Shown one piece after another: positions 1 through 64,000 of a stretch of DNA of 64,000 nucleotides. The DNA comes from Nitrospirota bacterium. GTDB taxonomy: Bacteria; Nitrospirota; Thermodesulfovibrionia; Thermodesulfovibrionales; UBA9159. Numbering within the stretch: position 1 is the stretch's first letter; every line of letters starts with the position of its first letter. The stretch is from assembly GCA_963699545.1 (NCBI GenBank), contig CAVOUE010000003.1:640001-704000 (forward strand). Direction: 5' to 3'. The notes under the pieces were generated by a model that saw nothing but the letters and a program-made list of their open reading frames with translations, made no database searches and was not told the origin of the DNA. Position numbers and translations under genes: made by a program.

Positions 1-1318
1 ATACGTGAATGTGAACGTCGGCATATCTCCCTTTGTGCCGAAATCTCACACCCCGATGCAGTGGTGTGGACAGGAAGATATGGAGACGATCAGGGCGAGA
101 ATGGGGTATCTGAGGCAAAGGCTCTCGAAGAAGAGGATGAATTTTAAGGGGCATAACATGAATATGAGCCTCCTTGAAGCGGTCCTGTCCAGGGGAGACG
201 ATTCGCTGGCAGCCCTGCTCGAAAAGGCCTGGTCGCGGGGTTGCAGGCTTGATGCCTGGACCGAGTCCTTTGATTTTGAAAAATGGCGTTCTGCTGCGGA
301 GGATGCGGGCATTGACCTCCATGCATGCGCAAGACGGCGGTTTGAGAAAGACGATGCCCTTCCCTGGAGCGGGATCGATATCGGCGTGAACAAGGGGTTC
401 TTATGGAAAGAGCATAACCAGGCCCTGCAGGGAGAGATAACCACCGATTGCAGGAAGAAATGTTCCGGATGCGGGCTAAAATGTGAAGAAATGCAAAGGA
501 ACGGAAGCGCCGAAGTACACGAGGGTGGAGACGCTGCAGAAGGTTCAGCAGCTTCCGGACCTTTGCACCCCCGGACCCCTGTTGCCCGCAGTTCAGTGCC
601 TGTTCGTTCCGTCCTGATGAGGTTCCGGTTTTCAAAGATAGGGGAGTTGAGATACCTTTCGCACAGGGAGCTGATGACCGTAGTTGCCCGTGCCGTGAGG
701 AGGGCTGAGGTCCCCGTGCTCTATTCCCGGGGTTTTCATCCCTCGCCCAGGATATCCTTCGGGCCACCCCTCAACGTGGGTGTCAGCGGTCTTAGAGAAT
801 ACTTCGATATGGAACTTCAGCCCGTCGGCGTGCCTGCGAATCTTGCCGAGACTCTCAACGGCGTACTCCCCAGGGGGGTGGAGATCAAACATGCAGGGAT
901 GATACGTGCCGATGAACCATCCCTTCAGAGCTTTATATCGAGATACGAATATGAGATAATATGTCCTGACGCCGGGGCAACAGAGGAATTTCTTTCGGCG
1001 GACGTTTTTGTGGTCAACAGGGAGAACGCAGATGGCATGAACACTGCGGTGGATATAAGGGGAATGGTTGAAGACGCTGGTATCGTTGATATGAATACGG
1101 TGAAGATCACCCTCCTGGACAGAGGAGAGAAAAAGGCGAGGCTCGGCGAGGTCCTCCCTGCGCTGTTCGGTTTGCCGGTGGAAGAACTGGGGATAACCCG
1201 ACTGGCCATGTTCGGGTGGCGTGCGGGATGGGTGGAGCCCCTCTCCTCTGCAGATGATGGGACAGGTGCGGAGAAACGGACAATGAACACCGAACAGGCA
1301 GTCTCAGAATTGTCATAG
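1..1318 (+). CDS. Radical SAM protein (TIGR03960-like) fused to radical-SAM-linked DUF2344/TIGR03936 domain, 5'-truncated by window edge
   Basis: SPFVPKSHTPMQW and LEAVLSRGD motifs; C-terminal FSKxGxLRYLSHxELM...YSxGFHPxPRISFGPPL; sits directly upstream of rng as in the usual synteny. Confidence 0.85.
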   Translation, partial: YVNVNVGISPFVPKSHTPMQWCGQEDMETIRARMGYLRQRLSKKRMNFKGHNMNMSLLEAVLSRGDDSLAALLEKAWSRGCRLDAWTESFDFEKWRSAAEDAGIDLHACARRRFEKDDALPWSGIDIGVNKGFLWKEHNQALQGEITTDCRKKCSGCGLKCEEMQRNGSAEVHEGGDAAEGSAASGPLHPRTPVARSSVPVRSVLMRFRFSKIGELRYLSHRELMTVVARAVRRAEVPVLYSRGFHPSPRISFGPPLNVGVSGLREYFDMELQPVGVPANLAETLNGVLPRGVEIKHAGMIRADEPSLQSFISRYEYEIICPDAGATEEFLSADVFVVNRENADGMNTAVDIRGMVEDAGIVDMNTVKITLLDRGEKKARLGEVLPALFGLPVEELGITRLAMFGWRAGWVEPLSSADDGTGAEKRTMNTEQAVSELS

Positions 1319-1345
1319 AGATGCGAATGAGAGAGGGAAAAGAAT

Positions 1346-2853
1346 ATGCCCAGTGAGATCCTCATCAATGTTACCCGTGAAGAGATAAGAGTCGGATTGC
1401 TTGAAGGCGGTCAGGTGGTCGAGTTTTATGTGGAGAGGAAAAGGGATGCAAGCCTTGTGGGGAATATCTATAAGGGGAAGGTGGTAAAGATACTGCCGGG
1501 CATGCAGTCGGCGTTTGTGGACGTGGGCCTTGAAAAGGCTGCGTTCCTCTATGTTGCCGATATCATCACGGAGATGGAAGACTACGCTCCTTTCCTGGAG
1601 GAAGAGGACAAGAGCAATTCCATAGAGCTTGTTCCGAGAAGGGGCAGACAGGACCTCCCCATAGAGGAGCTTATACAGGACGGCCAGGAAGTGCTGGTAC
1701 AGGTTCTCCAAGGACCCCATGGGCAGCAAAGGCGCCAGGGTCACTTCCTATGTCACCATGCCGGGACGCTACCTTGTGCTTATGCCGAGCCTGGAGCATA
1801 TCGGCATATCAAGAAGAATATCGGATGAAACAGAGCGTGCCAGACTGCGCAGCATCGTGGAGGCGATCAAGCCCAAGGGGTATGGCCTCATCATAAGGAC
1901 CGCCAGTGAGGGGTGCACCGAGGAGGAACTCAAGAAAGACCAGGAGTTCCTGCTGCTGTTGTGGGAGAACATCCAGAAGAAACGCGACAGGATGGTGGCC
2001 CCCTGTTCTCCTATACAGCGACCTTGATCTCGCCTTCAGGAGCGTTCGCGACCTCATGAGCCAGGACGTGGAAAGGCTCGTGATCGATGCAGAGGAGGAG
2101 TACGAAAGGATCAAGGAATTTGTGAACACCTATTTCCCGAAGCTTCTCTCAAAGATAGAACTCTACGGGGAGGGGGAACCTATTTTCGAGGCCTTCGGAG
2201 TGGAAGTCGATATCTCGCGGGCTCTCGGGAGAAAGGTCTGGCTGAAGTCGGGCGGATACATCGTCATCGACCAGACAGAGGCGATGACGGTGATCGACGT
2301 CAACACGGGAAAGTTCGTGGGAAAAGAAGACCTCGAAGATACCATCTTCAAGACGAACCTGGAGGCGGTGAAGGAGATCGCATACCAGATAAGGCTGAGA
2401 AACCTGGGGGGCATCATCATCATCGACTTCATCGATATGGAGAGACTGGAGAACAGGGAAAAGGTTTTTAATGCATTCCTGGAGGCGATGAAGAGGGATA
2501 GGGCGAAGAATACCATACTCCATATCTCCGAACTCGGTCTCATCCAGATGACGCGGAAGAGGGTGAGGGAGAGCCTCGGGAGAGTGCTCTGTGAACCGTG
2601 CTCCTATTGCGAAGGCAAGGGATTTGTGAAGTCCCCCCGGACCCTGTGTTATGAAATATTCAGGAAGATCTCGAAGCTTGCGAGACACGGCGGAGAAAAG
2701 ATCATCGTCACTGCCCATCCCCAGGTGGCTGAACTCCTGTCGGATGAGGAGAGGACAAGTCTTGAGGACATAGAGAACATATACGGAGTAAAGGTCATCG
2801 TCAGAGAAGACAGCAAGCTCCATCAGGAAAATTATGAAGTGGTGAAGCTGTGA
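1346..2853 (+). CDS. rng: Ribonuclease G (Rne/Rng family), two apparent frameshifts near 1710 and 2000
   Basis: Three overlapping ORFs join into one RNase E/G: GNIYKGKV..LPGMQSAFVD, KGARVT..GRYLVLMP, LKSGGYIVIDQTEAMTVIDVNTG, CxxCxG zinc link. Confidence 0.92.
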
Positions 2854-3680
2854 ACACCGGATGCCCCCCAGCGCCGAAACTCACCCTCCTCACCGACATC
2901 CTTAAGGAAATGCAGAGCGCCGTTGTCGCCTATTCGGGCGGTGTTGACAGCACCTTTCTCCTCAAGGCCGCAGCGCTGTCGGGCATAAGGACCCTCGCGG
3001 TGACGGGGGTTTCTCCTACCATGCCCGAGCAGGATTTCCTTGACGCCGGTGAAGTTGCCCAACTGGTGGGTATTCCTCACCGTGTGATTAAGACAGCGGA
3101 AGTTGACAGCGATGATTTCAGAAAGAACCCCCCTGACAGATGTTACTACTGCAAGAGCGAGCTCTTCGGGAGACTCAAAGGTATCGCCGAATCAGAAGGC
3201 TACCGGCACGTCGTCGACGGAAGCAATCTTGATGACCTTGATGACTGGAGACCCGGGAGGCGGGCTGCTTCGGAATATGACGTGAGAAGTCCCCTGATAG
3301 AGGCGGGATTAAGGAAGGAGGACATACGCTCTCTTTCCCGGGAGCTGGACCTCCCCACGTGGAACAAGCCGTCCTCGCCGTGCCTTTCTTCAAGGTTCCC
3401 TTATGGAGAACCCATAACCCTTGGTGCGCTGAAACGGGTGGGGGCGGCCGAGAAATTCCTGCTGTCCCTTGGTTTTAGGGAGCTCAGGGTAAGGCATCAT
3501 GGCGATACCGCACGGATCGAGCTCAGGGAAGAGGATATCTCAGAAATGCTCAAACCGGATATCAGGAGGCTCGTCACGGAAAAGCTCAGGGCCCTGGGGT
3601 ATACGTTCATCACCCTTGACCTCGAGGGGTTCAGAAGCGGAAAGATGAATATTCTGAAGACCGGCCTTAATGTTAAATGA
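2850..3680 (+). CDS. larE: ATP-dependent sacrificial sulfur transferase LarE
   Basis: PP-loop SGGVDS, RCYYCK, DDWRPG, SSPCLSSRFPYG, RVRHHG motifs. Confidence 0.9.
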   Translation: MNTGCPPAPKLTLLTDILKEMQSAVVAYSGGVDSTFLLKAAALSGIRTLAVTGVSPTMPEQDFLDAGEVAQLVGIPHRVIKTAEVDSDDFRKNPPDRCYYCKSELFGRLKGIAESEGYRHVVDGSNLDDLDDWRPGRRAASEYDVRSPLIEAGLRKEDIRSLSRELDLPTWNKPSSPCLSSRFPYGEPITLGALKRVGAAEKFLLSLGFRELRVRHHGDTARIELREEDISEMLKPDIRRLVTEKLRALGYTFITLDLEGFRSGKMNILKTGLNVK

Positions 3681-3894
3681 AGGATACGTCAGAAGGATTG
3701 AAGAGTCCAGCCAGAAAGTAGCACTGCGCGGAGCGCTTTCACAATTTTACTTTCAGCCACAAAGTCGCATTTCTGGATGGGTTGAATATCTCACGATTTA
3801 CAGGTAAAAGATATATTTCTGAACGTATTTCAGTCTCCACAAATAACTCTTTCCTTAACGGCCCATAATCCTGTAAAATCTATTACATCGGGCC

Positions 3895-4326
3895 ATGTCG
3901 AAAACATCTCCAAAGAACGGCAACCGGGATATCTCCTCAATCATGAGAAAAGTGCGCTCCACCGATACGTCGCCAGAGTTAGCCCTGCGCCGTGCGCTTG
4001 CCGAAAAGGGCCTGCATCTTAGTAAGAATGGCGCTGATGTTCTGCCGGGGAAACCCGATATTGTGTTGCCTGGAGAGCGCATCGCCATTTTTGTCGACGG
4101 GGATTTCTGGCATGGAGGCCAATGGAGGAAAAGAAGACTTGCCTCTTTGGAGAAGCAGTTTGAAGAAACGCCCCAAAAGGATTATTGGGTGACCAAAATC
4201 AGGCGTAATGTGAACAGGGATTTTGGCAATACGAAAAAGCTCCTCGACGAGGGCTGGAGAGTAATCCGCTTTTGGGAGAGTCAGATCGGGAAGGATTTGG
4301 AGAACTTGCGTCAGGATCACCCTTGA
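3895..4326 (+). CDS. vsr: Very short patch repair endonuclease, probably fused to the downstream methyltransferase
   Basis: MxxVRSxDTxPELALRRAL, LPGKPDIV, FVDGDFWHG, YWxxKIxRNxxRD, GWRVIRFWE. Confidence 0.9.
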   Translation: MSKTSPKNGNRDISSIMRKVRSTDTSPELALRRALAEKGLHLSKNGADVLPGKPDIVLPGERIAIFVDGDFWHGGQWRKRRLASLEKQFEETPQKDYWVTKIRRNVNRDFGNTKKLLDEGWRVIRFWESQIGKDLENLRQDHP

Positions 4327-4342
4327 AGCCTCAAAGAAGAAA

Positions 4343-5542
4343 TTGAAATCGGATGTTTGCTCTATAGTTCCTAACAGGACCGTAGCGGAATTCTTTGCGG
4401 GCATTGGGCTGATGCGCGTAGGGTTAGAACGGAAAGGATGGACGGTCTTATTTGCGAATGACATAGACGCTCAAAAATGTGAGATGTACAGAGATCATTT
4501 CCCAGACGCCGACAATCATCTCGTATGCGGCGACATTCATCATCTGAAGGTCGAACGTATCCCTTCTGTCACGCTGGCTACTGCCTCATTCCCCTGCAAC
4601 GACTTGTCGCTCGCTGGGGCAAGAAAAGGTCTTCACGGTAAGGAGTCCTCAGCCTTTTGGGGGTTTATCGGCGCGCTTGAGAATATGAAGAACCGAAGAC
4701 CGCCAATCGTGCTTTTGGAGAATGTGACAGGGTTTCTTTCCTCTCATAAAGGGAATGATTTCAGGCAGGCATTACTCGCCTTGAATAGACTCGGTTATAC
4801 GACGGACGCGTTTATTTTGGACGCCGCCATGTTCGTGCCACAAAGCAGGCAACGGCTCTTCGTTGTCGGTATCCTTGAAGCCTGCATTCCCTCAAACGAG
4901 GTGAGGGAGCAACTGAGCTTTTATGAAAGTCCGGTCAGACCTCCGGCCCTGGCCGATTTTATTTTCCAAAAAACCGGGATAAATTGGAATATTAGAACAT
5001 TGCCAGCGCCGCCTACGAGGAAGATTTCTCTTACTGATATTCTCGATGATCCGGGTGAGACGTCACCCGAGTGGTGGAACGCTGAACGCGCCGAATATCT
5101 TTTGAATCAAATGAGCCCCCGACATCGGGAGATGGCCGAGCGGATGATCCGTGGAAGGCGATATTCATATGGAACCGTCTTCAGGCGTATTCGCAATGAC
5201 AGGTCAATGGCCGAGTTGCGGACAGACGGCGTTGCAGGATGTCTGCGGACACCTCGCGGAGGGAGCGGCAGACAGATACTCTTTAAAGCTGGCAAAGGGA
5301 AATATTTTGCCAGGCTTCTCAATCCCAGGGAGTGCGCCCGGTTGATGGGCGCCGATGACTTTATCATTAAGGCGCCGCTCAATCAGGCGCTGTTTGGTTT
5401 CGGCGACGCCGTCTGTGTGCCTGTTATCGAGTGGCTCGCGGAATACTACCTGAATCCAGTGGTAAACGAGCTCATGAAGGGAAGACCATTGACGCCTTAC
5501 GTTGTCGGTAGAGAACGGAGGCATAGTGAAAAAAACGCTTGA
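4343..5542 (+). CDS. DNA (cytosine-5)-methyltransferase
   Basis: Motif I FFAGIG, IV SFPCND, VI ENV, VIII QSRQRLF, IX RECARLMG, X GDAV. Confidence 0.95.
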   Translation: MKSDVCSIVPNRTVAEFFAGIGLMRVGLERKGWTVLFANDIDAQKCEMYRDHFPDADNHLVCGDIHHLKVERIPSVTLATASFPCNDLSLAGARKGLHGKESSAFWGFIGALENMKNRRPPIVLLENVTGFLSSHKGNDFRQALLALNRLGYTTDAFILDAAMFVPQSRQRLFVVGILEACIPSNEVREQLSFYESPVRPPALADFIFQKTGINWNIRTLPAPPTRKISLTDILDDPGETSPEWWNAERAEYLLNQMSPRHREMAERMIRGRRYSYGTVFRRIRNDRSMAELRTDGVAGCLRTPRGGSGRQILFKAGKGKYFARLLNPRECARLMGADDFIIKAPLNQALFGFGDAVCVPVIEWLAEYYLNPVVNELMKGRPLTPYVVGRERRHSEKNA

Positions 5543-6473
5543 GTTGTTTGAGGCCTGGTACAGTCATCTGCCGATTCATAAGGCAAGCGGCGGTCCTGCC
5601 AAAGGGACCATAGCAGCGGCCCTCGTAGTATTGGAACGATTAAGAGAAGATTATCGGCTTAAGATAGAAGCCCACACAGCGCAAGGCGGCGCACAGCTCA
5701 GCGGCGCGAGCGGGCAGGCTGTGAAAAAGATTCTTGCAAGATTTGGAGAAACAAGACCCTTTGCAAAAGAAGGAGGGCGTACAAATAGGGGAGGGCCGGG
5801 CGATATCAAGAAGATGCTTCAGGCCCTTAAGAAGGCAAATCTCGAAAAGCTTGCCGCTGAGAGGCGAAATGAAATCTTGAACGAGATGCAACGGTTTCTT
5901 GTCGGAAAGGTCGTTGAGTTTCATAATCGTGAACGCATAAAGATGGTATATGATCCGTCAAAGAGCACATGGCAAAATATTCAGGGGTTGTTATCAGCGG
6001 CCCGGGAAACCGGGAAAGAGGGACCAGTGGCCCAGCATCTCGTCGGGGCTAAACTCCAGTTGAGATTTCCGGATATTGCGGTCGGCAATGAATCCTACAG
6101 CACCGCAGATGAGCAGTTGGGCAGACCCGGCGACTTCTATATCGGTGACACGGCTTTCCACGTGACCGTCGCGCCGATGGGTCCGGTTTATGAAAAATGC
6201 AAGGATAACCTTGAAAATGGATATCGGGTCTATCTTTTAGTGCCGGAAAGGGCTGTGACGGGGGCCAGACAAAACGCTGAGCTTATGGTGCCAGGACGTA
6301 TCGCGGTAGAGTCCATCGAGTCTTTTGTTGGGCAGAACATTGAGGAGTTGTCATTTTTTACGCGGGACAAACTGAAGAATGGGTTCAGACGACTTCTTGA
6401 GACCTATAACGACCGCGTCGACGCTGCTGAGACCGATAAGTCGATGTTGGTTGAGATACCGAGGAATTTGTGA
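5526..6473 (+). CDS. DUF4928-like protein, putative restriction endonuclease partner
   Basis: GGAGG RBS then GTG at 5526; EGGRTNRG, GPVAQHLVGAKLQLRFP, TADxQxGRxGDF..GDTAFHVTVAP motifs recalled for DUF4928; overlaps the MTase stop. Confidence 0.7.
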   Translation: MKKTLELFEAWYSHLPIHKASGGPAKGTIAAALVVLERLREDYRLKIEAHTAQGGAQLSGASGQAVKKILARFGETRPFAKEGGRTNRGGPGDIKKMLQALKKANLEKLAAERRNEILNEMQRFLVGKVVEFHNRERIKMVYDPSKSTWQNIQGLLSAARETGKEGPVAQHLVGAKLQLRFPDIAVGNESYSTADEQLGRPGDFYIGDTAFHVTVAPMGPVYEKCKDNLENGYRVYLLVPERAVTGARQNAELMVPGRIAVESIESFVGQNIEELSFFTRDKLKNGFRRLLETYNDRVDAAETDKSMLVEIPRNL

Positions 6474-6688
6474 GGGAGGAGAATCAATAACAACGCCTTG
6501 CCAATGAAAGAAGTGGTCCACTTTCTGTACGCAAGGAAATTAACTAGAGGAAATTAACTAGGGACACATCCCGTTTTCTCTCCCCAGCAGACTCTCAACG
6601 TTACTAAAGGAAATAGAAACACTTTGGACTTCCCCCGGTTTGATAGACAGATTTAAAGGTACAATTGGAAGCAACAGAGGAGGTGTCT

Positions 6689-6973
6689 ATGTCGAATCGG
6701 AAGTACACAGAGGAGTTCAAGGCTGAGGCAATCAAGCAGGTGACAGAGCGGGGCTACAAGGTCCAGGAAGTATGTGAGAGGTTGGGGATATCGAGCAAGA
6801 GCCTGTACCTGTGGCTGCGATTAGCGAGGAAGAGTAATGGCAAGCACGGTCAGGGCAGCGACAATGAGCTGAAACAGGAGATCGTGCGGCTGAAGTCGGA
6901 GCTAAAGCGAGTCGAAGAGGAGCGAGACATACTAAAAAAGGCCGCCGCGTACTTTGCCAAGGCATCCCGGTAA
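6689..6973 (+). CDS. IS3 transposase OrfA (HTH)
   Basis: RKYTEEFKAEAIKQV...LGISxKSLYxW...EERDILKKAAAYF; A6G slippery site at 6934-6940. Confidence 0.92.
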   Translation: MSNRKYTEEFKAEAIKQVTERGYKVQEVCERLGISSKSLYLWLRLARKSNGKHGQGSDNELKQEIVRLKSELKRVEEERDILKKAAAYFAKASR

Positions 6974-7836
6974 GGTACGCGTTCATCAGGGATCATCGGC
7001 AGGAGTTTCGGGTGGTGTCGATGTGCCGGGTATTGAGGGTGCATAGAAGCGGATATTATGCGTGGATAAAGAACCAGATGTCTGCCAGGCAGAAAGAGGA
7101 TCACCGACTGCTGGGGTTGATCCGGGGATTTCATGAGGCAAGCGACGGATCTATGGCAGCCCCCGGATAACAAGGACTTGCGGGAAAGCGGGGAGCGGTG
7201 CGGGAAGAAACGGGTGGCGAGACTGATGAAGCAGGAAGGCTTAAGGGCAAAGGTTGGCTATAAGCGACCACGGTACAAGGCCGGCAAGCCTGCCTTTGTG
7301 GTTATGCAATCGGCTTGAACAGAACTTCGATGTGCCGAGACCAGATTACGCATGGGTAACGGATATCACCTATATCCGGACGTGGGAGGGATGGTTGTAT
7401 CTGGCAGTGGTGCTGGATCTGTTTTCAGGAATGGTGGTGGGTGGTCGATGAAGCCCACTCTGGCAGAGGGAACTCGTGCTGGATGCCTTGCTCATGGCTG
7501 TATGGCGACGTAAGCCGAAAGGCAAAGTGATTGTGCATTCGGATCAGGGCTCGCAGTACGGCAGCGATGACTGGATGAGGTTTTGCAGGGATCATAAGCT
7601 TGAACCCAGCATGAGCCGCAGAGGCAATTGTTATGACAATGCTGTTGCAGAGTCGTTTTTCAGTAGTCTCAAGAAGGAACGTATCAGACGGAGAATTTAT
7701 CGAAACAGGAGAAGAAGGACGATCAGATATCTTTGATTATATCGAGGTGTTCTACAACAGGACAAGGCGTCATAGCTATCTGGGACAGGTCAGCCCCTAT
7801 GAGTTTGAAAAGGCGGCTGCCTGTGGTAGTCTATGA
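6970..7836 (+). pseudogene. IS3 transposase OrfB (DDE), with several extra frameshifts
   Basis: [46 protein letters not shown] and YIEVFYNxxRRHS lie in different frames; may be decay or sequencing error. Confidence 0.85.
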
Positions 7837-8281
7837 GTGTCTACTGAACCGGGGGAACTCCACTCGAATTAATAAATAAGAACGAAATTATGCCGATTAT
7901 TACTAAGTAAATGATACGTAGTTATTTCGCTTAGCCTGTTGCCATTCGCCCCGTAGTGCTTCTGCGCTGGGCAAGGCAGCCTGCTCCTTTTTTTCCCGTC
8001 CATCAAATAAGCCATCTTGGGAAAAAAACGGAGGAATGTTACAGGAAGGCATCGAGAAGCATGAGGGATCCTCTCGTGTGACAGTTATGTTTGGTAATCA
8101 GTGTTATCAGCAATTGGTCTCAGGTGTGGATTATCAGGTGAATTTAAGCCTTCAGATAGCGAACAATATCTTTCACGCAGACCCTTTTCGTCGCGGTCTC
8201 CTCGGCGAATCCGTCTGCGTGCAGACCGGCGAGAGCGATTCAGCCGGGCAGAGGACCCTGGAACCCTTGAATCCTGTCTAT

Positions 8282-8512
8282 TTACTCGACTGCCACAAAG
8301 GTTTCGGTCCGGTTTATCCCTTTGATCTTTCGTATCTTTTGAAAAATCTTGTCAAAGATCTCCCTGGTATCCTTGCCCTCGATCACCGCGGCGATGTCGT
8401 AATGTCCGGTCACCACATCTGCGCTCACCACTCCCCTTATCCCCCTCAGGGTGTCTCTGATGAAAACATCCTTGCCCGGTAAGACATTTACAAGCAGGTA
8501 CACTCGTGCCAT
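8282..8512 (-). CDS. Lrp/AsnC ligand-binding-domain protein
   Basis: Short RAM-like domain: VTGHYDIAAVIE...IRKIKGINRTET. Confidence 0.8.
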   Translation of the reverse strand: MARVYLLVNVLPGKDVFIRDTLRGIRGVVSADVVTGHYDIAAVIEGKDTREIFDKIFQKIRKIKGINRTETFVAVE

Positions 8513-8577
8513 AGGGACCTCCTTCACGCAGCAGTATTCACTAAGAGTATAGAGGGTTTAGCGGAAAATACAAAGAA

Positions 8578-11211
8578 CTAATTCTTTGAGGCTGTTTTAT
8601 ACCGCTCCCTGATAAAGGCCAGCTCGTCTTCTCTGGTCTTCAGGTTTCCCCGCAGCCGCTCATCCAGGAGCGTCTCCAGCATCTCGGAATAGAGAGGGCC
8701 TGGCGTGATACCCATCTCCTTGATGTCTTGGCCCGTGCATAGGGGTTTGACCTTCCTCAGTTCAATGAGGTACCTGGAGATCTCCTTCTTCTTGCTATTA
8801 TCGGCGGCGACCGCCATGCCAAAGAGGATGGTCTCGATGTCGAGGGTGTGAAGGGCCTTATAGATCCTGGCGGGGTCGCGAAGCGGCAGCACCCTGACCA
8901 GTTCGCGGGAGTGCAGAATGCCCCTGCTGATCTTCTCCTTCATTTTGGAGGGCGTGGAAAGTCGTGCAAAGGCTGTTTCCCTCTCATCCGCGCTGAGGGT
9001 GGAGAGCAGCGCCATGAGGTATATGTCGCCCTTATCGGGCTTCTCCTCGAGGAAGAGAAGAGTACACCATGAGAGGGTATCGTGGATGGATTGAAGGGCT
9101 GATTCCAGTCTCTCGTCAAAAAGAAGGTGCGGGTGGATCATCTTCAGCAGGCCGTATTCGGAGAGCCTCTTTATGGCTTTCACCGGCTCCGTCTCACTGA
9201 AGGTGAGGAGCAATTCCTCATAGAGCCGTGAACCTGAGAGCTTGTCGAACAGGTTCATCCTGAGGGCTGATCTGATGAGGTTCTCCGTATGCTTGCTCAG
9301 TTTGAAACCGAACCTTTCGGAGAACCTCACTGCCCTGAAGGCCCTGGTGGGATCTTCAATGAAACTCAGGTTGTGGAGCACGCGGATGGTCTTTTCCCTC
9401 AGATCGCGCTGGCCCCCAAAAAAGTCAATGAGGAGGCCGAAGTCCCTGGGATTCAGCGCTACGGCAAGGGTGTTGATGGTAAAGTCCCGCCGGTAGAGGT
9501 CCTTCTTAATGGAAGAGGTTTCCACGGTGGGAAGAGCAGCGGGAGATTCATAATATTCGGTTCTCGCCGTTGCCACATCAAGCTTCAGGCGGTCCGTCAT
9601 GATCTGAGCTGTGCCGAATCTCTCGTGCGTCCTGACCCTGACCTCGAGCCTCCGTCCGAATTCCTTCGCGAATGCGATGCCGTCTCCCTCAATAACGATG
9701 TCGATGTCCAGGTTCTCCTGTCCCCGCAGGAGATCCCTCACCGAGCCGCCTACCAGATAAGCCCTGAACCCCAGGCCATCAGCCACTTCACCGGCAAGCT
9801 TGAGCATGTCGGAGACTGACGGAGGGAATTTTTCCCTGACCCAGGTCGCCAGGTTCCTTCCCATGGACGGCTTCTCCCCTGCGGGTAACTGTAATCTGCT
9901 GCGCCTGAGCATATCTTCATAGAGGATCCTGAGGATGTCGGTCCTGGTGATGGCGCCCATGATCCTGTCGCCTTCCAGGACAGGCATGAAGCGCTGGTTC
10001 TGTTCTATCATCAGCCGTTCGATATCCCTCACCTGGGTGTCGTGACTGACCGTCTGCGCATCCGTGGTCGTGAAATCTGCCACGGTGCTTTTGCCGAAGC
10101 CATGGAATATGGCCTTCTCCACGATCTCCCTCGAAATGATCCCGCGGTATTTCCCGTCCCTGACCACAGGGAGAACGTTCACACCGTACCGCGTCATCAT
10201 GGATTCCGCATTCTTCACTGTGTCGCTCCAGGATATGGTGATGACCGGTGTGGTCATCACATCCCGGGCGTTCTTGCCATGACGGATGGATGACGTGATC
10301 AGTCTCTTCACCTCGTCTTCCACAACCTCCAGGGGGATCTCCTTTACGATGGCGGATGCCGCACCGGCATGACCACCCCCGCCGAACCTTTTCATCACCT
10401 CCGCCACGTCAAGCTCCGGGACCCTGCTTCTGCCCACCATCACGATCTTCCCCTGCATGCCGAGAAGGAGTACAAGGGCGTCAGTGTCTTCCATATCCAT
10501 GATCCGGTGGGCGAAGTGTGCTGCATCTCCCACATAATCCTCCCTGGATGCCTTTACGATCTTCGTCCGTATGCCGTCAATCTCCATATCGGCGGATGAC
10601 TTCAGGAATTCGTTGAGCAGATCAAGTTCCTCCTTGCTCAACTCGGTCTTGAGGAAACTGGACACGATCTTCAGGCTCGCTCCCCTCTTGAGGAGGGATG
10701 CAATGGCAAGGATGTCCCGTTCAGTGGTGGAGGGGAAGAGGAGAGAACCTGTCTCTTCATAGATCCCGAGACAGAGGATGGTCGCCTCCATAGGGGTTAT
10801 GGGGATCTTCCTTGATCTCAGTATCTCGGCAAATATCGTTGCTGTGGCGCCCACATCCTCGATCACCTCGACGGAACCGCGGATATCCCCCTTTGTCCGG
10901 GGATGGTGGTCATAGATGTGGACCGCCGGACCGCCGGGCTTCGACACAAGCTCAGCAAAGGGGCCGATCCTTTCGGGGGACTTGGTGTCAACGATGATAA
11001 GCCTTTTCACCTTGAAGAGATCCACGTCCTTGCTGCGATGTATCTCCATGGGCCGGAAAGCGGTTATGAAATCCCGCACCTTTTTTTCCTGTGAACCCGG
11101 GAAGACAATCCAGGCATCGGGGTAAAGCTTCGCCGCTGCCATCATGGACGCGAGTGCGTCGAAATCAGCGTTGGTATGTGAGGTTAGTATGTCTTCACCG
11201 CCGCTCATCAC
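8578..11211 (-). CDS. DHH/DHHA1-CBS-tRNA nucleotidyltransferase (CCA/A-adding enzyme)
   Basis: HxNADFDA, DHH, GGGGH, CBS pair, VGGSVRDLL..DIDIV, DLYRRDFTIN, EDPTRAFRAVRF. Confidence 0.92.
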   Translation of the reverse strand: MMSGGEDILTSHTNADFDALASMMAAAKLYPDAWIVFPGSQEKKVRDFITAFRPMEIHRSKDVDLFKVKRLIIVDTKSPERIGPFAELVSKPGGPAVHIYDHHPRTKGDIRGSVEVIEDVGATATIFAEILRSRKIPITPMEATILCLGIYEETGSLLFPSTTERDILAIASLLKRGASLKIVSSFLKTELSKEELDLLNEFLKSSADMEIDGIRTKIVKASREDYVGDAAHFAHRIMDMEDTDALVLLLGMQGKIVMVGRSRVPELDVAEVMKRFGGGGHAGAASAIVKEIPLEVVEDEVKRLITSSIRHGKNARDVMTTPVITISWSDTVKNAESMMTRYGVNVLPVVRDGKYRGIISREIVEKAIFHGFGKSTVADFTTTDAQTVSHDTQVRDIERLMIEQNQRFMPVLEGDRIMGAITRTDILRILYEDMLRRSRLQLPAGEKPSMGRNLATWVREKFPPSVSDMLKLAGEVADGLGFRAYLVGGSVRDLLRGQENLDIDIVIEGDGIAFAKEFGRRLEVRVRTHERFGTAQIMTDRLKLDVATARTEYYESPAALPTVETSSIKKDLYRRDFTINTLAVALNPRDFGLLIDFFGGQRDLREKTIRVLHNLSFIEDPTRAFRAVRFSERFGFKLSKHTENLIRSALRMNLFDKLSGSRLYEELLLTFSETEPVKAIKRLSEYGLLKMIHPHLLFDERLESALQSIHDTLSWCTLLFLEEKPDKGDIYLMALLSTLSADERETAFARLSTPSKMKEKISRGILHSRELVRVLPLRDPARIYKALHTLDIETILFGMAVAADNSKKKEISRYLIELRKVKPLCTGQDIKEMGITPGPLYSEMLETLLDERLRGNLKTREDELAFIRERYKTASKN

Positions 11212-12611
11212 GGCTTATTGACCATCACCAGATTTCTTCCCGCGGTCTTTGCCCTGTAAAGGGCGGTATCGGCAAAGGATATGAGATCCCCCATACTCTT
11301 TATGCTCTTGCCCGGATATGCGGCGACCCCAATGCTTACGGTGAGGCTTCTCTTCCCCTTGAGATCGCGAAAGCGGTAATTCTCCACGTAGGTTCTCAAC
11401 GACTCGGCCTTCACGACGGCCCCGCTTTCAGTGGTCTGCGGCAGCAGCATGATAAATTCCTCGCCGCCGTACCGGGCAAGCACGTCGCTTTTCCTCGTAT
11501 GTTTCTTCAGCAGCTGGGTGAACTCCTTGAGGATGATGTCGCCGGTCCTGTGGCCGAACTTGTCGTTGACCCCCTTGAAGAGATCGATATCGAGCATCAG
11601 GCAACTCAGGGGAAGCTGGTGTCTCTGAGCACGGCTGAATTCTTCCTTGATACGGTGGTAGAAATACCTGATGTTGTATGCCCCCGTGAGGTAATCGGTT
11701 ATAGCAAGCTTTTCGAGGCGTGTCTTTTCATCCTCTATCTTTTCGAAGAGGAAGGCGTTGTCGAGGGCGTTTGCCGATGCATTGGCGACGGCATGGCAGA
11801 GCTTTATCTCGTGTTCGCTGAAGGCGCGACCGGCCCTTGACGTCCTGAGGAAAAGCGTCCCGATCACTTCATCGCGGAAGACTACGGGGATGACCACGAT
11901 GGAGCGGATGCCGAGAGGGGAAATGACGCCCCGCACCTTATCCATGACCGGGTCGGTTGTGGCGTCACGGATGACCACAGTCTTTTTCGAGTTCAGGGCC
12001 TTTCTTATCTCAGGGTAGTTGTCAAGGTCGAGTCTCATTCGCCCGAGTTTTGGGTTCTCGAAGGACGCTATCACGTCGGCGTAGTCCGCATTGTGGTCAA
12101 CGCGGATGATGGAGCATCTTGTCACCGGGATCACATCCGAGATTTTTTTGACGATGAGGTAGAGTATCGCCTGCGGGTCGAGGGTGGAGGTCACCACAGA
12201 GGTGAGATCAACGATCGTCTGGAGTTCGTCTGTCCTGTTCTTCAGGTGTTCGATGGTCCTCTTTCTCTCCAGGGCGAGTTTTATCTTAAAGTCGAGGTCT
12301 TCTTCCTGAAGGGGGCATATGAGATAATTCTCGACCCCATACCTGACAGCTTTCCTGATGCCTGTCTGGGGAGAGCCGGGGATGATTGCCAACAGGACGG
12401 GACAGTCCTCTGTCGACGGCCCGAGCTTCGAGACCGCATCAATGTCAACAATACAGACAGGGTCATTTTCTTTGCCTTGGGAGGCCCTTTTTTTAAGGGA
12501 GGCGATATCGTCCATGAATTCAGCTTTGAGGTTCTTTCTGCGCCTGAAGAAGGATTTTAGGAACCGTATTACCTCCTGATCAGTTCCATATACGAAGACC
12601 CGCTCTGTCAT
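11208..12611 (-). CDS. Diguanylate cyclase (degenerate receiver-like domain, GAF, GGDEF)
   Basis: GAF region; DIDxFKxVNDxFGHxxGD; RxxD I-site (RKSD) and GGEEF. Confidence 0.9.
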   Translation of the reverse strand: MTERVFVYGTDQEVIRFLKSFFRRRKNLKAEFMDDIASLKKRASQGKENDPVCIVDIDAVSKLGPSTEDCPVLLAIIPGSPQTGIRKAVRYGVENYLICPLQEEDLDFKIKLALERKRTIEHLKNRTDELQTIVDLTSVVTSTLDPQAILYLIVKKISDVIPVTRCSIIRVDHNADYADVIASFENPKLGRMRLDLDNYPEIRKALNSKKTVVIRDATTDPVMDKVRGVISPLGIRSIVVIPVVFRDEVIGTLFLRTSRAGRAFSEHEIKLCHAVANASANALDNAFLFEKIEDEKTRLEKLAITDYLTGAYNIRYFYHRIKEEFSRAQRHQLPLSCLMLDIDLFKGVNDKFGHRTGDIILKEFTQLLKKHTRKSDVLARYGGEEFIMLLPQTTESGAVVKAESLRTYVENYRFRDLKGKRSLTVSIGVAAYPGKSIKSMGDLISFADTALYRAKTAGRNLVMVNKP

Positions 12612-12634
12612 TCTCCCTCTCCGGCCCCCTTGGG

Positions 12635-14365
12635 CTATGCCCTCGATTTATCTAACCATTTTAGCAGATTTCTTGTGCTAAGTGTATTTATGACATCACC
12701 TTTTTCGAGCCATCCCCGCCTCCCGATGGACACCCCGTATATCATGAAATCGAATTGATTTATGACGTGGGTATCAGTATTTATCATAATGGGGATGTTC
12801 ATTTCCTTCGCTCGTCTTGCATACGTGTCGTTGATATCCAGTCTCAGGGGATACGCGTTTATCTCTATTGCCTTGCCCGTTTCCTTGGCCGCAGAGAAGA
12901 CCTTTTCCATATCCACTTCGTAAGCATCCCTTTCCCCAATCAACCTCCCTGTGGGATGGGCGATGACAGTCACATGGGGACTCTTTATGGCAGAGACGAG
13001 CCTTTTTGTGATCTGCTCCCTGCCCTGTCTGAACCCTGAATGGACAGAGGCCACAACAATGTCGAGCTTGCTCAGCACCTCGCCGGGCAGATCCAGCGTG
13101 CAGTCACTCCTGATATCGACCTCAGCACCCATCAACACCCTGAACCCTTTCAAGCGCCTGTTGAATGCCTTTATCTCTTTCAGCTCCTCAAGGATCCTTT
13201 CTTCGTTCAGTCCCCTTGCCACACCCAGTCCCTTTGTGTGGTCGGTGATCGCAATGTATTCGTACCCCCTTTCCCGCGCTGCCTCTACGAGTTCCTGCAG
13301 GGTGTGGCTGCCGTCACTGTGTTTTGTATGGACGTGGAGGTCCCCTCTTATATCCCCAAGCTCCAGGAGTTTCGGCAATCTGCCCTCCATGGCAGCTTCG
13401 ATCTCTCCGGTATCCTCCCGCAGTTCGGGAGGAATGTGAGGAAGGCCGAGGAGCCTGTAGACATCCTCCTCCTTCTCCCCGCCCAGTCTCCTGTCGTCCT
13501 TTTCCCTGAATATCCCATATTCATTGATCTTCATCCCTGCCTTCACCGCCATTTCTCTCAGTCGTATGTTGTGGGACTTGCTGCCGGTGAAATAGGCGAG
13601 GGCGGCGCCAAAGGACGCCTCGTCCACTACCCTCAGGTCCACCTGGATCCCCTCGGTGAGAACAATGCTGGATTTCGTAGGGCCATGCATCAGGATTTCC
13701 TTGACCATTGGGAGATGGACGAAGGCGCCCATCACCTTTTCCGGTTCGCCCGACGTGGCAAGGATATCGATATCCTTGACGGTCTCCTTCCATCTCCTGA
13801 GGCTTCCGGCAAGGGTCAGTTTCCCGACGCTGGCTTTCTTTCTCAACTGAGAGAGGATGTCCTGCGCGGTGGGCAGGACACGGCCGATGGGCAGCCGCTC
13901 TTTGCCCCTCTTGAGCGTTTCGATGCCCTTTAGGATATTTTCTTCTGTTTTTTCTTTGATGCCCGGAAGCCCTGAGAGCCGGTGCTCCAGGGCCAGGCGC
14001 TGGAGGTCGTCAATATCTTTTATCTGGAGCTTGTCGTGGAGGAGCTTTGCTGTTTTTGGCCCGAGACCGGGGACGGAGAGCAGCACGGTGAGACCTTCCG
14101 GCACCTCTTTTCTCAGTTCGTCGTAGGTCTCCATTTCCCCGGAATCGATATAGTGACGTATCTTGCCGGCAAGGTCTTTCCCGATCCCCGGTATGGCAAG
14201 GACTTCATCCTCAGTCATCTGTGCAACGTCCCTGGGAAGACCGTCGATGTTCTGTGCCGCCCTCCGGTATGCCCTGATCCTGAAGACATTCTCCCCCCTG
14301 ATCTCCAGGAGGTCAGCCATTTCGTTGAAGATACCGGCTATTTTCTGGTTGAGCATCGTTGCCAA
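12635..14365 (-). CDS. polX: DNA polymerase X / PHP 3'-5' exonuclease
   Basis: HhH motifs (IPGIGK, VPGLGPK), GSLRR..DIDIL, YFTGSKxHN, PHP HxHT..SDG and TDTH. Confidence 0.95.
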   Translation of the reverse strand: MATMLNQKIAGIFNEMADLLEIRGENVFRIRAYRRAAQNIDGLPRDVAQMTEDEVLAIPGIGKDLAGKIRHYIDSGEMETYDELRKEVPEGLTVLLSVPGLGPKTAKLLHDKLQIKDIDDLQRLALEHRLSGLPGIKEKTEENILKGIETLKRGKERLPIGRVLPTAQDILSQLRKKASVGKLTLAGSLRRWKETVKDIDILATSGEPEKVMGAFVHLPMVKEILMHGPTKSSIVLTEGIQVDLRVVDEASFGAALAYFTGSKSHNIRLREMAVKAGMKINEYGIFREKDDRRLGGEKEEDVYRLLGLPHIPPELREDTGEIEAAMEGRLPKLLELGDIRGDLHVHTKHSDGSHTLQELVEAARERGYEYIAITDHTKGLGVARGLNEERILEELKEIKAFNRRLKGFRVLMGAEVDIRSDCTLDLPGEVLSKLDIVVASVHSGFRQGREQITKRLVSAIKSPHVTVIAHPTGRLIGERDAYEVDMEKVFSAAKETGKAIEINAYPLRLDINDTYARRAKEMNIPIMINTDTHVINQFDFMIYGVSIGRRGWLEKGDVINTLSTRNLLKWLDKSRA

Positions 14366-14472
14366 CGAGCAGGGTTCGAGGATTCACGGGGGCCAGGGTT
14401 CCAGGGGGAAAACAAAGGGCGTCCTTTCGTCGGCTCTCTCACTTCGTCCCTCGGACCCTTGAACCCTGCGGT

Positions 14473-15219
14473 TTACTTTTTCAGCATTGCCATCAGTTCG
14501 AGGGCATTCTTGGGCGCATATCCGGAGGCATCGTTATTGAAGCAAACGAAGACATCCTTCCGCTGCTTCAGATACTTCCTGATCCGGGCGGAGTCAGACT
14601 TCAGTTCCTCGGTACTGTAGGACGTAGAATGACCGCCGCCCCTGCCGTGCCTCCTGATATAGACAAAATCAGAGGTGACGGGAAGATTATCCAGAAACTC
14701 CGGCCAGTCAGCCATGCAGAGACACACGTTCTCTTTCTCAAGGAGTGAGATCACTTTTCTTGATATCCATGTGCCTTCCCTGAACTCAAAGACATTCCGT
14801 GTATGGAAAGGCTTCAGAAGCTCGAGAAACTCGGCAAGTCTCCCCGTGTCAGCCTTCAACCCCGCCGGCAGCTGCCACAGGATCGCGCCCAGCTTCTCTT
14901 TCAGGACCTGAGCCCTCGAGAAGAACACTTCCACAGGTTCTGCCGAGGCCTTCAGTTTCTTCACATGAGTGATGAACTTGCTCCCCTTGAGGGAAAAAAT
15001 GAAGCCGGGCGGGGTCTCTTTATACCACTTGGTGAAGGTCTCTCTGTCAGGAAGTCCGTGGAAGGTTACGTTGAGTTCAACGGTGCGGAAGCGTGTGCAA
15101 TAGTATTCGAACCACCTTTTTCTTGGCAGCGTCTCGGGATAAAAGGTCCCTTTCCAGTGGTCATAAAGGAATCCACTACAACCTATATTGAGGAGTGGCA
15201 TACAGGTATATTGTATCAC
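14473..15219 (-). CDS. DUF72 family protein
   Basis: IGCSGF.Y..W..FYP, VELNxTF, LWQLP, YIRRHG, FNND. Confidence 0.9.
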   Translation of the reverse strand: MIQYTCMPLLNIGCSGFLYDHWKGTFYPETLPRKRWFEYYCTRFRTVELNVTFHGLPDRETFTKWYKETPPGFIFSLKGSKFITHVKKLKASAEPVEVFFSRAQVLKEKLGAILWQLPAGLKADTGRLAEFLELLKPFHTRNVFEFREGTWISRKVISLLEKENVCLCMADWPEFLDNLPVTSDFVYIRRHGRGGGHSTSYSTEELKSDSARIRKYLKQRKDVFVCFNNDASGYAPKNALELMAMLKK

Positions 15220-15273
15220 ATAGTCTAATTTGCTACTATGTTATTAATAGCCATACCGACAGGAGGGATTGAC

Positions 15274-16863
15274 ATGCAGACCGAGGCAGAAAAACACAAG
15301 AGGCAGAGACTTGGGGACATAGTGGTTCAGCAGGGGCTCATAAGCGGAAATCAGCTCAAGGAGGCGTTGAAACTGCAGTCCCAGTCTGGCGGACGCATCG
15401 GTTCGGTTCTCGTTGACATGGGGCTCCTTGATGTGAAGACGCTGCTTGAATTGCTCGGTAAGCAACTCAATGTTCCCACGGCAGATCTCAATACCCTGAC
15501 GATCGAGCCCTCCGTTCTCGGTGTGCTCCCCTTCGGCAAGATCAGAGGGTATCAGGTATTGCCCCTTGTTGTTGGCGACCGGAGCATCACCCTGGCCATG
15601 ATCGATCCGGGAAACCTTGCCGCCATAAACGATCTGGAATTCATTCTCGGCAAGACGATCCAGCCGGTCGTGGTTCCCTTCTTTCAGATGACGGCTGCGA
15701 TGAAGATCATCGAGGACAGGGGGGGCAGACTCGACGAACCTCTGAAGGGAGAGGAACTGAAGGTCGTGAAGAAACAGCAGCTCACGGCTGTTGATATTGG
15801 GGATGTGCGGCACCTTTTCCAAAAGCTTGTGGAGGAAGATGCATCAGACCTCCTTCTTGCCGCAGGGGTTGCGCCTTCCCTGAAGAAGGACAACGAGATA
15901 AAGAGGCTATCTTCTTCCTTTATGACACCGCAGCAGATCAGGACCTATGCAACCGAGCTGATGTCGGCGGAGCAGAAAGAGGAGTTCGAACGGAACAAGG
16001 AGATCGACTTCGCATATACCTTTCCGGATATCGGCCGCTTCAGGATAAACATTTACAAACAGCGGAATTCCGTTCCCATAGCGGCGCGGCGCATTGTGGA
16101 GATCGTTCCGAGTATGGACGAACTTGGGTTACCTCCGTGGATCCCGGATTTTGCGTTAAAGACCCAGGGACTCATCCTGGTGACAGGTCCTACGGGGCAC
16201 GGAAAAACAACAACGCTGGCGGCGATGGTGGATATTGTGAACACAAGGAGAAAGTGCAATATCATCACCATCGAAGACCCCGTGGAATATCTCCATAAGC
16301 ATAAGGCGAGCAATGTGAACCAGAGGGAAGTGGGGATCGATACTGACTCCTTCCAGGAGGGACTCACCCATATTTTCCGGCAGGCCCCTGACGTTATCGT
16401 CATCGGGGAAATGCGGGATCCGGAGAGTTTCGCCATAGCTCTGCAGGCCGCTGATACGGGACATCTTGTTATGAGCACTCTACATTCCAATACCGCCACG
16501 TCGACCGTCGACAGGATCATCGACGTATTCCCCCCCCAGAAGCAGCAGCAGATAAGGGTCCAGTTCGCAGAGAATTTCCTTCTCGTGTTCAACCAGAGAC
16601 TGGTGCCTCTGAAGAACGGGACAGGGAGGGTGCTTGCGTATGAAAAACTCATGAATACCTGGCGTGTGAGAAACATGATAAGAGAAGGGAAGACCCACCA
16701 GATAAGGAGTCAGATGCAGCAGGCAACGGATGATTTTCTCTCCATAGACCAGAGCCTTGCGAGACTCTGCACCGAAGGGAAGATCACCCCGGAAACAGGC
16801 ATGAAGTTCTGCGATAACCCGACGTACTTTCAGGACATTATAAGCAGGACAACGATGCGGTGA
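15274..16863 (+). CDS. PilT/PilU-type pilus ATPase with N-terminal MshEN/T2SSE_N domain
   Basis: N-terminal RLGxIxxxxGLIxxxxLxxALxxQ...RIGxxLxxxG; PilT-type core GPTGHGKTTT, TIEDPVEY, NQREVG, GEMRD, TGHLVMSTLH, MIREGKTHQI. Confidence 0.88.
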   Translation: MQTEAEKHKRQRLGDIVVQQGLISGNQLKEALKLQSQSGGRIGSVLVDMGLLDVKTLLELLGKQLNVPTADLNTLTIEPSVLGVLPFGKIRGYQVLPLVVGDRSITLAMIDPGNLAAINDLEFILGKTIQPVVVPFFQMTAAMKIIEDRGGRLDEPLKGEELKVVKKQQLTAVDIGDVRHLFQKLVEEDASDLLLAAGVAPSLKKDNEIKRLSSSFMTPQQIRTYATELMSAEQKEEFERNKEIDFAYTFPDIGRFRINIYKQRNSVPIAARRIVEIVPSMDELGLPPWIPDFALKTQGLILVTGPTGHGKTTTLAAMVDIVNTRRKCNIITIEDPVEYLHKHKASNVNQREVGIDTDSFQEGLTHIFRQAPDVIVIGEMRDPESFAIALQAADTGHLVMSTLHSNTATSTVDRIIDVFPPQKQQQIRVQFAENFLLVFNQRLVPLKNGTGRVLAYEKLMNTWRVRNMIREGKTHQIRSQMQQATDDFLSIDQSLARLCTEGKITPETGMKFCDNPTYFQDIISRTTMR

Positions 16864-16866
16864 TGT

Positions 16867-18129
16867 TCAGTCTCTGCCGGAGGCGTTCAGGAGATACCCG
16901 AACCTGTTCGTGAATTCGGCAGGGGTCATGTTCGCCGCCTTTGCGAGCTTCCTGAGATTCCCGGGGAAAAGATCCTCTTTTTCCAAGCGTATCATATACT
17001 GCCTCCCCACCGTGTAGGTCTCGGAAGTTATGTCAACAGTCCTCACCTTCACCTTTCCGGTGGAATGATCGATGGTCTCCACAAAGGGTACAGGGATCAG
17101 GCGGCCCTCGTACACCACGATCATCGCCCCCGTACCCCCTTTGAGAAGGTAGCTCACTGCGCCATAGCCGAGATTCCTGGTGTATTCCACATCAAAGGGG
17201 ATGGGGTTGGCTGCTCTTAGCTCATAGCCGATATTCTTGTCCACGATGGTGGCGGCGATGCCCAGAGACTCCAGGGTCTCTTTGACAAAATTCTTCATGA
17301 CCCTCCCCAACTGGATCTCGGAAAGCCTTATTCTGCCTGTTTCGTCCCTCTCCAGCTGCTCATGCCGGTTCAGTTCTTCATGGTCAAGCTTCTCAGCGAT
17401 CCCCTCCGCAAGGATCGCCACCCCGTGGTCCCTCTTCATGGCGAGTCTCTTGATGATGGAGCATGTAAGGATGTCGGCGACCTTCCGGAATGACAGCTTT
17501 TCTCCGCTGAATTCCTCTGGGATGAGGGTTATGGTCGCCCCTGACGCCTTCCCCATTCCCAGGGCCAGATGGCCGGTATACCTTCCCATGGTGGTGATGA
17601 AATACCACCTTCCGGTGGTCTTTGCATCTTCCATGATGTTCTCGGTGATCTCGACGCCCCAGTGTCGTGCCGTCTGAAATCCGAACGTGGATGCCCCGCC
17701 GGGCAGCGGGATGTCGTTGTCGATGGTCTTGGGAACGTGGACAACGCTTATGGACCCCCTTGCCTCCCTCTCGATCCAGTTTGCCATGAAAAGAGTGCCC
17801 TCGCCGCCGACGGTGATAAGACACTTTATGCCGGTCCCTTTCAGGGTGGACAGGAGGGTTTTGAACTTCTCCCTGGCCCTCTCGGGATATTCGCGGGAAG
17901 TCCTGAGAATGGAGCCTCCCTGCGTATGTATCCTTGAAACATCCTCTATAGAAAGGGGGATCACGCGGCTCCGGTCGCCGTCAAAAAGGGTCTTGAACCC
18001 GCCGCTGATCCCCACTACCCGCATCCGGTGAGACACGGCTTCAATGACCGCGGCACTGATGACGCCGTTGATCCCGGGAGCCGGACCTCCCCCCACGATA
18101 ATGCCTATTTTGCCCGCTGTTGTTGGCAC
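16867..18129 (-). CDS. 6-phosphofructokinase family protein (GGEGT motif, possibly ATP-type)
   Basis: GGGPAPGIN, GGEGT, PKTIDND, MGRYTGH, GYELR. Confidence 0.9.
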   Translation of the reverse strand: MPTTAGKIGIIVGGGPAPGINGVISAAVIEAVSHRMRVVGISGGFKTLFDGDRSRVIPLSIEDVSRIHTQGGSILRTSREYPERAREKFKTLLSTLKGTGIKCLITVGGEGTLFMANWIEREARGSISVVHVPKTIDNDIPLPGGASTFGFQTARHWGVEITENIMEDAKTTGRWYFITTMGRYTGHLALGMGKASGATITLIPEEFSGEKLSFRKVADILTCSIIKRLAMKRDHGVAILAEGIAEKLDHEELNRHEQLERDETGRIRLSEIQLGRVMKNFVKETLESLGIAATIVDKNIGYELRAANPIPFDVEYTRNLGYGAVSYLLKGGTGAMIVVYEGRLIPVPFVETIDHSTGKVKVRTVDITSETYTVGRQYMIRLEKEDLFPGNLRKLAKAANMTPAEFTNRFGYLLNASGRD

Positions 18130-18155
18130 GTCCCTGTCCCCTTCCGCGGTGTTTC

Positions 18156-19370
18156 CTACAGATGCCTGTCGATCACGCCCTTGACCTCGACCATCTCAAA
18201 ATCGAATTTCTGGGGCTTTCTGCCGAAACAGATGCCGAGGCTTTCGAACAGGGCGATCTCTCTGATATCCACCTCTCTCCGTTTTATGGCCTCGGATGTC
18301 GGCATATAGGATATCTTCTTACCCTCGACGCCGACCACAGTATTCCCGGACCTGCCCTCCAGGAGAAGGAGTACTGCTGCCGAGCCCGCCTTGTATCCGA
18401 AATTGACATCAAAGGCGGATGTTTGCCCGGAACGCACCAGGTGGCTGGGGATTATCTCCCTCACTTCGGGAATCTCATACACGCCAGGGGCGTACATCCC
18501 CACTCTCTTCATGAACTCCTTCACCCCAGGGTCCACCTTTAACCTTTTTTCAACCTGCTGCTTCACATATCTTCCTGCGCCTGCAAGCTTCTTATGCCCG
18601 AAGGCGTCCACTCCGGCTGACTCATCATAGAGCATTTCACCGTCGGCGGTCGTGATCCCCTCTGCAACGACCATCATATAGGTTCCGGCTTTTACATCGC
18701 TCCGTTCTATCCGGGCAAAGTAGGTGGACTTGATATGGTCGTAGACGACATCAAAGTCTACAGGGACTTCAGGTATCAGGATACAATCCGCCTCTGCGCC
18801 GATGCCGCCGCGCAGGGCGGTATGGCCCACGTACCTGCCGAAGACCTCCACAATCATGATCCGGTTATGGCTCATGCCCGTAGTTTTCAGGTCCCTCACC
18901 ATCACGGCTATCCTGTTGATCGCGGAATCGCCTCCCACGCTGTAAGGCTGAAGATCGAGATCCATGGTCTTGGGGGCGTGGACGCACGGAATTCCCCGGG
19001 AGCCGAGGTCCACTACAACGCTTCCCGTATCATCGCCGCCGCTGATGATCAGGCCATCTATGCCGAACTTCCTGAGCCCGTCCTTTATCCTCTGATAGGT
19101 GTTGGGATCGGATATCTTGCTGATCTTCACCCGCGAATGCCCGGCCTCGGAGCCCGCGAGGGACGCCTCGATGCGGCTCACCCGCTCAGCATTGAGCACC
19201 ACCACATCCTTCATATCAACGAGGTTATAAAGGCCTGCGTAGCCGTTGGGAATAACAACGGACTCTATCCCGTGGGCATATGCCTCCCTCGCAATGCCCT
19301 TGATCACCGCATTGAGCCCTCCGGCGTCTCCGCCGCTCGTGATAATACCGATTCTCTTAATCTCAGGCAT
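18156..19370 (-). CDS. 6-phosphofructokinase family protein (GGDDT motif, probably PPi-dependent)
   Basis: TSGGDAGGLN, GGDDT, PKTMDLD, EVFGR, ILIPE. Confidence 0.9.
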   Translation of the reverse strand: MPEIKRIGIITSGGDAGGLNAVIKGIAREAYAHGIESVVIPNGYAGLYNLVDMKDVVVLNAERVSRIEASLAGSEAGHSRVKISKISDPNTYQRIKDGLRKFGIDGLIISGGDDTGSVVVDLGSRGIPCVHAPKTMDLDLQPYSVGGDSAINRIAVMVRDLKTTGMSHNRIMIVEVFGRYVGHTALRGGIGAEADCILIPEVPVDFDVVYDHIKSTYFARIERSDVKAGTYMMVVAEGITTADGEMLYDESAGVDAFGHKKLAGAGRYVKQQVEKRLKVDPGVKEFMKRVGMYAPGVYEIPEVREIIPSHLVRSGQTSAFDVNFGYKAGSAAVLLLLEGRSGNTVVGVEGKKISYMPTSEAIKRREVDIREIALFESLGICFGRKPQKFDFEMVEVKGVIDRHL

Positions 19371-19412
19371 TATGTATCCCTCCTTAAGGTAATGGTAAGG
19401 CTGGTTCCTTCG

Positions 19413-20775
19413 TCAGCCCAGGAGTTTTGCGTTGATTTCCTTTGCCACGACCACAGGCTTCACGGTTTTTTTCACCACGTCCACCGTGTTGACCACCTTC
19501 AGTTTTTCGAAGAGCAGGCCAAAACGGTCTCCCAGTTCCTTCATGACAGGTCCCTTCACATCCTCCGGGAGTTCCCACCATCTCTTCTTTATGGGACCAA
19601 ATCCTTTTTTCCTGGTGCTGTAGATGAACTGCTCCTCTGTCTGGCCTTCCTTCCATTCCTTTGCATATTCCCGCTTTATGAAGGCATACACCTCATCCCT
19701 GAACGCAGCCGGCAGGTGAGGGTTGTCATAGACGATGTTCTGGAAACCTGTTGCAAGGTGAACCTCCGATGTGCCTGTCTTGGGGAACATGTCGAAGGCC
19801 TCTTCAGGGAGGGTGGAGGCGCCGTGCTGTACCGCTCCGGAAAGGCCGTATTCTTTCCTCACGATCTCCGAGAGGGTCCGCAGCGTATCAAAGTCTATCT
19901 TCACCTTCGCCAGGGTGCCGTCAGGGAGAACGACCCCGCCGTGGCTTGTCCCTGTCTGGACGCTCAGTTTGCGAAAGTCCCTTGCCCTGTGTCTTGAATG
20001 TCTCCCTGAAGCCGTCCAGGTATGCCCTCAGTTCTTCAGGGGTACTGTTCCTGGAGCCGATCTCGCCGATCTCTCCCCCCACAGAGATGTCGATGCCCTT
20101 GGGCTGAACCTCCCGGATGACCGAGGCGAGCTCCGCGGTCCTTTCGAAGTTCGGCCTCTGCTGTTCCTTTATGGCAGATTTTTCGAGGTCAACGAGGGTT
20201 GACGTGTCGATATCGATATTAAAGAACTCCGCGTCAACGGCCTCTCTGATCAAGCCCTTCACATAGCTTGTCTCGGCTGCCGGGTCCACGAGAAAGTTCT
20301 TCCTCACCAGCTGGAAGTGGTCACCCTGAATGAATACAGGGCCCCTGAACCCCTCTCTCACTGCTGCGGCAAGGACGACAGCGGAATACTCGATTGGCCT
20401 CTGATTTGTATATCCTATCTCGGAGCGGGCGATCTCGAAGATAAAGGCCCCCACATTTTTTTCGATGGCCTTCCGGAATACCGCCCTGGCGGTATCATAG
20501 GTCAAACCCCTGATGTTCATCGCAGGGACGGTGAATCCCCGGTAATCGCGGCCCAGTTCCTCATAGAGCCCCTGGATGGATGCCGGGACCGCTCCGTATG
20601 CCTTTGCAGCTTCCTTGATGAGGGTGAGGAGATCCTTCTTTCTTTCATCGTTCTCCGCAAACACCGCATCAGATACAAGCTCATCCATCAGGCCCCTCAG
20701 GGCCTCGGGATCGCTCACCTGGAGCCTGCCGCCGGCAAACGAGACAACGCCTTTCAGTTTCTTGGAGTCCATCAT
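19413..20775 (-). CDS. Class II fructose-bisphosphate aldolase family protein, one frameshift near 19970
   Basis: FTVPAMN, IQGDH, GGEIGEIG, then QHGAST and HLATGFQN in the second frame. Confidence 0.85.
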
Positions 20776-20936
20776 CCTTTTCCCTCCTCCTTTTTCTCTT
20801 CTTTTTCGGTTTTTTCTTTAATGGTGACGTCCTTTACAAAATCGGCGCAGCGCATGTTCTTCCCGGAGATCGAAAATTTCTTCTGACAGGTGGCCCTCCA
20901 GGCGCAGAGCACGCATATCTCGACCTTTTCAGTCAT
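20772..20936 (-). CDS. Small Cys-rich hypothetical protein (54 aa), not in the ORF track
   Basis: AGGAGG RBS; MTEKVEICVLCAWRATCQKKFSISGKNMRCADF...; stop overlaps the aldolase start (ATGA). Confidence 0.7.
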   Translation of the reverse strand: MTEKVEICVLCAWRATCQKKFSISGKNMRCADFVKDVTIKEKTEKEEKKEEGKG

Positions 20937-21034
20937 AAAAACCTCCTGAAGTGGACAACAGACTCACTTCCGCCTGCCCCAGGCGGAAGAAGGGCATCGA
21001 ACCATGATGTCTCTGCGAGCTTATTACGATCTGA

Positions 21035-21913
21035 TCAAGCCCCTCTGAAATACCGGCTCAAGACCTTCTCTATATTATTCACTATACTATCTTTTGCGTT
21101 TATTATAAAGATTTTGTTCCCTGTCTGGAAGAGTTCTTTTTCGATGCGCTTCACCGGGGGTGGTTCCCCGGACAACGGGCATCCCAGATAAGAGGAAAGG
21201 ACCCCGGGGGCTCGTTCCCTGAGTTCCTCCTCGAACATCGGCACGATCTTGTCTTTCATCCTGAGCTCCGTGTCTATGAAAAATACCGCGATCCCCGGTC
21301 TGAGGTCGAGGATCCTGTCGAAGCAGGCCGAGATCTCGCCGGCATATATCTGCTTCGGCGGCGAGGACTTCACTTCCATGCAGAGGAGGGTGCCGTCGAT
21401 CTTTGCGATAAGATCATAATCCCCTCCCACGAGAGCACGCTTGAACTTAATCCCCCAGAACGCTTCTGCCCCGAACTCCCTTTTGAATATCTCGGAGAGA
21501 AACCACTCAAGGGTCGGGCCGAAGCTCTTTACGGGTCTCTTCTTCAGGCGATACGGTCCGCCCCCGCCGGTCTTTTCTATGAGTCTCATCCGGTGGAGAA
21601 GCCGCGTGTAGTCCTCTGTCACTTCCGGGGTGGAATACCGGGTGACATCCTCGATCGCAAACCCTTCCTGGTGTTTTATCACATCTCTGAGGAAAAGCCT
21701 GAAGGAATACTTGTTCAGGAGACAGTAATAGTCGTCAATGTGTCTCCTGCAGGGGAGGAGAAGGTCGTCCCCCGGTTCCTTCCTGAAGACCCTAAAGCCC
21801 CTTCTCCGGAGCAGAGCGGAGAGGGGAGAGGTGAGTTCGGTGAGTGATTTCCTGAGCCTCTTGATCTCGGCCTTCAGGGAAAGGACATCCTCTCGAAGTT
21901 CTTCCTCGCTCAT
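21035..21913 (-). CDS. Hypothetical protein with a PD-(D/E)XK nuclease-like C-terminal domain
   Basis: LEWF...GGDYDLIA...LCMEVKS motif. Confidence 0.6.
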   Translation of the reverse strand: MSEEELREDVLSLKAEIKRLRKSLTELTSPLSALLRRRGFRVFRKEPGDDLLLPCRRHIDDYYCLLNKYSFRLFLRDVIKHQEGFAIEDVTRYSTPEVTEDYTRLLHRMRLIEKTGGGGPYRLKKRPVKSFGPTLEWFLSEIFKREFGAEAFWGIKFKRALVGGDYDLIAKIDGTLLCMEVKSSPPKQIYAGEISACFDRILDLRPGIAVFFIDTELRMKDKIVPMFEEELRERAPGVLSSYLGCPLSGEPPPVKRIEKELFQTGNKIFIINAKDSIVNNIEKVLSRYFRGA

Positions 21914-22097
21914 CAGCAGTGTGTCTATCGCGCCCCTTTCACGCTTATAGTAAGAGGAGATGGCGATTTTGTCAATTTTGCGGCTCCTCACTTTTGCGGT
22001 GAAGGACGGGTCGCCTTTGAACCATTTTGTCCGATGCCCGGGTGCACGCACGGGCATATACCGTCATCCCAAATTGTTATATAATGATAAAAAGCAG

Positions 22098-22457
22098 ATG
22101 AGGGAAAGTTTGAAGACAGCGCTTTCTGTTCTCGTGGCGGGCATCCTGGCGGCGGGACATGTTGTTTCCGCAGAGAAGCATGAATGCGATTACTGTCACG
22201 TCACTTCTGATAAGACCGCTCAACTGTCCCTAAAAGCCCCGCTCTCTGAATTATGTACCGGGTGCCATCCGGGGAGAAAGAGTCCGAACGAACACAAGGT
22301 TGATATTGTGCCTTCCATGAAGGTCGTTGAACTGCCCTTAAGCAAAGGCGGCAAGATGACCTGTGCTACGTGTCATGATCCCCATGGAAGGAGCGGCAAT
22401 CCGATGCTGTTGAGAGTACAATCCCCGGAGCTTTGTTATAAGTGTCATTTCAGGTAG
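22098..22457 (+). CDS. Small periplasmic tetraheme cytochrome c
   Basis: Signal peptide; four CxxCH motifs (CDYCH, CTGCH, CATCH, CYKCH). Confidence 0.9.
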   Translation: MRESLKTALSVLVAGILAAGHVVSAEKHECDYCHVTSDKTAQLSLKAPLSELCTGCHPGRKSPNEHKVDIVPSMKVVELPLSKGGKMTCATCHDPHGRSGNPMLLRVQSPELCYKCHFR

Positions 22458-22497
22458 AACTATCTGCCGGTCACTTTACGGGAATTCCTGCACACTC

Positions 22498-22525
22498 TTG
22501 ACATAACCGCCAAGCCCGATATAAT
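22498..22525 (+). promoter_or_regulatory. Sigma70-type promoter
   Basis: TTGACA-N16-TATAAT upstream of the ORF at 22602. Confidence 0.7.
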
Positions 22526-22601
22526 AAACGTAATGGGGGTTCAGGGATGACCTGCGGTCAGTTCCTGAAATATCAAAAATCTGCCATTTGAGAGGTGAAA
22601 G

Positions 22602-22853
22602 ATGCGTTATCTCATCGTTGTTCTATTGTTATTCCCAACCTTGGCCTTTGCGGCGCAGGAAGCACAGTATACTTTGAACTGTGAATATATTTCAGGAGGA
22701 CAATGCAAGAAGGCATGTTCAGACAGTGATACGAGGGTCAGGCAGGTTGAGATATTGGGGGGAGAGAAACAGGGATCGATAGCCGACCTGAATTGCAGTA
22801 TGTACGGCAAAGAATTCATGTGCTGTGTTGATAAGGCGAAGATCACGAAATAA
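22602..22853 (+). CDS. Small secreted six-cysteine protein
   Basis: GAGGTG RBS; signal peptide ending AFA; C-x7-C-x3-C-x25-C-x8-CC. Confidence 0.75.
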   Translation: MRYLIVVLLLFPTLAFAAQEAQYTLNCEYISGGQCKKACSDSDTRVRQVEILGGEKQGSIADLNCSMYGKEFMCCVDKAKITK

Positions 22854-22981
22854 CCTTGTGACCTCCACCATAAGGACCAATTAATTTTTCTATCCATCCC
22901 GGTCGTGTGGCCTCGGGTTAACGACAAAGAACGAGTTGTGTCTCTCGTGCCTCCGAGAATGAACAGCACGCTCTGATCTTT

Positions 22982-23779
22982 TTGATGAAAGACAATTTAA
23001 TGTATTGGCTCAGCAAGCTATGGCCGGCGCTTTCCGTCCTGGCACTCAGCATATGCCTCTCTTTGTTACTCGGAGAGTTCGCTTTTCTAAGGAGCGACAA
23101 TGCCATTTACAAAGGTCTCTTGCGGTTTTTCCGATTTGCTGTCTTATCCTATGTGACGCTTTACCTGCTTCTGCCGCTTAATCGCGTGCTGTTAAAAAGG
23201 ATGAAAGGGCATTTCCTTCAAATCGCAGATTCCCCCCTTCCCGAGTTTTCCCCTCTGAAAATCTGGGTGTATCGTCCTTTGCAATGTATCGGCACGAGTC
23301 TTCTTTTTGATACAAAACTTGTTGCCGCCCTTCAATTTGTTGCCGGTTCAACGATACCGGATTCCCTTCTTCCAAGAGGGCGCTTTCATATTGAGATCTT
23401 TCTGGCTACAACCGTAATTACCGTAGTGGCATCCTTACTATTATCAAGTGTCTGGACCTTAGATGACACGGGAATACGTTATTTCAACCGAAAAGAGCAT
23501 GAGTTAAAAATGACGGGAAAATTCATAGGCACTATTATGCCGGTCGTTTTTGGCCTTTCCGGTGTGAGGGGTCTGTTGGCGACATTTCCGACGACTCAGG
23601 CAGCGAGCTATCTCCTTAACATATTCATTATTCTCTACCCGCCTTTCACTGTGTTCAGCGTATTGCATTACCATTTTGTCAAGAGAAGATACGGCACTTT
23701 TTCAGGCACGGGTAATTTGAGGAAAGGGATCATAACAGTGACGAATGATGAGATGTCATCAGCTCAAGAACGAATGTGA
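22982..23779 (+). CDS. Hypothetical multi-pass membrane protein
   Basis: 265-aa ORF with several hydrophobic segments. Confidence 0.6.
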   Translation: MMKDNLMYWLSKLWPALSVLALSICLSLLLGEFAFLRSDNAIYKGLLRFFRFAVLSYVTLYLLLPLNRVLLKRMKGHFLQIADSPLPEFSPLKIWVYRPLQCIGTSLLFDTKLVAALQFVAGSTIPDSLLPRGRFHIEIFLATTVITVVASLLLSSVWTLDDTGIRYFNRKEHELKMTGKFIGTIMPVVFGLSGVRGLLATFPTTQAASYLLNIFIILYPPFTVFSVLHYHFVKRRYGTFSGTGNLRKGIITVTNDEMSSAQERM

Positions 23780-23857
23780 CTTGGGATGTGTCCCCATTGA
23801 ATAATCCGGGTTTCACATTGTGTCGAATACCTGTGGAGACGCCCTGAAAGGGAAGCG

Positions 23858-25519
23858 TCATTTTGGGAGGAGCTTCTCTGCAGCTTTGCTGTCCATCGGC
23901 CTGTGAAGAAAGAAACCTTGTCCGTGCTGACCATCCATACTCTTGAATACCTCCAGTTGTTCCATGGTTTCTATGCCCTCCGCGATCACAACCAGGTTGA
24001 GCGTATTCCCCAGAGCAACGATAGTCTTCACGATCGCCGCATTATCCTTGTCGTACGTCAGGGCACTGATAAAGGAACCGTCGATCTTTAATCCGCGGAT
24101 CGGGAAGTGGCGCAGATAATTCAACGCTGAGTATCCGGAACCGAAGTCATCGACGTCGACCAGTACGTTCAAGCTTTTTAAGCGCTTCATCAAGGCAGCA
24201 GCCGGTTCAGGGTGGTCCATGAGCATTTTTTCCTTTATCTCAAGCCTCAGACAAGACGCGTCGACACCGGTTTCCTGAAGGATGTTCTCAATGATCTTAT
24301 AGAAATCAGGCTGGAAAAAAACCACCGAAGAAACGTTTGCACTGACCGAGAGGTCCCGGCATCCCGGGAATCTCTTTTGCCATGAGCTCAGCTGCAGACA
24401 GGCCTGGCGGATGACCCACTCGCCGATGGGAATGATCAGCCCTGTCTCTTCGGCCACCGTTATGAACTGAGCAGGGCAAAGAACGCCCAGATCAGGGTGC
24501 AGCCATCGTAATAACGCCTCGAAACCGACGACCTTATTGTTCCCCAGCGACATTATGGGCTGGTAATAAACAGTAAGCTGGTTACGCTCCAAAGCCCTCC
24601 TCAGGTCGGTCTCCAAGCGAAGCGTCATGGTCGCCTCGGCGTGCATTGTCGAGTCAAATATTACGTGGCACCCTCTGCCGCGCGCCTTTGCGTTGTACAT
24701 TGCAGCGTCGGCATCGCGCAATACTTCATCCGGCCGGTTATAATCGGCAAGATTGCTGAAAACTATCCCGATGCTGACGCTGATGAAGATCTCGTGCCCC
24801 GATACGGAGAAAGGCACCCGCATCTCATCGTGGATCCGATTGACCAGGGTGCCGGCATACGCGCCTTCTCTCATGTCATCCACGAGGATCACGAACTCGT
24901 CACCGGCGAAACGAGCGATCGTATCAATTGCCCGAATATGTTTCTTTAGTCTCTGGGAAAGCATGATCAACAACTGATCCCCTATGAGGTGTCCGATGCT
25001 GTCATTCACGATCTTAAAGCGGTCGACATCGAGGAAAAGAACGGCGAACATATAATCCTGATATCGCTTCTTGCGCCCTAATGAATGCTGCAGGTGATCC
25101 ATAAAGAGAGCGCGGTTCGGCAGACTGGTAAGAGGATCATAGAAGGCATCATGGACCAACTGCTCTTCCGCTTTCTTCCTCTCAGCGTTTTCCCTTGTCA
25201 GAAGCTCATTGATCCTGTCAAGCTCCAAAGTCCGCTGATGAAGCTCTTTTTCCCTGAGAACGATCTTCTCAAAGAGTTTTTCTTTTTCCATTAAGAGATA
25301 ACTTATTATGGTCAAAACAAGAGGACCCACCAATATCAGGGCCCGGAACCGGATCCAGGACTCTTCCGCTGACAGGAAGTAGCGCAGGACGCCATAGTCA
25401 AAGCCTTTAATTGAGAAAAAGAGATAAAAGGCAAGAACGGCCCATGCAAGCAGGACAAAGAAGATTGCCAGCCTGGACAGTCTCCTGTCCGACCGGCTTA
25501 CCGGGTCGTTATCCGCCAT
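23858..25519 (-). CDS. Membrane-anchored GGDEF-EAL protein
   Basis: Two TM segments; AGDEF variant active site; EALLRW, DDFGSGYS, LKIDxSF, AEGIET. Confidence 0.9.
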   Translation of the reverse strand: MADNDPVSRSDRRLSRLAIFFVLLAWAVLAFYLFFSIKGFDYGVLRYFLSAEESWIRFRALILVGPLVLTIISYLLMEKEKLFEKIVLREKELHQRTLELDRINELLTRENAERKKAEEQLVHDAFYDPLTSLPNRALFMDHLQHSLGRKKRYQDYMFAVLFLDVDRFKIVNDSIGHLIGDQLLIMLSQRLKKHIRAIDTIARFAGDEFVILVDDMREGAYAGTLVNRIHDEMRVPFSVSGHEIFISVSIGIVFSNLADYNRPDEVLRDADAAMYNAKARGRGCHVIFDSTMHAEATMTLRLETDLRRALERNQLTVYYQPIMSLGNNKVVGFEALLRWLHPDLGVLCPAQFITVAEETGLIIPIGEWVIRQACLQLSSWQKRFPGCRDLSVSANVSSVVFFQPDFYKIIENILQETGVDASCLRLEIKEKMLMDHPEPAAALMKRLKSLNVLVDVDDFGSGYSALNYLRHFPIRGLKIDGSFISALTYDKDNAAIVKTIVALGNTLNLVVIAEGIETMEQLEVFKSMDGQHGQGFFLHRPMDSKAAEKLLPK

Positions 25520-25737
25520 GAATCATTCCCCGCCTTCGCAATGGATTGTTCCGCAGCCTCACTGAGACATGATCTGTCGTCATCTCCATGGCAGATACCT
25601 GCCATACATTCAGCGTTATCATATGCCTTTGTCTATCGTCCATCACCACCGTCCCAGACACATTCCTGATATGATACCATCAAAAGCGCATTTTTTCCTT
25701 GGGTATGTGACCGTCAAAGGGAATTATCGGAGACCGC

Positions 25738-26139
25738 CTACTTCTTTTCGACCGGGTATTTGGCCGTCGACCATTCTCTCCACCCGCCCTTGAGAGCCTT
25801 TGCATTGAAGCCTTTCGCGATCAGTTCTTCCGCCACACGGGCGCTTGTGTGTTCACTCGGTCAGGCGCAGTAGAGGACGATCTCCTTGTGCCTGGGCAAC
25901 GTGCCGGCCCAGGAATCAACGTTCTTCGGGTCCATCCATACGGCGCCGGTGATCTTCTCGCCACTGCTTTCCCAGTCATTCTTTGTCCTTACGTCGAGCA
26001 GAAGCAGATTGGGTGATCCCAGCTTGGCCTTCAGCTCCTCCTTTGAAACGCGAGGCACGTCACTCGCGCTTTGTACGTTCGGACATGCGATGAACACAAC
26101 GAGAACTCCAAACAGTGCGACCAGCAACACTTTTTTCAT
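25738..26139 (-). CDS. Exported rhodanese-like protein, probable selenoprotein (in-frame UGA at 25863-25861)
   Basis: LLLDVR...IVLYCA-TGA-PSEHTSARVAEELIAKGFNAKALKGGWREW; the frame stays open after TGA and completes the rhodanese fold. Confidence 0.85.
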
Positions 26140-26414
26140 ACGTCCTCCCTCACCTTTCGTGGTGATCATATTACAAATTAAGGACCGGGCTTCATACACA
26201 ATTCTAACCCGAGCGAAACCTGTATTCAAGGACATGCCGCTTGACCATCCCCTGCGTTGACTTTGATCGTGCATGCAACTGGAATCTTCGAGGGGTGACA
26301 GATATAATGCAGTGAGGTTTCAAATCGCCTTAACGAAGGATAGAAAATATAAGGGCAAGAGCGTATAATCAAAGCGGAAGCGTAAGAGATAGGAACTTCT
26401 TGGGAGGTGCGACA

Positions 26415-27412
26415 ATGAAAGCCATAGTGAGGGTATTGATACCGGTTCTTTTCATTTTAGTCAGTGCAGTCTCTACAGTCGGTTATGCAGACACGATACT
26501 TTTCCCTGTAATTGCTTCCAATCCCCCCAATGTTACAACCATGATCTCAGTGACCAATGTTGGTCCTTCTCTTGATTTTATGAAGTATATCTATGCATGG
26601 AAACAAACATTCACTGGAGATGTGCCGAATTACGACGGGGCATGCCTTTTCCAATCTTTTGTTAGAAAGGATGTGGCGCCTGACGTATTGAGCTTCGACG
26701 TTTCGGGAAGTTTCGAGGGCGGCTCCGCCCTTTTCAACGACTCAGACGCTTCTGTGTATGGCGGATCTTTCAAGATAACGGAGGTCAGTCGTCCCATAAG
26801 GGGATACCTCCTCGTTAGCAACTCTGATGCGGCAGGGAATAGGGTTAATGTGGGGAATGCGCTTGCTCTGGGGGGCGAAGCCGTTGTGATGGATATCGCT
26901 TTTGGTGCAGCCTGGGGATATAAAGCGTTCAACGACCCCTCACGTGAGGATTTCAACTTCAATCCAGCGGGACCTGGAGTCGGAGGCAGTATGACAAACG
27001 TATTATCGCCTGGAAGCTTAATACGTTTTTCTTTCTTTCCCCCCAATGAATGGACAACACGCTTCTTCATAACCCCGATAGGTGACAATATGGACGTTAC
27101 AGACAGAACGGCAACGGTTAAATTGTTCCGGGAGACTTAGCTGCCACTGGAATTAGTGGTAGAAGCGCCACAGGATATACATTTGATAAGGAGCTAACGG
27201 TTCGTTGTACAGCAGGAGTCGATCTCACCGACCTGCTTGATTCCACAGCCAATGCAGCGCTTGCAACAACCGGAGGATGGGGGTGGCTTTACAATGTCGG
27301 TGGCACAGGCAGTGGAGCTGTCGTATATAAACTCGAGTTTGTTTTGGATAATGCCAAATATGGAGGAACAAGTAATAATGGATTTCTGTTGAGCACTCCT
27401 GATTTGCCGTGA
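26415..27412 (+). CDS. Exported hypothetical protein, frameshift near 27130
   Basis: Signal peptide; second frame continues ...VRCTAGVDLTDLLD...GGWGW...STPDLP to TGA at 27412. Confidence 0.65.
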
Positions 27413-27876
27413 CCCTTTCCAACAGGACACATAACTGAAAGAGGTTGGCATGCCTGACGAGGAAAGGGAAGGGGTTGAACATGAGAGGTGAAGATCTCAA
27501 TTTCAGGGATACCCAACATCTCAGAGGCACTTAGTGTCTAGCCGACGGGGGTTACTCCAATTAAGTTTGGAGTCCCACAATATATTTATTATTGAAAGAT
27601 GAATGATATATATAAAGGCCTTGCAGTTCGCTTTCGACCATGCGGTGCCACATGCCTCCAAATGTCTGTATTGTTCCAATCAGCCTTCCGCTGATTATGA
27701 ATTCATCACCCTGATGATTGGCACTCGCAGTCGCTGGTGAGATTGCGGCGGTGAAGGAGATGTCATGGTCTGTCTGGGGGAAATAGGGATGTGTTGTCCC
27801 TGATATTCTCACGGATTATGCTTGACTTCTATAGGCTCATATGGTCTAATGATTTAAATAATCTTTGGAGGGAAAG

Positions 27877-28689
27877 ATGAAACTTATCGGATATGCGGTT
27901 GCAGTAATTGCGGTCGTTTTTTTGGCCTTCAGCACTTCTGAGGCTGCCAATGTTGCTCTCTTCTTCAATTCGAGTTATGTGGACACTGCTGCTAATTTTT
28001 CGGGTGAGGCCTACACGGTTCAGCAGACCCTTCTGTCACAGGGACATGCGGTTTCCACATTCACCGGCATCACAGCCACTGACTTCAATAACGCTGTCGT
28101 TGGTAACACGGTTCTGGCAATCCCGGAACTCGAAAGTGGTGACCTCAACGCTGACCTCGATAGCGCTGCACGCACCGCCATCGCAAATTTTGTGAACAGC
28201 GGGGGTACATTTGTCGGGTTTTCTGGCGCTCCGAACATGATAAATTTAATGAATGCTGTTTTCGGATTCTCATTGACGAGCTCCAGCAACTCTCCCTATG
28301 CACTGAATGGAGCTGGAGCCGCAGGGACAACCTTTGCAGGCGGTCCGGCCTCCCTCGGCGACCCGAGCGCTACTGAAGGTGTCTCTCAGGCATCCCTTCC
28401 GCCCGGAACAAGAAGAATTTACAGTAACAGTGGAAGCGTTGCCGTCTTTATCGCACCTTACGGCAGCGGCCAGGTAATATTTCTCGCCTGGGACTGGTAT
28501 AATGCACTACCCGTAGGCATCGAAGACGGCGGCTGGCTGAGCGTGCTGAACTCCGCCGTTACTGCCGGTCCTTTCCAGATGCAACAGAGCATCCCTACTA
28601 TGTCAGAATGGGGAATGATCATCTTTATGGTATTAGCAGGGCTTGGGTCTGTTTACTTCCTGAGGAGACAGAAAAGAACGGAAAGTTAA
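27877..28689 (+). CDS. IPTL-CTERM surface protein
   Basis: Signal peptide; C-terminal IPTMSEWGMIIFMVLAGLGSVYFLRRQK (IPTLxxWG motif, TM helix, basic tail). Confidence 0.88.
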   Translation: MKLIGYAVAVIAVVFLAFSTSEAANVALFFNSSYVDTAANFSGEAYTVQQTLLSQGHAVSTFTGITATDFNNAVVGNTVLAIPELESGDLNADLDSAARTAIANFVNSGGTFVGFSGAPNMINLMNAVFGFSLTSSSNSPYALNGAGAAGTTFAGGPASLGDPSATEGVSQASLPPGTRRIYSNSGSVAVFIAPYGSGQVIFLAWDWYNALPVGIEDGGWLSVLNSAVTAGPFQMQQSIPTMSEWGMIIFMVLAGLGSVYFLRRQKRTES

Positions 28690-29016
28690 GATACTTCTCA
28701 GGAAAGATACCACGAGGGCGGGATAACTTCTCGCCCTTTTTTTGTGGGAAAAAGGGAAAAAGTAGGGACACATGTGTCCCTAAAATTCTCATAGATGTTT
28801 CGTAATTCTTGCCTGGAGCTCGGAGCTCTTGCCGGGCTTGACGCTCAGCTTTCAAGGATAATCATCACACCTGACCCCGCAAGAAGGGCTATCTTACTTG
28901 ACAATTCATTATGTCATTATAAAACAGCAATATTTGCAGAAAAAAAAGCAAGAAATGTATAGCAATGGGGGAAGAAAGTGTTTGAAGATAAGCTGCAAAG
29001 ATAAGAGGAGGAGGCT

Positions 29017-29300
29017 ATGGGAGCGCCCTTCAGTGGCGTTGAGAGAAGAAGCGAGCCGCGCCGGATGTACACACTCCGCTCAAGTTCATCATTAAGGGCA
29101 GAGAAGACAGGCTGCTGAGGGGTGTTGTGAACAATATCAGCATATCGGGAATGGGTATCTTCTCATTCGATTACCTTTCTGAGGGACAGGAGATCATCCT
29201 TAGGAGCACCCTGCCGGGCAGTCATATCGTTTATGCCGTACGCTGGTGCAGCAAATTGGCGGATGATTTCTACACTGTGGGGCTGAGGATGGTGGAATGA
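29017..29300 (+). CDS. Stand-alone PilZ domain protein, one frameshift near 29062; not in the ORF track
   Basis: GGAGG RBS; ERRSEPR (RxxxR), then NISISG (D/NxSxxG), VRWC and YTVGL in the shifted frame. Confidence 0.7.
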
Positions 29301-29310
29301 TTTACCGTAA

Positions 29311-30763
29311 GTTTCAATCCACGCTCCCGCGCGGGGAGCGACCTGGCATAGCGCTAGCAGTCACGGCTGCGATGCAGTGTTTCAATCCACGCTCCCGCGC
29401 GGGGAGCGACGTCGCAGGCTGCATGAACGCCGGAGATTGGTACGTGTTTCAATCCACGCTCCCGCGCGGGGAGCGACCCCGGCAGGCATTAAGCTATCGC
29501 AGGTGATAGCATGTTTCAATCCACGCTCCCGCGCGGGGAGCGACGCACGATGCCGCTGATGCATCGTCTGCGTGAGTACACGTTTCAATCCACGCTCCCG
29601 CGCGGGGAGCGACGTACTACGCGGCGCCGACAGGCCACGATCATATCATGTTTCAATCCACGCTCCCGCGCGGGGAGCGACTCACGCATGCAGATGCATC
29701 GCGACTGCGCTGCATGTGTTTCAATCCACGCTCCCGCGCGGGGAGCGACGTTCACGCGGCCTCGACATGCCACGATCATACTGTTTCAATCCACGCTCCC
29801 GCGCGGGGAGCGACCAGCGACTCGGTCAGCGACTGACGATCTCGGAACTGGTTTCAATCCACGCTCCCGCGCGGGGAGCGACGTCCATCGCTGCAAGTCG
29901 CTCGAGCGAGTTCATGCAGTTTCAATCCACGCTCCCGCGCGGGGAGCGACAGTACAGGTCGATCCATGTGTGCCGCGATGCCACGAGTTTCAATCCACGC
30001 TCCCGCGCGGGGAGCGACGACTATGCAATGCGACATGTATCAGCATCATCGATGAGTTTCAATCCACGCTCCCGCGCGGGGAGCGACGGCTATCGAGGCA
30101 CGGCAGGGCACGGCGTGCGCTGGTTTCAATCCACGCTCCCGCGCGGGGAGCGACCAGACTCACGATCAGCGTATCGAATCTGGCGATGATGTTTCAATCC
30201 ACGCTCCCGCGCGGGGAGCGACATCGATGTCAGCTATGCAGCATGGCTAGGACTACGAGTTTCAATCCACGCTCCCGCGCGGGGAGCGACGCTGTCGATA
30301 GACGTACATGACGTCTATCGAGATGTTTCAATCCACGCTCCCGCGCGGGGAGCGACGTCATGCGCTGGCCTGAGACCGTGCGACTGATGTCAGTTTCAAT
30401 CCACGCTCCCGCGCGGGGAGCGACTGTCGTAGTCGCCATCAGTTGCCATGCCTGCGATCAGTTTCAATCCACGCTCCCGCGCGGGGAGCGACCTCAAGCG
30501 CATGACGTATGTCTCGGCGTTCGCATTGTTTCAATCCACGCTCCCGCGCGGGGAGCGACTCACCGTCTGCAGCTCGAACGTCGTCACGTCCAATGTGTTT
30601 CAATCCACGCTCCCGCGCGGGGAGCGACCTCGACGTCGACAGTCATCGCCGATGCCGCGATATGTTTCAATCCACGCTCCCGCGCGGGGAGCGACCGGCA
30701 CGAGCTGCCGAGATCATGCAGGTCGAGATGTGTTTCAATCCACGCTCCCGCGCGGGGAGCGAC
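29311..30763 (-). CRISPR. Type I-C CRISPR array: 22 identical 32-bp repeats and 21 spacers of 33-37 bp
   Basis: Minus-strand repeat GTCGCTCCCCGCGCGGGAGCGTGGATTGAAAC with internal hairpin; leader side lies next to cas2. Confidence 0.97.
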
Positions 30764-30950
30764 TGTTAAGGTACAACTCAAGAAAATGAAAGGAAAAACT
30801 GTGCGCTTTTTGCGAAGGCGTCCCTTTTTATCCCCGCAAAACTATCTGTTGTCAAAGAACAGTTCATATAAGGCTTTATTCAACAAGCCTTTTTTGCCTT
30901 TTGCGAACCTCCAGCTGAACCCATGTGAGCCCATAGTTCGCAGAACACAA
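30764..30950 (-). promoter_or_regulatory. CRISPR leader
   Basis: AT-rich non-coding stretch between cas2 and the first repeat, with a TGCGAAC...GTTCGCA inverted motif typical of I-C leaders. Confidence 0.8.
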
Positions 30951-31241
30951 TCATATGAGCAAAGGACCTTCTTGATCTAAAGCCTCTTTGGCCCCCACAT
31001 GCTCAACCCGATTATGCCAATTGGAACCCAGATAATAAAATCGCAGGCTGTCTTTCTCCGTATCAATCTCGGAAATCAGCCTTTCTTTCAGCATGGTCCA
31101 CTGCGCGGGATCGACAATACATTCAAACACCGAGTACTGAACTCTTTGTCCGTAATCTTGGCAGGTCTTCGCAACTCTGCGCAGCCGCCGCTGTCCCGCA
31201 GGAGTTGTCGTCGCCACATCATAGCTGACAATTACAAGCAT
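30951..31241 (-). CDS. cas2: CRISPR-associated endonuclease Cas2
   Basis: VSYDV...RRLRRVAKTCQDYGQRVQYSVFEC...DSLRFY. Confidence 0.97.
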   Translation of the reverse strand: MLVIVSYDVATTTPAGQRRLRRVAKTCQDYGQRVQYSVFECIVDPAQWTMLKERLISEIDTEKDSLRFYYLGSNWHNRVEHVGAKEALDQEGPLLI

Positions 31242-31250
31242 GGGTTATCC

Positions 31251-32282
31251 TCATTTCCAAATAAACGGCGGATAACTGTCAATATCTCCCCTGAGGTAAC
31301 GCGCCATCAACAGTGCCTGCGCATAAGGCAGAAGACCGACCGCCATCTTCTCCTTGAGAAAAGGATGCTCTATCTCCTCCTGCTTGCGTTTCTGATAAGC
31401 GACAAGGACCGTCTTTCTCGTGTCATCATCCATCCATACCGCCCCTGATTCCTTCTTCTTGAAGCCCTTGGCCTGCACCTGAGAGAGATTGATCAGAGAA
31501 AGAGTGAGCCTATCAGCGATAAACGGCCTGAACTCTTCCATAACATCGAGCGCAAGACTGTATCGCCCCGGCCGGTCCCTGTGCAAAAAGCCGACGGCCG
31601 GATCAAGCCCGACAGACTCAAGCGCCGAACGCACATCATGCATCAGGAGCGTATACAGGAATGACAGCAGGCAGTTGACGCTATCCAACGGAGGCCTCCG
31701 ATTGCGATCACAAAATGTAAAATCATCCTTTTGACACGTTATTAGGTTCCCAAAGACCTCAAAATAAGCGTTCGCCGAATCGCCTTCTATCCCGCGCAAA
31801 ACATCAAGAGGCAATTCGAACTGCAATCTTCTCATTGCGTTTGAGAGCGTCTGCGAGGCTGCTATAATTGCCTCCGAAGCGATCTTTTCCGAATGGTCTC
31901 TTAACGCCCGCTGAAGTACTGTCCGGCAGTTTGCGATCTTGCCTGTCACCATGGCGCACGCAATCGACGCGGATGCTGCCAGGTCATCGGCGCGGCGATA
32001 CTGCTCACGTCTCAGAAGGACATTGCCCGATACAGGCCCCTGGACCTTTGCGAGGAAGCCGCCGTTTTCCGTAAGAAAGCTTATCGAAACATCATTTTCT
32101 GCACAGAACCCCATGAGATACGGGCTGCACGATACCTGTCCGAAACAGACAATCCCGCCGAGTGTGTGAACAGGCACGCGGAGAGCAATTTCCCCGTCGA
32201 TTTTGACGGCAACTGTCTCGCCTTCCTTTGCGAGATAGGCTCCCTGAGTTGTTACAAAAAGAGTATTAAGCAGTTTCTTCAT
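31251..32282 (-). CDS. cas1: Type I-C Cas1
   Basis: MKKLLNTLFVTTQGAYL, LRGIEG, RRPPLD, GFLH.DRPGR.SLALD.MEEFR, YPPFIWK. Confidence 0.97.
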   Translation of the reverse strand: MKKLLNTLFVTTQGAYLAKEGETVAVKIDGEIALRVPVHTLGGIVCFGQVSCSPYLMGFCAENDVSISFLTENGGFLAKVQGPVSGNVLLRREQYRRADDLAASASIACAMVTGKIANCRTVLQRALRDHSEKIASEAIIAASQTLSNAMRRLQFELPLDVLRGIEGDSANAYFEVFGNLITCQKDDFTFCDRNRRPPLDSVNCLLSFLYTLLMHDVRSALESVGLDPAVGFLHRDRPGRYSLALDVMEEFRPFIADRLTLSLINLSQVQAKGFKKKESGAVWMDDDTRKTVLVAYQKRKQEEIEHPFLKEKMAVGLLPYAQALLMARYLRGDIDSYPPFIWK

Positions 32283-32908
32283 TCCGCCCTCAGCACGTTT
32301 TGCAAATACGAACTTGCCGACTTCGCCTTGCTACATGTTTTTGGAATACACAAATCCAGCAGTGAACATTGCTTGCACTTCTTCGAATATTCGGCTTTCG
32401 GTGTAAGCCCCGACGCTATAAGCTCACGTACTTTCTTGGCAGTGTCGTCCGTCTCCATCCTCAGTTGAACGTCGAAGACAACGTCCTGCCTTCGCCGTGT
32501 CTGCCCGTAAAAGAGAGCGCCTTCCTTAATATCAACATTCAGCATCTCCTCAAGGCAAATCGCCTGTGCGCAAAGCTGAACCTTATCGCAGTCATCCATC
32601 TTCGGTTTTCCGCGCTTGTATTCTACGGGAAAAGGAATCCATGAGCCGTCATCCATCTTATGGAATTCGACCACATCCGCCTTGCCGATAAGCCCGAGCC
32701 TGAGCGACCGCAGGGGAACGCTGTAATCTATACGGACATTCCCACGGGATTCGCATTTGTTACTATCAGCCTTCTCGTGCATGATCCTGCCCTCTGCCGT
32801 GAATAGGTTCTCAGTCCATATTTGCTCAATATGGATCAAAGCACAACGACGCGAGCAGTAAAGGTAATGGTTCAGCGCTGAGAGCATTATCGGTTCAAAA
32901 TCACCCAT
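32279..32908 (-). CDS. cas4: Cas4 exonuclease
   Basis: YC.RR, GKADVVEF, PVEYKRG, QLCAQ, C-terminal CxxCSLxxxC. Confidence 0.96.
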   Translation of the reverse strand: MGDFEPIMLSALNHYLYCSRRCALIHIEQIWTENLFTAEGRIMHEKADSNKCESRGNVRIDYSVPLRSLRLGLIGKADVVEFHKMDDGSWIPFPVEYKRGKPKMDDCDKVQLCAQAICLEEMLNVDIKEGALFYGQTRRRQDVVFDVQLRMETDDTAKKVRELIASGLTPKAEYSKKCKQCSLLDLCIPKTCSKAKSASSYLQNVLRAE

Positions 32909-32917
32909 ATCACCCCT

Positions 32918-35191
32918 CTAAATGCAGCAATGATCGTCAAAGTTCGCCAGATTGAGTACCCCAGCCATATAGCCAAGAAAGTCATCATATTCCAGCATCC
33001 AAAAATATAGGTCACCTGCTCCTTGAAGCGGCATAACACCATATTGAGACGCTTTCCAGCTATAAATCGCAACGGTTTTCTGCTGTAATTCTTGCGGCTC
33101 AATTTCTTTCCGGCTCTCACGGTCTTCAAGTCGCTGTCTCAGGTCATCATCTACAAGAACGGAAATAGTATTTGAGGCAATGACCTTGAATTTCTCTTCA
33201 ACATTGGGAAATTTCCGTGCCTTCTCGTCTTTTACAATTGGATCGTCGTCACATAGTCCCTGATTGAGGTCGCGGACTTCACGCCGCATCGCTTCCTTAC
33301 AAAAGTCAGGTGATATCTTTTGTTCTTTATACAAATCAGCCAATATGCGCGCTGACGTTCTAAACGCTGGATGCTCCTTGAGCAGATCTCCTGCCTTGAT
33401 TTTGAATATCCATAACTCGGAGGTGCCGAATTCTCCTGATCTGTTAGCCCTGCCGGAGGTCTGAATGGTACTGACCAGACTGCACTGTTCGCGCGCCGCC
33501 GATTTAAACGAAAAATCTATCCCTGCCTCGACGCATGAAGTGGCAACAAGCGTCCAATCAGTGTCGTTTTTATCTTTCAGACGCCTTTTTATTCGATCTA
33601 TGGTTATCTTGCGATGAATAGGGGCCAGCGCAGTAGATAAGTGTTCCACCTTGTCTTTATCGCCATTACGATAGCAGTTATGAAGCAGACCCTTTTGAGC
33701 ATATTCCACCTTGTTTCTATCATGCCGTCTTGCCATTTCTTTTGCTACTGCAGCAGCGGACTGGACCGTATTGAGTAGGACAAGACGGGGGCCGGGCAAT
33801 TCGGCAATCCAATCACACAATCCTTCAAGCGTGAGGGGATCATCTTTCATTCGATAGACAATTCGTTTCTGCTCCGAGTCTATTGTAGAAGCACGTACAG
33901 AGGGCGAAACCAATTCAAGTAGCTGGATTTTAGGAGAGGCAAATTCTTCCAACTCCCAAAAACGTGTGAGCGAGCCGGAAGCCATAACGATGTAGCAGCC
34001 CCAATCTTTTACAAGCTCCTGGAGCCATTTCCAAGCCTGCGGCCAGAGATGTGCTGGCAAAGCAGCATGGGCTTCATCAATAAAAATCGCGGAACCGGCC
34101 AACTGGTGCAATTTACGGAGTGTAGCGGGGTGATTGCTGGCAATGGTTTCAAAGAACTGCACGGCGGTCGTAACCGTAACCGGTGCATTCCAGAGAAAGG
34201 AAAATGCCCGGTTTGCCTCTTCCTCGAAATCGGCCTTATGGTGGTGTGCGGCAACCACCTTTTCCTGCTTCTCTCCGTCCAACACCAGCGCCTTCCGGTA
34301 GACCTCAACCGATTGATCAATAATGTTAGTGAACGGAAGGACAACAAAAACACGCCGTAGCCCCTTCTGTTTTGCAACGTTGAGCAAATGAGCCATAACA
34401 GCAGTCGTCTTACCAGTGCCAACCGGGCTATCACATGCAATCAACCCATTCTCGGCTGGTTGAGCTGTGCGGCAAGCATCATAAACTTGTTGCCGCAAAT
34501 CGTTACGTTCTCGACTATCTTTGTTATCTGTCGCCAATCCTGCAACATATTGGTCAAGAGCCGCAAGCCGCAACTCAGCAGTAAGCGCCACTTCCCCTTC
34601 AGGAACGGTGTTGCCATAATTGCGCGCCGTATCGGTATGGTCTGCATCCACAAGGCATGACAGGGCAAACCTTAAAAATGTTGGCCCCGGTGCTCGCCCT
34701 TTAGGGAAATTGGGACTGGACCCAATTTCAGCTTCATGATTATTGATATAATCTTTCAGTTTTTCATCAGTAATTTCTCTTACTGTCTTTTCACCGATTT
34801 TCGCACGAGTACGCACCCTGAACGGATACAGCTTGGATTTTTCTTCATATATTGAAGGTAAACCCACATGATGGGAGAAGATGCACACGGCGGACGGAAT
34901 TGATTTCTTTTCTAAAAGATAAGCGGCACCTGCATCCCAATGATCTACCGGAAGGGACTGTCTTGTCTTCACCTGAAGCACCTGTTGGTTGGCTTCATCA
35001 ATTTTGCCTAGGTCGTGGTATTCGGCAGCGGCGCGGACGGTTGATAATAAGAGAGCATCAAACCGAGTATGAGGTGCAATTTGGGAGGCGAATTCCAAGG
35101 CCCTTCTGACAACTTCAGATACATGCTGTTTGTAGGTCTGTTCTGGGCACCCAAACCTTTCACTGTGCGCTAAGAGAACTTTTCGGTTCAC
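32918..35191 (-). CDS. cas3: Cas3 HD nuclease/helicase
   Basis: AHS..H, HDLGK, LVDAD, PVGTGKT, DEAH, QTSGRANR. Confidence 0.95.
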   Translation of the reverse strand: MNRKVLLAHSERFGCPEQTYKQHVSEVVRRALEFASQIAPHTRFDALLLSTVRAAAEYHDLGKIDEANQQVLQVKTRQSLPVDHWDAGAAYLLEKKSIPSAVCIFSHHVGLPSIYEEKSKLYPFRVRTRAKIGEKTVREITDEKLKDYINNHEAEIGSSPNFPKGRAPGPTFLRFALSCLVDADHTDTARNYGNTVPEGEVALTAELRLAALDQYVAGLATDNKDSRERNDLRQQVYDACRTAQPAENGLIACDSPVGTGKTTAVMAHLLNVAKQKGLRRVFVVLPFTNIIDQSVEVYRKALVLDGEKQEKVVAAHHHKADFEEEANRAFSFLWNAPVTVTTAVQFFETIASNHPATLRKLHQLAGSAIFIDEAHAALPAHLWPQAWKWLQELVKDWGCYIVMASGSLTRFWELEEFASPKIQLLELVSPSVRASTIDSEQKRIVYRMKDDPLTLEGLCDWIAELPGPRLVLLNTVQSAAAVAKEMARRHDRNKVEYAQKGLLHNCYRNGDKDKVEHLSTALAPIHRKITIDRIKRRLKDKNDTDWTLVATSCVEAGIDFSFKSAAREQCSLVSTIQTSGRANRSGEFGTSELWIFKIKAGDLLKEHPAFRTSARILADLYKEQKISPDFCKEAMRREVRDLNQGLCDDDPIVKDEKARKFPNVEEKFKVIASNTISVLVDDDLRQRLEDRESRKEIEPQELQQKTVAIYSWKASQYGVMPLQGAGDLYFWMLEYDDFLGYMAGVLNLANFDDHCCI

Positions 35192-35194
35192 AAA

Positions 35195-36226
35195 CTACTC
35201 CCTCATCAAGTCCATTAGATCTCGGATGTTTGTTGGCTTACCTTCTAAATCCTTTAGTTCTTTTAGCTTGCCTTTGAAATCTTTTAAGATATCCGGATCC
35301 TCAAGTGGGTTTGGGATTAAATATTCATTTCTCTCAGCAGAAGGTTTGTCTTTATCCTTCTCTTTCTTGGGCATCAGCACGTCTATCAGGTCAAAGTCGT
35401 TGAAGGTGCCTCTTTGATTATTGTGTTCCACATACCAAGCATGTAATACCTTAACTTGATTTCGGATTAAGGATGGATTGTGCGAATAAACGTAGGGAAT
35501 CAACTCCAGAGCAACATCAACGTCTGTCTTTGTACAGCCTGACTTACTTGCCGGCGTCGGGTTGACAAAAAATGGGATGGCATATATCCCGTGTTCAACA
35601 AACTTGAAGGCACCTGGTGCCATTCCCGCAGTTTTTCCTTCCTGCACACCAGCTTTATTGGTAAGTGTAAAATCCGTCCGTAGTTCTATCGGAGCCACAG
35701 ACAGGCCAAGTCCGAAATGGACTACGCCAGTCTTTACGTTTCTCTTTAAAGCAATGGTCTCTTCCGTTTTTGCATTCTTACCTTTGCTTGTTTTCTTGGT
35801 CTGTTTTTCTCCGGCGGTTGTGCTTTCTTCTGTGTCGCCTTCTGCCTCCTCAAGGAATGTATTCCCAAAAATGCGGCCATCCCAATACTGCTGGACAAAC
35901 CGTTTTTCTTCAAGAGGCTTGGAATCGTCATCAACAATCATTTTCTTAATTTCGCCCCGCGTTCTATCACGTTCTTCCAGAATTTGAAAGCGAGTTTCAT
36001 TCACATCGAATTTATTTTGCAAATAAAGCCAGATTGGCCCTTTTTTATTTCCAACAAGATCTCTCATTTTGCGCTTAACTGATACTGGAGAGATTTCTCC
36101 AATATCCCCGCTACGTCTTCTTGGCGCTCCGTCCCTTTCCGGGTCACCGTTTGGGTTAGAATTGCGCACCTCAACTATAATCAATCCTGTTGCTCTTGGA
36201 ATGTCTGTGCTAATTGTTTTACTCAT
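35195..36226 (-). CDS. cas7: Type I-C-like Cas7 (Csd2), divergent
   Basis: NSNPNGDP....PR, SPVSVKRKMRD, YWDGRIFG, TGVVHFG. Confidence 0.88.
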   Translation of the reverse strand: MSKTISTDIPRATGLIIVEVRNSNPNGDPERDGAPRRRSGDIGEISPVSVKRKMRDLVGNKKGPIWLYLQNKFDVNETRFQILEERDRTRGEIKKMIVDDDSKPLEEKRFVQQYWDGRIFGNTFLEEAEGDTEESTTAGEKQTKKTSKGKNAKTEETIALKRNVKTGVVHFGLGLSVAPIELRTDFTLTNKAGVQEGKTAGMAPGAFKFVEHGIYAIPFFVNPTPASKSGCTKTDVDVALELIPYVYSHNPSLIRNQVKVLHAWYVEHNNQRGTFNDFDLIDVLMPKKEKDKDKPSAERNEYLIPNPLEDPDILKDFKGKLKELKDLEGKPTNIRDLMDLMRE

Positions 36227-36654
36227 GTTTTTTGTGCCTCCTTATTGTTATTTTGTAGTTCCGTACTACTTTCTTTTGAGGGTTCTTCCTCTTTTACGCC
36301 ATAAGAAAGGTATCCTATGATCAACTTCGCCTTACCCGCATTATCAATTTCTTTTGGAATTTGGGTCTCTGTCAGCCTGGCTGTAATTTCAGCGATGTCC
36401 TTAAGGCAGTTTTTAGCCGCTTGTCTTGAAATCGTGTCAGGCTTCACTCTCTTGGCCCATGAAAAATATGGGTGTGTCAATCGTTTATTGAGGGATATGA
36501 AAGCTTCCAGTGGATTCTGAAGCGCAAGAGATATGTAGTCATTACCGATTAGACGAAGCGGAACATCTCCTTTTCTCACATCAAGTGAATATTGAATATG
36601 AAGCTTGTCTGCAACTGCGAAAAACCTTCCAAGGTAAAATACATCTTCATTCAT
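36223..36654 (-). CDS. cas11: Putative small subunit Cas11c translated from inside cas8
   Basis: In-frame ATG at 36654 preceded by AAGGAGGT-ctat; 143 aa starting MNEDVFYLGRFFAV. Confidence 0.7.
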   Translation of the reverse strand: MNEDVFYLGRFFAVADKLHIQYSLDVRKGDVPLRLIGNDYISLALQNPLEAFISLNKRLTHPYFSWAKRVKPDTISRQAAKNCLKDIAEITARLTETQIPKEIDNAGKAKLIIGYLSYGVKEEEPSKESSTELQNNNKEAQKT

Positions 36655-38493
36655 ATAGACCTCCTTTCTAATTCCTTTTTTTTGTAAAAGCAGACCGTAT
36701 AGTGTCGGAAGCATGTGCAAATAATCGCTGTCTTTGAAAGTTATCTTTTCTGCGGCTGCATTCATCTTCGATAGAATGTGAGCCTGAGCACCTTTTATCT
36801 TAAGCTTCTCTATTTCAACTTTCATTGCTGCTTTTAATTTGGCGGTTATAAGAGCATGAGCACTCTTCTCTAGGACATTTTCAAGACCTGAGTCAACTCG
36901 TGCCCGAATTGACTCATCCTTCTCAAAGAGAAAATCCAGCGCATCAGAAGAAGTAAATCGTTTTGAAATTGGCATTTTCTGTTTGCCTTGTTTTCGCGTA
37001 ATCATCTCGCCATTTTGTCTCCATGCGCTATTCAGAAGCCAGATAGCTCGCGTTGGATAAATCTGTAGAGCGCCCTTTAGGACCTTTTCTTTTTTAAAAA
37101 ACCAGGGCAATACCACTTTGGGAATATTTTTGCATCCTTCCTGCCAGCGGCGAGCACCCGACATGTAGTATCGAAGTGGATAACGTCTAGAGGCAAGAAT
37201 CTTAGTATTGCCTTTGTCCACTGATGCGATAATGCCGATCACAATCTCTGCTGCCGGTTCGCTTTCGGCAATACCTTCGAATGTCTTCAACGCAGCTCCA
37301 GTAGCCTCTTCGCTTATATATATATTCTCTTGATCCTCAGCGTCATCACTATCAAAAATCCGTATCGCATTAGTGTTCATTAGCTTTGTGCAGTAGGCAA
37401 AGGCCACAGTGTTTCTATTTTCATATTTCCTGAGGCTTATCCATGTAATCCCTTCCCGGTTCTGGTCAAGAACATATTTCAAAGTCTTTCTTGCTAACTC
37501 CCTTGCATTATGTCCTGCAGGGAAAAGATCAGAGCTTGCAAGGCCGTAACGCATCAAACAAGGAATCTTTTCGAATGCGGCAAAAAGCTTTATCCGACCA
37601 AGTCCTTTACTATCGATGTTGTCATATTTCTCTGTCGCGCCAGCCATATCAAGACCAAAGGCATCCTTCCGCCCAACGGGCTTATTTGCCTTACTGCTTT
37701 GTTGTTCAAAGGTACGGGCCATCCATGTCTGCAAATTGCTGTGGTACGGAGGGAAACGCTTCTCTCCATATTCAGGTTTATCCCAATCTTTTATAGACAG
37801 GAGAAAGAGAGAGTCTCTACTGTGTTCCTTTCCACGTTCTTTCTTTTTGCCCTCTTTTTTGAACGCAAACAGCATTTCCGCGAAGTCCTTTTTCCCGGTG
37901 TCCCGTAGTTTTTTCATGAAAATGTCCCGAACCTCGTCTCGAAATTTGTCCGGCTGACAAAGACCTGATCTTCTGACCAGTTCTTTATATGCGCTGTATC
38001 CTCCCGGTTTTTCCGTAGCAGCTTCCAAATATTTTTGTTGCAGTTCATTTGGCAGTTCATTAAGACATCGTCCTATTAGCTTTAAATCATCTTTCCAAAG
38101 ATCATTACATCCCTTAATGAACGCTTGAAACTTAAGCTCCTCGATCTCTTCTTCCCGCTTGCCTTCTGCTTTACTTTTATCTCCCTTCTTTTGTTTTTCC
38201 TTAAGAGACTTAATTATGAATTTTGGTACCATGGACAGCTCACAGGTCACTTCATAAAATGCTCGGCAATTAATTACAGGGAAATATGGACCCGTGTTAC
38301 CTGTTTCCCATCTATAAACAGTTTCCATGCCGAAGTCTGGTATATCTGCATCTTCAACGTGCCCATCTCGGTCAAGGTATATTATGAAAGCCTTCTTGTT
38401 GGGAGAGCAACTTTTGAAGTTGGGATGCGATTCCCCAAAATCACAACCAAGTGCTTTTAATAGAGTGTTGGTTTCAATCCATTCATTCAGCAT
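36223..38493 (-). CDS. cas8c: Large subunit Cas8c-like protein, highly divergent (756 aa)
   Basis: Position between cas5 and cas7; C-terminal FYLGRFFAVADKLH resembles the Cas8c/Cas11c YxxGRLFA motif. Confidence 0.7.
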   Translation of the reverse strand: MLNEWIETNTLLKALGCDFGESHPNFKSCSPNKKAFIIYLDRDGHVEDADIPDFGMETVYRWETGNTGPYFPVINCRAFYEVTCELSMVPKFIIKSLKEKQKKGDKSKAEGKREEEIEELKFQAFIKGCNDLWKDDLKLIGRCLNELPNELQQKYLEAATEKPGGYSAYKELVRRSGLCQPDKFRDEVRDIFMKKLRDTGKKDFAEMLFAFKKEGKKKERGKEHSRDSLFLLSIKDWDKPEYGEKRFPPYHSNLQTWMARTFEQQSSKANKPVGRKDAFGLDMAGATEKYDNIDSKGLGRIKLFAAFEKIPCLMRYGLASSDLFPAGHNARELARKTLKYVLDQNREGITWISLRKYENRNTVAFAYCTKLMNTNAIRIFDSDDAEDQENIYISEEATGAALKTFEGIAESEPAAEIVIGIIASVDKGNTKILASRRYPLRYYMSGARRWQEGCKNIPKVVLPWFFKKEKVLKGALQIYPTRAIWLLNSAWRQNGEMITRKQGKQKMPISKRFTSSDALDFLFEKDESIRARVDSGLENVLEKSAHALITAKLKAAMKVEIEKLKIKGAQAHILSKMNAAAEKITFKDSDYLHMLPTLYGLLLQKKGIRKEVYMNEDVFYLGRFFAVADKLHIQYSLDVRKGDVPLRLIGNDYISLALQNPLEAFISLNKRLTHPYFSWAKRVKPDTISRQAAKNCLKDIAEITARLTETQIPKEIDNAGKAKLIIGYLSYGVKEEEPSKESSTELQNNNKEAQKT

Positions 38494-39136
38494 AATTTAG
38501 CCTCCCATTCTCAATCGTCCGCCCAGAGAGGCTCTGCACATACTTTGGATCGCAGACGCTGGTTTCAGAATCAAACACACAATATAGGAATGACGATAAG
38601 GTTTCATTAATAGATGTTTGCACCTTTCTGTTTTCAATATCATTTCTGATATGACCTACGTAATTAGGTACAAACTCACGCCATCCGAGACAGGGGATAT
38701 CATAAAACTGGCCCTTATTAAGACGCCTATTAAAGATTTCTTGGCAAGCATGTTGTGAATTAATTTTACTAAGTCGTGAGGCTTCTGCAAGGCTTTTCGG
38801 TACATATTCGAAATTTTCAATTCTTGCGTAAAGCCTATAACAAACGTTGATTAGAACAGTAGCCTTATGTTGAAAAGAATCGTTTTTCGTAATTTGGTCT
38901 CCTTTCCTAAGCGGGCCACCGTAGTTCGTAGTGTAATCGTGGTAAATTATCGGGGCACAGATCTCAACAGCGGTCGGGTTGATAATTACATTCTTCAAGC
39001 GTGCAATTGACTCAAAAATACCCTTTGCCGCTGACCATGGCGGCACAGGATAGCTGATCGGTGTCGCCCCTGTATCCGGCCTTGTCCACATTGCAGTCGG
39101 ACCAGAAATTTCAAGTTTTATTTCGTATGGTTCCAT
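38483..39136 (-). CDS. cas5: Type I-C Cas5 (Cas5d)
   Basis: LEISGPTAMWTRP, SYPVP..SAAKGIFESI, PCLGWREF. Confidence 0.9.
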   Translation of the reverse strand: MEPYEIKLEISGPTAMWTRPDTGATPISYPVPPWSAAKGIFESIARLKNVIINPTAVEICAPIIYHDYTTNYGGPLRKGDQITKNDSFQHKATVLINVCYRLYARIENFEYVPKSLAEASRLSKINSQHACQEIFNRRLNKGQFYDIPCLGWREFVPNYVGHIRNDIENRKVQTSINETLSSFLYCVFDSETSVCDPKYVQSLSGRTIENGRLNYAE

Positions 39137-39170
39137 CTATGTTCCTCCCTTCATAATAATAATGATTGTC

Positions 39171-39344
39171 TTACACCTGAATACTCCCCAAATCATGCCA
39201 CAGCCCCGCCAGATAACCCCACTCTCCACAGCCGAATTCTGCGGCAAATTGGGAGGCAAGCCTGGCTGTGCCGAGGAGATGCTCCTCAAGCCGATGCCAT
39301 TCTTCAACCGGCTTCCCCTCAAGGCTGTGGGCGTAATAGTTCAT
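39171..39344 (-). pseudogene. cas3: Truncated cas3 relic (start of HD domain only, 57 aa)
   Basis: Manual translation MNYYAHSLEGKPVEEWHRLEEHLLGTARLASQFAAEFGCGEWGYLAGLWHDLGSIQV*. Confidence 0.85.
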
Positions 39345-39417
39345 AAGCTCTCGCTTCTAAATCTGTCGTGGATAATGAACCGGGCTTTGTTGCTTTATTC
39401 GAATAGCTGGGTTTCTT

Positions 39418-39514
39418 GCGGGTTGATTGAATCCCCACTCATCTCCCTCAAAATGACGAGAATTCTTTATTAAATGTCTGCTTTAATTCTACTCCGTTTG
39501 ATAATTTCTGTCAA
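39418..39514 (-). promoter_or_regulatory. cas operon promoter plus conserved leader hairpin (copy 1)
   Basis: TTGACA(39514-39509)-N17-TAGAAT(39491-39486), followed by a 49-bp element 44/49 identical to 40209-40257. Confidence 0.7.
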
Positions 39515-39557
39515 TTCATGGAGATACGTAATCCGGCAGTGGGGGCCACAGACGATT

Positions 39558-39839
39558 TCAAGTCAAGTTGCGTATGTAGCGTTCAGCGTCTTTTTTGCTC
39601 AAGACCCTCAGCACTACCACTGTGCCGGGTTCAATAACATAAAATACCCTGTACTTATCCACCCTGAGTCTATAGAAGTCGGCGTTCTTCCCTTTGAGCT
39701 TCTTTATCAGCTTGCCTCTCGGAAAAGGGCTTTCTGCGAGTGTTCTAAGCGCATATGCTATCTTCCCGCAGACTGTATCGCTAAAACCATCCATATCCTT
39801 TGTGGCGCGAGGGGAGAGGATAACCTCAAAGTTATCCAC
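39558..39839 (-). CDS. RelE/ParE-family toxin
   Basis: A.KD..., P.P...KKLKG, YRLRVDKYRVFY; start overlaps the antitoxin. Confidence 0.88.
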   Translation of the reverse strand: MDNFEVILSPRATKDMDGFSDTVCGKIAYALRTLAESPFPRGKLIKKLKGKNADFYRLRVDKYRVFYVIEPGTVVVLRVLSKKDAERYIRNLT

Positions 39840-40095
39840 GCTTCTTCTTCCTTTTTGCAAGATAATCGTCCAGCGGGACGCCGCCTTTGCCGTGATATTC
39901 AGCAAGGGCCTCGGCAAGCGTGCTCTGAAGGCTGGAGCTTGTTTCAAGCAAATAGTCCTCGAAATCCTCCTCCGAAATAGCGGTCACTATAGCCCTCGGC
40001 TTGCCCTTAGACGTAATGATTACGGCCTCTTTTTCTGCTTTTCTCAAAATCTCCGAAGTCTTGTTCTTCAACTCTCTGACATTGGCAAATTTCAT
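39832..40095 (-). CDS. Phd/YefM-family antitoxin
   Basis: NVRELKNKTSEILR...VIITSKGKPRAIV; upstream palindrome ATGTAGCTACAT (40108-40119) and TTGACT-N17-CATAGT promoter. Confidence 0.92.
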   Translation of the reverse strand: MKFANVRELKNKTSEILRKAEKEAVIITSKGKPRAIVTAISEEDFEDYLLETSSSLQSTLAEALAEYHGKGGVPLDDYLAKRKKKRG

Positions 40096-40208
40096 TGACT
40101 CACCTCCATGTAGCTACATTTATAGCTACTATGACACAGCCCTTAGTTATAGTCAATGACCTGTTACGAAAAGAACAATATCGCGGGCATCGTGGGCGCT
40201 TGTTCAAT

Positions 40209-40305
40209 GCGGTTTGATCGAATCCCCACTCATCCCCTTCAAGATGACGAGAATTCTGTAAATAGCTTAGGTTGAACTCTATTTGTGTCCAATAATCTTT
40301 GTCAA
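40209..40305 (-). promoter_or_regulatory. Second copy of promoter plus leader hairpin
   Basis: TTGACA(40305-40300)-N18-TAGAGT, then the 49-bp conserved element. Confidence 0.6.
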
Positions 40306-40334
40306 TCTGTGAGGAGATAGGGGTTTCGCTGGTC

Positions 40335-41141
40335 CTACGGCTTTTGGGCGGTTATGTATGCCGAGAAGACCATCTTTTCGACACCCTCGCCGAAATTCCA
40401 GCTTCTGATGATCTCGTCGCTGTTGCTCTTGTCCTGAATGACGATGCCGGTGAAACCGGCCCTTGTCAGGATCTCCTTCAGTTCCTCCACGGGAACCGAG
40501 CCGGTGATTCAGCCGCTGTAAGCGTTCTCGTTCTGTTTGATGGCCTCAGAGAATTCACCCTTTTTCAGCACGTCGGAGACGGCAAGCCTGCCGCCCGGTC
40601 TCAGGACCCTGAAGGCATCGTTGAACACTGCCTGCTTGTCAGGCGAAAGGTTGATGACGCAATTGGAGATGATCACATCGACGGAGGCATCTTCCAGCGG
40701 CAGACGCTCTATCTCTCCCAGTCTGAATTCCACATTCTGCAGCCCGAGTTTTTCTCCGTTGGCTTTTGCCTTTGCCACCATCTGAGGGGTCATATCCACG
40801 CCGATGACACATCCGGTCTTTCCCACCTTCATGGAAGAGAGAAAGGCGTCAAACCCTGCGCCGCTTCCCAGGTCCAGGACGCTTTCGCCTTCTTTGAGGT
40901 CTGCAATGGCGTGGGGATTCCCGCAGCCGAGGCCAAGGTTTGCCTCCCCGAGGCCGATCTTCAGTTCCTCGTCTGAATATCCGAGCCGCCTGCCTGTCTC
41001 CATGAGGCTCACGGCCCCGGTCTCAGGAGCACAGCAGCTTGAAGCCGGAAAGCAGGATGGTCCGCCGCCTGCCACGGCAGAGTAGCTTTTTATCACAAGC
41101 TGTTTGATCTCTGTTTTTTCTTTTTCCAAGCCGTGTGCCAT
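40335..41141 (-). CDS. arsM: Arsenite S-adenosylmethionine methyltransferase, probable selenoprotein (UGA at 40511-40509)
   Basis: SCC, LGLGCGNP, LDLGSGAG, ISNCVINL; YSG-TGA-ITG at the conserved last Cys position; frame open to TAG at 40335. Confidence 0.88.
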
Positions 41142-41144
41142 CCT

Positions 41145-42357
41145 CTATACATTATCCAGCATGTGCCCGAGTTTCTTCTTTTTTGTCCTGAGGTAGATGA
41201 TATTCTTTTCGTGTGGTCTGCTCTCGATGGGCACCCTTTCCACGACCTTGAGGCCGTATCCTTCAAGGCCCACGATCTTCTTGGGATTGTTGGTCATGAG
41301 CCGCATCTTTCTGACCCCGAGATCAACGAGTATCTGCGCCCCGATGCCGTAGTCCCTCAGGTCCGGCTTGAACCCCAGTTTCAGGTTGGCTTCCACCGTG
41401 TCGAGTCCCTTGTCCTGAAGTTCATAGGCCCTCAATTTATTGGCGAGGCCGATACCCCTGCCCTCCTGCCTCATGTAGAGGATGACCCCCTTCTCTTCCT
41501 TATCGATCATCTGCATTGCTTTATGGAGCTGGTCGCCGCAATCGCACCTTCTGGAGCCGAAGACGTCCCCGGTAAGACATTCCGAGTGGACCCTCACGAG
41601 GACGGCCTCCTCCGGCCTTATCTCCCCTTTTACCAGGGCGATATGGACATTGCTGTCCATACCGTTCGTGTACGCGACGGCCCTGAACTCACCATATTCG
41701 GTGGGGAGCTTCACGTCGGAGATCCTCTTCACGAACCGCTCGGTCCGCACCCGGTGATGGATGAGGTCCTTGACGGTAACGATCTTGAGGGCGTGCCTCT
41801 TTGAGAATTCCATCAGCTCAGGGACCCTGGCCATGGTGCCGTCCTCGCTCATTATCTCGCATATGACCCCGGCGGGATATAGCCCGGCGAGCCTTGCAAG
41901 GTCCACCGAGCCCTCGGTCTGGCCGGCCCTCTGGAGCACTCCTCCCGGTTTCGCCCTGAGGGGGAATACGTGTCCCGGCCGCGCAAGGTCATCAGCGCCG
42001 ACCTTCGGGTCGATGGCGGTGAGTATGGTGGTTGCCCGGTCGGCGGCAGAGATACCCGGTGGTAACACCCTTTTTCGCTTCTATCGAGACGGTGAAGGCG
42101 GTGCCGAACTGGGAGGTATTTTCATCGGTCATCATCGACAGCTGCAGTTCCTCTACCCTTTGCGGGGTGAGGGACAGGCAGATGAGTCCCCTGCCGTGCT
42201 TTGCCATGAAATTAATGGCGGACGGGGTCACCTTCTCTGCGGCCATGCAGAGGTCGCCCTCGTTCTCCCGGTCTTCGTCATCCACAAGGATCACCATCTT
42301 CCCCCTTGCGATGTCCTCTATGGCTTCATCTATGGTATTGAACGTATGTTTTTGCAT
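41145..42357 (-). CDS. ribBA: Bifunctional DHBP synthase / GTP cyclohydrolase II, frameshift near 42060
   Basis: [45 protein letters not shown]. Confidence 0.95.
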
Positions 42358-42420
42358 GCTTGTTCCTCCGAGAATTGTCAGCCAGGATGCCTGGCCTGTT
42401 AAGAGGGCTGTCCCCTCGCA

Positions 42421-43082
42421 TCAGTCTTTTATATATCCCGACTCTGTCAGTGCCTTCATCAAGCTCCTGTCACTGGCCGTCTTGTCTGAGCCGGCCTTCC
42501 GGTCGAGAAAGCGCGCCACATACTTCCCGATGATATCAGCTTCGAGGTTCACCGTGGCTCCCGCGCTCTTGAAGCCGAGGGTGGTGAGCCGGGCGGTATG
42601 AGGGATGATGACCACCGAAAAGGAATCCCTTGAAACGTCCACCACAGTGAGGCTTATGCCGTCCAGCGCGATGGAACCCTTTTCGACAAGAAGGCCGGTG
42701 ACGGTCTCCGGCGCTTCGATGGTCATCGTAAAGGTGTCCCCCGCCGTGTTCTTTGACCTGATCCTTCCCACCGCATCCACATGACCGGTCACAAAATGGC
42801 CGCCCAGCTTCCCGTCAGCCCTGAGGGAAGGCTCAAGGTTCACCCTTTCCCGGGGGGGAGCTGGCCCAGGTTTGTTGAGCGCAGCGTTTCGTCCGACAGG
42901 TCAAAGGTGAGGATGCTGCCCTGCCGGCTCACGACGGTCAGACATGCGCCGTTGATGGCGATGCTGTTTCCCAGGGCTGCGTCCTGCGCGAGGAGAGGGG
43001 CTGAAATGGTGAGGGACGCCCCTGACGGCTTCCTGCCGAGCGATACGACCTCGCCCAGTTCGACGATTATACCGGTGAACAA
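42421..43082 (-). CDS. ribE: Riboflavin synthase alpha chain, frameshift near 42850
   Basis: [37 protein letters not shown]. Confidence 0.93.
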
Positions 43083-43083
43083 C

Positions 43084-43431
43084 CTATTCCTCTATGTCGA
43101 TCTTAAAGTCCAGGGTCTTCTGATAAAGCCCAAGAATGTCCACTGTAGAGGACCAGGAAGTCTGGACCCTGGTGGAGTGTGTTTTCCTGGTCACGACAAT
43201 ATCTTTTGCTTCGATGGGTATTTTCAGGTCCTGGGCAGCCTCAAAGAGCTGGGCCCTTGTCTTTTCAACATTCCCCAGCTCAAGGCGTGCGATCGCCTTT
43301 GCTTCGCTCGCGAAGGCGGAATGTTTGTAGTAGGGGACCCCGAACTCAAAGCCTACGTATCCAGCCAACAGAAGAATGGCGATGGTTAAAAGTGGCTTTA
43401 TGAACCCGTCCCTGCTCCGCAAATGTCTCAT
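43084..43431 (-). CDS. Hypothetical membrane-anchored protein downstream of lepB (DUF4845-like)
   Basis: N-terminal TM helix followed by PYY; synteny after lepB. Confidence 0.6.
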   Translation of the reverse strand: MRHLRSRDGFIKPLLTIAILLLAGYVGFEFGVPYYKHSAFASEAKAIARLELGNVEKTRAQLFEAAQDLKIPIEAKDIVVTRKTHSTRVQTSWSSTVDILGLYQKTLDFKIDIEE

Positions 43432-44042
43432 TTCACCAACCTCCCTATTCTTTCCAGCCTTGGCCAGTGTTTCTTGCTGTCCCATGACCAGTAAATGATG
43501 AGGGCTTCTCCCCTGATCTCTTTCAGATCCACGTACCCCCAGTATCTGCTGTCGTAGCTCTGGTCACGGTTATCCCCCATCATGAATATCTTTTCTTTCG
43601 GGACGATGAAAGGCCCGAAATTGTCCCTGGGCTCTATGCCTCCGGGCTTGAGCGCAGTGTCCGTATGCTGCGCGTAAGGCTCGTTTTGGGCATGGCCGTT
43701 CACAGAGATCACCCTGTTTCTCGATTCTATCACATCCCCTTCCACCGCTATCACCCGCTTGATGAAATCCCTGCTCGGGTCCTCGGGATACTTGAAGACT
43801 ATTATATCACCTCTCGCGGGCTTCCTGAATGCCAGGACCTTCTTGTCGGAAAAGGGGATCGTTGTTCCATAGATGAACTTATTCACGAGGATGTGGTCTC
43901 CTATCTGCAGGGTCGGTATCATGGAGCCCGAAGGGATCTTGAACGCCTGGATAAAATAGGCCCTGATAAAGAGGGCGAGTATGAGGGCGGTGAGAATGGC
44001 TTTTGTATATTCCCAAACTAACTCTTTCTTTGTTTTTTTCAC
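43428..44042 (-). CDS. lepB: Signal peptidase I
   Basis: IPSGSMIPTL, RGDIIVF, FIKRVI, MGDNRDQSYDSRYWG. Confidence 0.96.
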   Translation of the reverse strand: MKKTKKELVWEYTKAILTALILALFIRAYFIQAFKIPSGSMIPTLQIGDHILVNKFIYGTTIPFSDKKVLAFRKPARGDIIVFKYPEDPSRDFIKRVIAVEGDVIESRNRVISVNGHAQNEPYAQHTDTALKPGGIEPRDNFGPFIVPKEKIFMMGDNRDQSYDSRYWGYVDLKEIRGEALIIYWSWDSKKHWPRLERIGRLVK

Positions 44043-44116
44043 CCTTTGGGTTTCCTCCTCTTCTTCCTGAAGCGTGTAGCGTATAGGAACACAAATACAC
44101 GCTATGCGCTCTACGC

Positions 44117-45905
44117 TTATTTTACTTTCAGCACCGACAGGAATGCCTCCTGGGGGACCTCGATCCTCCCCACCTGCTTCATCCGTTTCTTGCCTTCCTT
44201 CTGCTTCTCGAGCAGCTTTCTCTTTCGCGTGATATCCCCGCCATAACACTTTGCAAGGACGTCTTTTCTCAGGGCCTTGACGCTCTCTCTGGCGATGATC
44301 TTGGACCCGATGGCCGCCTGTATCACCACTTCGTAGAGTTGCCTCGGGATGACCGCCCGCAGTTGTTCGGCGATCTGCCTGCCCTTATAATACGCCTTGT
44401 CCCTGTGAACTATCAAGGAAAGGGCGTCCACCGGCTCTCCGTTCAGCAGGATGTCGAGCCTGGTGAGGTCCGCTTCGATGTATCCGACAAACTCGTAATC
44501 CATTGAGGCATATCCCTTTGACAGGGATTTAAGCCGGTCATAGAAATCCCAGAGGATCTCGTTGAGGGGGATATCATAGACGACCTTGATCCTGTCCTTG
44601 CCGATATAGGTGAATTCCTTCTGGGTCCCCCGCTTTTCCTGGCAGAGGTCAAGGATGGAGCCGATAGAGGACTGGGGCACAAATATCGTCACCTTCACGA
44701 AGGGTTCCTCGATCATAAGAAACCCTGCAGGCAAGGTGGTCGGGTTGTCCACAAAGATGACATTCTCCTTCGCATCCGTGACCCGGTATACTACGGTGGG
44801 CGCAGTGCTGATGAGGGAGAGGCTGAACTCCCGCTCAAGTCTCTCCTTAATGATCTCCATATGGAGAAGCCCGAGGAATCCGCACCTGAAACCGAATCCC
44901 AGGGCAGTGGAGGTCTCCGGCTCATACGAGAAAGAGGAATCGTTAAGGCGCAGTTTTTCGAGGGCATCCTTCAAGCCCTCGTACTGATGGGTTTCTGTAG
45001 GGTAGAGTCCGCTGAACACCATGGGCTTTATCTCTTTGTACCCGGGACAGGGTTCGGCGGCAGGGCGGTCTGCATCGGTGATGGTATCCCCTATCTTGGT
45101 GTCGCTGACGCTCTTTATCCCCCCGATGATATAACCGACCTCTCCGGCGGAAAGCTTTTCAACGGGCTGCATCTTCGGCGAGAAGATCCCCACGTGGGAG
45201 AACGTCAAAGTCCTTTCCCGTGCTCATGATCCGTATCTTCATCCCGGCCCTGACCGTGCCCTCAAAGACCCTCACAAGGACAATGACTCCCTGGTAGTTG
45301 TCAAACCATGAGTCAAAGAGGAGGGCCTTGAGAGGGTTGGCCTCATCTCCCCCGGGCGGCGGGACCTTCCTTACGATAGCCTCCAGGATCTCTCTTGTGC
45401 CTATCCCCTCCTTTGCGCTTGCAAGGATGGCATCCGAACTCTCTATGCCGACAATATCCTCTATCTGTTCTTTGACCCTGTCAGGTTCGGAGGCCGGAAG
45501 GTCGATCTTGTTTATCACGGGGATGATCTCTAGGTTGTTCTCCATGGCAAGATAGGTGTTCGCGACGGTCTGGGCTTCAACGCCCTGGGTGGCGTCCACG
45601 ATAAGAAGCGCGCCTTCGCAAGAGGCAAGGCTCCGGGAAACCTCGTACGAGAAGTCCACGTGGCCCGGGGTGTCGATGAGGTTCAGCACATACTCCTGAC
45701 CGTCCCCGGCGGCGTAGGCGAGCCTGACCGCATGCGCCTTTATGGTGATCCCTCTTTCCCGCTCAAGGTCCATGGAGTCAAGGACCTGCTCCATCATTTC
45801 CCGGGAACTGAGCGCCCCCGTATATTCCAGGAGCCTGTCAGCGAGGGTTGATTTGCCGTGGTCGATATGGGCGATTATCGAAAAATTTCTTATGTTCTTT
45901 GGCAT
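44117..45905 (-). CDS. lepA: Elongation factor 4, frameshift near 45200
   Basis: [51 protein letters not shown]. Confidence 0.97.
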
Positions 45906-46816
45906 GTAAAGACGAGATACGAGGACCCGATAATGCCGGCGTCGTCGCCCAGGGATGAGGGGAGGATCTTCACCCTGTCAAACAACGGTTTGAAGGTGCG
46001 TCGTGAAGCCTCTTTTATCGCCTCCTTAATATAGATGTTCCAGGCCCCGATAAGGCCCCCTGCGAGTATTACGGCCTCCGGACCGAATATGTTTATCATT
46101 GTGGATATTCCTACTCCCAGGTATCTTCCTGCCTCCCGTAACACCTCCCTTGAAAGGTTGTCCCCGTCAAGGGCGGTCCGGTAAATGTCTTCTGGTGTCA
46201 GCTTGTAAATATTTCCCTTGCAGCATTCCCTCAGCGTGCTTTCCGCGCCGTTGTTCAGGGCCGTTATCGCGTAGGCGAGCATCGCCTTTGCGGAAGCATA
46301 CATTTCCAGGCATCCGTTATTTCCGCAGGAGCACTTTTCTCCTGCGGCGTTTATGGTTATGTGCCCTATCTCTGCAGGGACGTTCAGCAGCGAGTTGTTA
46401 TGGATGATACCGCCGCCGATCCCGGTCCCGAGGGTGATAAGGACAAAGCTATTGAATTCCTTCCCTTCTCCCCTCCATTTCTCTCCGAGTGCAGCGACAT
46501 TGGCATCGTTTTCCACGTATACGGGGACATCGAACCTTGTTCTTACTATTTCCGGGATGTTCAGACCTTCAATGGCCGGGAGGTTGGGGGATTCGATCAC
46601 CAGCCCCTTGTCGCTGTCGATGAGCCCTGCCACGCCGAACCCTATCCCCGCCACATCGCCGGTAAAGATGTCGCCGATAGACCTCAGAAGTGATTCCCTG
46701 ATGTTCTCAGAGGAGGGGACCTTGATCTTTCTTGCGATCTCTCCCTCTTCCGACACCAGGGCCACCCTCAGATTCGTACCGCCCAGGTCTATTCCGATTG
46801 CATAGTGTTTTTTCAT
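45890..46816 (-). CDS. ROK family sugar kinase (glucokinase-like)
   Basis: [29 protein letters not shown]...[10 protein letters not shown]. Confidence 0.93.
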
Positions 46817-46864
46817 GCTCTCTCGCAGGATGAATGAAAGAAGATTTATAATTATACCACAAAG

Positions 46865-47719
46865 ATGAAAGCGAGCGTGAGGAGACTTGGGGTCCATACT
46901 TCCATCGCGGGCGGCATCCATCTTTCCCTTGAAAGGGCGGGGGAATTGGGGTGCACTACTGTCCAGCTCTTTTCCCATAATCCGAGGTCCTGGCGGGTTT
47001 CCCCCATACCTGCAGGCGGAATTGCGAGGTTCGGGGAACTGAAAACTGCCCTCGATATCTTTCCTGTTTTCATCCACACATCGTATCTCATCAACCTTGC
47101 CTCGGCAAGACCTGATGTCCTGGAGAGATCAATAGGACTTCTCATCCAGGAAATGGACAGTGCGGATCTGCTGGGTGCTGACTATGTTGTCCTCCACACC
47201 GGCAGCGCGTCACAGGACGATGAAGAGACCGGCCGAAGGAGGGCGGTGGAAGCCCTCAGGGCGGTTTCCCGGAGGGGTCGCTGGAGGGCACGCCTCCTGC
47301 TCGAAAATACCGCAGGGGAAAGAGGCGACATATCATCCCGCATCATTGACCTTGCAGTGATCATGGACAAGACCGGGGGCGTGCTCATAGGGGGGATATG
47401 CCTGGATACCTGTCATGCCTTTCAGGCAGGGTATGAACTGTCAAGGGAAGAAGGCGTGGCCGAGATCGCTGGAGAGATCGAACGTCACATGGGGCTTGAG
47501 AAGGTAAGGCTGATTCATCTCAACGATTCAAAAAGGACATTCAACTCAAGGGTCGACCGGCATGAACATATCGGTTCCGGCGCAATCGGCACCGAGGGAC
47601 TGGGGAAGTTCATGAACCATGCCGCGTTCAGGGACGTCCCTCTGATCCTCGAAACCCCGAAGAAGAGCGACGATGACGACCCGAGGAACCTGAGAATTGT
47701 AAGGGGGCTTTTCAGATAA
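46865..47719 (+). CDS. nfo: Endonuclease IV
   Basis: GVHxSIAGG, HxSYLINLAS, LENTAG, CLDTCH, HLNDSK, DRHEHIG, ILETP. Confidence 0.95.
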   Translation: MKASVRRLGVHTSIAGGIHLSLERAGELGCTTVQLFSHNPRSWRVSPIPAGGIARFGELKTALDIFPVFIHTSYLINLASARPDVLERSIGLLIQEMDSADLLGADYVVLHTGSASQDDEETGRRRAVEALRAVSRRGRWRARLLLENTAGERGDISSRIIDLAVIMDKTGGVLIGGICLDTCHAFQAGYELSREEGVAEIAGEIERHMGLEKVRLIHLNDSKRTFNSRVDRHEHIGSGAIGTEGLGKFMNHAAFRDVPLILETPKKSDDDDPRNLRIVRGLFR

Positions 47720-48003
47720 GCGTATCATCCTCCGCGCAGTTTGCGGTTCCGCTCCGGTATGAGCGTTACACCCCGCTACTCCTCACTGTGGACATTCCGC
47801 CACAGTAACAATTACCGTTACTACTCCTCGCACGGGGCCACTATTACATCTGTGGTGTTCACTCCGAAAGTCACCGCCAATGGACATGTGCATCGGTGGG
47901 AACTTGCTTTCGAAACAGGCTGGAGCTGAAAATAAGAGCCGCTGTATATTTGGCAGCGATGAGAAGGGAATCAGAAATCAATGCGATGTTGCTTATGCCG
48001 CGT

Positions 48004-48297
48004 TTAAACTGCAATAGCCTCAACCAGTTTCCAGTCATCAGACCTATGTGATGCCTGCCATAGATCGTAATTCCGCTGCATGTTAAGCCAAAGTTCAGGG
48101 GTTGTCTTAAACGCCTTTGATAAACGAAGAGCCATGTCCGGAGTTATAGAAGCATGTTCATTTACAATCTCGGACAAAGTCTTTCTTGACACGCCGAGAA
48201 CTACTGCAAGTCCGGAAACCGTCAGGGACAGGGGCTCCATGTAATGCCTTCTCAAAATGCCGCCCGGATGCGTCGGGCGCCTCAGCCTTTTTCTCAT
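48004..48297 (-). CDS. higA: HigA antitoxin
   Basis: PTHPGxIL, LGVSRKTLS, ITPDMALRL, TPELWLNMQ. Confidence 0.95.
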   Translation of the reverse strand: MRKRLRRPTHPGGILRRHYMEPLSLTVSGLAVVLGVSRKTLSEIVNEHASITPDMALRLSKAFKTTPELWLNMQRNYDLWQASHRSDDWKLVEAIAV

Positions 48298-48309
48298 GTC
48301 TTCACCTCT

Positions 48310-48588
48310 CTAATGGTAATCGATATATTCGACGTCATATGCGTTGCCTTCTTCAAATCTAAAGACAACCCGCCAATTTCCTGAAACTTTTACGGCCCAG
48401 CGACCTTTCATCTTGCCTTTAAGTTGATGAAGATCAGATCCCGGGAATTTCATGTCTTTGATGTCTTCCGCAGCATCAAGCCTGTCGAGAATATCCGCCA
48501 GCTTTTGAGCATGAATCGCCTGGATACCCTTTTTTATCTCGTCATAAAAGAAGTCTTCCAGTCCCTTATGAGAGAAGGACTTAATCAT
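48310..48588 (-). CDS. higB: HigB toxin (RelE superfamily)
   Basis: MIKSFxHKGL, LHQLKG, WAVKVSGNWRVVFRF, YIDYH. Confidence 0.95.
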   Translation of the reverse strand: MIKSFSHKGLEDFFYDEIKKGIQAIHAQKLADILDRLDAAEDIKDMKFPGSDLHQLKGKMKGRWAVKVSGNWRVVFRFEEGNAYDVEYIDYH

Positions 48589-48599
48589 TTATGTATTAA

Positions 48600-48626
48600 T
48601 GTAACCCGCAGGGTTACAAATGTCAA
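48600..48626 (-). promoter_or_regulatory. higBA promoter with palindromic operator
   Basis: TTGACA-N17-TACATT on the minus strand; TGTAACCC-N3-GGGTTACA palindrome at 48600-48618. Confidence 0.75.
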
Positions 48627-49045
48627 GAAGAAAAAGGTTAAACGCTCAACCTTTCCGATGTTCCATTTGAAGTAGCCGCAGGTCTTAGCCTTTATTTCAA
48701 CCCGAATTATGTTCATTCAAATACATCCAGTACACTGCACTATTTCGATCACAGGCACTCACGGTATTATGGTGAAATGACAGGGGGGTCGGGCATATTC
48801 CCCATTATATATGCGGAGAAAGAAAACATCTGATAGCTGTAAGTTTACGGTCTTCACTTCCTATCCCCACAAACTCGCTCTGGACGCCTTTTAGAAATCC
48901 TTACCTTTATTAATCATGGATAATTGCAATGAAAGGCATAAAAATTGCCTATATTTCAAGTGCTTTTCCTATAAGCTGGCTCATGAATAAGGAATGGCAA
49001 ACTAAATTCGTCGCTATATTTCATGAATAAAGGGGAAAGAATGTT

Positions 49046-49702
49046 ATGAAAAGGATAGGCATTTTATTAAGCGCCTTGATCATGGTGTTTGGGCTATCTG
49101 TCTCTGCGTATGCAACGCTCCAGGACATGGGAGATGGGACGATTTATGACACTACCACGCAGTTAAGTTGGCTGAAGAATGCCAATACGGCAGGGTTGAT
49201 GAATTGGAGTTCAGCCGTTGCCTGGGCAGCAGGTTTAAACAGTGGCAGTGGCTTTGCGGGGTTAACAGGCTGGCGGCTTCCGAATACCTCTCAGCCGGAT
49301 ACGAATTGCAGTAATAATTTTGACCCCGGTGGAGGCTTTCAATATTCTGGATATAGTTGCACCGGTAGTGAAATGGGATATTTGTACTACGTTTCACTGG
49401 GCAATGCGGCTGGCGGTCCATTGACCAACACAGGCCCATTTACAGACTTGCAGGCCCCCAACTACTGGTCAGGTACCGCGTATGCGCCGGATCCGACTGT
49501 CAACGCATGGTCCTTCGGTTTCAACGATGGCGTCCAGGGCATCGGCGATCAGAGCGGTGGCTACTACGCCTGGGCAGTGCGTCCCGGGGCAAGAGGATCA
49601 CAAGCATCGCCTGTACCGGCAAGTGGGACGGTTGGCCTGATCGGCCTCGGACTGGCAGGGCTGGTAATAGTCGGGATGAGGCTTAGGAAGGCAACCAGGT
49701 AA
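49046..49702 (+). CDS. DUF1566 (Lcl-type) surface protein with C-terminal sorting signal; DGR target gene
   Basis: Signal peptide; GDGTIYD...LSWLK, GWRLP, YWSGT...AW.F.F...YAWAVRPG; tail PVPASG + TM helix + RLRK. Confidence 0.9.
   Translation: MKRIGILLSALIMVFGLSVSAYATLQDMGDGTIYDTTTQLSWLKNANTAGLMNWSSAVAWAAGLNSGSGFAGLTGWRLPNTSQPDTNCSNNFDPGGGFQYSGYSCTGSEMGYLYYVSLGNAAGGPLTNTGPFTDLQAPNYWSGTAYAPDPTVNAWSFGFNDGVQGIGDQSGGYYAWAVRPGARGSQASPVPASGTVGLIGLGLAGLVIVGMRLRKATR
49449..49587 (+). repeat. DGR variable repeat (VR)
   Basis: Manual alignment to 50370-50505: about 27 substitutions at template adenines, about 7 at other bases, one 3-nt indel. Confidence 0.9.
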
Positions 49703-49771
49703 CGATACGATAGCGTCCCGGACATGGGCGCTTTGGTGATTTGGATTATTTGGTAATTTGTTTTTTGGGGT

Positions 49772-49791
49772 GCAGGGGGAATTCCCCCTGC
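49772..49791. other. GC-rich perfect palindrome downstream of the DGR target (candidate homing hairpin)
   Basis: GCAGGGGGAATTCCCCCTGC. Confidence 0.65.
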
Positions 49792-49827
49792 CTTCGCGTA
49801 ATTTTTTAAAAGGGTTGAGCATCAGCA

Positions 49828-50232
49828 ATGGCCAGGTATGAACATTTGCCGATCGACAAGAAGGCCATGGATGTGGCGGTCCACTTCGAAAAGGTGGTTG
49901 CCGGGTTCAGCCGGTATCACAAATACACCCTGGGCACAGAGCTCCGCAACAAGAGCAGGGATATTCTAGGTCTCATAGTGAAGGCAAACTCCTCTTCTGA
50001 TAAACTGCCTCATCTTCTTGAATTGCGCGAGAAGGTCGAGGAGCTTATAATCCTGATTCGCTTATGCAAGGAGGTGAAGGCATTTAAGAGCTTTGCGGCT
50101 TTTCAGTTTGCCGTCGAAGAGGTAATCTCAGTAAGCAGACAGAACGAGGGATGGCTTAAGAGTGCTGGAACAACAAAAAGGGGGCCGGAATCACCTAAAG
50201 GAAATGAGCGAGATCATTCTTCCTTCAGGTGA
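49828..50232 (+). CDS. avd: Avd-like four-helix-bundle accessory protein
   Basis: LPI.KKA.D, F.R.HKYTLG.ELR, ...IRL...SRQ.EGW; located between VR and TR. Confidence 0.8.
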   Translation: MARYEHLPIDKKAMDVAVHFEKVVAGFSRYHKYTLGTELRNKSRDILGLIVKANSSSDKLPHLLELREKVEELIILIRLCKEVKAFKSFAAFQFAVEEVISVSRQNEGWLKSAGTTKRGPESPKGNERDHSSFR

Positions 50233-50369
50233 GCGTGCCGAGATCGATCATTGTGCGTCTGTCCCGCTTGCGGCTGATGCAAGCATGACTATACAGGACG
50301 GGATACCGTTTGGCGGATTCCCGCCCGGTGGGGCGGAGGAAAAGCTCTGCCAGAAGTGGGCAGACAATA

Positions 50370-50505
50370 TGCAGGCCAACAACTACTGGTCAGGCACTGA
50401 GTATGCGCCAAATACAACAAACGCGTGGAACTTCAACTTCAACAATGGCAACCAGAACAACAACAATAAGGACACCAACAACTACGCCTGGGCAGTGCGT
50501 CCCGG
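50370..50505 (+). repeat. DGR template repeat (TR)
   Basis: AAC/AAT-codon-rich copy of the VR (NNYWSGTEYAPNTTNAWNFNFNNGNQNNNNKDTNNYAWAVRPG). Confidence 0.92.
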
Positions 50506-50628
50506 CGCAAGATCACAATCACAAGCATCGCCTGTACCGGCAAGTGGGACGGTTGGCCTGATAGTAATGGGACTGGCAGGGCTTGGGGTAATTATCTATT
50601 CGAGGAAGAAAAGAAGCCTGAATCAAGA

Positions 50629-51183
50629 ATGTCAGAGATAGCGGAGTCAAACAATGACCAGAAAGGAGCGGTCTCGGGAAATACGCAATTCCTGAGGACG
50701 GCCCTCCTGTTTTGTTCTGTAGTTGTCCTTCTTGACCTCTTAGTCTGGTATCTCGGAAGAAAAGAATATCTGGCCTTTCTCGACATCATTACCTCATGGG
50801 TTGTTGCAAACCTCATCCAGTTCTCCGGTCTTCAGGTAATCAGAGACAGCAATACAATTTACCTTGCGCACAGCGAATGGGTGGTCACCACTGAATGCAC
50901 CGCAATTTTCATCATGCTAATCTTCACATCCTTTATCCTGGTGTACCCCTCTTCCGTTAAGGCAAAGGGCCTCGCGCTTCTCACAGGAATACCCTTCATC
51001 TTCGGGGCTAATATACTGAGGCTTTTTATGATGGCGTGGATAGATAAACTCAGGCCTCAGTATACAGAGTATTTTCACCAGTACATCTGGCAGGTGGTCT
51101 TCATCGTGATGGTCATTTTCATGTGGCTCTTGTGGATTGACAAGGTAGTGAACCGTGAAACCAGGGTATCTCTTCCTTCTTAA
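50629..51183 (+). CDS. Exosortase/archaeosortase-family protein (XrtH-like)
   Basis: Multi-TM protein with Cys-Arg-His triad: VTTECTA, NILRL, FHQYIWQ. Confidence 0.85.
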   Translation: MSEIAESNNDQKGAVSGNTQFLRTALLFCSVVVLLDLLVWYLGRKEYLAFLDIITSWVVANLIQFSGLQVIRDSNTIYLAHSEWVVTTECTAIFIMLIFTSFILVYPSSVKAKGLALLTGIPFIFGANILRLFMMAWIDKLRPQYTEYFHQYIWQVVFIVMVIFMWLLWIDKVVNRETRVSLPS

Positions 51184-51649
51184 ATTCCTGGGATATTCCC
51201 TGGTCCTGTTTGCTTTCGGGCATCAACTGCTGCACGGGTATGCAGCGTTACTGAGGGAGGGAATGGACCTGCTGAACCCAGATTACCATGTTCCAACCGT
51301 ATTGAAGATTTTCTCTACGGCTCCTCAATGACGATAATCGCATTCATTGCCCTTGTGCTTGCGACACCAAGGATCTCCGGCAAAAAAAAAGACAGGTGTT
51401 ATTGGTATCGGTCTTATAGCGTTCTTCCTCACCGACTGGCTGTTTATTCAGTACGTGATTTTCCCGACAGGACAACCACCGGCAAATGAAGACTCTCCAG
51501 CCTTTGAGATGTACCTGTGCGCTAAATGGATCTTGCCGTTCCTCATGTGGATAATTCCATGCTATCCGTTTCTCGGACATTTTTTTGCAACCACCAAGAA
51601 GGTTCCTGAGGATGCGATTACGGACTGCCAGAGCCGCAACGATTCTTAG
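51155..51649 (+). CDS. Exosortase-associated membrane protein, frameshifted
   Basis: GTG start overlapping the exosortase; hydrophobic segments (FIALVLATP, WILPFLMW) spread across frames. Confidence 0.6.
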
Positions 51650-52156
51650 TTTGTATCGATAATCTTCGTCTTTCTGACCAATTGATTCTGTGTAGTAGCG
51701 GGGGAAGCTAATACGGGGAAACCTTTCAGTGTAAGAAGGGCATCCGCGTGTGTAGTGCGGTCGTTACGGTAAAAGTTTCTCCACGAACTCTTGATTGACC
51801 ACGTCGGTACTCAACATTTGTTTCCGAAAGAATCTCTCACCTGTGGTAGAAAAGCGACAGTGTTAATAACAGGAAGTAGTCTTGCCTCTCATCTCCACCG
51901 ACTAACAACCGTGGTTCAATTAATTGCAACAATGAAGATTTCCGAGAGAAGTCTGCGGTAATAATGAGTTCGGCGGCTTAGCCGCTGAAAGATTGGTTGT
52001 GGGACCATTTTCCTATTCTCTGTTACTTATTAAGTTGTCTAAATTGTCAACATTCCATATTTGCCAGGTCTCCAAAATAGCATTCCGGAAGTTTGATAAG
52101 AAGAGAGAATTTCACTCTTTCTCATGCCTGTGTTGAGTAAGGACTTCCGACGTTTT

Positions 52157-53635
52157 TTACGTATACGCATAATCATTATACGCCAGCATTTGCAGGATCT
52201 TTGTAATTCTGTAACGCTTGCTAAAGATATTGGGCATTACTTTGATGATGAAAACAGATCGTTCCCAGTTGAGAGAAAGAAGCAGGCTGGCCATACGGAG
52301 CGCAAAAAGCAGACGATAGTGGAACTTTATAGGGTCAGCTTCATTTTGCTGAAGCCAGAAGCCCAGATCCCCGAAATATCTTAGCCTCCGATAGATCGAC
52401 TCAAAAGAGTAGATGCTCTTGTTCACCTTTTCGAATCCCGCCAGGAGCTCTTCGGGAGTCAGATTCGCCGGCTTGAAGACGACATTCTTTGTGTCATACT
52501 TACTCCAGTCTTTATGAATAATGCGTCTTTCCTCTTCAAGCCGTTTAAAGAGCTTGGTCCCCGGAAACGGGGTGAGAATGTTGATGATAGGCTCCATTAT
52601 ATGGGCCTCATCGATAAAGGCGATCAATTCATCAAAGGAGTCCCGCGTGTCGAAGTCATAACCCAAGATAAATGATCCGAGGATTAGCAGGCCGTGTGAA
52701 TGTATTTTTTCGATCGCCTCCAGATAGTTGTGCTTCATATTAACGTTCTTAGACATCGCCGACAAATTCTTTTCTGAAATGGATTCAAAGCCGATAAAAA
52801 CAGAACCGCAGCCGGCCTCTTTCATCAGTTTCATCAGATCCTCATGCCGGGAAAGATTAATTGATGCCTGACAGCCCCATTTGATATTCAGCGGTTTCAA
52901 TGCAGCAAACAACTTGCGGGCATAAGGTATGTCCGCGATGATATTATCATCAGCGAAGAATATCGCTTTCCCCTTGTTTTTATAGCGGCCGCTTGCGAGG
53001 TTCAGGGAATTGATTTCCTCTATGACCCTCTCGACCGGTTTATGCCTGATCGTCTGCCCATCAAAAGCGTGCACGGAACAGAATTCGCAATGAAAGGGAC
53101 AGCCTTTCGTAGTCTGCACGAAATCATTGATATATTTCGTACTATCGAGTTGTGACCTGTCCGGAGGCTGAGCGGCAGCTAAATCTGCAAGCCCATCAGC
53201 CTTATAAGTCCTCTTTAGGGCGCCTCGTTGGGCGTCCTCGACGAGTTTCAGCCAAACCTTCTCAGCCTCACCGATTACAACGGCATCGCAGTAGAGGATC
53301 GCCTCTTCCGGGCACATGGAAGGGTGTATTCCTCCCAACACCGTCCTGGCCCCGCCCTTCCGAAAAGTTTCCGATATCTCATAGGCCCTCTTGGCATGCA
53401 TTGTCCTCACGCTTATGCCGACCAAGTCCGGTTTCCACCCGTAATCAATATCTTCTATGTTTTCGTCGAAAACCCTTAGGGTGTGTCCATGAGGCGTTAA
53501 AGAAATCAGGGCAGGTATTGAAAGCATATAGGAGTAATATTTTCTTGAGCACAGGAATTTGGAAAAGAATTTGTAATCGTAATAACTCTTTTCTTTTTCA
53601 GAGAAATTCTTGGGCATAACAAATGCTATTTTCAC
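52157..53635 (-). CDS. B12-binding radical SAM protein
   Basis: VLGGIHPS, GEAE, TKGCPFHCEFC, DDN, GFES, TPFPGT. Confidence 0.92.
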   Translation of the reverse strand: MKIAFVMPKNFSEKEKSYYDYKFFSKFLCSRKYYSYMLSIPALISLTPHGHTLRVFDENIEDIDYGWKPDLVGISVRTMHAKRAYEISETFRKGGARTVLGGIHPSMCPEEAILYCDAVVIGEAEKVWLKLVEDAQRGALKRTYKADGLADLAAAQPPDRSQLDSTKYINDFVQTTKGCPFHCEFCSVHAFDGQTIRHKPVERVIEEINSLNLASGRYKNKGKAIFFADDNIIADIPYARKLFAALKPLNIKWGCQASINLSRHEDLMKLMKEAGCGSVFIGFESISEKNLSAMSKNVNMKHNYLEAIEKIHSHGLLILGSFILGYDFDTRDSFDELIAFIDEAHIMEPIINILTPFPGTKLFKRLEEERRIIHKDWSKYDTKNVVFKPANLTPEELLAGFEKVNKSIYSFESIYRRLRYFGDLGFWLQQNEADPIKFHYRLLFALRMASLLLSLNWERSVFIIKVMPNIFSKRYRITKILQMLAYNDYAYT

Positions 53636-53873
53636 AATGAGCTCATCCCCTCATGCAATATTTAGGCTCGCAGCATTATGGAAACACACTCTTAACGTAG
53701 CGCATCTGCGCCATGTCGGTCAAGGAGAATGCCTTTATCTAACCCACCCTCCACTGAAGCCTCGTAAGGACCACCATGATTTACACACACTGCATTGCCA
53801 TTTCTCCTGAAGTCTCTACTAATGAACGCTTTTTCAGGAAGATTGGAATGAACGATTAAAGATAGAAATCTAA

Positions 53874-55142
53874 TCAGAAAGAGCTGCCTGTTTCTTCCCC
53901 GACATCGGGGTCAGAAAAGAGAAACGATTCATGTGCGATAACACAGTTCTTCCCCTCAGACTTCGCTCGATACAGGGACTCATCAGCGAGTTTTATTACA
54001 TCCTTTATAGAACGTGCATCAAATGGAAAACATGCTATACCACCGCTTATGGATACACAACCACGAGGTTGCTTTTCCCTGTGAGGAAAAGGATGGACTG
54101 CGATAGTTTCCCTCAAGCGCTCGGCATAGATTATGGCATCTACTTTCGCAATCCCGGGGAGGATAACGATGAACTCCTCACCTCCGTATCGTGCGGCAAC
54201 CGATCCCTTCCGCGTAGCGCTGAGCACCAAGCTGCCCAGTTCCTTTAGAAGTTCGTCCCCTGCGGCGTGGCCGTTTTTATCGTTATAGTTCTTGAAGTCG
54301 TCAATGTCAAAGAGAAAGATCGAGATTGGGGTGTTGCTTTCCATAATAGACTTCTCCACAAAGACCTGGGCCATCTGGAAGAAATGCCGGCGGTTGCTCA
54401 GACCGGTCAACGGGTCAGTATTCGCATCCCGCTCTGCCTCTCCGATGATTGAACGATTCACAAGCACCATGCCACCTATATCCGCAATAATCTTCATCAA
54501 GTTGTTTTCATTGCCGGTGGGGTTTTTGACCTGTCCGATGGCAATAACACCAAAAAGACGACCACCTATATCAATCGGAGCTGCCATCCAGAGTTGCGAG
54601 CGAGTGTCTTGCTGACTGATATGTCCCTTATCGTCACGCCCTCTGATTTTCACCATGCCGTCCCGGGCCGCCATCCCTACTATTCCTTCTCCCAACGAAT
54701 AAGAGACTTGCTCCTCATCCTTCTGACCGTGAGCACCCAATTTCTTTAGCTGGTTGTCTTCTATGTCAAATCTATAGAGATCAACCGTGTCCGTCAAGAT
54801 AAGATCACGCACGAGATTAAGAATAGTTGAGATAACTTCGTCAGACTTCGCCGTGTTCAACCGATGGATAATGGCTGATACTTTCCCCATGAAGGTCAGA
54901 TAGCGGCGGTTGAGGTTATTGACATTATGTATTTCGTCTCGAAGATTTTGAATCTCTTCGTCCCTGGAAAGTATGTCCTTTTGAAAAGCTTGACGCTGCT
55001 TCTTGTTGTCAGTTTGCTCTTGCTCTCTGCGACTGGTTAGCTTGCCTCTGCGGTAAGCCACAACACCTACGACAACCATACCGATTATTGCCAAAATGAG
55101 CATAATTCCAGACAAATCATACATATTCATGCTCTCCATCAA
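53874..55142 (-). CDS. Membrane-anchored GAF-GGDEF diguanylate cyclase
   Basis: N-terminal TM, GAF region, DIDDFKNYND, RYGGEEF. Confidence 0.9.
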   Translation of the reverse strand: MMESMNMYDLSGIMLILAIIGMVVVGVVAYRRGKLTSRREQEQTDNKKQRQAFQKDILSRDEEIQNLRDEIHNVNNLNRRYLTFMGKVSAIIHRLNTAKSDEVISTILNLVRDLILTDTVDLYRFDIEDNQLKKLGAHGQKDEEQVSYSLGEGIVGMAARDGMVKIRGRDDKGHISQQDTRSQLWMAAPIDIGGRLFGVIAIGQVKNPTGNENNLMKIIADIGGMVLVNRSIIGEAERDANTDPLTGLSNRRHFFQMAQVFVEKSIMESNTPISIFLFDIDDFKNYNDKNGHAAGDELLKELGSLVLSATRKGSVAARYGGEEFIVILPGIAKVDAIIYAERLRETIAVHPFPHREKQPRGCVSISGGIACFPFDARSIKDVIKLADESLYRAKSEGKNCVIAHESFLFSDPDVGEETGSSF

Positions 55143-55295
55143 TAATAAAGTATCACAGTCGATGTCGCTTTCTCAAATATAATATTTTGTATTCTTAACC
55201 AACCTTGCCTCTCATCTCCACCGACAAACAGACGTGATGCAATCAATTTCAGCAGTGAAGATTCCCGTGAGCACTGCGCGGCTGAGCCGCTTTCG

Positions 55296-56585
55296 TCACG
55301 GAAAACGCTGAAGCGCGAGCGCGTACGCCAGGTTCAGGGGCAAGGTCCAAAACAACCCGACCGGGGAACGGGACAGGCGCCTGTGCACGCTCTTCCATGA
55401 GTAGAATCGCCTGTTCGCGTGCTGATAGCCGGCCAGGAGTTCCTCCGGGCTCATCTGCCTGGGCCGGAAGACCACATCCGCCCGGCCATTGTACTTGCTC
55501 CAGTCGCGCGTAAGGATCCTGCCCTCTGCCTCCAGGCGTTGGTACAGCCTGGTCCCTGGAAATGGCGTCAGGATATTGAACGTCGCGTTCTGTACTCCTG
55601 CCCCCTCGAGGAAGTCGAGCGTTTCGCCGAAGATTGCTTGCGTGTCATTGTCGAAGCCAAAGATGATACCCGCCTGCACCGCTATACCATGGGAATGGAT
55701 CCGCTCTATCGCCCGGGCGTAGTCGGTCACGCGATTGAAGCCTTTTCGGACCTCGTCCACGCTGGCTTGCGAGATCGATTCCAGTCCGACGAACAGCTGC
55801 TTGCAGCCGCTTCGAGCGGCCAACTCCAGGAACTCGTCGTCCTGAGCCGCGTGAATGCTCGCCTGGCTGCTCCACCACTTGCGATGGTGAGCAAGGGCCC
55901 TGAAGAGCGTCTTGGCGTACTCCATGTCGCCCGCGATGTTGTCATCCCACAGGATGATGACCTTGCCCTGGAAGGAGCCGTACTCTTGAGCGACGGCCTC
56001 CACGGGCCGCTTGCGCACGCGGCTCTGATACATGACGGCGAGCGTGCAGAAATCGCAACGGTGCGCACAGCCGCGCGTGGCAAAGAGGACTCCCCCCGTA
56101 TGGTCGCGGCGGTGAAACAGGTCTTTCCGCGACATCGGAGCCTGTTCCAGGGTTGGGGGCTCGGCAGCACAGTAGCGCCGGCCATGCCGTCCAGCCTCAA
56201 AGTCAATGAGGAACTGTGGCCAGTGGGGTTCGGCTTCTCCGACAAAGATCACGTCAGCGTGCGCCTGGGCCTCCTCCGGCATCAACGTCACATGCGGCCC
56301 GCCGAGCACTACCGAGATTCCCTGGTGACGGAACCGGGCCGCCAGGGCATACGCGTGGGGCGCGCTCGGGGTGTGGAAGGTGATTGCCACCAGGTCCGGC
56401 CGCGCCGCGAAATCGACAGGTCTCACCGCCTCATCGATGTGGAGCACGGTCCAATGTGGCGGCGCGAAGGCGGCCAGATACGGCATGGTGATCTGCTGAA
56501 AGTTCAGGACACGGGAACGACGAACTTTCCGGATTTCCGGTGATGAAGCGGTGATCAGAAGGAGGGTTCGCGCTGCAGCGGACAA
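55296..56585 (-). CDS. B12-binding radical SAM protein
   Basis: LGGPHVT, GEAE, TRGCAHRCDFC, DDN, GLES, TPFPGT. Confidence 0.92.
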   Translation of the reverse strand: MSAAARTLLLITASSPEIRKVRRSRVLNFQQITMPYLAAFAPPHWTVLHIDEAVRPVDFAARPDLVAITFHTPSAPHAYALAARFRHQGISVVLGGPHVTLMPEEAQAHADVIFVGEAEPHWPQFLIDFEAGRHGRRYCAAEPPTLEQAPMSRKDLFHRRDHTGGVLFATRGCAHRCDFCTLAVMYQSRVRKRPVEAVAQEYGSFQGKVIILWDDNIAGDMEYAKTLFRALAHHRKWWSSQASIHAAQDDEFLELAARSGCKQLFVGLESISQASVDEVRKGFNRVTDYARAIERIHSHGIAVQAGIIFGFDNDTQAIFGETLDFLEGAGVQNATFNILTPFPGTRLYQRLEAEGRILTRDWSKYNGRADVVFRPRQMSPEELLAGYQHANRRFYSWKSVHRRLSRSPVGLFWTLPLNLAYALALQRFP

Positions 56586-56597
56586 ACCTGCCCTCTG

Positions 56598-57098
56598 TCA
56601 GAAGGCTTTTTTGGATTTCGGTATCTTGCTTCTCCTGAACTCCCCGCTTCTTCCGCCGCGCTTTTCCATAAGCATGATGTCCGAGATGACCATCTCTTTA
56701 TCCACCGCCTTACACATGTCGTAGACGGTCAAAGCCGCAACTGATACTGCGGTCAACGCCTCCATCTCGACCCCTGTCTGGCCCACGGTTTTTACTGTTG
56801 CCACGATATCCATCCTGCTCTTCTCTTCATGGATGGTCATATCAACGGCCACCGAAGTGATGGAGAGGGGATGACACAGGGGGACAAGCTCCGCCGTCTT
56901 CTTTGCGGCCATGATGCCGGCAATTCTTGCAGCCGACATCACATCCCCCTTGGGGACCGCTCCGTCCTTTATGAGCTTTATCGTCAAGGGCTTCATTGAG
57001 ACGCTGCCCTTTGCCACCGCCTCCCGTTCGGTTGCGGCTTTCTCAGAGACATCTACCATCCTTGCTTTTCCCTGTTTATCGAGGTGTGAAAGCCTCAT
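56598..57098 (-). CDS. moaC: Cyclic pyranopterin monophosphate synthase
   Basis: [42 protein letters not shown]. Confidence 0.97.
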
Positions 57099-57099
57099 C

Positions 57100-58086
57100 T
57101 TATCCCCCGATCCTCGACATTGGTCTCAATGACCCGGGAAATCCCGCCCTGCGGTTGAGGGCATGTCCTTCAGGCTTCACTTCTATCGATAATTTGAGGA
57201 GACGTTCTATCTCTTCATCGGATGATGAACCTCTGAGAGCGGGTTTCAGATCGATCTCGGTTTCAGAGAAGAGGCATGGCCTCAATTTGCCGTCGGCGGT
57301 GATGCGAAGGCGGTTGCAGTCGGCGCAGAAGTGGTGAGTCAATGCGCTGATGAACCCTATGACGCCGGGCGCGTTTTTGATCCGGTAGTACCGCGCAGGA
57401 CCGTCCCTCCTCAGTCTGACCGGCGAGAGGCTCCCCATCTTCTCAACCCGCGCTTTTATCTCATCAGTTGAAATATATCGCTCATCGCTCCACAGGTCTC
57501 CAGCACCTATGGGCATGAATTCGATAAATCTCACCTGGCAGGGGGTATTCAGGGTCAACCCGGCAAATGCCTCGATTTCGTCATCATTCAAGCCTCGTAT
57601 CGGCACCATGTTGATCTTCAGGGGGAGCAATCCGGCTTTTTCCGCTGCCTCTATCCCCCTCATCACCGGAGCGATCTCCCCTCCTCTTGTCATCTCCCTG
57701 TACCGTTCCTGCTTGAGGGAGTCAAGGCTGATATTCACCCTGTTCAGACCCGCGTCTGCCAGCTCCTTTGCATACTTTTCGAGGAGCACTCCGTTGGTGG
57801 TGAGGCTCATGTCCTCGATGCCGGTGATCTTTCTCAGGGAAGCGATGAGATAGGTGACATTCTTCCGCGCGAGGGGCTCTCCCCCGGTGATCCTGATCTT
57901 TCTGACCCCGAGTGCTGCCGCAACTCCCACGACTCTCACGATCTCTTCGTACGTGAGTATCTCTTTGTGCTCCACGGGCATGACACCGCTGTCGGGCATG
58001 CAGTAGACACACCTGAGGTTGCACCTGTCGGTGATGGAGATACGCATGTAGTCGATAACGCGGGAGAAATTATCACGGAGTTTCAT
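57100..58086 (-). CDS. moaA: GTP 3',8-cyclase
   Basis: [22 protein letters not shown], CxxCNRLR...G...PCL, C-terminal GG. Confidence 0.97.
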
Positions 58087-58261
58087 GCTTGATTGTAACC
58101 CATTTAGGGAAAATTAACACCTGCCGTGGAAAATCCCGGGCACGAATACCTGGACACTGAACGGTATCAACCCAGGAGAAATCAAAACGGTCTTGAACGT
58201 TTTGATCGTGGGTCTGTTCAGGGTTCAGCGGTTCGCATTAAGGATCTGATCCCTTAAATCC

Positions 58262-59171
58262 TTACCGCGTTCCCTTCTTTGCCGGCTTTTTGTCGATCTC
58301 GGCCTTCTTGTTCTTTGCCATCGGAGCTTCCCGGGAATCAGGGTATTTTTCAATGATCTTGTCGAAGATGACCTTTGCGGTCTTCTTATCGCCCAGCTCC
58401 ATAAAGGACAGACCCTGTTTGTAAAGGGCTCCGGAGTATCTTGTCGTTGCGGGGATAGCTTTTGATAAGGCTTTCGTAAGACAGTATGGCGTTTTCGAAA
58501 TCCTTCTCGGCAAAATACGCTTCCCCTATCCAGAAATGGGCATTGCCCACGAGGCCGTCCTTGGGATACTTGGCGATAAGGGCATTGAATTTTTCCCTTG
58601 CCGCTTTATATTTTTTCCCTTTAAAGGACGTATATGCGGACTCGTAGAGCGCCGCAGGGCTGTTGTCTTCGGTCTTCTTCGCAACAGAAGCTTTTTCGCC
58701 GTTCTCTTCCGGCGATGGTCCCTGCTCGGCAACGGGAGGTTTTGTATCGCCGGACCTTGCGGAAAGCTCCTTCACACGCGCATCGAGGCTGCTGATCTGG
58801 GATCTCAACAGTTCCCGCTCCAAGGAACTCTCTTTCATCGTCTTGTCCATAAAGAACTTGTACTCGTCAAACCTGCCCCGCAGCACCTGAAGCTCCCTCG
58901 ACTGTTCGTTCACCTGGGAATAGAGGGATGCCTGACTTTCCCGGAGAGCGTTAAAGGAATCCTCTCTTACGGTCCCGCTTGTCTGCTTCCTGAGGTCAGC
59001 GGTCTCTTTTTTCAGTTCAAGGTTCTCCCTTTTCAGCTGGTTCATTTCTCCTCTGGTAGCGTTGAGATCGCCTGTGGAAGCACATCCCATAAGCATGACG
59101 AGGGAGAACGCCAACAGAAGTGCAGCGTGGAGCGCATGGCGCGGGAATCTGAAATCAACCATGTGTGGCAT
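58262..59171 (-). CDS. cpoB: Tol-Pal cell-division coordinator CpoB/YbgF (TPR), frameshift near 58435
   Basis: Lipobox, coiled coil, NAHFWIGE, YP..; follows pal. Confidence 0.88.
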
Positions 59172-59172
59172 C

Positions 59173-59724
59173 TCATCTCCCCTTCAGGATCACAAAATGT
59201 CCCCTTCTGTTCTTCGCCCAGCAATCTTCCGTATGTTCGCCGCAGACCGCTTTTTCCTTCCCGTAACTGATGGTATCGATGCGGGACGAAGGAACGCCCA
59301 GGGAAACGAGGAAGTCCTTTACCGACTTTGCCCTCTTGTCTCCCAGACCGAGGTTGTATTCCGATGTGCCCCTGTTGTCACAATGACCCTCGATAAGAAC
59401 CTTCTGCGCGGTGTTCTTCCTGAGATGGTCGGCAACCGCCTTTAACGTCGGTCTCGCATCTTCCCGCACGTCATACTTATCATAATCAAAATAAATGTCC
59501 TTGAACATGCCCGATATCTCATCAAACTTTGAACGGATATCCTTTGATTCGACCTTGGCCATCTGCTGTTCCGTGATCTTTTCCTGAGCCTTTCTGGATT
59601 CCTCGAATGTCTGCGCCTGCGACGGCTGCATTTCCTGGGGCTGCGCAGGCACCACGGCCTTCCGCTCTGCACACCCGAATGCCGCGAACCCAAGGATTAC
59701 TGCCAGGACTAAGAATCGTCTCAT
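59173..59724 (-). CDS. pal: Peptidoglycan-associated lipoprotein
   Basis: Lipobox FGC; IYFDYDK, EGHCDxRG..EYNLGLG.KRA, SYGKE, NRR. Confidence 0.96.
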   Translation of the reverse strand: MRRFLVLAVILGFAAFGCAERKAVVPAQPQEMQPSQAQTFEESRKAQEKITEQQMAKVESKDIRSKFDEISGMFKDIYFDYDKYDVREDARPTLKAVADHLRKNTAQKVLIEGHCDNRGTSEYNLGLGDKRAKSVKDFLVSLGVPSSRIDTISYGKEKAVCGEHTEDCWAKNRRGHFVILKGR

Positions 59725-59742
59725 TGCGAAATCCTCCCTTAG

Positions 59743-61041
59743 TTAATTTGGTGACCAGCGAGGGCCAAAGACCCTCAACCCCTTCGGGGTTATCCTCTTC
59801 TGGGCCTCTCCGTTCGCCCTCATTACATACACCGCTTTTTCACCGTCCCTGTCCGATGAAAATACTATATACCTCCCGTCCGGAGAAAAGGAAGGGTCTT
59901 CGTTGTTTCCCCTGTCGGTCAGTTGTGTAATTCCGGAGCCGTCGGGACTGATGGTGAACACCTGGTTCTTCCCTCCCTGTCGCCCCGAGAACACGATCTT
60001 GTCTCCTCTGGGGAGACCACGAGGGAGAGGTGTTATAAGAACCGTTGAATGTGAGTCTCCTTTCGTTGCGGCCATCCCTGCCCATGATGAAGAGCTGCGG
60101 AGTCCCATCCCTGTCGGAGATAAAGCATATCTGGCTGGCGTCAGGGGCAAGGGTGGGAGATACCTCTATCCCCCGCGAAGAGGTGAGGCGGGAAACCTTT
60201 GATCCCGAGATCCGGTAGGTGTAAAGGTCCTGACTTCCGTTCATGGAAGACGAGAAGATGAACTCGTCCGGGTCGGGGAAAAAATCGCCGGCGAGGTTCG
60301 TCCCTTTGGAAGAGAAAACCGCTGCTTCGGACATCTTCCTGAAGTCCAGCAGATAAATCCCCCACTGCCTGCTCCTTTCTGATGAGTAGATGAGCCGGGA
60401 GCCGTCCTTTGACCAGCGCGGTGAGAGGATAACATTCCCCTTTATGCCGAGGTTCGTCGCCCTGTGACCGTCCCAGTCGGCCAGGTAAATATTGTCTTCT
60501 CCTCCCTTCCGTGCGACATAAGCGACCCTCGTCCTGAAAATGCCTGACTCGCCGGTCATCTGCTTGTAGATATCGTTTGCGATGGTGTGTGCCAGGGGAC
60601 GGAGAAGCGATGCATCGGTCTGGTATTCTTTCCTGAATATCTCTCTTCCCTCCAGGGCGTCATAGAGGGAAGACCGTTGCCACGAGGTTCCTGGTCCCGC
60701 TGACCATTCCCTTTACCACGGCCTCTGCGCCTATCACCGTCCAGTTCTTTGCGTTAAAGGGATGGGAGGGAGGCTCGATGAATGCGTTCCTGTCAAGGCA
60801 GAGGAATATCCCCGTGAAGTCGAGATCGTCCTTTATTATGTCGGATATTTCCCTGCCCGCAGTCCCCCCGAATTCGGAGACAGCGATCGGGAGTCTCTTG
60901 ACCGCGGGAGAACGCGATGTCGATGTAGACCTTTGCTTCGGCAACAGTGAAAAGTGACAGGTGAAGAACGACAAACAGACAATATGCAAGAATGTTTTGC
61001 ACCGTTAACCTGTAGCCCGCACCTTGTACCTTTTTCATCAC
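59743..61041 (-). CDS. tolB: TolB beta-propeller protein, several frameshifts
   Basis: KVYIDI, TGESGIFRTRVAY and PD40 repeats (SPRWSxDG, PSFSPDG) across frames. Confidence 0.9.
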
Positions 61042-61724
61042 GGATAAAATCTCACTCCTATCTCCATCTCATACGGCGGCGGGGTGACCGGACTTGCCTT
61101 GGCGATGGCCCTGAGCGCAGAGCGGTCAAAAAGGCCGTTGCCCGAGGATTTCTCTATCCGGGTGACCTGCACAAAGCCGTCTTTCATGATCCTGATGGAG
61201 ATGACCGCTTCGAGGTTCTTGTTCGATGTCTCGGGGAATACCCAGTTCTGCCATATAGCCTTTGTCACCTTCGCATAGTAGTCGTCTGCGGGAACGCCTG
61301 TGGGAACGCCTCCACCTTTCCCTTCTGTGCCCCTGGAAGCCGGCTTCCCCTCGCTGCTGCCTTTCAGAGAAATTATATTCCTCAGTTCCGCAAGTTTCTT
61401 TATTTTCTTCTTGGCCTCCAGCGCCGCTATTTGCTCCGATACATGCTTTTCCTGTGCTTTGCTGACGGCTTTTGTTTTCTGAGGAGCGCTTTTTGTCTCT
61501 TTTGTCTCTTTCGTCATTGCCGGAGCCTGCGTTCTGGTCTGTTCGACTGCCTGTGTGTCGCTCTTCCCTTCAGGTTTTCCTTCAGACCCTACAAGACTCA
61601 CCACATAGGGAGAGGGCATCATGAACCGGCTTGACTGTTTTACCGCAAAGAACACTGCCAGGAAGAAGCTGAGGTGAAAGACGAGGGAGAGAACCGTTAG
61701 CCGCTGTAGGGAAGGCCCGCTCAT
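61038..61724 (-). CDS. tolA: TolA/TonB C-terminal-domain protein
   Basis: TM anchor SxxxH; IW.NW.FP, SSG..FDRSA.RAI; tol operon context. Confidence 0.8.
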   Translation of the reverse strand: MSGPSLQRLTVLSLVFHLSFFLAVFFAVKQSSRFMMPSPYVVSLVGSEGKPEGKSDTQAVEQTRTQAPAMTKETKETKSAPQKTKAVSKAQEKHVSEQIAALEAKKKIKKLAELRNIISLKGSSEGKPASRGTEGKGGGVPTGVPADDYYAKVTKAIWQNWVFPETSNKNLEAVISIRIMKDGFVQVTRIEKSSGNGLFDRSALRAIAKASPVTPPPYEMEIGVRFYP

Positions 61725-62122
61725 TTCGTGATGATCGCTGGTTCCGTCACCATGCCCAGTTTCTCTATCCCCGCCTCCTTTATCTCGCCCATAACCTCCA
61801 CCACAAAACCATAAGGGACATCCTTGTCCGCCTTCAGGAATACACTGGGATTCATCTTGCTTATGGCCTGAAGTTTCTGCCTCATAGCCGCTATGGATAC
61901 GGGGGTCTCGTTCATATAGACCTTCATATCCCTCTTTATCACAAGGGCGATCCGTTCCTCGGGCGGCATATCCTTCCCTTTTGCCTTGGGGAGATTCACA
62001 TCGATCCCCTGCTGAAGCAGGGGAGCAGTCACCATGAAGATGATGAGCAGCACCAGCATGACATCCACAAGGGGAGTCACGTTGATCTCCGACATCACTC
62101 CCTTGTCTCTCTCGACCTTCAC
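61721..62122 (-). CDS. tolR: TolR
   Basis: EINVTPLVDVMLVLLIIFMVTAP, ADKDVPYG. Confidence 0.93.
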   Translation of the reverse strand: MKVERDKGVMSEINVTPLVDVMLVLLIIFMVTAPLLQQGIDVNLPKAKGKDMPPEERIALVIKRDMKVYMNETPVSIAAMRQKLQAISKMNPSVFLKADKDVPYGFVVEVMGEIKEAGIEKLGMVTEPAIITK

Positions 62123-62748
62123 TGGGCCTCTTTCAGGAAGAACTCAAAGAGCTCTTCAGAGAAGTCTTCCATCTCGATGATGAGCATTCTTGCACGGCTG
62201 AGGTAGTAGTTGTAGGCCACAACCCCGGGGATTGCTGCGGCAAGACCCGCTGCCGTAGCGATCAGCGCCTCTGCGATACCCGGCGCCACGACCGCGAGAG
62301 ACGCAGAGCCGGCAGTCCCTATCCCTCTGAAGGAATCCATGATTCCCCATACCGTGCCGAAAAGCCCGATGAAGGGGCTGGTGGAGCCTGTGGTCGCGAG
62401 GAAGTTCAGATACGACTGCAACTTGGCGACTTCCAGGGCCTCATATCTTCTGAGGATCCTCTTCACCTCATCCTTGCTTGTGCGGCTTTCCTCTGCATAC
62501 ACAGACCGGAACACATTGGCAAGGGGGCTCAGCGTAAGGCTTCTCGCCGAGTTGTAAAGTCCCTTCATGTCCCGGCCGGCCCTGAAGGTCCTCAGGAAGG
62601 AGTCGGATTCCTTCGACGCCTTTGAAAAATAACGGTGCTTATAGAAAATAATTGCCCAGGAAAAGACGGAGAAGAAAAGGAGGATGACCAGTACCCCCTT
62701 CACCACATATCCCGCATGAAGGATCAACTGAAGTGCCGAATCTTGCAT
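62119..62748 (-). CDS. tolQ: TolQ
   Basis: SPFIGLFGTVWGIM, VAPGIAEALIATA.GL.AAIP. Confidence 0.95.
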   Translation of the reverse strand: MQDSALQLILHAGYVVKGVLVILLFFSVFSWAIIFYKHRYFSKASKESDSFLRTFRAGRDMKGLYNSARSLTLSPLANVFRSVYAEESRTSKDEVKRILRRYEALEVAKLQSYLNFLATTGSTSPFIGLFGTVWGIMDSFRGIGTAGSASLAVVAPGIAEALIATAAGLAAAIPGVVAYNYYLSRARMLIIEMEDFSEELFEFFLKEAQ

Positions 62749-63041
62749 AGATAACCTCTGCTTACAAATGAATTTCCATTATTGTAAACCAGATTAAAAA
62801 AAATTGCACGAAAAGTCAAATGAACCAGAGGAGCGAAGACGCTCTTATTTTCCCTGAGGAAGCATTGTTTACGTCAGACCCCCGTCGCCACTCCGGGATC
62901 GTGAATCTCCCTCAATGGGGGATGGGGACGGGTGGCCGGTACACCGACTACCTGACAGTTCTCAAAAGGCGAAATGGTCTCGAGGTTTCTTTGTCCGGAT
63001 GCCAATTTTCCGAAAGGGCCAGGAACGGTCTTGCCCTGAGG

Positions 63042-63473
63042 TCACCACTCCACGACTATGGTGACAAAGTCGGTGTAAGCTCCCGGCTTCACTTTCTGCA
63101 ATGCGGGAATCCTCCCGTAAACCGTGAGGTTGCTCGCTCCCGGCTGTGTGAAGGTATTGCTCGTGCCGTCGCCCCATATCGTTGTGCAGGCGGCATCAGT
63201 ATAGAGGTTGTAGTTGAGGTAGTCCCCCGCTCCATACAACTTTCTCTTGCTATAGTCCCCGCCGGAATTCTTTCCCGGGTCGAGTTTCACCACTGTCGCT
63301 GTTGCAGGATTGCATGTGACACTGACAGAACCGGTGGTGTTAAGGGGACTGACTGCAGTGGCATCATATGCTCCAAAGCTGACCGCTACCGCCGAAACCG
63401 TGCACTGCTGGGCCCATGCCTCAGCAGAATATGCGATAACCAAAAGGACCAGGAGCCATTTAATCCATTTCAC
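63042..63473 (-). CDS. Spore coat protein U / Csu-type fimbrial subunit
   Basis: Signal peptide; C.VS...FG.Y, L.YNLY.D, VYGRIP..Q...G.Y.D. Confidence 0.9.
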   Translation of the reverse strand: MKWIKWLLVLLVIAYSAEAWAQQCTVSAVAVSFGAYDATAVSPLNTTGSVSVTCNPATATVVKLDPGKNSGGDYSKRKLYGAGDYLNYNLYTDAACTTIWGDGTSNTFTQPGASNLTVYGRIPALQKVKPGAYTDFVTIVVEW

Positions 63474-64000
63474 AGATTATATCTCCCATAGTGACTGTTA
63501 TCTCCTCACTTTCCGGCACAATCATTTCAAAATTACACTGCTTGTCCTCTAGTGTCATTTTAGCAGGAAATTTTCCCGGTTTCAGATTTTCCATATAAAA
63601 CTCCCCCCGCTTCCCTATTACCGCCTCTACTATCTTACCCTCTATATTCACTTCAAGCACTGCGGATTCCGCAGCTATCTTCTTGCTTTTTGTCACGAGG
63701 AAGAGGCGTCCTTCAAAGGACTGGATCTTCGTAATGTCGAACTTGATGACACTGCCGCTCCGGTAAGCAGGGGAGATGTATTTTTCGAGCTCTTTCAGCT
63801 CATAGTTCACGGGTATGTCCGCTGCCTCGTAAGAGATCTTATTGTCGTTATAAGAGATGAGTCCCGGCACTATGGCTTTGCCATGAGCGTTGGTGAGCGC
63901 GACCTCCTCGTTGCTGTAGTAAACCTTTGCGCCCTCAATGTCTCCCACTTTCACAAGGGCAAAGCTGTCGGTTATCGGTCTGGAAACGTAAAAAGATCTG
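63460..64000 (-). CDS. Fimbrial outer-membrane usher, C-terminal part (truncated by window edge)
   Basis: SRPITDSFALV, T...G.A.VP.L.SY..N, GEFY.ENL.PG; adjacent to the SCPU subunit. Confidence 0.8.
   Translation of the reverse strand, partial: RSFYVSRPITDSFALVKVGDIEGAKVYYSNEEVALTNAHGKAIVPGLISYNDNKISYEAADIPVNYELKELEKYISPAYRSGSVIKFDITKIQSFEGRLFLVTKSKKIAAESAVLEVNIEGKIVEAVIGKRGEFYMENLKPGKFPAKMTLEDKQCNFEMIVPESEEITVTMGDIICEMD

Follow-up and report, generated by a model that had tools for sequence, protein, structure and literature searches.

Within a 64,000-nucleotide stretch of Nitrospirota DNA (hereafter, the window), we found the parts of a DGR directly upstream of an exosortase gene and its partner, which in our judgment probably represent a DGR remnant joined to a dedicated exosortase module, with the reverse transcriptase (RT) lost and the variable repeats (VRs) frozen. 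The two cargo proteins concerned are T1, encoded in the window, and T2, encoded together with a second exosortase (xrt2) and a second partner gene on another contig, C5, of the same assembly. All elements listed by a first-pass annotation of the window were recovered at the positions it had given; the features, as we now define them, are the following.

49046..49702, plus strand: T1, the DGR target gene (218 aa), from its ORF and a match to Pfam Lcl_C/DUF1566
49449..49587, plus strand: VR1, the variable repeat of T1, from alignment to the template repeat (TR)
49588..49702, plus strand: sorting tail of T1 (GARGSQASPVPASGTVGLIGLGLAGLVIVGMRLRKATR), consisting of motif, TM helix and basic end, from the translation
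49828..50232, plus strand: avd, intact gene of a DGR accessory four-helix-bundle protein (134 aa), from profiles and a fold match
50233..50369, plus strand: spacer between avd and TR, with no homologous stretch at either target locus (T1, T2)
50370..50505, plus strand: TR, the template repeat, rich in Asn codons, from its match to VR1 and VR2
50506..50641, plus strand: relic sorting tail, continuing the reading frame of the TR, from a three-way alignment and local matches
50629..51183, plus strand: xrt1, a small exosortase-family protein (184 aa; Cys90/Arg131/His150), from profiles and alignment
51155..51649, plus strand: partner membrane gene, overlapping xrt1, from alignment to its C5 paralogue

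T1 starts with a Sec-type signal peptide, followed by an Lcl_C/DUF1566 domain (E = 1.8e-18; 67.3 bits, cut-off 34.9), whose last 50 positions are spanned by the C-terminal VR1, and a sorting tail. Its C-terminus reads PVPASGT, a hydrophobic helix and then RLRKATR, in agreement with the earlier description of a DUF1566 target with a motif-TM-basic tail. The same type of tail lies directly 5′ of the exosortase in two other loci, L025 and L027; against the PEP-CTERM models (PF07589/TIGR02595), T1 scored 13.8 bits, under the 20.7 cut-off. While the structure model of T1 was too poor for a fold search (pLDDT 48.8), a C-terminal helix (residues 192-217) is visible in it. A sequence search of the PDB with T1 gave no match.

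Formal alignment of VR1 (49449-49587) with the TR (50370-50505) yielded 34 mismatches, 27 of which fall at TR adenines (Fisher one-sided p = 1.2e-9), reproducing the count on which the DGR assignment had been based; the other seven lie at non-adenine positions. By codon position 1/2/3, the adenine changes number 14/10/3, as AAC codons predict, and VR1 carries one 3-nt insertion relative to the TR. The TR, with 48 A in 136 nt, has kept all of its Asn codons. Using it as a query for further VR copies, as had been suggested, we found VR2 on C5 (74% match, compared with 77% for VR1), with the rest of the genome at noise. VR2 differs from the TR at 32 positions, 24 of them TR adenines (p = 1.7e-7) and 8 not. 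VR1 and VR2 both depart from the TR at four non-adenine sites (50395, 50398, 50475, and 50476), which points to a later change in the TR itself. DNA folding 3′ of VR1 and of the TR showed no stable hairpin (z +1.3 and +1.4, respectively), a result to be read in the light of RNA elements (IMH, priming spacer) that are undefined for this DGR lineage. Similarly, scans of positions 48600-52200 for promoters/terminators and inverted repeats did no better than shuffles, and Rfam returned no match at E≤0.1 in the same interval.

The ORF at 49828, between the VR of T1 and the TR, had been called Avd-like. It matches Pfam bAvd over its full length (E = 8.9e-10; 39.5 bits, just under the cut-off of 40) and NCBIfam DivGenRetAVD (E = 6.7e-11; 42.4 bits, cut-off 80). 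Although both profiles stay under their cut-offs, fold and identity establish the protein as the Avd of a DGR: its predicted four-helix bundle (pLDDT 86.9) matches Avd of the Bordetella phage (4dwl; TM 0.74, rmsd 1.6 Å) as well as Avd in the DGR RNP structure 8ub7, and it shares 61% identity with its counterpart in a canonical target-avd-TR-RT cassette from a genome of the same family. A PDB search with the Avd sequence produced noise only.

The xrt1 protein scores above the cut-offs of Exosortase_EpsH (PF09721; 47.1 bits, cut-off 25.7) and of the exo/archaeosortase signature TIGR04178 (58.7 bits, cut-off 23). The Cys/Arg/His triad noted earlier (C90, R131, and H150) proved invariant across 27 homologues, and we take these to be the catalytic residues, following the exosortase family literature. 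All named subfamily models tried stayed under their cut-offs, i.e., ArtB (68 bits, cut-off 150), XrtX (63.5, cut-off 170), XrtH (50.2, cut-off 86), XrtF (45.2, cut-off 90) and XrtA (24.1, cut-off 208). At the protein level, xrt1 is 83% identical to xrt2 on C5. A tailed cargo gene lies directly 5′ of xrt in 19 of the 25 xrt loci examined, the tail motifs of the system being PVGY(S/N)PxWL or PVPA(S/T)G. In the assembly carrying the window, class-II tails occur only in T1, in the relic after the TR and in T2, and every one of them precedes an exosortase gene, either xrt1 or xrt2. This agrees with the proposal that the DUF1566 proteins of a DGR-derived module are the cargo of a dedicated exosortase, with one restriction: the exosortase family as a whole also has Kelch, NHL and other cargo as neighbors and is not DGR-specific. 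Note that, among relatives, an alignment-based contig scan found five exosortase loci where a single-protein scan had confirmed none.

The membrane gene that follows xrt1 is present as described, but it is interrupted. An in-frame stop codon (51329-51331) splits it, the result of two indels relative to the intact C5 paralogue (154 aa): −1 close to position 51299 and +1 within an A-run close to 51382, both in homopolymer contexts and possibly sequencing errors. Of 33 metagenome loci, 31 have a member of its family next to xrt. The 4-TM protein is an obligatory, unnamed component of the system for which neither Pfam nor NCBIfam has a family. A complex prediction for exosortase and partner returned a score of 0.05, which gives no verdict and counts as evidence neither way. 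The idea that the partner is a diverged exosortase was rejected (hhalign probability of 0.15% against the exosortase).

The TR, for its part, is not a free-standing element. Its ORF extends without a frame change into another copy of the sorting tail (...PVPASGTVGLIVMGLAGLGVIIYSRKKR), ending at 50641. This relic is a mosaic, the first 57 nt being T1-like and the remainder T2-like up to the exosortase start: 50506-50562 aligns with the T1 tail at 45/45 in its best local match, and 50563-50628 is identical to the T2 tail plus intergenic region at 46 of 52 positions. The T2-like part is missing 12 nt, the stop codon of the T2 form among them. Against PEP-CTERM, the relic scored 13.8 bits, below the cut-off of 16. 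Since the 3′ half of the relic, xrt1 and the partner gene are paralogous to C5 (85 to 87% identity of xrt1 and partner to the C5 block), the TR occupies the slot of a target gene 3′ end, and the sequence 3′ of it is tail-coding DNA, not RT 5′ sequence. The order target-avd-TR-exosortase had been put forward as an architecture in its own right; because the TR is fused to a former target 3′ end upstream of the exosortase, it would probably be a deletion derivative rather than a designed arrangement. As a side observation, synteny with a genome of the same genus (G001) was confined to a HigBA cassette and is uninformative on the T1-xrt1 island.

The assembly (3.04 Mb, 86.9% complete) consists of 13 contigs, and the T1-avd-TR-xrt1 locus sits on one of 903 kb. 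That the 64 kb hold no RT, as first reported, was borne out and extends to the whole assembly. The PF00078 profile had no match at E≤10 across all contigs, window included, the identical search giving matches in control genomes; tblastn with the DGR RT of a same-family locus (L010) reached a best E of 0.52 and left no trace of an RT coding sequence; and an unfiltered HMM made from 15 Nitrospirota DGR RTs, which matched a group II RT outside its training set at 3.5e-49, reached 4.4 at best among all 57,132 open frames. By all three routes (RVT_1, tblastn, and RT HMM), no DGR-clade RT adjoins the TR in this assembly. At 86.9% completeness, the organism may nevertheless have an RT, as the gene could lie in the missing part of the genome or on an unbinned short contig. 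Among 27 distinct avd loci in 401 genomes of the phylum, 18 have an RT within 1.5 kb of avd. All seven RT-less loci that we extended to 9-17 kb remained without one, with avd truncated or broken in five; judging by such loci, DGR decay appears common in the phylum. Five genomes with RT-less avd loci give RVT_1 matches, at the family level only.

A link between this exosortase and a DGR target elsewhere, which the first-pass annotation had made a test of its proposal, is given by locus L016 of a related Nitrospirota MAG. Its order is avd-targetA-TR-RT-targetB(tail)-xrt-partner, an intact DGR whose RT (RVT_1, 2.3e-17) has a MutS-domain-I-like end. As in the window, exosortase and partner belong to the same families (xrt 53% identical), a tailed DUF1566 target lies directly 5′ of xrt, and DGR parts adjoin. 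Unlike the window, L016 has an RT, its avd precedes target A, all 23 of 23 differences between VR-B and its TR fall at adenines, and the tail of target B is of the GYSPAWL-TM-basic class and follows a CarboxypepD_reg domain. Given these differences in 5′ gene order and tail class, L016 is a precedent for the window locus and not its orthologue. An RT adjoining an exosortase in locus L044 was rejected as a DGR link, being of the group-II-intron type with no TR/VR pair.

Taken together, our reading is that T1 and T2 would be secreted lectin-like DUF1566 proteins whose C-terminal ligand-binding loops an adenine-mutagenic RT rewrote from the TR, and that their motif-TM-basic tails are most likely cleaved by the exosortase encoded just downstream together with the 4-TM partner, so that the diversified proteins would be displayed at the cell surface, fixed there through a dedicated exosortase. 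The ancestral layout may have been L016-like (TR-RT-tailed target-xrt-partner). The simplest origin of the present one would be that the TR unit recombined by homology with the 3′ end of the downstream tailed target, deleting the RT, the post-TR RNA region and the 5′ part of that target. If the RT was deleted in this way, VR1 and VR2 would be frozen products of past diversification and the cassette presumably inactive today. The non-adenine mismatches, the 3-nt length difference between VR1 and TR and the interrupted partner gene look like signs of drift. The intactness of avd and TR speaks against this reading, as it would be unexpected after long disuse. The first-pass annotation had offered the right pair of options, a remote RT or freezing after RT loss, and the evidence leans to loss.

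The alternative, that the cassette is still active and served by an RT that acts in trans on T1 and T2 and is encoded on a phage, a plasmid or the ∼13% of the genome missing from the assembly, strikes us as unlikely. In its favor, besides the intact avd and TR and the incomplete genome, a single TR with two targets on different contigs means that targets are already reached from a distance, and the non-adenine share of mismatches in the window VRs (21 to 25%) overlaps that of RT-bearing relatives (8/32 in L091, 4/22 in L107, and 3/18 in L010). Because of this overlap, we dropped non-adenine mismatches as proof of DGR inactivity. Set against a trans-acting RT are the lack of an RT of any kind in the 3.04 Mb, the usual proximity of RT to avd in the phylum, the replacement of the post-TR region (the RT 5′ region in relatives) by tail-coding DNA, the 3 nt by which VR1 exceeds the TR, and the four non-adenine sites at which both VRs differ from it.

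We judge it very improbable that the locus is an assembly artefact, in which a true T1-avd-TR-RT-target-xrt order was shortened when the assembler jumped between near-identical tails, leaving the RT on an unbinned contig. An exact repeat of 45 nt does link the stretch after the TR to the T1 tail, no RT turned up on any of the 13 contigs, and MAG binning often discards short contigs. Yet a 903-kb contig in a 13-contig genome suggests long-read sequencing, and such reads bridge a repeat of 45 nt; the 12 nt missing from the relic, including the T2 stop codon, are a real sequence difference and not the product of a simple join; and RT-less avd loci recur in other genomes. Least credible of all is a native satellite, i.e., an avd-TR unit formed in place by duplication of the 3′ end of a target, RT-less from the outset and dependent on the RT of another DGR. 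The T1-like sequence of the TR and the next 57 nt would suit a copy of T1, and no trace of an RT coding sequence is left. However, the nearest homologues of this avd belong to canonical avd-TR-RT cassettes, truncation of a resident target gene accounts better for the T2-like relic that runs on into xrt1, and the genome yielded no RT that could act as donor.

With RT loss as the favored reading, the locus can be set beside known systems. The prototype DGR of Bordetella phage BPP-1 has the order mtd VR - avd - TR - spacer - brt, and the Bordetella DGR carries a priming spacer RNA in the region 3′ of the TR. The window shares with it the adenine-biased TR/VR differences, the VR at the target C-terminus and the Avd four-helix bundle. 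It differs in having no RT, in the tail-coding DNA that takes the place of the post-TR region, in a target that runs past the VR into a sorting tail, and in a TR whose second target lies on a separate contig. In category "d" of Wu et al. (2018, PMC5758913) are the Legionella-type DGRs with DUF1566/CLec2 targets; the paper describes LdtA as a lipoprotein anchored in the outer membrane. The window resembles these DGRs in the small size of its DUF1566 target, in a diversified C-terminus exposed at the surface and in the presence of avd, and the MutS-domain-I-like end of the L016 RT recalls the MSL accessory gene of the group. By contrast with LdtA as described there, the anchor signal in the window is a C-terminal exosortase-type tail, with the sorting enzyme encoded next door. 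Among PEP-CTERM/exosortase and archaeosortase systems (EpsH/XrtA, ArtB with VPXXXP-CTERM, XrtX, XrtH, and XrtF), xrt1 has the family signature, the invariant Cys/Arg/His and a tripartite motif-TM-basic cargo tail, and its 184 aa resemble the short forms ArtB, XrtX and XrtH. Unlike the named subfamilies, it remains far under each cut-off, its cargo scores below the cut-off of the PEP-CTERM HMM, and it comes with an obligatory 4-TM partner and essentially one cargo per enzyme. We found no literature joining DGRs with exosortases, PEP-CTERM or archaeosortases; the supplementary tables of surveys may list such targets.

DGR surveys start from the RT, and RT-less remnants are therefore invisible to them. 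The window locus would illustrate a concrete way for a DGR to die, by recombination of the template unit with a target 3′ end, after which the rewritten target genes remain intact. More tentatively, and with rather low confidence, exosortase-coupled DGRs may be a real and recurring means of displaying hypervariable lectin-like proteins, with a tail following the VR and a cassette that, like L016, also encodes the sorting enzyme, and the avd-TR unit of the window perhaps still used by a trans-acting RT on two unlinked cargo genes; this would amount to a split DGR, with template and enzyme on different replicons. The small exosortase, its partner and the two tail motifs make up a compact cargo/enzyme system outside the tested NCBIfam subfamily models and amenable to biochemical testing, and the locus as a whole joins hypervariable ligand-binding loops with a C-terminal sorting enzyme of their own, by which they would be anchored at the cell surface.

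The DGR signature at the window locus is real. In a formal alignment of the variable repeat (VR1) of the window's target gene T1 to the template repeat (TR), substitutions were concentrated at TR adenines (27/34 mismatches, Fisher p 1.2e-9, plus one 3-nt indel), as the first-pass annotation had claimed. The ORF at 49828, also taken there for Avd-like, matched the Pfam profile just below its cut-off and the NCBIfam profile below cut-off; its predicted structure is a confident four-helix model (pLDDT 86.9) whose fold matches that of Bordetella Avd (4dwl) and of the Avd chains in a DGR ribonucleoprotein (8ub7), and it is 61% identical to the avd product of L010, a cassette of canonical target-avd-TR-RT order from a genome of the same family. 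The suggested whole-genome check for further VR copies, with the TR region as DNA query against the source Nitrospirota assembly (G000; 3.04 Mb, 13 contigs, completeness 86.9%, contamination 5.1%; the window spans 640001-704000 of contig C3), found one more: the VR (VR2) of another target gene, T2 (200 aa), on contig C5, with 24 of its 32 differing sites at adenines (p 1.7e-7). The adenine changes are located at codon positions 1 and 2.

Features of the window locus (window coordinates)
49046-49702, + strand: target gene T1, 218 aa, signal-peptide-like N-terminus, Lcl_C/DUF1566 match (E 1.8e-18), C-terminal end ...YYAWAVRPGARGSQASPVPASGTVGLIGLGLAGLVIVGMRLRKATR
49828-50232, + strand: avd
137 nt between avd and TR: avd-TR spacer
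50370-50505, + strand: TR, 48 A in 136 nt
to 50641, + strand: in-frame continuation of the TR, encoding a second sorting tail (...PVPASGTVGLIVMGLAGLGVIIYSRKKR...), here the relic
50629-51183, + strand: exosortase-family gene xrt1, 184 aa
51155-51649, + strand: membrane-protein gene partner1, overlapping xrt1

The only other Lcl_C gene in the assembly is a 355-aa ORF on contig C6 (G000:C6:84088-85155) that has the domain at its C-terminus but lacks a signal peptide, a tail and any match to the TR. Apart from avd itself, the single Avd-like match in the assembly, a weak one on contig C7, proved to be an ordinary four-helix-bundle protein. Immediately upstream of T1, on the minus strand (48004-48588), lies a toxin-antitoxin gene pair, the toxin HigB-like (Pfam 6.5e-24) and the antitoxin of HTH type. 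This 730-nt cassette recurs in three other genomes (G001, G003, G015) at 85-91% identity and, because the flanks differ on both sides, behaves as a mobile cassette. A perfect 20-nt palindrome (49772-49791; 8-nt GC-rich arms around AATT), located between the stop codon of T1 and avd and not listed by promoter/terminator and inverted-repeat scans, may act as a terminator or as the hairpin on the target side of a DGR. Beyond partner1, the intergenic stretch at ~51774-52000 is a short dispersed repeat, with 76-89% matches at three other places in the assembly (contigs C12, C3 and C9), further matches in five same-family genomes and no match in an Rfam search.

The reported absence of a reverse transcriptase (RT) held for the whole 86.9%-complete assembly in three independent searches. 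With Pfam RVT_1 there was no hit at E<=10, while control genomes were hit in the same search; tblastn with the L010 RT reached a best E of 0.52; and an unfiltered HMM trained on 15 DGR RTs from Nitrospirota scored none of the 57,132 open frames (30 aa or longer) better than E 4.4, while detecting a group-II RT outside its training set at 3.5e-49 as a positive control.

An intact counterpart is L016, on a 478-kb contig of a related Nitrospirota MAG.

Features of locus L016 (locus coordinates)
2120-2533: avd
2535-3095: target A
3418-3555: TR
3490-5034: RT, RVT_1 2.3e-17, with a MutS-domain-I-like C-terminal region (Pfam 5e-05)
5046-5855: target B, with Lcl_C, CarboxypepD_reg and a GYSPAWL-TM-basic tail
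5995-6522: exosortase
6494-6934: partner

Here the VR of target B differs from its own TR at 23 sites, all 23 adenines. This layout shows that a DGR of working appearance can be followed immediately by a tailed target and this exosortase. The window arrangement would be derivable from an L016-type layout by a single deletion, from the template unit to the 3' end of the tailed target. By its C-terminal region, the L016 RT seems to have been fused to the MSL accessory gene, a separate gene in the account of Wu et al. 2018 (PMC5758913).

The second locus in the source genome (G000:C5:276044-277654, minus strand) holds T2, xrt2 and an intact 154-aa partner2, with neither avd nor TR present. xrt1 shares 83% protein and 85% DNA identity with xrt2, and the xrt1-partner1 block is paralogous to the C5 block. 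By segment comparison, the avd-TR spacer is without homology to the T1 or T2 locus; the 57 nt 3' of the TR are T1-like (best local stretch 45/45, with three mismatches and a 3-nt indel ahead of it), and the following 66 nt are T2-like (46/52), lack 12 nt of T2 including its stop codon, and continue unbroken into the xrt1-partner1 block. The TR therefore stands in the VR position of a target gene, directly upstream of xrt1.

We lean towards loss of the RT from the window DGR, since an RT normally adjoins avd (within 1.5 kb in 18 of 27 distinct avd loci from 401 phylum genomes), the post-TR sequence is replaced, VR1 exceeds the TR by 3 nt, partner1 contains two indels as well as a stop in frame, and RT-less avd loci recur; among those extended to 9-17 kb, the RT was still absent in 7/7 and avd truncated or broken in 5/7. 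Four non-adenine sites at which both VRs differ from the TR point to later change in the TR and were counted on the same side. Supply of the RT in trans we regard as unlikely. Several points speak against loss: the assembly is incomplete, avd and TR are intact, the partner1 indels, being in homopolymer contexts, are possible errors, and the non-adenine share (VR1 7/34, VR2 8/32) overlaps that of RT-bearing relatives (L010 3/18, L091 8/32, L107 4/22; 0 in L088, L094 and L016 VR-B). Yan et al. 2019 (PMC6642488) give means per pair of ~15 changes for A-to-N and 1.5 for non-A, against which the window counts are high but not decisive. Mis-assembly at the locus and a native template-only cassette both seem very improbable.

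DGR decay seems common in Nitrospirota. Six DUF1566-flanked avd loci in other genomes of the phylum (L114, L115, L116, L118, L119, L120) have no RT in 9-17 kb, with avd truncated or split in five.

The product of xrt1 scores above family cut-offs and below every named subfamily cut-off. A protein search with it gave 76 homologues at E <= 0.001, and an alignment of 27 of them shows no variation at C90, R131 or H150; statements on exosortase catalysis, like those on the Bordetella spacer RNA, draw on the general literature. Few genomes of the phylum sample have the family (4/401, the source assembly counted). In 31 of 33 metagenome loci (L024-L056), a partner gene follows or overlaps the exosortase gene, and the two loci without one stop at a contig edge. 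The partner protein is not related to the exosortase and matched no Pfam or NCBIfam family. Partners at L014, L040 and L048 have a C-terminal extension with a zinc-ribbon-like CPIC...H...H pattern that is absent from the window's family. The source genome has a third, different exosortase-family gene (G000:C4:73654-74076).

The gene immediately upstream of the exosortase, examined at 25 loci, encodes a cargo with the C-terminal tail (P)VGY(S/N)PxWL-TM-basic at 15 and PVPA(S/T)..-TM-basic, the class of the source genome, at four; six loci have no tailed cargo there. Cargo is Lcl_C at L016, L027, L028 and L036, and elsewhere Kelch, NHL, CarboxypepD_reg or without assigned domain: the exosortase is not DGR-specific, yet is repeatedly paired with DUF1566 proteins. 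In the source genome, the sorting tail is confined to T1, the relic and T2, which points to a dedicated, near one-to-one predicted sorting system. When exosortase-linked DUF1566 VRs were compared with the window TR, mismatches fell mainly at TR adenines (L036 25/34, L027 30/50, L025 14/18). This agrees with DGR-written loops and supports them without proving them, since a related TR would likewise yield the pattern.

At L013 (5794-5994), a 66-aa gene upstream of the exosortase appears to be cargo without passenger domain, because its signal peptide meets a PVGYNPQWL-TM-basic tail almost directly. L126, in a same-family genome (G007:C98:15624-16835), holds two T1-like DUF1566 genes in tandem, whose ends are of VR type (...YYVWPVRPGER, ...YYVWAVRPGAR) and where TM tail and exosortase are absent; in some lineages, therefore, the tail and the enzyme seem to be an addition.

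DUF1566 VRs form target category 'd' of Wu et al. 2018 (PMC5758913), exemplified by the Legionella surface lipoprotein LdtA; the accessory genes named there are Avd, HRDC, MSL and CH1, and the word 'sortase' is absent from the main text. Cellular targets mostly have N-terminal TM or signal peptides according to Roux et al. (bioRxiv 10.1101/2020.04.01.020958). A full-text literature search for DGR with exosortase, PEP-CTERM or archaeosortase returned no paper, although supplementary tables could hold cases.

The observation of DGR parts beside an exosortase is thus confirmed, and its interpretation stands in part. The 'target-avd-TR-exosortase' layout, which the first-pass annotation did not know as a described DGR architecture, is best explained as the remnant of a deletion, without its RT. 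The link between DGR-written lectin-like proteins and a small dedicated exosortase predicted to sort them is real, and L016 shows it with an intact DGR.

Follow-up and report, generated by a model that had tools for sequence, protein, structure and literature searches.

The stretch of DNA analysed here, referred to below as the window, comprises 64 kb (64,000 nucleotides) of a contig from a Nitrospirota bacterium. It holds a small island of genes and repeats of the kind found in diversity-generating retroelements (DGRs), whose coordinates are collected in Table 1. Read along the forward strand, the island starts with a target gene (target 1) that contains a variable repeat (VR1) and ends in a C-terminal sorting tail. 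It continues with the DGR accessory gene avd and a template repeat (TR) that runs directly into a second sorting tail, and it ends with a short exosortase-family gene and the split gene of an exosortase-associated membrane protein.

Table 1. Features of the locus in the window and of the related locus L038
Feature	Sequence	Position	Strand	Remarks
Target gene 1	window	49046–49702	+	218 aa; Lcl_C/DUF1566 domain; C-terminal sorting tail
VR1 (variable repeat)	window	49449–49594	+	inside target 1; aligns to TR
Sorting tail 1	window	49595–49702	+	..GSQASPVPASGTVGLIGLGLAGLVIVGMRLRKATR, then stop
ATTTGG-type repeated motif	window	49732–49760	+	3′ of target 1
Perfect 8-bp GC hairpin, 4-nt loop	window	49772–49791	+	3′ of target 1; DNA fold
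avd, DGR accessory gene	window	49828–50232	+	134 aa, intact; between VR1 and TR
TR-tail ORF	window	50162–50641	+	159 aa from GTG; 90 aa from ATG 50369; spacer, TR and tail 2
Conserved structured element 5′ of TR	window	50180–50368	+	starts inside the 3′ end of avd
TR (template repeat), adenine-/AAC-rich	window	50369–50505	+	native up to ...GTGCGTCCCGG
Putative recombination junction	window	50505–50506		left side TR-type; right side VR-flank/tail-type
Sorting tail 2 and stop	window	50506–50641	+	read as remnant of a lost second target gene
Short exosortase-family gene	window	50629–51183	+	184 aa, full length for the short type
Exosortase-associated membrane protein	window	51155–51649	+	split, at least two frames: 51155–51331 and 51347–51649
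avd	L038	9953–10366
targetA	L038	10368–10928
TR	L038	11253–11388
RT	L038	11323–12867
targetB	L038	12879–13688		C-terminal sorting tail
Exosortase	L038	13828–14355
146-aa membrane protein	L038	14327–14767		matched by the split ORFs of the window

Target 1 matches the Pfam domain Lcl_C over residues 31–179 (E = 1.8e-18), and its N-terminus, MKRIGILLSALIMVFGLSVSAYA, resembles a signal peptide as judged by eye. Beyond its stop codon lie an ATTTGG-type motif, which is also present 3′ of targets in relatives, and a hairpin located about 180 nt beyond VR1, behind the tail and stop. The product of avd scored 39.5 bits against Pfam bAvd (cut-off 40) and 42.4 bits against NCBIfam DivGenRetAVD (cut-off 80). 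Despite these sub-cut-off scores the assignment holds, since the gene resembles those that precede TR and reverse transcriptase (RT) in relatives; 1335 homologues of Avd were found, and identity to the Avd genes of 78 loci was 48–79% in the best tblastn segment.

When the segment 50370–50512 is aligned to VR1, 27 of its 51 adenines differ, as do 8 of its 92 other bases (Fisher p = 8e-9), with 27 of the 35 substitutions falling at TR adenines. Because the mismatches concentrate on these adenines, we identify 50370–50505 as the TR of a DGR and 49449–49594 as VR1. Two in-frame indels also separate the pair, namely three extra nucleotides in VR1 (49498–49500) and GGA opposite a duplicated TCACAA (50513–50517). 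TR and tail together match target 1 over 223 bp (blastn E = 2e-45). No third TR/VR copy is present in the 64-kb window, and a search of 47500–52400 for direct repeats that would mark the ends of the island gave none besides the TR/VR repeats. A promoter and terminator scan of 48600–52200 was uninformative because the number of sites did not exceed that in shuffled sequences.

The frame through the TR does not end with the repeat. The preliminary description had noted that an ATG sits at 50369, that a 45-bp block beyond the variable zone is identical to target 1 with its adenines included, and that the frame continues into a second tail with a stop overlapping the exosortase start. We can confirm all of these points: the ATG occupies 50369–50371; 50518–50562 equals 49597–49641 exactly, and these 45 nt open a longer repeat of 66 nt with 92% identity; and the ORF at 50162–50641 is open through the TR into ...PVPASGTVGLIVMGLAGLGVIIYSRKKR..., ending ...PVPASGTVGLIVMGLAGLGVIIYSRKKRSLNQECQR. 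Its stop codon (50639–50641) overlaps the exosortase gene, lying 13 nt into it from the ATG at 50629.

One way to read this arrangement, already raised in the preliminary description, is that the ORF encodes a functional Asn-rich mini-protein anchored in the membrane, for example an exosortase substrate or decoy. The open frame with a plausible sorting tail at its end would suit this, and the overlap with the exosortase start would permit translational coupling. However, we saw no signal-peptide-like hydrophobic stretch after any possible start of the ORF (judged by eye), and the product covers only positions 68–117 of the 117 in Pfam Lcl_C. A functional mini-protein is thus unlikely, lacking a signal peptide and retaining only the last third of the domain. 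Two of the features that suggested it are general to the clade, in which the ATG at 50369 corresponds to the (V/L/M)Q codon pair that starts every TR and VR, and the abundance of Asn reflects the AAC signature common to all TRs. The TR-tail form is also not conserved: using the TR-tail peptide as a query we retrieved 252 proteins, 114 of which have a TR-like Asn-rich segment, and only two of these 114 (P0123 and P0124) run into a sorting tail. This count also led us to reject a recurrent, conserved family of TR-tail proteins. We therefore give the mini-protein very little credence; the ORF is most likely an accidental by-product of a fusion.

The exosortase passed the family signature, scoring 47.1 bits against 25.7 for Pfam Exosortase_EpsH (PF09721) and 58.7 against 23 for TIGR04178. 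It stayed below the cut-off of every named subtype, scoring best against ArtB (archaeosortase B; 68 against 150), XrtX (63.5 against 170), and XrtH (50.2 against 86). By tblastn, its sole relative among the 78 loci lies in L038 (13834–14346; 53% identity, E = 9e-57), and there was no tblastn match to an exosortase relative on plasmids. The two pieces of the neighbouring membrane-protein gene match residues 1–45 and 77–141 of the protein that follows the exosortase in L038, and a run of A (about 51378–51386) lies in the second piece, about 30 nt past its ORF start. Protein sorting by the PEP-CTERM/exosortase system was reportedly described by Haft and co-workers in 2006. The window resembles this system in that a secreted protein combines a short motif at its C-terminus with a hydrophobic helix and a basic cluster and is encoded next to an exosortase-family gene; by eye, both tails have such a motif, hydrophobic stretch, and basic cluster at the extreme C-terminus. 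It differs from that system in its motif, which is VPASG and not PEP, in the subtype scores of its short exosortase, and in that neither target 1 nor the TR-tail ORF matched the PEP-CTERM models (PF07589 / TIGR02595) at E ≤ 0.01.

What the island lacks is an RT. Searching the 64-kb window by tblastn with five RTs of the clade gave no RT or RT fragment (best E = 0.08), and no RVT_1 or other RT domain was found by Pfam among its 51 large ORFs. Of the hallmarks of a DGR, the locus has an adenine-specific TR/VR pair, with non-adenine differences and indels in excess of those in intact relatives, and has no RT beside the TR in the 64 kb searched.

Our comparison set consisted of 78 Avd-related loci, obtained by scanning genome contigs with the Avd of the window. 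An RT is present in 55 of the 78 and is of a type that joins RVT_1 to a MutS_I-like C-terminal match. The usual order is target-avd-spacer-TR-RT, with a TR of 125–150 bp and TR/VR mismatches nearly all at adenines; non-adenine mismatches number 0–3 in most intact relatives, compared with 8/92 in the window. The RT match begins 7–28 nt past the end of TR/VR homology in the 15 loci compared. In each of the 14 relatives inspected, TR/VR identity ends at ...GT(N)CG(N)CC(N)GG, the CC(C/G)GG of which corresponds to 50501–50505 in the window. Past this point the TRs of these 14 continue with A(G/T)AATGAT, the start of RT, and the VRs enter a tail (e.g. GDVAAVPEP). In these VR-side tails, the GDVAAVPEP-like segment leads into a hydrophobic stretch and then a cluster of Arg before the stop. 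Many targets in the clade bear such sorting tails but their TRs do not, which makes the TR-plus-tail of the window atypical for its own clade.

The upstream side of the TR, by comparison, is typical. The spacer that precedes it is homologous in 12 relatives in one alignment and in 24 in another, and the translated TR shares 59–83% identity with those of relatives over the TR portion, at most query residues 1–46. From 25 sequences, RNAalifold predicted 18 pairs in this spacer element, 14 of them with compensatory changes, and all 18 are intact in the window (alignment read by eye). We could not assign the element to a known RNA family, as neither the avd-TR spacer nor the TR had an Rfam match at E ≤ 1.

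Alignment of the window to 12 relatives locates the departure from this pattern. Homology extends from about 50180 through the TR to ...GTGCGTCCCGG (50505). From 50506 onward all 12 relatives read A(G/T/A)(A/G)ATG... into RT, whereas the window has target-flank and tail sequence here, reading CGCAAGATCACAA.... Since the homology of spacer and TR reaches 50505 and no further, the 5′ side represents a native avd-TR unit and the break falls at 50505/50506. The window thus switches to tail-type sequence exactly where relatives enter RT, in agreement with the earlier proposal that an RT had been deleted here. The preliminary description had also named comparison with related loci as the check that could refute this proposal. 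A TR-tail-exosortase junction was seen in none of the 78 loci, so the deletion model stands after this comparison.

The second tail bears on where the downstream sequence came from. Tail 2 diverges from tail 1 past 50583, keeping a hydrophobic helix and a basic cluster. Its type (...GLIIMG..GL.L.YGRRK.) is found at the end of P0238, a full-length protein of 224 aa with 68% identity to target 1, and at the end of the fragment P0121; the tail-1 type ends P0122. Because tail 2 resembles P0238 and P0121 past 50583, a paralogous target that was lost, all but its 3′ end, explains it better than decay of tail 1 does. P0122 itself is 85 aa long, VR-like, and starts with MQA. It may be an orthologue of the TR-tail ORF, or it can equally be a target of which only the C-terminal part was called, starting at an internal TTG.

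These observations also bear on the idea that the 3′ end of target 1 was duplicated locally together with its tail, yielding a TR that no RT ever adjoined. A duplication would account for the 223-bp homology to target 1 and for the perfect 45-bp block. It would not account for a tail that beyond 50583 is unlike tail 1, nor for a spacer and TR that are homologous to those of a widespread clade. As the TR abuts RT in that clade, the state of the window is derived, and we regard an origin by duplication as highly improbable.

The 45-bp block itself is harder to place. At the non-adenine divergence of the neighbouring repeat (8/92), the chance of zero mismatches in 45 bp is about 0.017. The adenines in the block are unchanged; therefore, it was not copied by mutagenic homing. 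A cis-acting hairpin in the block was considered and dropped, as the DNA folds of both copies were no better than those of shuffled sequences (z = 0.35 and −0.06). The block could represent a gene-conversion tract between the tails or a DNA-level constraint common to both targets. In four relatives (L057, L058, L029, L017) the two VRs of an element have flanks in common for 50 to more than 150 bp past the TR homology.

A second target downstream of RT, as postulated for the ancestor of the window, does exist among relatives. In six of them (L035, L039, L047, L057, L058, L062) one VR lies 5′ of avd and another 3′ of RT, giving the order target-avd-TR-RT-target2. A further locus, L038, adds the exosortase and membrane protein to such a series, in the order avd-targetA-TR-RT-targetB-exosortase-membrane protein. 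The mismatches between its TR and the VR of targetB (VR-B) are all at adenines (23/23), and the element looks active on targetB. If TR and VR-B of L038 recombined, about 1.9 kb would be lost and the layout of the window would result. L038 and the window fall in different subclades, with 59% identity between their Avd proteins and with TRs that end in VRCVRGG in L038 and in AWAVRPG in the window. Within the subclade of the window, none of 38 ORFs scanned 3′ of RT was a target or exosortase; these 38 were drawn from 70 ORFs, with 21 loci selected, 20 yielding ORFs, and 19 sampled. Similarly, tblastn of the 78 loci with target 1 and the exosortase found no downstream target in this subclade and an exosortase in L038 only. 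With L038 in another subclade and the scan of its own subclade empty, an intact orthologue of the postulated ancestor was not seen.

We infer that the TR-tail segment is a scar left when the TR underwent homologous recombination, in the direction of loss, with the VR of a paralogous target lying downstream, and consider this the probable explanation of the locus. The ancestral order was probably target1-avd-TR-RT-target2-exosortase-membrane protein, in which the TR and the VR of target2 would have formed direct repeats flanking RT. A crossover in the invariant last 25 bp or so of the repeat (50481–50505) would have excised about 2 kb, comprising the RT gene and the 5′ two-thirds of target2. 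It would have joined the intact TR to the tail and stop of target2, which already abutted the exosortase start. The outcome would be an RT-less DGR remnant, most likely inactive, with target 1 frozen and with avd and the pre-TR RNA element left intact. The 8/92 non-adenine differences and two indels between TR and VR1 would then be signs of decay. Several observations stand against a deletion scar. The subclade of the window offers no orthologue of the ancestor, and the 45-bp block needs an extra assumption. Tail 2 also has neither an ATTTGG motif nor a hairpin downstream (DNA fold), unlike other targets.

The same layout could arise in the computer rather than in the genome. In that case the genome would carry TR-RT-target2-exosortase, and the assembler would have jumped from the TR to the 3′ end of the second VR, helped by the invariant 3′ segment common to the TR and VRs. 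Comparable TR-tail chimeras, possibly artefacts, are encoded on short metagenomic contigs (P0123, P0126), and the assembly contains either indel errors or pseudogenes, lepA being frameshifted at a CCC run and the membrane-protein gene being split. These two frameshifted genes suggest a long-read assembly with homopolymer errors, though, and long reads would be expected to span 2 kb and not collapse it. TR and any VR would have only about 25 bp (50481–50505) in common, since adenine differences affect the remainder of the repeat. Moreover, the contig spans 903 kb, and the non-adenine divergence and indels between TR and VR1 fit a dead element. We therefore think a mis-join unlikely.

Alternatively, the island may be a working satellite without an RT of its own, in which the avd-TR unit is transcribed and an RT elsewhere in the genome copies the TR to diversify target 1. 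Consistent with this, avd is intact, the predicted pairs of the pre-TR element are all retained, adenines still make up 51 of the 143 bases of the TR, and neither the ATTTGG motif nor the hairpin has been lost from target 1. Some genomes also carry several related copies, partial ones among them, and L016–L018 lie on one contig. But homing would erase the eight non-adenine mismatches and two indels that separate TR from VR1, and there is no RT within 64 kb. The 5′ end of RT, which in this clade adjoins the TR on its 3′ side, is gone as well. In the Bordetella phage element, RNA 3′ of the TR is required for priming. A working satellite is accordingly an unlikely reading of the locus.

Rearrangements without an RT are not confined to the window. 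Fourteen of the 78 loci have no RT although their sequence extends 2.5 kb or more past avd, and the RT is truncated in six (L016, L018, L022, L024, L026, L027). In L030, avd and the conserved spacer lead into a diversified, VR-like repeat, behind which come a sorting tail and the post-target motif; there is no RT, and the island sits inside a duplicated 3′ end of mfd. In L033 the TR is followed by the downstream flank of the VR and a copy of avd residues 1–40, and the 10 kb on each side contain no RT. From their sequences, we read L030 and L033 as independent TR × VR rearrangements without an RT. Among the retrieved proteins, P0126 is a chimera of a spacer-TR 5′ half, a VR-like 3′ half, and a tail. 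This protein, P0123, and P0124 are all encoded on contigs shorter than 2 kb (987 bp for P0123 and at most 1314 bp for P0126), and their fusions could be assembly chimeras. A bolder view is that TR × VR recombination acts as a built-in, recurrent self-destruct of DGRs, leaving RT-less avd-TR modules whose RNA is intact and usable by an RT elsewhere. The window would then be a 'satellite' DGR for an exosortase-anchored hypervariable surface protein, a possibility that we consider unlikely.

The element has clear counterparts among known DGRs. DUF1566-type targets make up DGR category 'd', exemplified by the Legionella element in the account of target classes by Wu et al. (2018; PMC5758913). The window shares with the DGRs described there an avd gene, an adenine-rich TR, a C-terminal VR in a DUF1566/Lcl_C protein, and adenine-specific TR/VR differences. 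It differs in having no RT and a TR fused to a target-type tail. The Legionella target is described in that account as having a lipoprotein anchor, whereas targets in the clade of the window carry exosortase-type sorting tails.

For the Bordetella phage BPP-1 DGR, the target requirements described by Guo et al. (2011; PMC3240598) are the IMH and a hairpin. Homology is needed at the 3′ end of the VR there, and the target is followed by a GC hairpin with a 4-nt loop, to which the hairpin 3′ of target 1 may correspond. According to the same description, the BPP-1 hairpin directly follows the VR, in contrast to that of the window, which is set behind the tail and stop of target 1. The clade of the window further differs from BPP-1, as described there, in that its TR abuts the RT start and has a conserved structured RNA on its 5′ side.

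The closest parallel to the proposed fate of the locus is all3226 of Nostoc, described by Vallota-Eastman et al. (2020; PMC7517822) as having remnant TR-VR homology without an RT. Both cases combine TR/VR-type homology with the absence of a nearby RT gene or pseudogene, a combination read in that description as the loss of the diversifying parts. The window differs in having kept the junction itself, and comparison with relatives points to TR × VR recombination as the route of loss; no such route is apparent in the description of the Nostoc gene.

Judging by sequence, the DGR targets here are small DUF1566 proteins with exosortase-type sorting tails, and they occur in a widespread clade. Both the window and L038 have a dedicated exosortase of the short kind next to the target. 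The literature that we searched contained no relevant report of DGRs linked with an exosortase or with PEP-CTERM, and this association is apparently unreported. The island in the window is most likely a decayed element of a known type and not a new gene, and RT-less DGR remnants are themselves already known from the Nostoc case (PMC7517822). Its value lies in a junction clean enough to read the route of loss, which would be recombination between the element's own TR and VR. Because L030 and L033 show independent events of the same kind, these loci suggest that the TR-RT-target arrangement is inherently unstable.

Immediately 5′ of the template repeat (TR) lies a structured element that is conserved in this clade of diversity-generating retroelements (DGRs). 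The comparison covered this stretch of the window together with the pre-TR spacers of L001–L068, which belong to the 78 Avd-related loci used as relatives (alignment A2). Eighteen base pairs are predicted, fourteen of which show compensatory changes in this alignment, and the predicted fold includes a long-range helix that closes just upstream of the TR. At two of the related loci (L031 and L038) a target gene sits between avd and the TR, and there the element stays with the TR, not with avd. A search of Rfam returned no match to it.

The C-terminal ~100 residues of this clade's reverse transcriptases (RTs) give a weak but recurrent Pfam match to MutS domain I. All five of the full RTs scanned (the ORFs of L001, L002, L004, L016, and L018) produced this match, with E-values from 1e-8 to 7e-5. 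Two of these loci, L016 and L018, share a single 5.7-Mb contig with L017, giving three related copies in one genome. L017 is complete. In both L016 and L018 the RT begins ~87 nt past avd and is missing its first ~93 residues, and there is no TR.

In L038 and L030, the DGR island sits within a host gene, one end of which is duplicated and flanks the island; toxin–antitoxin-like genes are found at the edges of both islands. In the window, a HigB/HTH pair lies just 5′ of target 1. Further upstream is a stretch that looks like a CRISPR array, a call based on peptide words that recur in every frame, and it adjoins a cas operon. Two genes in the window are split. The membrane protein gene beside the exosortase has an A run ~30 nt inside its second fragment, and the splits in this gene and in lepA represent either homopolymer sequencing errors or pseudogenes. 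Coordinates for these and other features are collected in the table.

Coordinates of features in the window and at related loci
Feature	Location	Strand	Remarks
IPTL-CTERM-type signal protein	window 27865-28689	+	
CRISPR array-like stretch	window 29500-31000		
cas operon	window 31251-39136	-	Cas1, Cas4, Cas3, Cas7, Cas5d
lepA	window 44117-45905	-	split by frameshift in CCC run near 45190
HigB/HTH pair	window 48004-48588		
GGTNATTTGG-like motif	window 49732-49791; L038 10962-11000 and 13315-13350		also in VR flanks of inspected relatives; the window interval includes the GC hairpin
Structured pre-TR element	window 50180-50368		
Exosortase and membrane protein pair	window 50629-51649; L038 13828-14767		directly 3′ of DGR target
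Exosortase-associated membrane protein gene	window 51155-51649	+	broken into at least two frames
L038 island flanks	8355-8735 and 15574-17118		comM/Mg-chelatase-like 5′ end duplicated (named by eye)
L030 island flanks	918-1889 and 4174-6723		mfd 3′ end duplicated

In two unrelated genomes (the window and L038), a DGR target is followed by a short exosortase and a membrane protein of ~146 amino acids. This exosortase fits no named subtype, the membrane protein matches no Pfam family, and our literature search found no relevant publication connecting DGRs and exosortases. The sorting tails in the window carry VPASG in place of PEP. Elsewhere in the window, a secreted-looking protein of 274 amino acids has an IPTL-CTERM-type sorting signal at its C-terminus; this exosortase signal differs from that of the DGR target.

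A close relative, P0122 (85 amino acids, from a 145-kb contig), is a variable repeat (VR)-like peptide that starts with MQA, as does the TR ORF of the window. The first half of its sorting tail is similar to tail 2, the tail fused to the TR, and its last ten residues are those of tail 1, which ends target 1. This mosaic is a hint that the two types of tail have recombined.

In most of the relatives inspected, as in the window, the targets are followed by a repeated GGTNATTTGG-like motif. None is present 3′ of tail 2 in the window. It lies either directly 3′ of the VR, even within coding sequence, or past the sorting tail and stop codon, and a GC-rich hairpin usually comes next on its 3′ side. 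The motif may be a recognition element acting at the DNA level.
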